Assembly (NCBI GenBank): GCA_964057225.1
Contig: OZ059897.1
Coordinates: forward strand, 11,904,001-11,968,000
Origin: Auanema rhodensis
Taxonomy: Eukaryota; Animalia; Nematoda
DNA: 64,000 nt
Reading direction: 5' to 3'
Positions within the stretch are counted from its first letter, which is position 1, and each line of letters starts with the position of its first letter. The notes under the pieces are model-generated. The model searched no databases. It worked only from the letters and a program-made list of their open reading frames with translations, and was not told the origin of the DNA. Both the position numbers and the translations under genes were made by a program. Positions 1 to 64,000 of this stretch are shown here, one piece after another.

Positions 1-28
1 ATTAACAAACTCATTCTTCATGTTTTAG

Positions 29-1202
29 CCCGGTTTTCAACGAGTCTACATGCCAGCTTTATGGATCTTTAGACATGGCCTTATCTTTGGGGCAAATTGT
101 AACTGCTTGCACAATTGCTTTTGATCGTTATATATCCACCATTTCTCCAAAATGGGGTTTGTTCCTCAAAAAAAAACATTTATATGTATTATTCTATTTT
201 AGGAAAATGGAGATGTCATGGTAATTACATAAAACTTATCTGTGTAATTCTGCTAAGTGTTGCTTTATGGAGTCTTGTACCCATATTTGGATATGGTAAA
301 TATGATCTCTTCTTAGATGGTCAATTCTGTTCATTAGATTGGAAACAGGTAAAAAAACAGCTAAACTTATATTCCATAATTAATATTATTAGGGAGATAT
401 CGATGACTCTTCGACGAACACAGCGAAAGAACAAGCTCACCGATATATTGCATTTCTTACCGCTACCTGTTTGGTTTTCTTTCTGATTCCCGTGTGCATT
501 GCCTCTTCATTCTATTATAGTGTCATTGATCATGTTGAAAGGTTTCAATTCATGTTAAATCCGTAAACTTCCTCCTTTTTTTAGATTGAACTCTTCCGAA
601 ATCAGAGAAGATACGAACCTCAATTCTCCAACATCAAAGTGCCCTTGGGCTTTTCAGAACCATGTTGCAAAAGTATGAATGAAAATTTATTAATTAAATA
701 AGTATGTTATTCAGGTCGGTCTTGGTTGTTTGTTATCGTCTACAATACCTTACTTGGCATATTCAATAGTTTGTTTAAATCCTATGAAATCGGACTTTCG
801 AAACGCCAGTTATGTGGTTGTCCCAGTAATTGCTAGTCGTTTTGCTCCACTTCTAAATCCCATCATGTATATATGGTAGAGTTTTTTATATTTGTGATAT
901 TTAACAAAGCTTGTTCAGGCTGAATTCAGAAGTTGTACCAATTGATGCATGGATAGCTGAGAAATGGGCCAAGCCCAAACCTAGAGCATCCAGTGCTCGG
1001 AACTATCAAACTATTAGCCTTATGATGAATGTACCAGGCGTGACGTTTCCAATTTTAACTCCTTCTGTGCCTAGAAGACAACTACCAAAAGTAATTCACT
1101 ATATAATGTTTAAAATTAACATTTTTCTCATTTAAGATTCCTCCGCATCTGGTGTCGCCTTCAAAAAGACCTAGTATTTCGTTTTTCGATGAACAACAGT
1201 GA
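29..1202 (+). CDS. sro-1: Opsin-like rhodopsin-family GPCR (nemopsin / SRO-1-like), 5' end outside window, multi-exon
   Basis: Spliced exons give TM3 CQLYG...IAFDRY, EL2 FGYGKYDLFLDGQFCSLDW and TM7 VVPVIASRFAPLLNPIMY. Stop TGA at 1200-1202; AATAAA at 1210. Arg codon 838-840 sits at the K296-equivalent position, as described for nematode opsins. Confidence 0.8.
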
Positions 1203-2150
1203 ATGCTGCAATAAATGATTTTAAAAATTATGTTATTAAAAACTTCACGGGTCCTAGTCTTGATTAGAAAATATATTTACTATTTTGCTTCATTTGTGTT
1301 CTTACGGCTAGTTTTGCATTTTATGTAATTGTGTGAACATTTTGTTCGTCAAACGGATAATAAATTGTTATTAGATTGCTAACTTTGAACAATTTTATAC
1401 TATAAGTACAATCAAAAACATCGAAACATTAACTCACGATCACACGATTTGTTTTTCTTTTGTTATCTTTCTTTTCTTTTTTTCATCGTTTCCTCCTTAT
1501 CTGAAGAAACAATGTCTTAAAATAGTATGAATAAGTAAAGGCATGCTTCAGTTCATTCATTAAGGTCCATCATATATTCTATAAGGGTTGATGGAAAGTT
1601 TTCAGTATATACTAAACCAAAACAGACGAGAAAATTTTTTTCTTTTACATCCTTGCTTAAAATAACAAATTCGTAATAATATATAATTGTACGAAAGAAT
1701 AGGCTAAATAAAGTTTTATTCGATTTTTCCATTTATCATATTTATCGTCGATTTTCTCTGTTTTACTATTATATTTAAGGATTGAATAAAAATTAAATTG
1801 ACAATTTGAACTGACATGAACATATTATTGAATTCAATTAGCAATTAGAAGTCATTATCGATTAACATTTCTAAAAGCTTTTCTCAATAGTGTTTGCATT
1901 TGTGCAGCCCGTAAATACTACAAGAATATTACTAAGATGCCCTGAACATGCGTTGAAATGTGCGCTACGTTGATAACAGACCTTTAAAAAAAGAAAAATA
2001 TTCGAAACTCTAAATTTCGCGGCTTTCAATAAAAACTTTCTGTTTTTTTCTGTGGCTATTTGTAATATTTTAATTTGTCGTGATTAAAGCTGAATCTTGA
2101 ACAAGTATTAATAGAGGTTTCAATTCGGATCATTTCTAGATTGTTGAAAA

Positions 2151-2926
2151 ATGGCAAATACCAATGTTTTTTTGTTTTACCCTAACTTAATCGGATACGC
2201 CCGTATTGCTCTCGCTATTTTCTCATTTCGATATATGCTAGACTCTCCTATTCTTGCAATGCTTTGGTAAGTTTTTATTTCATACTTATAATTTCACAAC
2301 TTTTTATTTTAGCTATGCACTAAGTGCAGGGTTGGATGCTTTTGATGGTTGGGCAGCTCGAACTTACAACCAGAGCAGCCGATTTGGAGCTATGCTTGAT
2401 CAACTGACTGATCGTTGTGCATTGATGGCTATATGTATGGCTCTTTGTCATCTTTATTCGAATTGGATGTTCTGGTTTCAAGTTAGATTTTAGAATATTT
2501 CCTACACCAATTCAAATTTTCAGATGAGCGCTGTTATTGATATTGCATCTCATTGGCTTCATCTTCACGCCACTGATATCTCAGGAGCAACAACTCATAA
2601 ACAAGTTTCTCTTTCAGCTGAATACGAATAATAATTTTATTCTTCAGAGCTCCAATCCTGTTCTTCATCTCTATTATACTAGTCGTTCATTCCTCGGGTT
2701 TATGTGTGGAGGAAATGAAGCCTTTTACATTCTAATGTACATTCGTGCTTTCTATCCTGGTCCTACCATTTTCGGAATTCACTTTATGTCATATTTGGCT
2801 GCCATAGCTATGCCAATAGCCGTGGTTAAGAGTATAATTTCTTTGATACATTTGGTGACAGCTTCTCAAATGGTTGTTGAGCATGATGTCAAAAAAATCT
2901 CAGAAAAGGATTCTAAACAAAACTAA
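2151..2926 (+). CDS. pisy-1: Phosphatidylinositol synthase (CDP-alcohol phosphatidyltransferase), 4 exons
   Basis: MANTNVFLFYPNLIGYAR... and the CDP-alcohol phosphotransferase motif DAFDGWAARTYNQSSRFGAMLDQLTD; acceptor TTTCTAG just upstream of the ATG. Confidence 0.95.
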
Positions 2927-3005
2927 CTGTATTCATTCCGCAAATCACGTGATATTTTCTATTCATTCCAATATTAATTACGTTTTCAATGAAAAGTGAA
3001 GCATG

Positions 3006-3132
3006 TATAAATAGATGTTTAAGGCTTTAATAATAATATAGTTTTATTTTTCAGTTGTTGATATATGAGCTTGTTTTATGCTGGTTTCTATTTGAAATTG
3101 TTGATGTTTTATACTATTCTCATTATTTCCAG
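3006..3132 (+). promoter_or_regulatory. Operon-type intercistronic region (polyA signal, U-rich tract, trans-splice acceptor)
   Basis: TATAAA at ~3006, then a U-rich stretch, then TTTCCAG at 3126-3132, about 120 nt later and 23 nt before the snrp-200 ATG. Confidence 0.6.
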
Positions 3133-3155
3133 GGCTTATCCCATACAGATCAAAC

Positions 3156-11782
<8,627 letters not shown>

Positions 11783-14283
11783 ATCTCATACATTCGCCTG
11801 AGTTCTGTTGAAATTGGTTAATTGTTATTTCATATTGTGTCTGACGGCTGTTGGGCGTAGTATTGATCTTCATTGTTGGTGGTCTTGGCAAGCTCTTAAT
11901 TAATGAACTTTGTTGAGTAAAATAATGTTTTTGAACACCAATTGTAAAAATGGTACCATTGATTATTTTGTATCTAATAAATCACATTGAAACGGTTTAT
12001 ATTTTTGATAAAGTTGATTTTATGGGCTTCAAAAATCATGTGTCTACACTGTTATAAAGCAGTCTTATGTACTCTATACTTTATGCAGATAGTATATGTT
12101 ATGCGAGATTTTCATTGGCCTCTTCAAACCTACTATTATTATCTTGTTCGTCATCTGTATCCTTCTGTCTCCGTACCATCGTGTTTTACCATTTTCTCTA
12201 CCGACTTTTCTTTCGTTCCTCACTTATCCTCTAGTCTCTTTCATCCTGTGTGGGGGTAACAGCTGTCTCTTATTGAACGGACATGCTTTTCCGCTTAAGA
12301 GCGAAAGATCTGTGAACTAGATAGCTGTGATTTCGTTTATTAATCTCAAGATGTTGGCCGAAAACGTGGCGTTGTTGATCATTTGTATGGGTCATTAGAC
12401 TAGAATGGCTGGAACAGCCATCATCCCGCTCTCACTCATATCGATTGGCTTTCTTCTTCCTGCTGGTACCATACATGACGGCCGTCGAGAGACGTCGACA
12501 TTTGACCAGACTGTTATTGTGTCCTTACCAATTGTGGGCGCACATTCTCTGTTTGTGCTTCGTATTTCCTTCACCATTAATTGACATTCATAATATGTGT
12601 ACTTTTTTTTCAAAAAGTCTTTCCGTGAGTATTTCGGCGTCAGTAACGCTTGCCACGTTTTATTTTTCATTTTCTTCATCAAGAGACCGGTCGGAGAAGT
12701 GACGCAGTGCAAGCGTGAGTTACTTATCCACCAGGTCTAGCTTTGTTCTATTTACAATCTTTATTGATTCTTTATATCTTTTGTCATCTACATTTTATCC
12801 TCATTTTCGCAATTCTCAATTTTAACAAGTTCTTTTACAGAAATATGGAAGAAACTGTACAATTATTTTATTGTGATTAACAAAAGCCATTACTTGCATC
12901 AATATCTCTTAATTTGAGAACAATGTATTTATTATTTAATAATCTTTCAAATAGTTGTGATGATAGCTTACTTCTTCATTATTTCCTTGTGTAATAGTAT
13001 TAATAGATCAAATGAACTATTGATGACTAATGCTTTCTTAACTCGCTTTCTTTATTTTCCTAATAGTATTGGTTTTCTTTCGTTGATTATTCATACTAGG
13101 CCGTTAAGTATCTGAATATAATTTTTAACTAAAATCAATGACTGGTGTTGATGAAAAGATCAATAACCTAGGTGCATTAGTCACTAAAAACCGACAACAT
13201 TTCCCACTAATACTTCGTACCGATACTTGCAATGGCAAAAGTTGAAAATACTTAGCTGAAGAAAATATAGAGGGGGTGTCTGTGTATTTAAATATTCTTT
13301 ATTGAACACTGAAATTGTTTCACATCTATGAACCTACTGGTTTTACATGAATCAGTATGTTTTTCTCTTCACTATGAGTCATCTTCTTGAAATTTTGTCA
13401 TTTCGTTTTTCCTAATATTTTTCTTCATCTCCGTGCAATATATTTCAATTGTTAAGCTTATATTTACTCCTTACTTAGGTTTAAGTAACTTTTATGGCGT
13501 TTGTCATATATTCTTTCTTTTGCTTTATTAGCTTATAATTGTCTAGTCCTAGTACTGATGATGAACGATAAGAACAGTCAATTTACCGAGTTTGAGTGAA
13601 TTCCAACCCTCTAGCATGTGTAAATATTGGTCTGCCTGCTTCTTCTTGTTTGTTAATGTTCACATTTTCTTCTTTAATAGATATACTTCACAGGACACTC
13701 TACGCTTACTCTTCCTTGTATATTGATATTGTTTTTTCCTATTCATATACTTATAATATATCTATCTATTCTCATTCTTCAATTTAAAATTTTTTTCTTA
13801 TCTGTGCCTTGCCCATGTAGATAAGATGGGTCGATATCTTCGCACCTGAATGTGTACTAGGTTGCTTTTACTTATCTTTTGTTTAATACGAATATTAAAA
13901 CGTCAGTTGTTATTATGTAGTTCATATGTCACCTTCAATGGTAAGATGATGGACAAGCTTTTAGCATATCCAATAGCATCAGGTGGTTGCATTTCCGTTT
14001 TCTAAAATATTGTTCTCAACTTGCTTTGATTAGTTTATTTCGCTTTCTCGGATTGTAAACCTCTTGTTTCATCCTCTTGAAATGCATGAACTACTAAACT
14101 AGACCAGAATTCGTTATTTCTCAACGTGTAGTGCATATCGATTCCATAAGTTACACTTTCAATTTAATTTCCTTTTTTGTGTTATTCGCTTTTTATTTCT
14201 TTTTTTGTTTTAGGCTCACCATACATTAAACCGAATTTTAGTAGCAAAGTTCTGAAAATAGTATAACTTACTTTTACTTAAAA

Positions 14284-19515
<5,232 letters not shown>

Positions 19516-22500
19516 TGGAACAATCAGTCATATATCGTTAGTACAGTTGGTGTAAATTATTTAGTCCATTAGTTGCTAGATTATTAATTTTTCCTTATTT
19601 AATATAAGGCGTCTCGGTTTTATATCATCATTACATGTCAAATTCTACGTGTTGTTTATTTTATACAATTTGGTGAATATTAGCATCTAACTTTACTTCT
19701 TTGTTATTAATAATACTCATATTTTTTGAATTATTGTGGTAGTAGAGAATATCTCCTGTCGTGTCTTCCATTCCTCATATGGCAAGTACCTTAAATAGCT
19801 CATCGTCTGATATCATTTCAACCGCCTCATGTATGTCGCACCTTTTTTCTTACATGTTCTTCATGTTTCCGGTTGTCAATTGTAGAACAGCTTATTAGGT
19901 CGTCATAATATTCTTTCTGCATTTAGAATAAGCATCTGACTTTTCATCTTTTTCTTACATATCTTGAATTAATTTAAATAGCTTCAGTCGTGAGAATTTT
20001 CTGCTTTGTCCTTGCCTTTCATTTCAAATTTTTTTTATCATAATGTAAGGTTTTTTCATATCTCAAACGAGAAACTCGCGTTTGCATTCAATATAAAACT
20101 ACAATAGCGAATGAAGTATCGTGGAATAATTTTATTTTTCTTGTTAGATACATCGTATTACTTTCAATAATGCTATATATTTGAGAAAAATTTGAGATGA
20201 AAAGAGTCTTCTAGTTTTATGGAAGTTGAAGCTTAGGACTGGTTTTTGTTTCTAATGAGAAAGTTTGCCATAAAGCAAAAGAAAATCAGGAACATTTGGA
20301 ATTCAACGACACAATAGTTCAAATTATTTCATGTAGTATGCAAACGTTTAAGTATAGAAAATGTAAAATGTTGTTTCATTCATGAATATCTGGTAATACA
20401 CATGTTTTGCTATTTCTTTTTTTTATTTTGAATGAGATAGTTACAAGTAGATTCAAATCATTGAATACATATGTAATATAAATAAGAAATCTACAGACCA
20501 GAAGGTAAATTTGAATAGCAGATTATAATTATAAAAGAAATAATATTTGTTTTACTATTATTCAATTGTGTTATTTACTTTCAGAATAGATATATGCATG
20601 CAGAGTAGTTGCCTATCCGCATAAGTTAAGATGTATCTTTGTTCTATTTACTATTTTCTATTATATGTATATATATATATAGATATAGATAGATAGGGAG
20701 ATGATTAAAGATTATTTCATTCATGAAAACCTTATTATATATAATTCGGGTGATTGGATCACTAATGATCATCACATGATAAAACTGTTTCGATGTATTA
20801 TAACTTATCTATTTTCATCAAAATGTACTATAAAAGAAAAAGAATCGTTTATAAATGAAATAAAATGTTTATTATATCGAATTTGAAAATGAAAACTAAA
20901 TTTAAGTTTTTTATAATAATTTTCATTTTTAAAACTTTCAAAAGAATTTTTTTATTTACAATTTTTAAAGAAATCACAAATACCTGGCTTTGTGTTCAAA
21001 TTAGGCACATTGTTTACATATGAGATACATCTCTAAGTTTTTTCAACTTCTTAGTATATAGTTGTATCTTTATATTTATTATTATTTATAATGTATTTCT
21101 TTGAATTAAAGATATAATTTTTTGAAAATTGGAATAATTTATCAATACTCGATGTGAACAATAAAATGGGAAAAATGAAGTTTTAATACAAAAAAATAAT
21201 ATGAAATAGTTAGCTTTTTTACGTGTACAACAGTGCTACTACACACAAACACACACAAAGTATAAAAAAGAATGAAGAATATTGTATAGCTAGAGAGAGA
21301 AAGAGAAAGAGAGAGAGAGAGAGTGGCAGGAAGAATAAGGTGAAGATACGAGAAAAGATGAAGAGAGGGAGAAAAACGAAAAAAAAATGAGAAAAAGACC
21401 GATAGATAAGCAGTTCATCTCTACATTTGAAAGGAGTACCCAGTTACTAACTGTATATTACAGTTTGCCTATAAAAACAACAATCAATTAGGCAGTGTTT
21501 AACACTGGTAAACTTAAAAAGAAGGGAATCAGCTAGCATAATCAACAATATAACCGATTTACAATAGGTCCCCTTATTCAGATAAGGAAACACTCATTAA
21601 AGGCTTTGTTTCATAAAGAAATAACAATCTGAGAAGCCTTTTGAAAGATTCAACTTTTGAATTCTGGCAATTTAATCCAAATAGATAAAAACTTTAAAAT
21701 GGGAAAGGAAGGGGGCAGAGGAAGGGAAACAGAAGAAGGGATGTTGGGTATATGAAAAAACTACACGTAACAAGTAGACTATCCGAAGCATTGTAAATTG
21801 AAAAGCAAATGATTGGTCTCAAAATGTTGAAGAAAATGCTTAGAATTACTTAATAAAAAGGAATGAGGGGAGGGGGGAAGGATTGCAATTAGAGTGCAAA
21901 GAAACTGTTGGAATCAGCGCCTAATACTTGAAAAGGACTTGAGAAGAGATTGCTTGTAGGGCATGGGTAGAAGATTGTCGCTGGGCGACGACAGTATGAT
22001 GGAACAAATACATAGAATACGGAAAACATGAGGAAGCACACAGATAAACAGGAGATTTGAAAGATGTTAAGAAGAGTGACTATAAACGAGAAAAAATTAA
22101 GGGGGAGTGGAGGGGGGGGGTGGTAGCAAGAACAGAAGGAGCGAGATCCATAAGGAAATCCAATCAGAAAAAGCAAATTAACTTCATAAATTTTCAACTC
22201 TACATATGAAAAAGGAGAAATATATAGATAAATCCTATCAAATTTAAATTGTTTCTTTAGAATATGAATAAATTATAAAATTAAAGTATATAATACTAGA
22301 AAAGGAAGTATTTCTAATTTTTAATGATGGCAAGTAAATTATAAAAAAAATAAGAAAATGGCCTATGAGATTAAAGTTTAAAATAGGTATAATATTATAT
22401 TTTTAAAATCATTTTAATATTTAAATTGATGACGTTAATTTTCATTGAAAGGAAATCCATGCTCAACCAAAATGCCTTTACTATATCGCCTGATTACAGC

Positions 22501-23490
22501 ATTATGTATAATACCCTGCGTACGTTCAACAAGTTATTTTTTTTTAAAACTTTTTTTCAAAAAAAAAATAAAACAAATCTATTATCTAATTTAGTTTTGG
22601 ATAATCCAAAAATAAAAGTTCTTAATTTAGATAATTTGAACCGCGTCTTAATGTACACATAATACAACATAGCTTATAAGTTGAAAAGTTAGAGATATTT
22701 TAGTTTTTTTTAAACTTTTTGAAGAAAATTGCAAAAAAAAGAAAAAAATATATTAGCAAATAAGATATCAATTTTTCTATTTAATAAGACAAATAAAATA
22801 TTTTTTCTTTGTCATATCATCAAATGCTTATATTTTTTTCTCTTTTTCTTTGTCGTCTTCTTCATTTTCCCCTCTCTCTTTCTCTTTTTTCTCTCTACCT
22901 TTCTCCCCTTTCTCTTTATAAAAGGTTGGGCAGTATTCATATTGGTTTGTGGGCAATATAGTGGATTTGAAGAGGAAAAAAAGGATAGATGGATGAAAGT
23001 TTCCGTATAATTTTCAATAAAAAAATAAAAAATAGCACAACTCTAAATGCAATCTAGGCTCAAACTGATTACTACATATACTGTGTTCCCGTCGTAATAA
23101 AAACACAGACAACCTAATCAAAAGAAGACAGTAAACGATATACCGGCCAGCCGGCTTAACAAAAACATGATAACATCTAGTTCAGATTCATGATTAAGCT
23201 TAATCAGAAATATGCTCTCAACTATTCTTTACTTCAAATTTGAAAAAAAAATCAAAGAAGAAGTGGAAGAAAGACTAAGCAAGCACACTCCGCAAAGCTT
23301 GTTATCTTGAAGTAGAATTATCGTTAATCATGTCAATGACGCCAATGCTCTTTTGACTACGTCATCCAGAGGTTGGAGCTCCGCGAGTCCCTTTGAAAGA
23401 TCTGGGTACCAATGAGGGGGGCCAGGCCCCGTTACGGGCAAATGCGGTTATACTATATAAGCTTAGGACATATATTTTAAGTTAAATAGG

Positions 23491-26400
23491 CTAGTAAGCT
23501 GGTTTCATCTGGTTAATGATGCTATTGGGAAACTGTTGATGAGCTGCCGAACCGCCCTGTTGGGTATAGCGTTGAATATTTTCCAACGGTGTAATCATAT
23601 TAAAGCTGAAAAGTTTAAAAAAATATTGATAGGTTGAAGAAATAGTTTGAACATACCCAGTCGGCCTTTCTGTGGATTTGATGTTGTTCTGATATTCAAA
23701 ATATGTTCTGGGATTTCGGAAATGGAGCAGCTGAGTGAATGCAGAGTTTGGAATTCCAGAATTGTATGGATTCGTTTGATTAGCAACAGAGACGCTGTTC
23801 ATCATAGCTTGATTCATTTGACCTGAAAATAGTAAACATATTGTTTTTTCTTTTTGTAGGAACAAAACTACAGTAATCTCGAGATACTGTAATTGTAGTT
23901 TTAAACCATTTTTGAAAAATGGAAAATAACCGAGAATAGAAGAATCCCTCAAGTTAAAACGTTGCTTGTACTTTCAGTTTCCTCTTCTCACGATCAAAAA
24001 ATGACTGGACTTGCGCGACGGGTGTGTTTCACGTCTGCACTCTCTATTGGCTGCTGGTTTCATTCGGTAACTATCGTACTCTCATCAGACAGCACACAGT
24101 CTAGACATTCTGTCGGATTGGCTGTCTGGCTCTCTGTCTGTGTTTGGTTATACAAAACCAGGTCAACTTCTAGCAATCATCAGTTAGAGTCTACAGAAGA
24201 TGAAGAGAAGATGGGGACAATGAAAGCAATGTCCCTCTAATTCCCTTTTCCCTCCCACCTAAACATACTCTCTATCTTTCTTTCGTTTTTTTGCTTCTCC
24301 TTTCCCTTTTTCAGATTCCGGAACGAATAGTGCATGCTAAGGGATCTAGATAGAATATCAGATAGTCAGACAAACAGAGAAAGAGAGAAAGAAAAAGAGA
24401 AGAGTTAACGAGACATCGAAATTTTATAGTTGTCACTGTACGTCGAACTGTAAAAAACCGCTGGCGACGACAATCACTAGGCTTTCGAACCCCCCAACAT
24501 TGCCATCGATTTAGCCGGTTTTAGGTCTTCAAAGAGAAGGAAACAAAAACGAAATCGAAAGGTAATTAAGGAAGAAACTTATGTTGCTTCGGGCAAAAAT
24601 TAAAAAAAAAAGGATTATAACGTTTTTTTCTCGGTTTCATCCTACTCATTCACACCCTCCTTCTCTTTTAGCTATTAGTATAAAATAATTCATAGAATAT
24701 AGCCTATAATTAAGAATTAAATATAATTACTTACTCAATGCAAAGTTTTGAGCATCATGAGATTCCGTCATTCCGGGTACAGCAGGGTTCCATAAATCTA
24801 GTTGTTCGGAACTAAAATCATTATTACGGAAACTGTAATTTTCTAGTTTTAAAAAAAAAATGTTTAAATGTAATACTTCATTCCAGACGTCCGAGTTCGG
24901 TCAGAATGCTTTGTCATGTGCTTCTGGAGATACGTGGCTTGAGTGTATGATTTTCCACAGAATGGGCATATATGAACCTAAAATATAAAATTTTAATTTA
25001 TATAATTATATATAACAAACCTTAAGATGTTTTGATTCTTTATGCTTTGGAATATGATCCAATAAACTTTGTTCATCAGCAAAACATTTATAACAACTAA
25101 AAAATTATTAAATTATATGTATAATTAATATTTTTTTAAAAATATGTTCTACCTATTGCACTTATATGGCTTATCAGTTTGATGACATCTTGAATGAGAC
25201 TGAAGATTACTTAATTGACTAAATGCTTTTTCACATCCAGTGAATTTACACTATAAATATTATTATATTATATATTATTCTATATAATTATTGAAAACCT
25301 TATATGGTTTTTCTCCTGTATGTGTTCTTATATGTTGTTGTAAATGTGACAACTGTGTGAACTGCAAATAATTATTTTTACTTTTCTTTTTGTCATTTTT
25401 CCATTGATTTCAATCAAAATGGCCCTTTTTTTTGCAATTGGCTGTCTGAAGGATATAGATTTCCAGATGAGTTGAGAAAAAAAAAGATGAGGAAATATAA
25501 AAAATGAGAGGGTGGATTGAAAAAAGGGGTTATAGATGATTCACAAAAAAATACAAAGACCTTGAGCCCGCAGGCAGAAACCGGACTAACCGGCGCATAA
25601 AAAATATCTAACAATCGTCGAAAAAACGACTGGCGATCAAAAGTACTACAGGAAATGGAGAGAGGAGAAAGAAACCCAAATAGATGGAAAAGGAGGACTG
25701 AGGCGGACGTACTTTACTGGAAAAGCGATTTGATGGTTGTTCTAATGACCCTGTCCATGTCTTCTAGTTAGCAGATGGATCACTTTCTATGCCTTAATAC
25801 GGTAAGGCTATAAGATTCAAAGTGATGGGAACACGGAATAAGTGAAAGTTACGGTATCTTTCGCCCGTCTTTCTTTAGCATTTGAAGGATTGCTAGGTTA
25901 TTCCGTATTCAAAATCCTATTTTAAATCATTTGAATTGATATTTTATTTGAATTATACCATACTTTCTTCCTCACAATTGAGTTATTCAAACCGTGATGT
26001 CTCTTCTAAATAATTTTACAAAGAAAGTTACAAAAAAACTGAGAGGCGTGACGAGAAATGTAAAAAGAGATTCAGATTAGAAAAAAAATGAAGAGAGTCT
26101 CAATGTCTTATACTCACTTTTCTTTTTTTTTGTTTAAAAATATTTATTTGTTTCTTTTCACTTCTTCTCCCTTTTCTCTCTCTCTCTCTCTTAGTGCTTC
26201 ATACATACACACACCCTTAGTTCTCCTTTTCAATCTTTTCGAAACTCGGAAATGTTGCGAAGAGAGCTGTTTTTTGCGTTTGCTAAACAAACTTGAGCAG
26301 ATCTCCTTTCTATTTCTCTCTTTTCCTGTCATGCACTCTAGATGAACCAAAAAACGTCTGGGCTAGCTAAGAACTGAGTGAAAGAAAGTGCCTACATTCC

Positions 26401-29345
26401 TAGAGGGGGGAGTACATCAGAGAAAAAATAGATTAAGAGAGCGAGAAAGAGAAGGAAGATGATGGTTTGAGAGAGAAAGGGTGCAGCTTCCGCTTTTTAC
26501 ATCACAAACTCGAAAAGGAATCCTGAAGCATTTGGGAAGAATACGTTATACTTGATATGTTTTCACTTTTATCATTGGTTTTTGTCTAAATGTGGACATG
26601 AGTCGAAGTGAAGAAAAAAACCAAAAGAAATGCAAGATAACTTTAGCATTAATGACTGAAAAATGCAAAATGAACATGAAAAACGAATTAAAATGAATAA
26701 GAAATAAGGAAAATATGAGTATTTTGAAATTTTCTCTACTTACTATATACTGTAAGAATACGGTGGCCTGTGGTTGGCTGGTACACACGTACAGTACACA
26801 AGGAGGAGGTAACGTCAGGTCATTGCGGGCGCATAGCGCAATAATCAAAATCAAAATATATTTTATAATTATAATTATAAAAATGTATAATTATATTTAA
26901 AAATATAAAAATAATTAAAAAATAAAATATAATATTAAAGAGTATTGAAAGGATTTCTCTAATAGTAATAGATTTTTAAGAATATCTATATAATATTATC
27001 TTATTTTCAATCAATATGCATGTCTATTGTTTCATTTTTGTTTCAAAAAATTATTGTCTTCCAATATTTCCTTGTTGAAACGTTTTTTTTGGGTTCATCC
27101 GTAAATTGCATCCACTGACAGGTCTTTCATTTATGATTGAACTTGCTGTATATTGGGAGAAAGATAATGCTGGAACGGGGTGTAGGAGAAAGAATCAATA
27201 ATTGGTTTGAATTTCTATTGTTTGCCCTTAAAAAACGGCTGGACAAGTCGACAATCGATCGAGCCTTGTTGAAGTTGGGGGCCCGATTGAACTTCGATGA
27301 GAAAAACGACGTCTGCGATGGATGGTAAAGACGAACATCCAACATCACAGCCAGCTTAGAATTTTCAAAGATCATTGTTTATAATAAAGAAACTTAAACT
27401 ATTTAAATTTTAAAAATTAAAAAAAGTGTATATAAGTAAATCAATAAAATATAAATAGTTTAAATCTAAAATTGACCGTATTTAATGAAAAAAAATTAAA
27501 AAAAAACGAAGCTGAACAGCTGTTTCATTTTTTGATACAAAAATTTATGACTGAATCAGATAGCAAAAAATTAAATGGAACATATGGACACATTAAGAAC
27601 ACGATGATCTTATTGTCTACCTTCATATAGGTCTTATCACAATAAAAAACGACATTTTTTTTTATTTTGCGTTTTATTTTAAAAGAAAAAAGCAGACGTT
27701 GGCTCAAGGTTGGGTTCAAATAAGTAGAGAATAAAAAAATAAAAACTTTTGTTGTAACGGAATAGAGAAACGATAAGATAAATCAATAAATAAAAAATTA
27801 AAAAAGAAAAATTAAAAGATGAAAATAATTTGAAAATGAAACGAACCTTTTTGCCACAATACTGACAGGGTCCGAATGGTTTGATACCCAAATGTATTCT
27901 CATATGTTGCGAGAGATAGGAACTATTGGCAAACGATTTAATGCACTAAATTAATAATAATAATTAGTATAATAATATATTTAATATAAATAAATTAGTT
28001 GAGTTATAAGATTGTTTAAGCTTAAACATGTACCTGATTGCATTTATAAGGTTTAGCCTCCCGCATCTGCATCTGCTGCTGCAGTTGCCCGACGTCCGGT
28101 TTGGTCTCAAACTGAAGAATATATAGGTAAATGGTTTAAAATATAATATATTAATAAGTTAAATAAAACTTTTGACTATGTATCATCATATTCAATTTAT
28201 ATATTTTTTTAATTTTTAGTATAAAAAATAGAATTAATCTAATAAACCGTAAGAGATTTGATAGTCTCAGTCTAGCCACTGGAGTACAAAAAGTTCAATA
28301 AACTTTTCATTTAATTTAACAAAAATGAGATATTATAAGAAAAAATAGAATAAGAAAAGTTGCAAAAATTTAAAGACAAAGTTTGCTCGAGTGCAAAAAT
28401 GAAGAGGAACAGAGAGAGAGAAAAGGTAAAGATGAAGAAAACGACGGGAGCTTTTTTTGCATCAATTACGAGACTATTATCGTTTCGGGAAACGGCTGCC
28501 GGCCACTTTTTTCTATCACTTCGGCCTTAAAAGAGACCACGAGGACATCGTCGACACCAAATGTGACTTCAGATTTCTATTATGAAAATGATGCACATTA
28601 AACGAGGACAATTATAGCAATGACAACAGTTTTTGGCCACCAAAACACGATGAATATTGGCTGAATGATTGATAACTATCTTATAGGTATATTTTTATTT
28701 ATAATAATAATTATTATATATAATAATTATAATAATAAAAGAATTATATATGTTTTTTTTTAAATAAAAAAAAATATATATGCATTTCAAGCTTATATTG
28801 TGATACAAGAAGAATAGGTGGTAGCTGGTATGCACGCCAATATTTGGGGGCGGAGTCAGAAAGGTGTGTACTAGTGGAAGCGACAAAAATGAAAAAGAGG
28901 ATAGAGAAATAGGAATAAGAACAGAAGGTTTTAGATATGAAGAGAGAGAGAGAGATAGAGAGAGAGAGTGAGAGAGAGAGAGAGAGAAAGAAATAGAGAA
29001 GAGAGGGAGAGAATGCAACCTGTATTCATGTTCGAACTTGTAAACTTTTTTTTTTTAAATTTGACTTGCACGTTGTTCACGTGTTTTGAAAACTCGTGTG
29101 TCAGTTATAACGGGTATTGTGATATACACTCTAATTATAAATATAAATCTTCTTATAGTATTAATTAAAAATAATTAAATCAATAAGTTCTAGAATATAT
29201 TAAATTGATAAATTTCTATATCAGGTGTCAAGCCTTTGTTCAAAAAGTGAATAAAAAAAATGCTTCCGTTCGTTCTCGAATGAGATAAAAAAAATGTTTG
29301 CATGAAAAATAACTTTTTTGAAATTATGTAGTTAATAAAATAAAT

Positions 29346-29388
<43 letters not shown>

Positions 29389-32300
29389 AGAAAGAAAGAA
29401 GGAGACTTATACAGTAACCTATATTAGCATGCGGAAGGAGAAAGGTATTTCACCATTACGTTCAAATCAGTAAAGAAATAAAGTTCTGCTACGGTCGAGA
29501 TTAAGCGATAAAGTTCTCTTTTTTTTATAAAAGAGGAAATAATGTCTGATAAGAAGAGGGTACTAGAAACAAGATGACTGGACATACATGCATATCATGT
29601 CGGTTTTTTTGGTAAAAATAGCTCATCGATTCAAAGAAATAATATGAAACCTTATAATGGTAATTATAATGATAAGCAACTTTTAAATGAAAAAAATAAT
29701 CAATTGATCAATTGATTGAACCGTCTTCTTGAGCTGGTACGTTGGAGGATTTGAAAAGCGATTTGGTGTGACAATTGAAACTAACATACATGCATCCCAG
29801 AGGTTTTTTTGTTGAATGGCTTCGACGTTTTTTTAGGTCGACACCCATTTCCAGATTGCCTAAAGGGCGGCAATTGGAGGCAAAAGAAACAATAAATGAA
29901 ATGGAAAGTACAAAATATGGAAATTATTGGAGCAGTAAAGAAAGAAGATTTAAAGGAAGAAAGATACTATATTTTGATTTATATGATATTAATGATTTTT
30001 ATAAAATTATATTTAACTATTTGAATGTAATTGAACATCTATATCAATCAGGTTTTTTCTCTTTTATTTACTGATTGAAACAACCATTAATGATGAGCTT
30101 TTACAATACAAATGGGAGAAAATGAATTGAGAAAAAGGGAGGAGAAAGGGGGGAAGGGGAAGTGGAAGAGAGTAGAGAGACGGTAAACGAAATGGCTAAC
30201 TGTAGTTCGTATGCAATGATGTTGCGATCATCGTTGGTTGAAGACACAACGACGATGAGGTCATGTATACAGTGTGTATACGTGCATGAAGAATATAGAA
30301 CTTCTTTATACGATAAAGAAATAAAAAAAGAACTGTAGTAGTAAGAAAGAAACAACGAGAGAAATGAAATTAAAAAAAAAACTGAAGATAGAAGCTGAAG
30401 AAGGTCATTGGAGTAGGCGATGACAGAAAAAAAACAGCTTATTCTTCTTTATCGTCTACACTTCTCTCCTCTCTATTCTACCCCCCCCCCCTCTCTTTCA
30501 ACCAATAACCACTACGACCAAGCAGCAGCAGCAGCAGCAGCAGCATCATCATCACCATGAACTGCTGTAATTCAATTTCTTGAATTCTGTCGTTTAGGTC
30601 TGTTCTCTTACTACCTCTTAAGCGTTCATTTAGATAGTAATTCTAATGATATAGTTCAATCATTCATTCAACCTATGAAGTCATTCGTTTGCTACTGTGT
30701 GTCAGTCAGTCAGTCAAACAATTCTCATCATTTACTTCTTCATTCTCTAGTCCTTTTCAGCATTTTTTTTCAGTTTCTCGGCTGGCTTGTAAAGAATAAA
30801 AAGTCTGTTGTCAATAGAATTGAAGAATAAAAAAAGGAAATAAAAAGTCTAAAAATGACTAGAAAAAGAGACATTTAATCTAAAAAAACTGTCTCTTTGG
30901 GTGGCAAAATGATTAATACAATCAGATCTATACTATGAAATATGAATAAATAAATAAAAGTTAATAGAAATAATAGATAAGTTAGCTATATATCTTCAAT
31001 AAATATTTTAATTTTGAAAGAAAGACTTCATCAACCAGGTTTTCATTTTAAACAACGTGGAACCACAGTATAAAATAAAATCTATCATGAATGTTTTATA
31101 GACTTCAAAATTTAGTTTTAAAAATTTCGACGAAAAGAAGGAAACATGTAAAGTTTTCAGAAATTAAACTTTTTTAAAAGCAACATAATGTTGAGAAAAC
31201 CTGAAATTTCGACAAAAAAAAGAAAAAAAACACAGAAGATTATATACATTGAATTGATAAAGTGGAGAAAAAATATGAAAACTGTCAAAATGTTGCTGAT
31301 ACAAGAAAGCTAGATAAATTGATTCTTCTCATATGAAATAAGTAGTATTTGATTAAAAAATAGAATGAAAAAAAGAAATAATTAAATGAATTAGAATAGA
31401 AAATTGAATAAAACAAATGAAATGTTATAAGAAAAATCAATTTCATGAACATTTTAGATGTAGTACTATCCCACTAGATAAGACAGAAACAATATTCGGA
31501 TTACGGTAGCTCTCTTCCAAGATGCTAATGGTTGGAACGCAGTGAAACAGAGGAAGAAAAGAGAGAGAAAGACTGAAAGAGGAGGGCACAAGGAATATGA
31601 AGGACAGGTGATACAGGTTTCCTTAGTGTCTCTTTCTCATGTTCCAATCGGTTTCTCATCTCTTTTAGCTTGAAAATTCATTTTTACAGATGATTGTACT
31701 ATAGTGAGGTAGAAAGGAGGCTTTTGGAAAATGATACTCAAACTAAAACTCAGAGATTATTCATTCGAAATATTGATTATATGGAAATATTTGAATTGTT
31801 AATACAGTACTCTGATGAGCAAGAAGAGAGAGGGGACTAGAGAGTAAATGGGTTATGGCACTCATTGATATCTGATAAAATAAAATTGAAGACAGCAATG
31901 ATTAAAAATGATTGAAAAAAAGTAAAAAAATCTGTTAGATAGATGAAGAGACAAAAGAAAATTCCGTTGTTTTTAAAAAAAAAATTTCTGGTTGAACATC
32001 AAATGATTTCCGGTGTTAATGTTCGGTTACAATATGAAATTCAGTTATATGAACTAACATGAGTAGCTGCAATGAGATGTTGATAAGCCACAGCTAATAC
32101 CATATTGAGAATAGGGAGATGTATAGACGTGAAGAAGATTCAGAATTTTAATATGTGAATTCAATGGATATTGAGTAAGTAAGTAAGTAATGTTAGAAAA
32201 CGTAACTGATTAGGCAGTTAGATAGATATAGTAATAGATCAGAATATATAGAGATATGGGTAAGATTCTTCTCTGTATTAGTATAGTAATGCTGAAGTTT

Positions 32301-34027
32301 TTTTTTCTTGATAATTAGAATCTGGACAGTTGTTGGAGTGAAGAGGAAGGAGATTGTTTTCCGGTAGCAAGATGATTAAAATTCAAATATAAAGCTATTG
32401 TTAAGATAAGTAGCTTATATGCAGATAGTGAGGGCAAGATGATGATGATGATGATGACGACGTCGACGACGACGACGACGACGACCACTAATACAAAACT
32501 GTTTTCAACACAAAAACGGTTGTGTCGTAGTCTTTTTGTAAAGAGTGTTATCAGTAAGATTCCGTTGAAATGGTATAAAATGATAAAAAATGTCTTATTG
32601 AGCAATCAATATACATAGATATTCTTTATATGGCAACCATTTTTTTTTGATTTCTTGTGTCCCTTAGGCATATAAGGAAGAAAGTCTAAGGTATGACACG
32701 ATGGAAACGTTCTATCTCTTACATATCAATACTATTTCTTTCCCACCTCCTATTTAACGATAAGAAAAAATGTTTTTGTATTTTCTCAGGTCGAAATAAT
32801 AATTAAAATATATTTATATGTATTGGATGATTAAGCATAGTTAGTAATAAGAACTTTTTTTTATAGAAAAAAAAAGAAAAAGAATTATCATTGGTAGTAC
32901 ATCAAATAAATTGAAAAAAAAAAGAAGAAAATTCTGTTAGAATGATAGATTTCAGTTCAAAAATTGTAGATTTGTCGTTGAAGTTTTAAAAAAAAAGATA
33001 AAAAATTAAATAATTTGAATAAAGCAAATATAAATTATATTTTATAGATATATATATATATATATAAATAATAATTTTTAAAATATTTTTTTATATGTCT
33101 GTCTCCGAATAATAACCAAAAAAAACGAAGAAACAACATGGAAAGAAGAGAGAGAGATGAACAGACCTCAATGGCAACCCCACATTTTCGCAATTCAATA
33201 TCATTTTTTGTGACTGTTTAATAGAAAAAAAGAAAAAAAGATATGATTCAAACTAAATACGTCACAAATTTTTATTTTTTTCTTCCAAAAATGTATAAAA
33301 AAAGTTGTTTTCTTATTTGAACTTGATCTTAAAGTTCGAAATATTAGAGAAATTAGATGAGTTATAACTTAAGTTTCAAGAATCATCCTACATTCATAAC
33401 TCAGTTCATTTATTTTTTTATAGAAACGGAAGCAATGTAATAATTTATATGATTTAACTATATTATTATATATAATAATAATATATTAACTTATATAGTT
33501 AAAACCATGTAAATCTAACTAAATATTATAATTAGAAGACGGAAAACATAAGTTTAACAATGATTTCTTATGAAACTTAACGTTTTTTGTTATAGTTAAT
33601 GAGACAAAAAAAAAGAAAATTTCATACTTAACAACTAAAAATAAAATTTCTCATTAAGTCCAGAAAAAAATATGAAAAATCTTATAAAATCAACACGAAG
33701 TTTGGAAATGACTTAAAGCTTACCTTGTCATTGTGCTAATCAAAGCTAGTTAAGGAATATAAAAAATTAAAATTTTTTTCAATAAATAGAAGTAGTAAAG
33801 CATCAGATGAACCTCTTCCTGGACATCCCGTCATCCTCGATGTCACAAAGTGTATCGAGAAAAAAAACCTGGGGGTGGAGAAGTACATATTCATCGAAAA
33901 AACTCCCGTCTATTTGCCCCAGATTGTCGTTTTTTTGTTCACCTGACCCCCCAATCGCAGATTTTTTTTGACAATTAACTTGAATCGTTCCGCGTTTTTT
34001 CTTATTCTCGCTCTTCCTCTTACTCAC

Positions 34028-34094
<67 letters not shown>

Positions 34095-35088
34095 TTTTCT
34101 TCCTAGTGTTAGGATTATTTCTGGTAGTTGACATCTAAGTTCAAAAAAAAAACTTTTTTTATTAAAAAAAAAGCTTAAAAAAAATAAAATTATATGTTTA
34201 TTTATTTTATAATAATTATGCTAATTTTTTAATGTTTCTTTTTTTTTTGTATCTTTTTTTTCGTCTATTATTTTGTATGTACATTAACTGTTTCAATTAC
34301 CATATCTTACCACATTATAGCTTCTGAAATGGATATTTCATGAGATATCATGCTTTACGTAGAGAGGCGAGACAGCTAGACACACGGAATCCTTTCAACC
34401 CCTCTATTCTTCTTCACATCCAAGAGCGGCTGCACTTTTTGTGACCGCCTCTTGCCCCGAGGGGGTGCCGGCCGGCGCCAGTTTTTTTTTCGTTCGCCCT
34501 CTCACACCGACATACTGTCTCACTTTATCTATTCTACTCTGCGCCCTCTTCAATCTATGTGTTCTTTGTCACGCAGCCATCTCTCCGGCTGGTTCGAACG
34601 ATGAACATCCGTTCTAGGTCGATGTCGTCCGTTTTTTGAGGTCAACTAACATTCAAAAACGACTGCAATGACCATAAAAGGTTCGTTTTTTTCACGTTGA
34701 GACCCAGCCCCCTAGGTGCATCGTCTGAACTATATGAAGACGAAGAACATCTTTGTAGAGGTAAGAGGCTGCGTGGGGGATCGACCAATTTAGCAGTAGT
34801 TCAATTGAATAATTTGTGATGAGAAAATCATTCGAACTAGGAAGAAGAAGAAACAGATACGTTGATTTGTGATTGAAAGGCCGTTCAGGTTTCATGCTTT
34901 AGCAATAACGAACCAACACCATCTATCCAATTGATGTTCATTTTGAACGGTGAACACTGGAGGGTATGATGAAACTCTACGAGCAGAAATGAATGAACAA
35001 TGCAAAGATAGAGCGTGAGATAAAGAAAAAGGAAAGATAGTGATATAGAGAGGAAGTGTGAGAGATACTGAAAAGAGAAGATAGAGAG

Positions 35089-35140
<52 letters not shown>

Positions 35141-38100
35141 AGAGAAAGAAGAGATGGAAGAGGGAGGGAAGAGGGAGGGAAATGCTTAGTGAAGTGGGGG
35201 TGATGGTGTAAGGGAGCTTCGAACAAAACCATTTTTCGTCTTTTTTTTTTGGCTCTGTACTCACTGAGAGGACAGCTCAGATAGATGGACCGAATGTAGG
35301 GGGAATAGGGATAGAGAGAAAAAGAGAAACAAGGAAACTACAGAGAAATAAAGAAAAACGAGGAAGAAAAAAAACGTCTTGAGCAGTAGCACAAGGCTTC
35401 GGTTGGCTCAGCTTGAAGTTTCTTCTCTTCCTACTATTCTTTTCATCTGCTTTAGTCTTCTTCCAGCTTCAACTTTTTGAACTGCTTTCTCTGACAGATG
35501 TCCTTTGCGGTTTTCTGGTTAACGTTTTCTTCAATTCTCCATCTCTTTGATATGTTTTGCTATGAAAAGCAAACATGTAAACAAATTTTTGATAGGAAAA
35601 ATTCAAAATAATAAAAGAAAATTATAAAAAATGAGATGACTCATAAAAAAAATGTAATTCTGAAGCTTAATAGACTGATAATGAGATCAAAAAAAGAAGA
35701 AGAAGAAAATGATGAAGAAAGTTGAGATTAAGAGCATTAAAGTCCTTGAAATCACATGAAAGAACAATTTAACAGCTCGTTTTCTTTTTTTGATTTTTCT
35801 CCTCACAAGACTATCACTTGAATTTTTTTTTAAAAGAAGAAGAAGACTAATTAAGTGAAAACGAACAGAATAAAAGATATAACTCAATAGCTCAGTATCA
35901 TATTCATGAGTTTATTAGGTTGTTTTACTTACTTTAATCAAAAATTCATTTATAATTCGATTAAAAATGATTTGTAATGTAAGAAAGAATTAAAAAAAAT
36001 GTTTGGATAATGAAGCTTACCATCAGAACAGTTGAAGCTTCAACTGACGAATTGATGAGTTTGTGGTCGAGTAACTCAGTTGCTGTCATTTTCGGTAGGA
36101 TAATCACCAAACTTAGATATTCTTCTAATTATTGAATTGAATAGAATATATATCACTGTTAGATATTATTGTTAAGAATAATGAGAACTACGCTCTTTAT
36201 GATAAGCTCAATGCTGGATATATATAAATGACTTTCAGCTTATATCTTCTGATCAAAAGATGATGAAGAACGAGTTAATATAGTAGCTGGCTTGACGTAT
36301 AATAGTTAGTGAAGACCGTTTGTATTGGGTGGAAAGGGGGGAAGTTTAGTGATTTTCGGATATAGTTATGATACTTTTCTAGCTCCTATCCGTAACCCTA
36401 AGCCCTACAAACTAAGTCCACTATGAGCTACCGTTATCTGCTCTTTATACGTCTTCTTCGGCGCTTTCTTCGACGACGTTCAAATTCAGATGATAATCCA
36501 CGAGCCAACTCGTTCACCTGCCTGTTCTGCACGTACAAGGCAGACAGATTCCGTAACTTGATATCCTAATATGGCCTATCTAGAATAGAAAAGTTCCAGA
36601 TGAAAAGAGACAAAGATAAATGTGAAGACAAGAAGACATGATATAGCTAATAAGTAGTACTAGTTGTAGTAGTAATTAAAGGGTTTTGTATGAAAATACA
36701 GTGAGAATAAATGAAAAAATAAAAGAAATGAAAAATAATAAATTGAAGTAAAAAAAGAAGTCAAAAGAAACATTTAAGAGTTAAAAGACAATAAGCTGAA
36801 TGAAAATGAAATAAGATGAAGCTTGTTCAGTTTATAATTACCCCGTTTTCTGCAACAAAAAAAGAGAGGAGAAACGATACGTCATGACTTTTTCGTCGTT
36901 TTCTTCGTTTTCGTTTTTAAAAAAATTGAAATATTATCAGTAATAATGGAATAATGTGAGATAAAGATATACGTCTTTTGATCATTTTATATCAGAAAAT
37001 ATCAGAAAAAAATACATATAGATAATCAATTTTTATAGTAAAAAATTAGTTATGTACTATATGAATATATAAATAAAATTCATAAATATCTCAAATATAG
37101 ACTTGATTGGAAAAACAAAAATAAAAGATTTTCAATCTTGAAGCTGAACTCACTTTTTTTCATCTCGTTGGTCCCTAGTTTTTTTTTGGGCTTGGCCAAC
37201 TAACTAAAAGCCGGAGAGCGAGAAAGTGCAGAGCAGTAGACATGGACCGAAAAAAGGAAGCGAACGAGAGGACGACTGGTTGGGGACCCCAGAGCACCCC
37301 GAAACGACGAGAAGGATGAGGAACACGATGAGAACTCCAGAACTCCCTTCCATTCTTTTTTCGTCTTTTTTTTTGCAATCTTCAGTACATTTCAACTTGC
37401 AAGCTTTTATGGTCATCCTCAAAAATAGAGAAAAAGCTAATGAAAACAGGAAGATATAATCATTTTTCTATTAAATAGTTAACACATAAACATGTATAAA
37501 GTTACTTTATTTCTCTTGTTCTACTTTCATTTTAAAAAAAAAGAAAGCGTTTGAAAAATTTGAAAAAGAAAAATGTGTTATAGTTTATAATGAGAGTGGC
37601 ACGCGTTTTTTGTGACAAAGAGAAGAGAGTGCAGAAGTGATAGAGAGAAAGTGAGGGGTGTAGAAAGAAAGAGAGAGAGAGGGAGAGAAAGAGCGATTGG
37701 CTGAGCAAATAAAAAAGAGAAAAAAAAATGTCTAGGCTTGCATCTCAAATCATATTTGAATTCAAGAAGTGATGATATATATATATATATGATAAATTTA
37801 TCTTTATTTCCTATGTTATTGCTGATCTACTCTCTTTTCTTTCTCTCTCTCTCTCTCCCTCTCTCTTTCTTTCCCTCTATGAGTATTTTCCAATCTATTG
37901 TTTCAGAATAAATAAAGCAAATGGAAAAGATAAGCATATACATATAAGTTTGAAAATAATGGTTCATTTAAGCGATCAGATAGACTTTTTTGACTCAAAA
38001 AAACAAAAAAGAACGCCTTAGTATCTAAAAAATTAAAAGAATTATAGTAAAAAAAAATATAAATCATTCTATGTGATAAGTTTTTGTATAAAATTCATTC

Positions 38101-40668
38101 ATTTAGTTCATTTACAAAGTTTTAAAGTTGACATGAATGCTTCTAAGCTTTCTTTTTTTGTCATCATCAGTATGTAAATAGGCATTCGAGTCAATTGCTG
38201 AACCATCAGTTTTTTGCAGAAAAAAATGAGGAAGGGATATGATAAGTGAAATAGAAAATTATAAATCGATATTCATCGAGAAAAAAATTGTAGATTAATG
38301 TAAAATGGGTGTTCTCACGATGAGCTATTCTCGAGATTGGAGGATTGACGAGAGATGTAATCCGTCATCGGAAACGTGATTACCAAAAAAAGAAAGGCAA
38401 AAAATGGCTGGTGAAACAGATTGGCAAAAATCGAATATTATGGAAAAATTTGTAAAAAAGTTGTGTACAAACTCCTTTTTTTTCAAATTTCAAATATGAA
38501 AAATATGATGATTTTGAAGAGTAAAAAGATCTTATCGAAAAAAAAAAGATATTTAGAAAATACTTGATGTATAGATATAGAAAGTTTAAATAATAATAAT
38601 AATAATATATAAGTTATATAAACAGTAAATACGAAGAAGCTTTTTCAAGATAGTTTGCAGAGTTGTCGGATTGAACTATGGTGATCCGCAGTTGCCCTTA
38701 GACAATAATCTTGAAAAAAGCAATATCGAGAGAGAGGCAGCAGATACTGAATATTTGAAGTTTGATGATAAGACAGAAAAAAACGAAGATTTGTTAAAAG
38801 AACACAAGTAAACAGGATGTTTGAAAAGGAGATACAGCTTTCTGAGGTTGGTGAAAGTATAGAAAAAGTACATACAAGTCTGATGAACTGAGAAAAGAAA
38901 AATGAGGTAGAGTAGGAAAGGAGGATAGAGAGGGAGAGTGAGAGAAAGATAGAGAGATATTGGGGAGTGGACATTTGAATTCAATTGACTGGTCAGTCAA
39001 AGAAAAGAACTGAAGAGCCGAAAATGGAAACCAGCAAGTTGGGCATTGCTTTGAAAAAAGTACAGCTGAACGCTGGACAACGTCGATCAATGGGAGAGCA
39101 GAGAGCAAAAAATGAGTGGAAAAGAGAGAGAGAAAGGGAGATAGAGGGAAGGAGAGAGGAGTGAGATGGTGGCTGGCTCGTTGGTTGGTTGGCTAGGGGA
39201 GGTTTTGGACGATGACGGAACGACAGAACGACTTACGAGAGAAAGGGAAAAAGAGAGAAAATGAAAGATATAAAGAGAAAAAGGAAAAATGTGAAAGAGA
39301 GAGGGGAATTTCACGTTTTGAGATTGAATGAGTGGATTGGTGATGAGATAGCTGCTGTTGCTTATGCTGTTAGTCCGTATGATGAAGAGAGCAACAGATG
39401 AACAATACTAGAAAACGATAAAGAGGCAGCAGAGAGATGAGAAGACGTGGAAAGAAATACTGGAAGAAACGTCACAAATGAGGCAGAAAAGCCTTAAATG
39501 GTTGATGTCAAAAACGAAGAAGAAGAAGACGAAGAAGATGAAGAAGAAGCCAGGGTGAGACAACCGAGATGACGTGCCAAGCCTTCGATTCGTAAGGACA
39601 CAACATGGGCGGATCCCACTTATTGACCTTTGACACTCATAGTTAACAATGTTCTTTTTCACTTATAATGAAGTAATTATTTCAAAAATTACTTCAACCT
39701 ACCATATACAAGCTAATTTAATAATAATATAATATATTTTTTTAATAAATAAACAATTAATAATAAAAATAAAAAAAAAAGAAAGAAAAAAGAAGACGAA
39801 AGATGATGATGAAAACGCTAATTAAGTTGAAATAGAATAAAGTCAAAATTTGGTTTTATTATTAAGACTTGATGGATAAATTTTCATAAAAAATTCACAG
39901 ACAGACAAATCAAAAATGAAACAAATGTGAGACCAGGTAATGAACGAAGAGGTAGTGAGAGAGGTGTGGGAGGTGTTGGAGCTCAAGTCAAACGTACATA
40001 CACACCTGAACCGCTTACCGGAAATGTTCTTTTTTTTTTCTCTTGAATCCGTTTGATGTTTAATAATTGATTTTCATCGTTATTGCATTATTTATATTAT
40101 ATATCGTTAATGTTCAGGAAGAATATTAAGTTCATTTTTTTTTGTTCAAATTAGACAAAAAAAAACTCAAAAAACTCAAATAAATCGTTAATTGAATGTT
40201 GCAAATCGTTTTGATATTCATGTTGAATATGTTTCTTTTTATTATCTTCATTAATGTTATTTTAACTTTAAATATATTGCCTCAGGGTATATTTTTGAAC
40301 AAAAAAAAAGTGTTCGAAAAGAAATGTATCTACGGAACGTGAGTTCAAAAAGAGCAAGCACGATGTTCGAAATAGTGCTGTTGCCAAATTTTGTTTGCTC
40401 ATCACGTCGTCATTCTTTCGTTCGTGCAACGATGCCTGTATTCCATCTTAATGTACCTGCTTCCTCTCTCTCCTAATCTCGCTTTCTCTCTTTCTATCTC
40501 TCTCTATTTCTCTCGAAAAAATGAAAACCCACATGGCTTGCGTGAAGCATTTGAATTCATTTACGTACATCAAACGTTTTGCAATAGTTGCTGTTGCATT
40601 TGAATCTTATCCTCTTTTCAGTATATTCATACTTAACGAACTTTTCATTCTCATTGTCTTTTTTTCTC

Positions 40669-40757
<89 letters not shown>

Positions 40758-43700
40758 ACATATTTCTTCTTACTAGATATACAGTTTTATTATAAATTTA
40801 ATCAACATAAATATTTGAAGATATAGAAATAGCTAATTTCAACTAATTATATTTAATTTATATTTATAAAATCTTTACCGTATAATCTAGGCACCATATA
40901 TAGTTAAATCTATTAAAATGGAGATAAATGACAGAAGAAGATAAAAATGATGAAATGAGAAGGAAAAGAGTTACACGTGTTTCTTGCTCATTCAGTCATG
41001 TAATTTGAGTCCAAAGAGCCTGTAATTCAAGCGCGAAAACCAAAGAAAAAAAACGTCTGTTTCTCCTCAGTTGTATATTTCAACTGTAATCCTGATCGTG
41101 TACGTGGAATTTCCAGGCACGAACTCATTAGTTACTTGGACGACCAAACGGTAATAGATATAGTATGTGAATAGAAGAGAAGGACGACGAAATAATGACG
41201 AGCAACAAACTGTCTCCAAGGGCATCGGTAGCCATACGATGACAGACGTTTTTTATTTTTTTTCGCGGCATCATAGCCAATTTGAATATGGGTAAGTGGG
41301 TTGACTGATGATGATGAGATATTTCCGATTTGAATGTTGACCTGTTGAAACACGTTTGAGCCGACAAAACACATCTGTGCTCGGTCAATCGGTCATCAGA
41401 TGGAGTTTTCGAATAGACAACGAACATCTTTCCTCTTCTTGAACTTTTCTTTTTGAACTTTGTCCGATTATGCTATGGCACTTCAACGTCTCCAAGTTTT
41501 GGAACAAACTGATGCAATCAGATGAGAAAAATTTAGAAAATTTGAAAAATGAAGAAATAGCAGATAATCTTGATGATTGAAACATCTAACATTATTTTCT
41601 GATATTTGCTGCTATCTATCAGAATATTTAGTTTAATATGTATCTTTAGCACAAAGATATTATATTATTTTACTCAAAAAAATTGGAATAAATGAATTCA
41701 AAATTGAAATTTGAGAAGACTGTCCAATATTTTTTTTTCAATTCAAACGTTCATTTTTTTCTTTTTTCTCCGTTCCATTTACATTATTTGATACCCCAAA
41801 AAAACTATTTATCTATATATAATGAGTAAAAGACAAGAAGAAGAGATTTTCAAAAAGTTTCATTTTGTAAGGAAAGAAGAATCGTTGGAAAAGAGCTTAA
41901 GAGAGAGAGAGAGAGAGAGAGAAAGGGTAAAGCGGGTGGGTGTGGCAATTTCTCTTAAATTACAAATTTTTTTTTCTTTTAGCCAAATGTAGATGAAAAA
42001 AGGAATAAGAATTATAAGTTATTATTATAGAAATAACACGTGTAATAGATAAAATATAAAAATATGCAACATAATATACAAATTATATGAAATAGTTAGA
42101 ATGTTCTAGACGAACAACTTTATTTTTTATCCTTCCCTTTTAATATAATAAGGTAAATGGATTAAAAAGGAAAATGATGTGATAAAGCTTTCAAAAAAAT
42201 AAGAAAAAATGGCTAAAAAGCACATAGATGATATGAAGAAGGAAAATCAGCATATTAATTGAAAAAATGTTTGATGGAGCAGAGTTTTATGATTCTTCTT
42301 TCTGATTCAAAGATCGAATATGGATGAAGGTAAGCATTCGAGAAATACTAAAAGAGATAGAGGTCATAAAGAGAAACAGAGAGAGAGGGAGAGATGGTTA
42401 GAAAGAAGAAAAGAAGAAACATATTCAAAGTTAAAATTTTTGAAAAGGTTTGTGTGTTTCTTCATTTAACTTAACCATAGAAATGAATGTAACCAGATGT
42501 TCTCTTAGAAAGAAGATATTGATATGTCAAAGTATATATGCATATAGATTGTTATATACCATATATGAAGAAATGATAAGATGTATTCATATCAGAATAT
42601 TTCAGAAAACTAATGCAATTTGTTGAAAATGAATGCGCTACGCTTTGAATATGCTTGTCAAGTTTTAAACTTATCACTTCCTCAGGGAATTACATGAAAT
42701 AGAACTAACTAAACAAGAAGATGTCGACTAGATAAAGTGCTGATGTACTGATTTAAAGCGAAATAAAGGAAAATATTCGATATGGATACTCAACAAAGCG
42801 TTTTGTTCCTTTTTTTTCTTCTTTCTTTTGAATTGTTTCGATGGAATTTTGTAAAATAAGTTTTGCTAAAGAGAAATGAATCACAAGGTGTTCTCGATTG
42901 TTTCAGAGATAAATAATAGGAATACGGTAGAAATAGTAGACGATTTTACATGAAAATAATGATAAAATTACCAAATTAATAGAAGGAAAAACAAAACAGA
43001 ACCAAAAAAAACTTGGAGTAATAGACAGAAGCTCAAAAAAAAGGTAAATGATAGAAAAAAATATATGATGAGAGACTAAAAAAATTACAGAGAAACAGCG
43101 AAAAGAGAAAGAGCGAGAGAGAGAGAGAAAGTAAGAGAGATTTATAGAGACGAAAATGAAAGCTTCTTCGAACTGTTCAATCGATGATGCCGTTCCAAAT
43201 TTACTTTCATTTTGTTTCTTTAACTCTCTGCAACTCTTCTTTACCCTGCTCATTCACACGACTCAAACTGCAAGATCAAGAGTGAATACTTCTATCTCAC
43301 ACTCTGTACATGTTCGTTTTTCTCTTTTTCCAGTCTCATTTTCATATTTTCTCTCTTTCTTTTTTCTTTCTTTCAACAACGATATCACATATAGAAAACG
43401 ATAAGAGAGGGAGAGAGAGAGAGAGAGAGAGAAAGAAAATATGAAAGAGAGAGGGAGAGAGACAGGGAGAGAGAGAGAAAGATGAGACACAGGACCGTCA
43501 GCTTGATGTGCTTTTCCTTCCTGCACTATGATGTGCATCTCCTCGTTCCGTTTTATTTGCTCTTTACATAAAGTTTAACTGTTCATCTAAAGCTTCGTGC
43601 ACAACCATTTCTTCCATCCATCAGACACCCACCCTATCCAACAACTATCCCCCCTCTCACCCTCGCCCACCCCAACTACTTTTTCCTATTTCTCACTAAC

Positions 43701-45198
43701 TTTTCCTTTTTTGCTTCGATTTCTATTCTTTAGTTACCACAAACATTCTATGTGTTGTTCAATTTTCACGTAAAATTCACGTGAAAGCTATTAGATGTTC
43801 AGTTTCTTTATGTTCTATTGACGTAAGAAGAGATTGTATTCCGAAAAGAAACAAAAATGAATTCTGATAAGACTTTGCTAAGAATTTCTATCAAAGCTTA
43901 GCCGGAAATGTTTAAAAACTCTTGATCAAATATAAATATATTTGAATGTCACTTTCAAATGACAAATGTTTTTTAAATGTTTTGAAATTCCGAAATCATC
44001 AACTTCAGATGTTTCTTTTAAAATTTCAATTGAAATCTTATAATAAGTTATTTACATTTAAAGATTTTAATAAAATAATGAAGAAATCTTCAATTTAGTT
44101 ATTAGATTATATTCAAAAATTTGTATATATGTATCTATATTAGTTCAAAATAATTTTCATATTATTATGAAAAAAACAAAGTGAATAATCTCAAATAAAA
44201 ATAAAGTAAAATATACAAAATAAATTATAATTTGTATATATAATTATATTTAAAATAATTAAAGTTTTTTTAGAAATTGAAAATCATTCAATAAAAAAAG
44301 TTATAATTGTTTGTTTAAAATTTTGAATATTATGATTCAAAAATCGTTAAAAATACATATACAACAATAATATTGTATTGTATTTATGTATAGTTTATAA
44401 TAAATATAAATAAAATTTTAAGAATTAAAAAAAAAAAGAAAAAAAATTGAAAAAGAAGAACAAACGTACTGCATTCATTTGCGAATTACGGCTGAACTGT
44501 GAAAGCATTGGATACTGTAGAAGTGACTGATTTTGAAATGAAAACAAATCTTAAAAGAAGATAATCTATATATGTTTTTATGTATTTTATATTATAAAAC
44601 CTTGATTGTTAAAATTTGTAAACGTTGATGATTCCAGTGACTGTTGAAGAGCAGCATTAAGATTTGGAATTTGTGTAGTAGAAGCAGATGATACAGATGG
44701 TGGTTGCTATAACTTATGCTTATAAATTATGAATAATATAAATTATTATTATTATTATTTCAAAATATATCAAAAATAAATGAGATAAGCTTTACAAACA
44801 GACCTGTTCGGTTGGCGCTGCAGCGCTTTGCTGACTACCTTCTGAAGACGAATCAGTAGATCTTGATTGAGAACGAGCTGGAAAAAAAAAAAAAAATTAA
44901 AATTCAAAGAAATAAAATAGTTTTTGTATACTTGTATCACTGTTGTTTAATCCATTATTCTGTCCAAAATGTCCAGAATTCAGCTGATGATCTGATAAAG
45001 GGAGAGATTGATTGAACGAACCGTCTATAATACATTTCATTTCTATGTAGTATGACTCAAAAGAAGAAGAAAAAAGTGTCTTTTTCAATATAGTTTATTG
45101 AATAAAAAGAGTTTTAAAAAGAAAATTATAAAAATAATTTTATTTTTTATTTTTGAAAATTAAATTTGAAAGGATTTACCCAATGTCTGAGTCTGCAT
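23491..45198 (-). CDS. lin-29: LIN-29 five-C2H2 zinc-finger transcription factor, long (a-type) isoform
   Basis: Exons 45198-45180, 45024-44932, 44877-44804, 44706-44601, 44549-44470, 28111-28034, 27945-27847, 25361-25299, 25250-25153, 25096-25021, 24977-24877, 24811-24735, 23822-23657 and 23605-23491 splice in frame. They give MQTQTLDGSFN...FETKPDVGQLQQQMQMREAKPYKC...HMRIHLGIKPFGPC...GFNMITPLENIQRY. The short-isoform Met is at 28072. Confidence 0.95.
34030..34095. repeat. (CT)n microsatellite
   Basis: Near-perfect CT dinucleotide run. Confidence 0.95.
36021..36111 (-). other. Candidate alternative first exon of lin-29 ending in ATG
   Basis: ATG|GTAAGC at 36023-36015, phase 0 and compatible with exon 28111 (M-FETKPDVG). 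The 5' boundary is uncertain. Confidence 0.45.
40664..40755. repeat. (CT)n microsatellite
   Basis: About 75-nt perfect CT run with an imperfect left flank. Confidence 0.95.
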
Positions 45199-46178
45199 GC
45201 TTAATGGAAGAGTACGATGAAAAGTATCACGATCGTTGATTACATCCAACTATAAATTAAAATAATATAAAACATATAATATATTAATTAAATATATTTA
45301 TTATACTTATATTTATTTATTTTTATTGAAATTTTAAAATTTTATTGTTAATTCTTTAACGAGAGATGAGTTAAACTGAAAGTTTCTGAATGAAAGACGT
45401 TTTGTAACGAAAATGGTTTTGGGCCCGATGGTACAGCTGCGTTCCAAAAATGGTTTCGAGAAAACAAAAAAAAACATTTGAAATGAAAAGAAAAAAAAAG
45501 ATGAACTAAGAAAGAAAATAAAAAGTAATGATAAAGATTATATTATAATAAATATAATATATAGTTAAATGAATAATATATAATATAAAGTTAAATTTGA
45601 AAAAGATATAGTAATTAAAATATATTTAACCTTTTTTTTCATTATTAGACTACTTTTATATAATTTATATATATATATATATAATCAAGTATAGTAGTAT
45701 AGTAAAAATTATAATAAGTTTAATAATAGTTTTTAAGGATGAAAATCTTTTTCCTTTTTTTTTCAAAAAATAAAAAAGATTTCAAACTGATTTGACCTGG
45801 AAACAAAATTTCAATTTAAGAACAAAACATATGTGTCCATTGAAAAATCAAAAAGTAACAAAAGGATTTGTAAAAAGGATTGTTTTCCAAGAAAAAGTAT
45901 AGAATCTTCCTTATTCATTATACTATTTGGCACGCAATTCAATTTCTTTTTAACTTTTATTTCAAAATTATTCTTAAATTATTTTATTTTTTGAATTATA
46001 TTTTATATTTTCATATAATAAATATTATATTTAATATAAATTTCATAATAACATTAATTAATTAAAGATTTTTCAATATAGTTAAATACAAAAATAAAGA
46101 AGAAAGTAGAGGATTGAAAAGAACTGTCATCTGTTTCCTTATACGTAGTCTATGCTTGTTTTCCTTTTGATGCTCCCC

Positions 46179-46179
<1 letters not shown>

Positions 46180-46236
<57 letters not shown>

Positions 46237-46243
46237 TCTCTCT
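46180..46243. repeat. (CT)n microsatellite
   Basis: CT run. Confidence 0.95.
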
Positions 46244-47404
46244 TCTGATCTTCCTTTCTCTTTGAATCCTCTGTATAGCATTCTTTAATTCAAGATTTGC
46301 AATACAAGACAAGAGAACTGTCCTTCAATTCTTTTTTTTATAACTATAATTTGAACTTTTCATGCAATAGTACTTTCATTTTAATTTCTATATAGATGCT
46401 TTGAATTATAAAATATATCTAAATATTCAAATTATATTATACATATAGTATATAGTTTATAATATATATATATATAAGTATTCATTAAGAAATAAAAAAC
46501 TCTTTCTCACATTCTTCCTCTAATTTTCGGAATTTTTAACGAAAAGGTTACGGTAACTTATATATTGGGGGCTATCATAACAAAGTCTCAGATCAAAGAT
46601 CTTTTAACTTTTCAACATAGCAACTTTTCCTTTTTTTTACGGAAATTCAAATTTTACTTTTGATTTTTAAATCTCGAAACATTTAATCATAGTAACTGTC
46701 ATGTATGACATCTATGAATAAACTCAAAGTAAAGCCTTTTCAAACATTTTTTTTTGAAAATTGCCGCTCATTTGATTTTTTTTGTTCTTCTGACCCAAGA
46801 GAGCCTGAGAAGATACTGAATTTGGATTGAACGCTGAGTAAGGGTTGGAAAAATTCTTTTCTAACCTCGTGCCACCCGGCGACAGTCCGGCCTGGAATTC
46901 AACCGTTTTTATACCGCAAAAGGTTCGGGCCTAGTCAGCCTGCCATGCTCGGCTGCTGAGAACATTGAGAAAAAGTTGAAGAAAAAGATTCATCATCTAC
47001 AGTATTAAGGATTATAGACTAAACTTGCCCTGTCGATTTCAAGATTTCAAATTAAATAATGAGGATTATGGTTAATAATGAATTGGAATAATTAGAAGAA
47101 AAGCTTATGCTATGACATCTAGGAAATAAGAAAAATTTTGAATTACAAATTTAAAAATAAAGGAATATAGAAAACGATGTTGTTATCATCAGTTTTATAA
47201 TATACATAGTATAATAAGAATATATATAATATTAAAATATATTTATAGAAATATAGGTTTTAAAATAAAATATAAAGTTGAAACTTAGGTTTTAATATAT
47301 AAAAAGAAAAGAAAAGAGAATATATGAATAATGAAAAAATCATTTGACTGCATAGCATATGTTGCATAACATTTCTTTGTAAAAATTAAATTGAAAAAAC
47401 TTAC

Positions 47405-47445
47405 CCAAACTTTTTGATCAGCATGAGGTATGAAAACATCATTAG
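47405..47445 (-). other. Candidate 41-nt second 5'UTR exon of lin-29a
   Basis: GATAG acceptor and G|GTAAG donor; joins the flanking exons with an open frame. Confidence 0.5.
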
Positions 47446-48217
47446 CTATCATTATAATTACTTAATAAATATTATTAAATAATTATATGGAATAGCTAAT
47501 TGTTTGAAGAAAAAAATAATAATTTGAATTAAGAATATAGAATTTCTATGTATTATTGTATGTGAAGTGTTCAAATGAAAAAGAGGATGATGAAAGAAGA
47601 ATTGAAATTTCTCAAAAAGAAGAAAAAAAAGGAAGGCGGAGCATATCTAACTGTATTGAGAAGATAGGTAGTAAGTAAAGATAGTACAAGAGTTTAAAAT
47701 AAGGAAGAAGAGGTAGAGAGAGAGAGGGAGAGATAGTGAAAGAGAGAGAGAGAGATAGAGAGCGAATGAGAGAGATAGAAAGAGATTTTAGATGAATGCA
47801 TAGAAGGAGATTAAGAATAATTAGGAACAAAGCAAATTCAATTTAACAAAATTACAAAATTCCAGCAATTATTATATAAATTTTCGTATATCATATTACA
47901 ATTATATTTTTATTAACTTTATACTTTATATTTAAATAAAAATATGAATCAAAGATGAAAGATAAATAATAATCCAGCTATTTCTGTTTTGTTCAAAATT
48001 TTTCAATTTTTTGAGAAAAAAAAGTTAAATTTCCTATTTCCCACGTACGTAGTTAAGATTGTTTTGCTTTCTTTTGATAATGAAACATTGCTCCAACTTA
48101 ATTATTTCCCGTTTAATTTATATAAAGCATATATGAATATGTTACATTTATCAATTTATATATATATAGATTGAAATAAAAACTTATTTTTATAATTTAT
48201 ATTTGAGATTAACTTAC

Positions 48218-48456
48218 CAATTAATGGTTTATGTATACAGTGAGTAGAGCTGTGTAGCAATTAATGATTATTAAAGATCTATTTAGATCGTAGTTAGTTA
48301 TAGTCTTTGAGACGAAAATTTTACAGTATAATCTCTTGGAGACCACACAAATCAATCTTATAGATTGAACAGGTTACTGTAGGTTGGGAGTTAGACTCCA
48401 GATGAAAACTTGATCGCTTCGCGATCTGAAGCACAACTGCAGCACGCTCTCAGAGC
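48218..48456 (-). promoter_or_regulatory. lin-29a non-coding first exon with an array of LIN-41 response element (LRE) hairpins
   Basis: Bounded by a TTATTTCAG acceptor (48457) and a G|GTAAG donor (48217); contains no ATG; six tri-loop hairpins, including GGAGT-CTA-ACTCC. Confidence 0.8.
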
Positions 48457-48859
48457 CTGAAATAAATATTCTTAATGTTAATTACATATAGTTAAAAAGA
48501 CAGTGTGATATGAGAAAAAATGAAATAGAAAAGAGACAAAAATTAGATTAAAAAAAAAAGATTTGTATAGAAAGAAACATCTTTTTCTTCTTTATAATTC
48601 TTTTTAAGGAAACGTTTTTGAATGATAAGACTGTGGAGGGTCGAGTCAGAAATACTCGAAACCAGTTTATAGATGGAATTACCAGAAACGTATTCTGTAT
48701 ATTGGCAACAGCAAGTGCGTATATACATCTATTGCTGAAATTTTTTAAAAAAATGTTGAAAAGGCAGAAGATGGTGTTAAATTGCCTGAAAGAGAGAAAG
48801 TGAAATAGAGAGTGAAAGGCGAAGAGGAATAGAGAAGTATACAAATGATCAAAAATAAA

Positions 48860-48860
48860 A

Positions 48861-48907
<47 letters not shown>

Positions 48908-48914
48908 AGAGAGA

Positions 48915-48952
<38 letters not shown>

Positions 48953-49008
48953 AAGAGAGAGAGAGAGTGAGAGAGAAAGAGCGAGAGAGAGAAAGAGAGA
49001 GAGAGAGA
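48860..49008. repeat. Imperfect (GA)n microsatellite upstream of lin-29a exon 1
   Basis: About 150-nt GA run. Confidence 0.95.
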
Positions 49009-49230
49009 CATTGGACAATGATGACATAGCAACATAACTTTAGCACAAGAAACTGAAAAGTTACTATAACAATATTGATAAGAAGCTGTCAATTAACACA
49101 AAAAATTGCAGGCGTTAAGCTACGAAGAAAAGTTTAAAATGGTTTTTCTCACTGACTTAATCACCTTTCTTCAATCAAAAAAAAACGGAGCGTTGTATTC
49201 TGACGCTAAAACGAATGGAAAAAGATCAGG

Positions 49231-49262
49231 CTTCATGACTTCATGACTTCATGACTTCATGA
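49231..49262. repeat. (CTTCATGA)x4 tandem repeat
   Basis: Four consecutive 8-mers, each containing the palindrome TCATGA. Confidence 0.85.
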
Positions 49263-52200
49263 ATGTTATATCTCTTTATTAGAGTTTTCAGATAAATGAA
49301 GTTCATTAGATGAAGAAGAGCTATGTTTATGAATAAAAATTTTTTGAAATAGAAGAATGCTACGGAACAGGGTGGAGTTACGATGAGGAGGAAAACGATG
49401 GGCTATAGTTGTACGAAGACAACTTTTTCACAGTCTATCTAACGTTCAAGAGATACAATATGACGATGACAACGACGAACATCGACAACGACGACAACGA
49501 TCATGACGAAGAAGAGGCAAATGGAGGAGAACAGGCAAATTACAAATGAAGCAGAAAAGGCAATATAGATTGAGATAGAGCAAGTTATAGTAAGCCAAAT
49601 ATGATATGATAATTCTTCATCAGGAGAGAACGTCTATGGTTAGCTTATCGTTATAGCTTAACTTCCTCTCTTCCTCTCTCTCTCCTTCCATCTCTCTTTC
49701 TCTTTCGCTCTTTTTTTCATTCATACATTTATTACTTCTTTCTATTAAAGTTTTTTGTTTCTTTTTGACCATATCAGCTTTTTCATAACTTTTTCATCTC
49801 CGTGAACTCAAAGTTTAAACGAAAAAATATCGAAAAGGTAGCCATTGGCTGTTTATATTACAAGAAATGAAAGAAGAAGCGCAACAAGAACGAAGTAAAG
49901 ATGAATCTCCTCCTGAACGTGGAACTGAATAACCCGTTATGGAAAACTGGTGGTGGCCCAATGTCCGAAAAAAACGGTCGGACCGTCATCGATATTCTTC
50001 TTTAACCCCTTTGCGTGTATCTCTCTCTCTCTCTCCTATTCTGCTGAGGACAACAACGACCACGTCAACGTGCTTGATGGCCAGAAGAGATGTGTTAGCG
50101 TTAAAGGGTAGGTTGGGGTTAGAAGAAAAGGATCACTGCTTGGTCTTCATCATTTTGATTCTATGTTTCACTTCGTCTTCTCTTCCTCGTCACTCTATGT
50201 CATTATTTCGCATTTCTCTTCTAAATTCAATCTCTTTTTCGTTTTTCTCTCATATCTATCTCTCTCATTTCGTTGTACACACTCACTACCTCGTTGTCGG
50301 CTAAAAAACGCCTGAAGATAGAAAAGAACGAGATTGTAAGGTGAAAGACATGTTTCATATCTTGCCCTGAACGATATATACTTACTGTTCGTTGTCTACG
50401 TATGGTTCTTCAGAAACAGACCACGATTGATCAAACTTTTATAATATCTTATCTATTACCAGTATCAACTAACAAAATCTAGTAGACTACAACTTTTTGG
50501 CAAACTTGGCAAGCAATCAAAATGAACTTTTCGTTTGGGACTTCTCAGAATTTTTTATCCTCACCCGTATTCAGAGAGCTGGGTTTGTTTTCTTCATTGA
50601 AGTACCGAAATATTGATAATATTCTACTCCTTATTAATAAGTTCCGTACGCGCCATGGGTGCTTAAGGAAATAAAAAACGCAACGTTTCAGCTTTTTTGA
50701 TCAATCGATTGGCAAAACACTTCGTCTTCTTTGAATAGAAAACGAAAAAGATTTTTTTTCTTGAAATAATCAGGAAACACAGCTGACAGTTGGTTGCTTC
50801 CAGGATAAACTAGATTAAATATGATTTGAATCAAAGTATCATATGAAAATGTTTTTTTATAATTTGATCTAAAATAAATTGACAAATCAATCAATAGGCT
50901 TTTGGTAATATTCTGGAAAATTGAGCAAATATCTGAGTGAATATTTCTTTTTTAAAGTTAAGCTTATGACTGAAACATCGTTTCAAATATGGTCAAGAAA
51001 AAAATTTGATCTGTTTTCAGTCATCAGAATAAGAAAATGATGAAAGATTTTGAAAAATCATCGAATAGAAAGAAAATTGAAAATAAAAAATGGAACTTAA
51101 CGAGAGTATTGAGTGAAGAAACAAACTATTATAAGAAAGAAGTTCAGCTGTTTAGAGTTTTTTTAGGAAGAACAAAATCCTCACATTACACCTTTAAGCT
51201 TAAATCCAAAAAAAAGAAGCATTTATCGATTTTAAAGATAGGAAAAATTCTATAATAGATGTCTAAAAATAAATTTGTTTTTATCTAATTGTTAAAATAA
51301 AAATATAAATTAAGTATAGAAGTAAAAATTGTTTAATAAAATAGATTTTTTTCGACTAAATTAAAGGCAGGATATGAAGAAGAAGAGAAAGACAAAGAAG
51401 AAATCATTCTATTTAAGAACTCATATGGTGCTTAAGGTGGAAAAACATCTGGTGGTACTTCGGAGCAATGAAAAAGATGAATTGAAAGCTAAAAAACAGT
51501 GGGTGAAGCTCGAGAAGGCAGAGGGAAACGAAAGAAATATTTATATAAGAATTATATAATATATTTAAAATATGAATTTCATTAAACTGTGACGAAGAAG
51601 AAGAAGAATACGACGATGATGAAGAAGATGAAGAAAAAGAAGGAAAAAATGCAATTTTTTCGAGGAAGCTATGACCGATACTAGAAAAGATTCGAAACTT
51701 TTTTAGGACGAAAAACGTTAAGCATATAAGGCATAAGAAGCCTCTTCACTGAGCCAATCTGCGTATTTCCTGTGACAATCAATCGTGCTCAGAGATGAAA
51801 AAGGTTTTAAAAATCGTATGTACTGTTTTTTGTATTTCAAACTCTTTACCTTCTCTCTATATGCTTACGTCTAATCTTTCTCTTTCTTTCTATTATATCT
51901 TCCTCTCCTTCATTCTTTTTCTCTCTCACCACTTCATCTCTCAATTTCTTATTATGTCTAGCTCACTGTCTCACTCAATCATTCTTCCTCTCTTAAATCT
52001 ATTACCTTATGTTTCAATCTCTTCACATAATATCTCGGAACGGTCAAACTGTTGCTCAATGAGGTTTTCCGACGTTCCATCTCTCTTTCTCTCACTCCCT
52101 CTTCTCATTTCCTATGTTCCTCTACATCTATCAGGTGTTCTCTCACTTTTCAATGAAACTGTTGAGGTTTTGAATCCTACGTTGGAAGAACAAATAAAGT

Positions 52201-54880
52201 TTTCACTGCAAGCATCACACGAAAGTGAAGAGAAATGGTTTAAACATATTGAGACGTTTTTATGAATATCTGAAATAGTTATTTAGGTAGAATGAATATG
52301 GTTAATGAAAAAAATGGTTAAAAGCTTTAAGAACGAATAGGCGGTGCTAGTAGCACAGCATAATTAAGATCAATGAGAAAAAAAGCTTTATCATTAAAAT
52401 CTCTTAAATCTCAAGCATTATTCATAGAGTAATATGTATAATTGACTTCTTACACTTCTATGTCCAGAGAGAATGAATGAATTTCTTTTTTTTTTTAATT
52501 ATAATAAGTATATAACAATAACAAGTTGGAATAAGTTCACTTACACCTTAACAACATTTATTTAAAATAATAGAAAAAAATCTTTAGTTCAATTTTTAGA
52601 TTGAACGTGTGTAGAAAGAATAGAAAAGTGATTTGAATCTTTTTTTTTAAGATTCAAGAAGACATTGAGGCTATATTGTTTAAGGTCATATAGTAAGTAT
52701 AGATAGGAGGAGGTTAAAGAAGAAAAAAAAGATGTTTTTCAATTAAATATCTTTAATGTATAAGAATAGTTAAAATAAAATGTGAATACTATGAACGATA
52801 GAAAATAAAACGAAAAACAATAAAAATAATAAAAAGTTGAAATAGTTTAAGTAGATTTTAAAGAACAAAGTAGAAAGAAATAAAGAAAGTAAATTTGATT
52901 GATCCTTTGAAACTTGACTAGAACTACGTTTCAACAGAAACCGTTCGACGGAAATATACCTGGAGATAAAAACCTATCAAGAGCAATGAAATAGTTCTGA
53001 AAAGCGTAGACAGTAGAAGTTAAAAAGATTTAGAAAATGGAAGAGAAGTCTGTAGAATGAGAGAGAGATAGAGAGATGAGAGCATGAGGAAAGAGTTTTA
53101 AGAGAGACCTGTTTGATCAGACACTATTCACCTTCAGCTGGAGTTTCGCAGGCATTTTTTTCAGACAAAAAGAGGACAAATAGATAACTTTCTTTGAACA
53201 CGATGTTCTTCCTGATCTGTGTCCAAAGTAAAATCATTTTTTGAATGAAAGAATGATTTTTAACAAATAATATTAAAATAATTATCATAATAAATACTTA
53301 TTCAAGTTTTTGCTTTAAGCATATCTTGAACTGAAGCTCAATATAGTACTAAGCGATATCATTGTGCAAGCTAAAATTTAAAAATCTAAGAGCAATGTCA
53401 ATGACGGAACCAAAATTTAATACTCTATGCTAAGGAAAAGAAGAATTGTCTAAATAGTTTCCAACAAATTTTCAAACAATACACAACAAAGAAAAGATTT
53501 TTTTATATTTCTCTTGTCGTTGTTGTATTTGTTAAAATTGACATTAAGATATATGGTATAAGTATGTATGTACATACTACATACATACAAGAATGTTCAA
53601 AAGTATATTGAATGTCATCTATCTAAGAAAATCCTTTTTTTAAAGCTTAAATATCTCAGAGTAGTAGCAGCAGCAGATGAAAGTTTTAAAACTCGTTGAG
53701 ACCATAAAAGAAAAAATGTCTTTTGAATGCTTTTTTTTATGTTAGAATAAGTCTTAACTTAGTCACTGATCATAGTTTACAAAATACATTATGGGTGGTC
53801 GTTACGAGGATATTTGATGTCAAATGAGCATTCAGAATATTTGGCAGAAACGTTCTCAAAGAATGATAAATGTTTGTATTTGACTTCTCAGACTTTTCCT
53901 AAAGTGCATGTGTCTATCGAAAAACGTTTGGAAGAAAAATGAAATGGAAAATCAATAAACAAAATTATTTGTTAGTTAAAACAGATATAGCACGTGAAAG
54001 AATATAAGTTAAAATGACATTTGTACATTACTCCTAGGCTCTAACTGGATGTCCTTCGTTCGTATACGTTTTTTTCGAATAAAACTTTTTTTTAAAGATT
54101 TGTCTTGTAATCGAACAATGTTCCAGTTGGTTATTAAAAACTTCAAATCAAGGACAATTCTAGATTATAAAGATCCAAAGATTTACATTCATATTTTTAT
54201 AAAATGATAAATAATTTATATAATTTCAAGTTCTGGCCTCTTAATACAAGACTTTGTAATTTGATTACATAGAAAGCTTAGCAACTATTGCTTTCTTCTG
54301 TAATTTAACGAAACATTTTCCCTCAAAACAGTACATGTACATATATTTCTAATATATATTATACATTAGGAATGACTATTGAAATTCCTTTTCTCGGTTG
54401 TTTAAGCATGTATAAGACTTCCACTGAAATCTCAATTTAACAATGAACTATCACATATATTTATATACAATTACAATAGTTTTCTAAATTTTTGATTCTT
54501 AAAATGTAAATTTTATAATTAAAAGAGATTAACTTTTGATTTTCTCAAATTGAATCTCTGAAAGTTTCAAGAGTTCAGCTTGTATTTAGCTTAATACGCT
54601 TAAGTTGCTCCAAACTGTAGCATAAGAAAAATCTGTTACATTTATCTTTTCTAACTGCTCTTCAAATGTACAATACAACTCTTCAGAAAAAATTTTCAAC
54701 TTCCTTAATTAATTATTCTTCTCCAAAATTAGCGAAATATTAATAGAAGCTTTATCCTACCGCATTGAAATCAGGCTGCCCTATCTGGTCTAGAAATACA
54801 CAGGGAAACAATACAAAATATATAATATTCCTTTTTGGAGCCCTATTATTTTGTACAATTTTAGAATTATTATTTTTCTG

Positions 54881-55408
54881 GGCGCTTTTTCCGTTTCTAT
54901 TTCCCGATTTTAGCCCCGCCCCTTTTGCCGTTAGGCACATACTTTTATTAAAATGTGATACCTATATGAGATACGGTGGTGTCCAGATATCCACAAATGT
55001 TCCATTTTTTTATAATTTTCCTTCTACGGTCTTATATGGTCTCCACTTATTTCGAGCAAAAGAAAGACTCATTTGTCGTTAACATCGCTCACATTCGTTA
55101 GTCTCAAAGACTATACCTTTTTCTTGCAAGAATTGAATGGCATAAGCTTCAGTACAAAGCCGTTCTTTTAGAGCAAACATTTAGACGAAATATGGTTGAT
55201 AATGTAGATGCAATAACCAATAATGATTTAGTTTTTATATCATAATATATTTAAGGTTTATTATACTTATTATAGCTACCCCCATAGGGGGGAAAACCCC
55301 CCCAAACCCCCCTGTTTTAGGAAGGGAAGCCGAATGGTAGAAAAGTATGCGTCCAACGGCAAAAGGGGCGGGGCTAAAATCGGGGGATATAGAAACGGAA
55401 AAAGAACC
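54881..55408 (-). mobile_element. Internally deleted Merlin (IS1016/IS1595-like) DNA transposon
   Basis: GG...CC termini, ~65-bp imperfect TIRs, and a perfect 8-bp TSD TTTTTCTG (54873-54880 and 55409-55416). The minus strand from 55180 reads MFALKERLCTEAYAIQFLQEKGIVFETNECERC*RQMSLSFARNKWR, resembling a Merlin transposase N-terminal zinc ribbon. Confidence 0.85.
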
Positions 55409-56079
55409 TTTTTCTGTTTATGAAATAAGTTTTTGCCTAAATTTGCCTATGTTACATGTGTTAATTTTCAACATTTTACTCTTCTATAGGTGAATGATTG
55501 TTCTGATTTTTCTGCATAGTTTTTCTTTTACCTTATCCAATGATCACTGAATAAATTATTTTTATTTTTACAATGTTCTCTATGAGTTTTACCTGAAAAA
55601 AATTCTTAAATTTCTACATTAAGTTGATTACCATTTTTCTGCTCTAGCTTTCGGTGCGAGACCAATATTAGTTGCATCTTGTGTTTGGAAAGAAAGGAGT
55701 TTACCCTATCACCGATTTAGAGCTTGGGAGACAAATGAGACAACACAAAAGTGTATGATTTAGCAATTTTAAATTATTTTGTGGTTCCATTAATATTTCT
55801 TATCATAACAAAACTAGAAAATAAGGAGAAAGTGAACAAGTTAAAGCTTTAGGCATCTCTTATACTATTGTATAGGAGAAAATAATTATAGTAGTTTCAT
55901 ACAGTAAATTTGGTATAATTCGAATCCAAATGTATAATAAATAAAGTCAAATTCTCAATATCAGTCTTTTTGGATTTGCAGAAATATAACACACTACTAC
56001 GATTCGTAAGCATTTTTTAAAAAATATATACTGATTATGAAATCATTTCGTAGCTAACTAAAATAATATACATGTATAC

Positions 56080-56455
56080 TAGAGTTGGACACGACACGAA
56101 AATAGAAGTGTCGATTTTAAATTTTTGTCGAAAAGATTTGTCGATTTGTGTAGATATGTCGAATTTTATCAAAAAAACAATAGAAAACAGTATTTTCTGC
56201 ACATTTGATTACTCTATATCAATGTGACTATCCCTCTCTTCTTCTATTTCTTTTTCTTCTTCTTCCTCTGTTTCAATATGTTCCCCTTTTCATGTTGAGA
56301 AATAATTGAATTTTAATTTAAAAGCTTTTTTTAGGTGAATTTTCCTTACGGGATTAATAAAACGGTTGTCGATAATTTAATTTCATAGTTGATTATCAAT
56401 TCGATCCTGATAATCGACTATCGTGTCGACATATCGATTTCGATTCCTAACTCTT
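56080..56455. mobile_element. hAT-like MITE, copy 1
   Basis: Termini TAGAGTTGG...CCTAACTCTT, a 7/8-matching 8-bp TSD (ATGTATAC/ATGTAAAC), and dense subterminal (G)TCGA repeats at both ends. Confidence 0.6.
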
Positions 56456-57245
56456 ATGTAAACATATTGTTTTTCCATTTTTTTTTGTAGTTCCATTTCG
56501 GAAATTTTCATAATAATATACATAGTGTTGCAGCAAAGATATTATTGTTTCATTATGAAGAAATAAATAAATTTCTATATTTTATATTAAATACAAATCT
56601 GCTTATCACGGATGTTTTATTGAACATTTTAAATTTGTTTCAGACCTTTATTGTTGTTTTTCTTCATTTTTCTCATATTTGTTTGACACCCGGCTGGTTT
56701 TGGTAGTTCCGACTCAGAAATTTTAGTGTTTTTTCATATGTACCTCTAAAGTATTATTATACATGATTACCTAAGCACATTTGATTCTCATTCGAAAGTA
56801 TCTGCATAGAGGATAATTAAAAATCTAATTAATTCTTTTAAAATTATATGCAAAGAATAATAACAGAGCATAAAGAGAAAAAGTAACAAAAATTGTCAAC
56901 ATACCGTAACTAATTTTTGCTCAACTCCATTGTGGACTTCACACACAACGAAGAACATCCCTTCAACCAAATAATATAGAAGCTCAAGCTTTACCACGTT
57001 CCATCCTTTTTCAAATAATTTAGCCATGTTTTAATAGTGTTTTACTTGAGTACGAATAATAAATTTTTAAATACTGCCTCATTTAATGAATGATGTTATT
57101 AACCAATTTAAACAACAAAATCTATTAAATTTATATAAGAAGTATTATAACAGTCCAGAATCGTTTATGTAAATTCTTGTTAAATCTATAGTTTGCATTA
57201 TATTTTTGAATTTTATAATTAAATCAATTTCAGCGTTTTAATTAT

Positions 57246-59350
57246 ATGTTTTATACACTTGTATTAAACTTATGTACTCCGATTACCATAATCACTTTTC
57301 TCTTATCATTCTTCTCTATTTCTCGTCATTCCCCATCACAAATGAACACTGGATTTAGGATTTTGTTAAGTTTAGAATGTTTTGTGTAAGTTTTATTAAG
57401 AATATATTTCTAAAATTCTTACTTAAGTGGCTCATTATTCTCCTTACTGATATGCGCTTCAAAACCAAATTTTTTAGCCCCTTGTTTCGGAGGAGTTTAT
57501 AAAGGATTTTTTGTATATTTTCAAGTATCACCTATTAGATTAAGTGTATTTCTTATTTCTTTAGTATATTGTAAGTTTTGAAATAAGGAAAATCTTGACT
57601 CTAGTGCAGTTTCCCCCTCCCCCACGGCCGTAAGCTCCTTTTGTCAAACGGTGCACACTTTTTGTCAATCTGCATAATTTTGAATGGGCGAGAGATATAT
57701 CTTTCAGAACAGGGATTTGGGAAGAGGGGGGATGTGTAAATCGGTTCTCGTGAAAGATAGAAAGATGCAGTTTTCAAATTTGAATTCCCCGTGTCCATAT
57801 TAATCTGAAAACATAATTTTATTGATATTGGTGTATGGTAACCATGACTTTGAAATTTGCTTGAACTTTAATTTATGCTAATTAATTGTACACGTGATGT
57901 GCACATGGTATGTAACTCGCTTCCCGTGAAAGATAAAGAAATGCGGTTCTCAAAATTAGATTCCCCATGTCCATATTAATCTGAAAACATAATTTTATTG
58001 ATATTGGTTCATGGTAACCATGACTTTGAAATTTGCGTGAACTTTAATTTATGCAAATTTAATGTACACGTGGTGTGCACATGGTATGTAACTCGCTTCA
58101 CGTGAAAGATAAAGAGATGCGGTTTTCAAAATTAGATTCCCCATGTCCATATTAGTCTAAAAAAAAATTTTTATTGATATTGGTGCATGGTAACCATGAC
58201 TTTGAAATTTACGTGAACTTTAATTTATGCTAATTAAGTGTACACGTGATGTGCACATGGTATGTAACTCGGTTCTCGTGAAAGATAGAAAGATGCAGTT
58301 TTCAAATTTGAATTTCCCGTGACCATATTAATCTAAAAACATAATTTTATTGATATTGGTGCATGGTAATATCGGTTTTTAGCAAATTTTTTGTCATAAA
58401 TAATAATCATTCATAAATTGAGCAATTTCACGTAAAATGGTTTCAAAAAGGTATATTATTTTATTTTATTTTTAAATAACTGTGTGCAATTCGGTAAAAG
58501 GGGCGGGGCTTACGGTTTTGGGTGGTTAATTGCGGCGGGGGGTGGGGAACTGCACTTGAGCCAAAATCTTTGTTAATAGATAAAAACTTTACAATTTATG
58601 AAGTTTATGCTGGATTAACCATCTTTATGTTCTATCAGCGATATAACGCTTTACAATTACGATCACGACGACAACTTAACTATATTGTATATTTTGTATT
58701 ATGTTTCTTATATTTTGTGATTCCTATGGTGTTTCTTATTATAACAAAATTAGAAAATGTTGAAGAAGTTAGCAAGGACTGTTTAGAGGTTTTTCATGTC
58801 TTATACTTCAATATAATCTGTTTTTAGATTTATTTGGGTGATCCCAAAGATATCATATCAGAAAATAGTATAGTAGTATCATATACTAAATCTGGATGGA
58901 AAATTATTACTTTTCTATTATCTAATATGGTGCATGGTTTTTTCTTTTTTGTTCATATCAGTACATTAGGAATACTCATTATATTGAAATTTAAAAAGTT
59001 GAAATCAAGCATGTCGCAACAAACTATTAATTCTCACAAGCTATTTATGAAAATTAATTTCATCCAGGTAATAATGATGTTGAACTTAATTAATTAAATA
59101 TACCATTAAGGCCATTGTTTTAACAATAGCAGCGTATTTGACTTTTCTTTTTTTTCTATTTCCATTTCTAAATATTAATATATTAGGTAAGATAGTAGTT
59201 ATCCTTAAATTATTTGATGTTACATGGTTTTTAGTAATTCAACAATTTCTCATTATTATGTTATGTATACTCTTCGTATCTGGATCAATGCTAACCATAT
59301 ATGCAGTACCATCTTATAGAAAATCAATTATAAATCTTTTTACACTATAA
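57246..59350 (+). CDS. Serpentine chemoreceptor, Str superfamily (Srh/Sri-like), copy 1
   Basis: Five exons in frame with motifs SPSQM, PNFLAPCFGGVYKG, MFYQRY, SMSQQTINSHKLF...Q and TIYAVPSYRKSI. Start is uncertain: ATG 57246 follows TTTCAG, and an upstream ATG at 57086 does not splice cleanly in frame. Confidence 0.8.
57597..58562. mobile_element. Non-autonomous Merlin-like element with internal 176-bp tandem repeats (~3.6 units), in a chemoreceptor intron
   Basis: Imperfect TIRs G(A/G)CTC(T/A)AGTGCAGTT..., 8-bp TSD AAAATCTT (57589-57596 and 58563-58570), and the AGCCCCGCCCCTTTT motif shared with the Merlin TIR at 54.9/55.4 kb. Repeat units start at 57735, 57911, 58087 and 58263. Confidence 0.8.
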
Positions 59351-60088
59351 AATCCCGTGTACATCTAATTTATATGTATCATCTCCGGGTGTTCTAGTGT
59401 CATTTGATGCTCGAGAACTTCCTTCAGATGCTACATCACTTGCTGTGAACGTTGTATTAAATCCATTATTATCGCAATAATAGGTAGGAATATTATAAGT
59501 TTCACACATTTCTTCATATTGATTGTTGTGATTGAATTGTTGTTCCATCAAATTATTATTAAAAGCTTGATAAGGTAGTTTCTCTATTTCATCATTAGGG
59601 AAATCATTGTTGTTATACAGATTGATTCTTGGATCATCAGGAAAAAACTTTTCTTTTCTCGCATTTACACGATTTGTCGGCATTTTGGGTAAAGCATTGA
59701 AAACCATTTTTTCATCAAGTTCATCTTTTTCAAAATTTATTTCTTAAACGAATCCTTCATGCGACTTATTTCCTTAAAAGATTTGAGGGGGAAAATTATC
59801 TCACTTATTGTAACCGGAAACCTCTGTCAAGATGATTGGTACGGACCCTTGTTCTTCAGTTATTTTACATCCAACTGAATAAAGTGTTGAATCATAATCA
59901 TAGATATTTTCTCTCCAATTGCTTCCGAATAATTCTATTCGCGTTTGAGTCACATATTGCATTAAATGATATAATGCTTGTTGTCTTATATGATTTGAAT
60001 AACTAAAATGATTATAATTTCATTAGGATTTGTTGAATAAGTATTAGAGAGACCGAGATATAGAGAGAAAGAAAGAAAGAGAAAGAGG

Positions 60089-60156
<68 letters not shown>

Positions 60157-60649
60157 TATCGAAATAAAAGGACAACTAACTCATCCTTATATTCATCATT
60201 TGCATTCAATTCTTCTCCATTTCGATGAATTTGAAGAATAGAGATATGATATCTGGAAATAAAAAAACAAAGAAATGTCAATTGTTTTCTACATTTTGAT
60301 ATTTCATGTACCTGTTGATATGAGAAAAGTTGCTATTAATATTCATACGAATTAAGTTCGTGTTTAATGCAACCTTATGAGCATAGGGTAGATCGTTCGT
60401 AAGCATTAGACTGAAACTATTCTTAGTAACAAGCAAAAATGAAATATGGTATATCATATGAAAGACAAATTTGACATGTATGCGAAATAAAGATTTTTGT
60501 TAGAAATATAAAGCAAATGCTTATCCTAAACGAAAATATAACCGAGTGTCAATATGGATTCTGGCAAACTAATTAGTTCAATACTTAGCTTCTTGACATT
60601 GAGCATTTGTCTCTTTCGGAAGAAGGTTAACATTTGCTTTTAGCATCAT
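59345..60649 (-). pseudogene. Spliced gene or fragment encoding an Argonaute N-domain-like region, frameshifted into an Asn-rich tail; no PAZ/MID/PIWI
   Basis: Exons 60649-60585, 60410-60312, 60252-60181, 60002-59822 and from 59772 give ...KVALNTNLIRMNINSNFSHINRYHISI...KDDYSNHIRQQAL...LFGSNWRENIYDYDSTLYS. Stop at 59739-59737; a 1-nt shift would join the 120-aa ORF ending at 59345. Confidence 0.55.
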
Positions 60650-61302
60650 TATTTTTTGCCTAAATTTGCCTATGTTACATGTGTTAATTTTCAACATTTT
60701 ACTCTTCTATAGGTGAATGATTGTTCTGATTTTTCTGCATAGTTTTTCTTTTACCTTATCCAATGATCACTGAATAAATTATTTTTATTTTTACAATGTT
60801 CTCTATGAGTTTTACCTGAAAAAAATTCTTAAATTTCTACATTAAGTTGATTACCATTTTTCTGCTCTAGCTTTCGGTGCGAGACCAATATTAGTTGCAT
60901 CTTGTGTTTGGAAAGAAAGGAGTTTACCCTATCACCGATTTAGAGCTTGGGAGACAAATGAGACAACACAAAAGTGTATGATTTAGCAATTTTAAATTAT
61001 TTTGTGGTTCCATTAATATTTCTTATCATAACAAAACTAGAAAATAAGGAGAAAGTGAACAAGTTAAAGCTTTAGGCATCTCTTATACTATTGTATAGGA
61101 GAAAATAATTATAGTAGTTTCATACAGTAAATTTGGTATAATTCGAATCCAAATGTATAATAAATAAAGTCAAATTCTCAATATCAGTCTTTTTGGATTT
61201 GCAGAAATATAACACACTACTACGATTCGTAAGCATTTTTTAAAAAATATATACTGATTATGAAATCATTTCGTAGCTAACTAAAATAATATACATGTAT
61301 AC

Positions 61303-61678
61303 TAGAGTTGGACACGACACGAAAATAGAAGTGTCGATTTTAAATTTTTGTCGAAAAGATTTGTCGATTTGTGTAGATATGTCGAATTTTATCAAAAAAA
61401 CAATAGAAAACAGTATTTTCTGCACATTTGATTACTCTATATCAATGTGACTATCCCTCTCTTCTTCTATTTCTTTTTCTTCTTCTTCCTCTGTTTCAAT
61501 ATGTTCCCCTTTTCATGTTGAGAAATAATTGAATTTTAATTTAAAAACTTTTTTTAGGTGAATTTTCCTTACGGGATTAATAAAACGGTTGTCGATAATT
61601 TAATTTCATAGTTGATTATCAATTCGATCCTGATAATCGACTATCGTGTCGACATATCGATTTCGATTCCTAACTCTT
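61303..61678. mobile_element. hAT-like MITE, copy 2 (co-duplicated)
   Basis: Same element and flanks as 56080-56455. Confidence 0.6.
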
Positions 61679-62468
61679 ATGTAAACATATTGTTTTTCCA
61701 TTTTTTTTTGTAGTTCCATTTCGGAAATTTTCATAATAATATACATAGTGTTGCAGCAAAGATATTATTGTTTCATTATGAAGAAATAAATAAATTTCTA
61801 TATTTTATATTAAATACAAATCTGCTTATCACGGATGTTTTATTGAACATTTTAAATTTGTTTCAGACCTTTATTGTTGTTTTTCTTCATTTTTCTCATA
61901 TTTGTTTGACACCCGGCTGGTTTTGGTAGTTCCGACTCAGAAATTTTAGTGTTTTTTCATATGTACCTCTAAAGTATTATTATACATGATTACCTAAGCA
62001 CATTTGATTCTCATTCGAAAGTATCTGCATAGAGGATAATTAAAAATCTAATTAATTCTTTTAAAATTATATGCAAAGAATAATAACAGAGCATAAAGAG
62101 AAAAAGTAACAAAAATTGTCAACATACCGTAACTAATTTTTGCTCAACTCCATTGTGGACTTCACACACAACGAAGAACATCCCTTCAACCAAATAATAT
62201 AGAAGCTCAAGCTTTACCACGTTCCATCCTTTTTCAAATAATTTAGCCATGTTTTAATAGTGTTTTACTTGAGTACGAATAATAAATTTTTAAATACTGC
62301 CTCATTTAATGAATGATGTTATTAACCAATTTAAACAACAAAATCTATTAAATTTATATAAGAAGTATTATAACAGTCCAGAATCGTTTATGTAAATTCT
62401 TGTTAAATCTATAGTTTGCATTATATTTTTGAATTTTATAATTAAATCAATTTCAGCGTTTTAATTAT

Positions 62469-64000
62469 ATGTTTTATACACTTGTATTAAACTTATGTAC
62501 TCCGATCACCATAATCAGTTTTCTATTATCATCCTTCTCTATTTCTCTTCATTCCCCATCACAAATGAACACTGGATTTAGGATTTTGTTAAGTTTAGAA
62601 TGTTTTATGTAAGTTTTATTAAGAATATATTTCTAAAATTCTTACTTAAGTGGCTCATTATTCTCCTTACTGATATGCGCTGCAAAACCAAAATTTTTAG
62701 CCCCTTGTTTCGGAGGATTTTATACAGGATTTTTTGTATATTTTCAAGTAACACCTATAAAAACAACTATATTTCTTATTTCTTTAGTATATTGTAAGTT
62801 TTGAAATAAGGAAAATCTTGACTCTAGTGCAGTTTCCCCCTCCCCCACGGCCGTAAGCTCCTTTTGTCAAACGGTGCACACTTTTTGTCAATCTGCATAA
62901 TTTTGAATGGGCGAGAGATATATCTTTCAGAACAGGGATTTGGGAAGAGGAGGGATGTGTAACTCGCTTCACGTGAAAGATAAAGAGATGCGGTTTTCAA
63001 AATTAGATTCCCCATGTCCATATTAATCTGAAAACATAATTTTATTGATATAGGTTCATGGTACCCATGTCTTTGAAATTTACGTGAACTTTAATTTATG
63101 CTAATTTAATGTACACGTGGTGTGCACATGGTATGTAACTCGCTTCACGTGAAAGATAAAGAGATGCGGTTTTCAAAATTAGATTCCCCATGTCCATATT
63201 AGTCTAAAAAAAAATTTTTATTGATATTGGTGCATGGTAACCATGACTTTGAAATTTACGTGAACTTTAATTTATGCTAATTAAGTGTACACGTGATGTG
63301 CACATGGTATGTAACTCGGTTCTCGTGAAAGATAGAAAGATGCAGTTTTCAAATTTGAATTTCCCGTGACCATATTAATCTAAAAACATAATTTTATTGA
63401 TATTGGTGCATGGTAATATCGGTTTTTAGCAAATTTTTTGTCATAAATAATAATCATTCATAAATTGAGCAATTTCACGTAAAATGGTTTCAAAAAGGTA
63501 TATTATTTTATTTTATTTTTAAATAACTGTGTGCAATTCGGTAAAAGGGGCGGGGCTTACGGTTTTGGGGGGTTAATTACGGCGAGGGGTGTGGAACTGT
63601 ACTCAAGCCAAAATCTTTGTTAATAGATAAAAACTTTACAATTTATGAAGTTTATGCTGGATTAACCATCTTTATGTTCTATCAGCGATATAACGCTTTA
63701 CAATTACGACCACGACGACAACTTAACTATATTGTATATTTTGTATTATGTTTCTTATATTGTGTGAATCCTGTGATATTTCTTATTATAACAAAATTAG
63801 AAAATGTTGAAGAAGTTAACAATGACTGTTTAAAGGTTTTTCATGTCTTATACTTCAATATAATCTGTTTTTAGATGTATTTGGGTGATCCCAAAGATGT
63901 CATCTCAGAAAATAGTATAGTAATATCATATACTAAATCTGGATGGAAAGTTATTACTTTTCTATTCTCTAACATGTTGCATGTTTTTTTCTTTTTTGTT
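62469..64000 (+). CDS. Serpentine chemoreceptor (Srh/Sri-like), copy 2, 3' end outside window
   Basis: Same exon structure as copy 1, with an open frame through the visible exons. Confidence 0.78.
62820..63609. mobile_element. Non-autonomous Merlin-like element, copy 2 (~2.6 units of the 176-bp repeat)
   Basis: Same TSD AAAATCTT and same TIRs; exactly 176 bp shorter than copy 1. Confidence 0.8.

What the first reader, a model, noticed from the sequence alone, without database searches (positions are those of the whole stretch)
48303..48456. Six-hairpin LIN-41/TRIM71 response-element array in the lin-29a leader exon
Seen: on the minus strand, 154 nt hold six tri-loop hairpins spaced about 20-35 nt apart. 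They are GCTC-TGA-GAGC (48456-48446), GATCGC-GAA-GCGATC (48426-48412), GGAGT-CTA-ACTCC (48399-48387), TCAATCT-ATA-AGATTGA (48368-48352), TCTC-CAA-GAGA (48342-48332) and GTCT-CAA-AGAC (48313-48303). All six have A at loop position 3. Three close with U-A and three with C-G, and the stem sequences are unrelated to each other. Known: the LIN-41 NHL domain reads tri-loop hairpins with a purine at position 3 and preferably a U-A closing pair, and it represses C. elegans lin-29a through its 5'UTR. From memory, the crystallised lin-29a element is GGAGUCCAACUCC, one loop base from the third hairpin here. Inference: the let-7/LIN-41/lin-29a switch is conserved here by shape, as an expanded multivalent platform mixing strong and weak sites.
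Basis: partly seen in the sequence, partly recalled or inferred. Interest (0 to 1): 0.85.

Follow-up and report, generated by a model that had tools for sequence, protein, structure and literature searches.

The report
LIN-41 hairpin array in lin-29a leader
A 239-base untranslated leader exon upstream of a nematode lin-29 gene carries five stable three-base-loop RNA hairpins matching the known C. elegans binding sites of the timing protein LIN-41, so this is another species' copy of a known switch, not a new mechanism.

Summary
All six tri-loop hairpins are in the sequence, at the stated coordinates on the minus strand. This is far more than chance gives. Dinucleotide shuffles give 0.7 tri-loops per 154 nt against 6 observed. 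No other place in the 64-kb window, on either strand, has 4 or more LRE-like tri-loops.

The hairpins lie in a 239-nt ATG-free segment (48456-48218). It is bounded by a tttcag acceptor and a GTAAGT donor. It lies on the same strand as, and 20 kb upstream of, six exons encoding five C2H2 fingers colinear with LIN-29-family proteins.

[quoted passage not shown] Its crystallised element GGAGUCCAACUCC differs from hairpin 3 by one loop base.

- Hairpin 1 is not predicted to form (p <= 0.03), and its motif is absent from the published LRE table. The array therefore has five sites: three strong-class U-A and two weak C-G.
- The array is not expanded. C. elegans has four U-A sites, and the summed model scores are about equal (4.5 vs 4.3).

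Verdict: a new member of a known kind, of moderate interest.

The parts
48218..48456 (-). Putative lin-29a exon 1 (5'UTR leader), 239 nt, no ATG
   Evidence: Bounded by tttcag|G upstream and G|GTAAGTT downstream. ATG-free; only 3% of background minus-strand windows are. z = -3.79. Four 'RNA?' runs hold 0.39 of the sampled words of 48100-48700, against 0.37 expected if only this exon is present.
48446..48456 (-). H1 GCUC-UGA-GAGC, C-G closing; probably not a functional LRE
   Evidence: Present. Closing-pair p = 0.00-0.03 globally and 0.25 in local folding. CUGAG is absent from the LRE table.
48412..48426 (-). H2 GAUCGC-GAA-GCGAUC, C-G closing, weak-class LRE (CGAAG:7 = 0.23)
   Evidence: p = 0.66-0.67. 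Table value. Its counterpart is the C. elegans UUCGC-CUA-GCGAA hairpin, with 4 of 5 stem pairs identical and one compensatory.
48387..48399 (-). H3 GGAGU-CUA-ACUCC, U-A closing, strong-class LRE (UCUAA:7 = 1.05); counterpart of C. elegans SL I
   Evidence: 12 of 13 nt identical to the crystallised lin-29A RNA. p = 0.55-0.72. Table value.
48352..48368 (-). H4 UCAAUCU-AUA-AGAUUGA, 7-bp stem, U-A closing, strong-class LRE (UAUAA:7 = 1.63); positional counterpart of C. elegans SL II
   Evidence: p = 0.73-0.81. Table value. Both species have a 7-bp stem in this position, and 5 of 7 pairs differ on both sides.
48326..48348 (-). H5 UCUC-CAA-GAGA (core 48342-48332), extendable to 10 bp with G-U pairs; C-G closing, weak-class LRE (CCAAG:7 = 0.30)
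   Evidence: p = 0.91-0.97. Table value.
48303..48313 (-). H6 GUCU-CAA-AGAC, U-A closing, strong-class LRE (UCAAA:7 = 1.25); same 5-mer as C. elegans SL III and SL IV
   Evidence: p = 0.67-0.78. Table value. Comparison.
48276..48289 (-). H7 GAUCU-AAAU-AGAUC, a tetraloop hairpin preceded by CUAC; positional counterpart of C. elegans SL IV but not an LRE by the 3-nt rule
   Evidence: p = 0.87. C. elegans has ...CUAC-UAGAUAU-CAA-AUAUCUA. Loops larger than 3 nt were not enriched in RNAcompete, and a 5-nt-loop control hairpin showed no detectable binding.
48434..48450 (-). 5' arm of a predicted long-range helix that encloses H2-H7
   Evidence: Pairs with 48263-48246, with pair probabilities up to 0.99. 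Prediction only.
48246..48263 (-). 3' arm of the predicted long-range helix
44932..45055 (-). Putative exon 2: 15 nt of 5'UTR, then the ATG at 45040
   Evidence: AG acceptor and GT donor read. The reading frame stays open through the next two putative exons (hand-spliced). Inferred; no RNA evidence and no database match.
44804..44877 (-). Putative exon 3 (Ser-rich coding)
   Evidence: ttccag acceptor and GT donor; frame continuous with exon 2. Inferred.
44601..44706 (-). Putative exon 4 (QPPSVSSAS...NFNNQ)
   Evidence: Stop-free stretch; splice signals. Inferred.
24880..28111 (-). Six exons encoding five C2H2 fingers of a LIN-29-family protein (28111-28034, 27945-27847, 25361-25299, 25250-25153, 25096-25021, 24977 to about 24880)
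   Evidence: tblastn of P0174 and P0175 (named 'Protein LIN-29 c' by its source) is colinear on the minus strand; the second exon (ZF1-ZF2) is 100% identical to P0174 and 90% to P0175.

Best explanation
[quoted passage not shown] It is an untranslated leader exon whose RNA folds into a row of short hairpins with exactly three loop bases. Five of them (H2-H6) fit the published LIN-41 response element. Three have the preferred U-A closing pair and A at loop position III (strong class). Two have a C-G closing pair (weak class).

By analogy with C. elegans, several LIN-41 molecules would bind these hairpins through the NHL domain, which reads their shape. Because the sites are in the 5'UTR, binding would block translation of LIN-29a until LIN-41 falls late in larval development.

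Shown here: the hairpins, their statistical excess, their predicted stability, their match to the published motif table, the exon-like boundaries, the lack of ATG, and a LIN-29-family gene downstream on the same strand.

Inferred: that the exon is spliced onto lin-29 mRNA, that LIN-41 binds it, and that repression follows.
For: - Hairpins verified.
- Excess over shuffles and over the whole window.
- Stable in all folding contexts.
- Strand-specific: all six have A at loop position III on the lin-29 strand. On the opposite strand the same region has only four hairpins passing a looser purine-at-III filter, all with G at III.
- 5-mers UCUAA, UAUAA and UCAAA are 'Strong' in the published LRE table when well paired; CGAAG and CCAAG are 'Weak'.
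- Crystallised lin-29A RNA GGAGUCCAACUCC against GGAGUCUAACUCC here.
- C. elegans exon 1 (194 nt) has the same order: a C-G hairpin with core UCGC/GCGA, then SL I, then a 7-bp U-A hairpin, then a UCAAA hairpin, then a palindrome after CUAC.
- C. elegans LIN-41 acts on lin-29A through this first 5'UTR exon. Disrupting two of the four LREs relieves repression, and compensatory mutations restore it (and supplement text).
- Exon signals and absence of ATG.
- RNA-run word share of 0.39, close to the exon-only expectation of 0.37.
- Downstream LIN-29-family fingers on the same strand.
Against: - The four runs are only guessed to be RNA and may be one data set filed four times.
- Putative coding exons 2-4 have no database match.
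- Only one other species (C. elegans, from a paper) could be compared. The apparent compensatory changes rest on positional homology, not on an alignment, and any two unrelated hairpins would look 'compensatory' when laid side by side.
- The LRE model has low genome-wide predictive power (r = 0.158).
- The pairing-probability bins were assumed to be of equal width.
- LIN-41 and let-7 of this species were not examined.
Confidence: 0.75

Rival explanations
1. A structured lin-29a leader that works independently of LIN-41. The hairpins and the enclosing long-range helix could slow scanning ribosomes in general, or could be read by another hairpin-binding protein.
For: The exon is unusually stable (z = -3.79). 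It is predicted to form a closed multi-hairpin domain. It contains two tetraloop hairpins that are not LREs.
Against: General structure does not explain the specific excess of 3-nt loops (5 of 7 against 11.5% in the background). It does not explain A at position III in all six, nor the U-A/C-G closing pairs that match the published LRE table. It does not explain the near-identity of H3 to a crystallised LIN-41 ligand.
Confidence: 0.1
2. DNA-level palindromes: binding sites for dimeric transcription factors in a lin-29 promoter or enhancer, not an RNA element.
For: Each element is a perfect DNA palindrome with a 3-bp spacer, and the region lies upstream of the lin-29 coding exons.
Against: The six stems are unrelated in sequence, so they cannot serve one factor. 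The loops are strand-asymmetric (A at III in 6 of 6 on the gene strand). The segment has acceptor and donor signals and no ATG. RNA-type runs hold an exon-sized share of it. The C. elegans counterpart is a transcribed exon shown to act as RNA.
Confidence: 0.04
3. Chance clustering of short palindromes in AT-rich non-coding DNA, or the exon of an unrelated non-coding transcript.
For: Individual 4-bp stems are weak, and tri-loop palindromes occur about 1.3 times per 154 nt across the window.
Against: P is about 2e-4 or lower in shuffles. The cluster is unique in 128 kb of window sequence plus 352 kb of other loci (both strands counted). It has a 12/13 match and the same hairpin order as the published lin-29A exon. 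It lies on the same strand as lin-29.
Confidence: 0.03

Closest known systems
[quoted passage not shown] 2017 as cited in, and Kumari et al. 2018, PMC5908797)
   Same: Both are the first, untranslated, ATG-free exon of lin-29a and carry a row of tri-loop hairpins. SL I is 12/13 identical to H3. The order is the same: a C-G hairpin with UCGC/GCGA core, then SL I, then a 7-bp U-A hairpin, then a UCAAA hairpin, then a palindrome after CUAC. Summed model score is 4.28 in C. elegans and 4.48 here.
   Different: The exon is 239 nt here against 194 nt. There are three U-A sites here against four. The SL IV counterpart has a 4-nt loop here. There is an extra C-G site (H5) with a long G-U-containing stem. 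Most stem sequences differ. No binding or reporter data exist for this species.
C. elegans mab-10 3'UTR LRE cluster (Kumari et al. 2018)
   Same: Several tri-loop hairpins with U-A closing pairs and A at position III, read by the same NHL pocket. At least two sites are needed for regulation.
   Different: The mab-10 cluster is in a 3'UTR, where LIN-41 binding causes mRNA decay rather than translational repression. The gene is different and the sequences are not homologous.
Roquin constitutive decay element (CDE), a tri-loop hairpin read by shape (own knowledge, not tested here)
   Same: A short stem with a three-base loop, recognised mainly by shape rather than by stem sequence, and often acting in multiple copies.
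   Different: It is read by the ROQ domain, not an NHL propeller. Its loop is pyrimidine-purine-pyrimidine. It sits in 3'UTRs and drives decay, and it is a vertebrate immune regulator.

Membership tests
LIN-41 response element (LRE) array, Kumari et al. 2018 | Stem-loop with exactly three loop nucleotides | tested here: met
   Six palindromes have 3-nt spacers. Five are predicted to form, with p = 0.55-0.97. H1 is not predicted to form (p <= 0.03).
LIN-41 response element (LRE) array, Kumari et al. 2018 | U-A pair at stem positions -1/+1 (C-G tolerated, with much lower binding) | tested here: met
   H3, H4 and H6 close with U-A. H1, H2 and H5 close with C-G. The rule is stated.
LIN-41 response element (LRE) array, Kumari et al. 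2018 | Purine (A preferred over G) at loop position III | tested here: met
   All six have A.
LIN-41 response element (LRE) array, Kumari et al. 2018 | The 5-mer and pairing bin are listed in the published LRE score table | tested here: met
   UCUAA:7 = 1.05, UAUAA:7 = 1.63 and UCAAA:7 = 1.25 are Strong. CCAAG:7 = 0.30 and CGAAG:7 = 0.23 are Weak. CUGAG (H1) is not listed. Placing these in bin 7 assumes seven equal-width bins of log2 p.
LIN-41 response element (LRE) array, Kumari et al. 2018 | At least two LREs in one UTR of the target mRNA | tested here: met
   Three strong-class and two weak-class sites lie within 125 nt. The requirement is stated.
LIN-41 response element (LRE) array, Kumari et al. 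2018 | Direct binding by the LIN-41 NHL domain and LIN-41-dependent repression | not testable with these tools
   Needs EMSA or fluorescence polarisation and reporter assays.
lin-29a 5'UTR exon 1 (orthology to the C. elegans exon) | The exon is spliced to lin-29 coding exons | tested here: inconclusive
   It lies on the same strand, 20 kb upstream of the finger exons. It has consensus acceptor and donor signals and no ATG. Putative coding exons start 3.2 kb downstream.
lin-29a 5'UTR exon 1 (orthology to the C. elegans exon) | Sequence or positional homology to the published 194-nt exon | tested here: met
   SL I is 12/13 identical. The C-G hairpin shares 4 of 5 identical pairs. The order of elements is the same. 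The comparison was made element by element, not by a full alignment.
LIN-29 / ZNF362-384 / rotund-type C2H2 transcription factors | Five C2H2 fingers colinear with family members, including the FE[ST]KPDVGQLQ...REAKPYKC lead-in | tested here: met
   tblastn of P0174 and P0175 (named 'Protein LIN-29 c' by its source) to the window is colinear at 28078-24897 on the minus strand. The name comes from the source's own annotation.

The most novel reading that the evidence does not exclude
The LRE array evolves by site turnover under selection for total valency rather than for individual sites. SL I and one UCAAA site are kept. The SL IV counterpart has drifted to a non-binding tetraloop. New sites (H5, and a stronger UAUAA loop in H4) keep the summed predicted LIN-41 affinity nearly constant (4.5 against 4.3). 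The whole array may also be presented on a closed multi-branch domain formed by a long-range helix between the two ends of the exon.
Probability: 0.3. Interest if true: 0.5.

Novelty: new member of a known kind. Interest (0 to 1): 0.35.

Why it matters
LIN-41/TRIM71 recognises RNA by shape, and its binding model predicts targets poorly genome-wide (r = 0.158 in the original paper). A second species' lin-29a leader keeps the number, loop size, loop III adenine and closing pairs of the hairpins while most stem sequences differ. This is comparative support that the tri-loop array is the selected feature, and that the LIN-41 to lin-29a link extends beyond C. elegans.

It also gives a natural set of variant sites for binding and reporter tests: CUA against CCA loops, C-G-closed sites, and a tetraloop in place of SL IV. 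It does not reveal a new mechanism.

Tried and rejected
There are therefore no junction or 5'-end reads.
2. The search of protein representatives with a 33-aa finger exon was swamped by poly-zinc-finger proteins and returned no LIN-29.
3. The search for homologous proteins with the putative exon-2 stretch found no candidate. Its length filter kept full-length LIN-29 proteins, including that of C. elegans, out of reach, so the C. elegans locus could not be fetched as a reference.
4. A two-hairpin DNA pattern that matches both this window and the C. elegans exon was scanned in metagenome contigs. It gave 18 hits at 44-75% GC with no arrays, which is about the number expected by chance.
5. Loci around LIN-29-family fragments of Necator americanus and Aphelenchus avenae (10 kb flanks) contain no LRE-like cluster, and no upstream genes were available to walk along.
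6. Rfam has no match in 47500-49500.
7. Earlier scan notes held nothing on this locus.
8. I did not type the 194-nt C. elegans exon into a tool (rule on long sequences). It was therefore compared hairpin by hairpin only, and its pairing bins were assumed rather than computed.
9. 'Expanded platform' and 'six sites' were considered and rejected, as explained in the summary and the full report.

Full report
**Observation**

On the minus strand the six claimed elements are all present at the stated coordinates:
- H1 GCTC-TGA-GAGC (48456-48446)
- H2 GATCGC-GAA-GCGATC (48426-48412)
- H3 GGAGT-CTA-ACTCC (48399-48387)
- H4 TCAATCT-ATA-AGATTGA (48368-48352)
- H5 TCTC-CAA-GAGA (48342-48332)
- H6 GTCT-CAA-AGAC (48313-48303)

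All six have A at loop position III. H3, H4 and H6 close with U-A. H1, H2 and H5 close with C-G.

**Is it more than chance?**

Yes, by several tests.
- In 5000 dinucleotide-preserving shuffles of the 154-nt core, the mean number of tri-loop hairpins with stems of at least 4 bp is 0.69, against 6 observed (P about 2e-4).
- With the LRE-like filter (A at III, U-A or C-G closing) the shuffle mean is 0.11 and no shuffle exceeds 2.
- Sliding a 154-nt frame over the whole window on both strands, this is the only place with 4 or more such hairpins.
- In 176 kb of unrelated loci fetched later, the maximum is 3.
- Thermodynamic folding agrees. The exon's MFE is -57.7 kcal/mol, z = -3.79, and 0 of 200 shuffles fold as well.
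- H2-H6 appear in the MFE and centroid structures. Their closing-pair probabilities are 0.55-0.97 whether the exon is folded alone, behind an SL1 leader, with the next exon, or within pre-mRNA flanks.
- Among 534 non-overlapping 239-nt background windows, the mean number of stable LRE-like tri-loops is 0.15. The only window reaching 5 is the one overlapping this exon, and the next best has 3.
- Tri-loops make up 11.5% of hairpin loops in background MFE structures, but 5 of 7 here.

One correction: H1 is not predicted to form (p = 0.00-0.03 globally, 0.25 in local folding). Its bases join a long-range helix, 48450-48434 with 48263-48246, with pair probabilities up to 0.99. That helix encloses the other hairpins.

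**What the segment is**

- The hairpins lie in a 239-nt stretch, 48456-48218. It is preceded by tatttatttcag and followed by GTAAGTT, the nematode acceptor (or trans-splice) and donor consensus.
- It contains no ATG. Only 3% of background minus-strand windows of this size lack one, and 1.7% of mononucleotide shuffles do.
- Four runs labelled 'RNA?' hold 0.39 of the sampled 31-mers of 48100-48700. If only the 239-nt exon were present, the expected share is 209/571 = 0.37, whereas a genomic holder would hold nearly all. This is indirect. The run type is guessed, and the four equal-sized runs may be one data set.
- About 3.2 kb downstream on the same strand are three putative exons with consensus splice sites and one continuous frame: 45055-44932 (with an ATG at 45040), 44877-44804 and 44706-44601. 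They have no database match and are inferred.
- About 20 kb downstream, still on the minus strand, six exons (28111 to about 24880) encode five C2H2 fingers. Fragment proteins from strongylid and filarial nematodes match them at 92-100%.
- tblastn of a complete five-finger protein (P0174) and of P0175, which its source names 'Protein LIN-29 c', is colinear with these exons. The gene is therefore a LIN-29-family orthologue. The name rests on the source's annotation and on my own knowledge of LIN-29.

**Comparison with the known system**

- Kumari et al. 2018 (PMC5908797) showed that the LIN-41 NHL domain reads hairpins with exactly three loop bases. The key features are a U-A pair at -1/+1 and A or G at loop position III.
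[quoted passage not shown] That exon (194 nt) contains four LREs. Disrupting two of them relieves repression in vivo, and compensatory mutations restore it (and supplement text).
- Binding in a 5'UTR causes translational repression, whereas binding in a 3'UTR causes decay (citing Aeschimann et al. 2017, which is not in the library).
H3 differs from it only at loop position II.
- From the construct and probe sequences in the supplement, the C. elegans exon carries, in order:
  - a C-G-closed tri-loop, UUCGC-CUA-GCGAA
  - SL I, GGAGU-CCA-ACUCC
  - SL II, CUCUUUU-CUG-AAAAGAG
  - SL III, UCGAU-CAA-AUCGA
  - SL IV, UAGAUAU-CAA-AUAUCUA, preceded by CUAC
- The window exon carries, in the same order:
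  - H2, with the same UCGC/GCGA core and one compensatory outer pair
  - H3, with a stem identical to SL I
  - H4, also 7 bp and U-A-closed, with 5 of 7 pairs different on both sides
  - H5
  - H6, with the same UCAAA 5-mer as SL III and SL IV
  - H7, a palindrome after CUAC (GAUCU-AAAU-AGAUC, 48289-48276) with a four-base loop, which therefore fails the three-base rule
- The two C. elegans sites whose joint disruption abolishes regulation (SL I and SL III) thus have the best-preserved counterparts here.

Caution: with only two species and no full alignment, the 'compensatory' differences rest on positional homology. They are not a covariation test.

**Scoring with the published model**

Using the paper's Supplementary Table 3, and placing all five stable hairpins in the top pairing bin, the scores are:
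- H4 UAUAA: 1.63 (Strong)
- H6 UCAAA: 1.25 (Strong)
- H3 UCUAA: 1.05 (Strong)
- H5 CCAAG: 0.30 (Weak)
- H2 CGAAG: 0.23 (Weak)
- H1 CUGAG: not listed

The top-bin placement assumes seven equal-width bins of log2 p, so bin 7 is p of about 0.27 or more (method).

The sum is 4.48. The C. elegans elements, assumed to be in the top bin, give 0.77 + 0.75 + 1.25 + 1.25 + 0.25 = 4.28. The array here is therefore equivalent in valency, not expanded: three U-A sites against four, plus two weak sites against one.

**Mechanism proposed**

The exon is the 5' leader of lin-29a mRNA. Its RNA displays three strong-class and two weak-class LREs 23-33 nt apart, possibly on a closed multi-branch domain. LIN-41, which binds a single LRE with only micromolar affinity in C. 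elegans (Kd 1.3 uM), would bind multivalently and repress translation until its own level falls. The sequence features are shown. Splicing, binding and repression are inferred.

**Rivals**

- A LIN-41-independent structured leader. This does not explain the specific loop size, the loop III adenine or the closing pairs.
- DNA palindromes for transcription factors. The stems are unrelated, the loops are strand-asymmetric, and the segment has exon signals.
- Chance. This is excluded statistically.

**What failed**

- The representative-protein search was swamped by poly-zinc-finger proteins.
- The length filter of the homologue search kept full-length LIN-29 proteins out of reach.
- A DNA pattern shared by this exon and the C. 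elegans exon found only GC-rich hits in metagenomes, about as many as expected by chance.
- 10-kb flanks of LIN-29-family fragments in Necator and Aphelenchus hold no array.
- Rfam has no match.
- Earlier scan notes say nothing about this locus.

**Verdict**

This is the orthologue, in another nematode, of a characterised C. elegans regulatory element. It is a new member of a known kind and of moderate interest. Its main value is as comparative support for shape-based conservation of LIN-41 sites, and as a natural panel of variant sites.

Noticed in passing
window 48434-48450 and 48246-48263 (minus strand): A predicted 15-bp interrupted long-range helix (pair probabilities up to 0.99) joins the 5' end of the exon to its 3' part. 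It encloses H2-H7 in one multi-branch domain and competes with H1. By eye, the C. elegans exon can also pair CCAAUUCGC near its 5' end with GCGAAUUUGG near its 3' end; this was not computed.
   Followed up: partly
window 48276-48289 (minus strand): Tetraloop hairpin GAUCU-AAAU-AGAUC after CUAC (p = 0.87). It sits where C. elegans has SL IV (a tri-loop, also after CUAC), which suggests loss or turnover of one LRE.
   Followed up: partly
window 1221-1405 (plus strand): This is the only other 239-nt window with three stable U-A-closed tri-loops with a purine at III: AUGAUUU-UAA-AAAUUAU, UUGUUCGU-CAA-ACGGAUAA and UACU-AUA-AGUA (p = 0.37-0.75). It could be a UTR with LRE-like sites or an AT-rich chance cluster. 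The gene context was not examined.
   Followed up: no
window 56035-56706 and 61258-61929: Identical ORF sets recur 5.2 kb apart.
   Followed up: no
window 48861-49030 and many other places (e.g. 46150-46290, 40610-40760, 34030-34100): Long (CT)n/(GA)n microsatellites are scattered through the lin-29 introns and lie just upstream of exon 1.
   Followed up: no
L005, L006, L010, L011, L014, L016 (metagenome contigs, 44-46% GC): Six freshwater-type metagenome contigs share a nearly identical 46-nt element. It contains GTCGC-CCA-GCGAC, and most copies contain TGGAGT-CCA-ACTCCA. It is a conserved element of unknown nature in some non-nematode organism, met only because it matched the search pattern.
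   Followed up: no
They fall in or next to a putative lin-29a coding exon. They were left out of all later searches.
   Followed up: no
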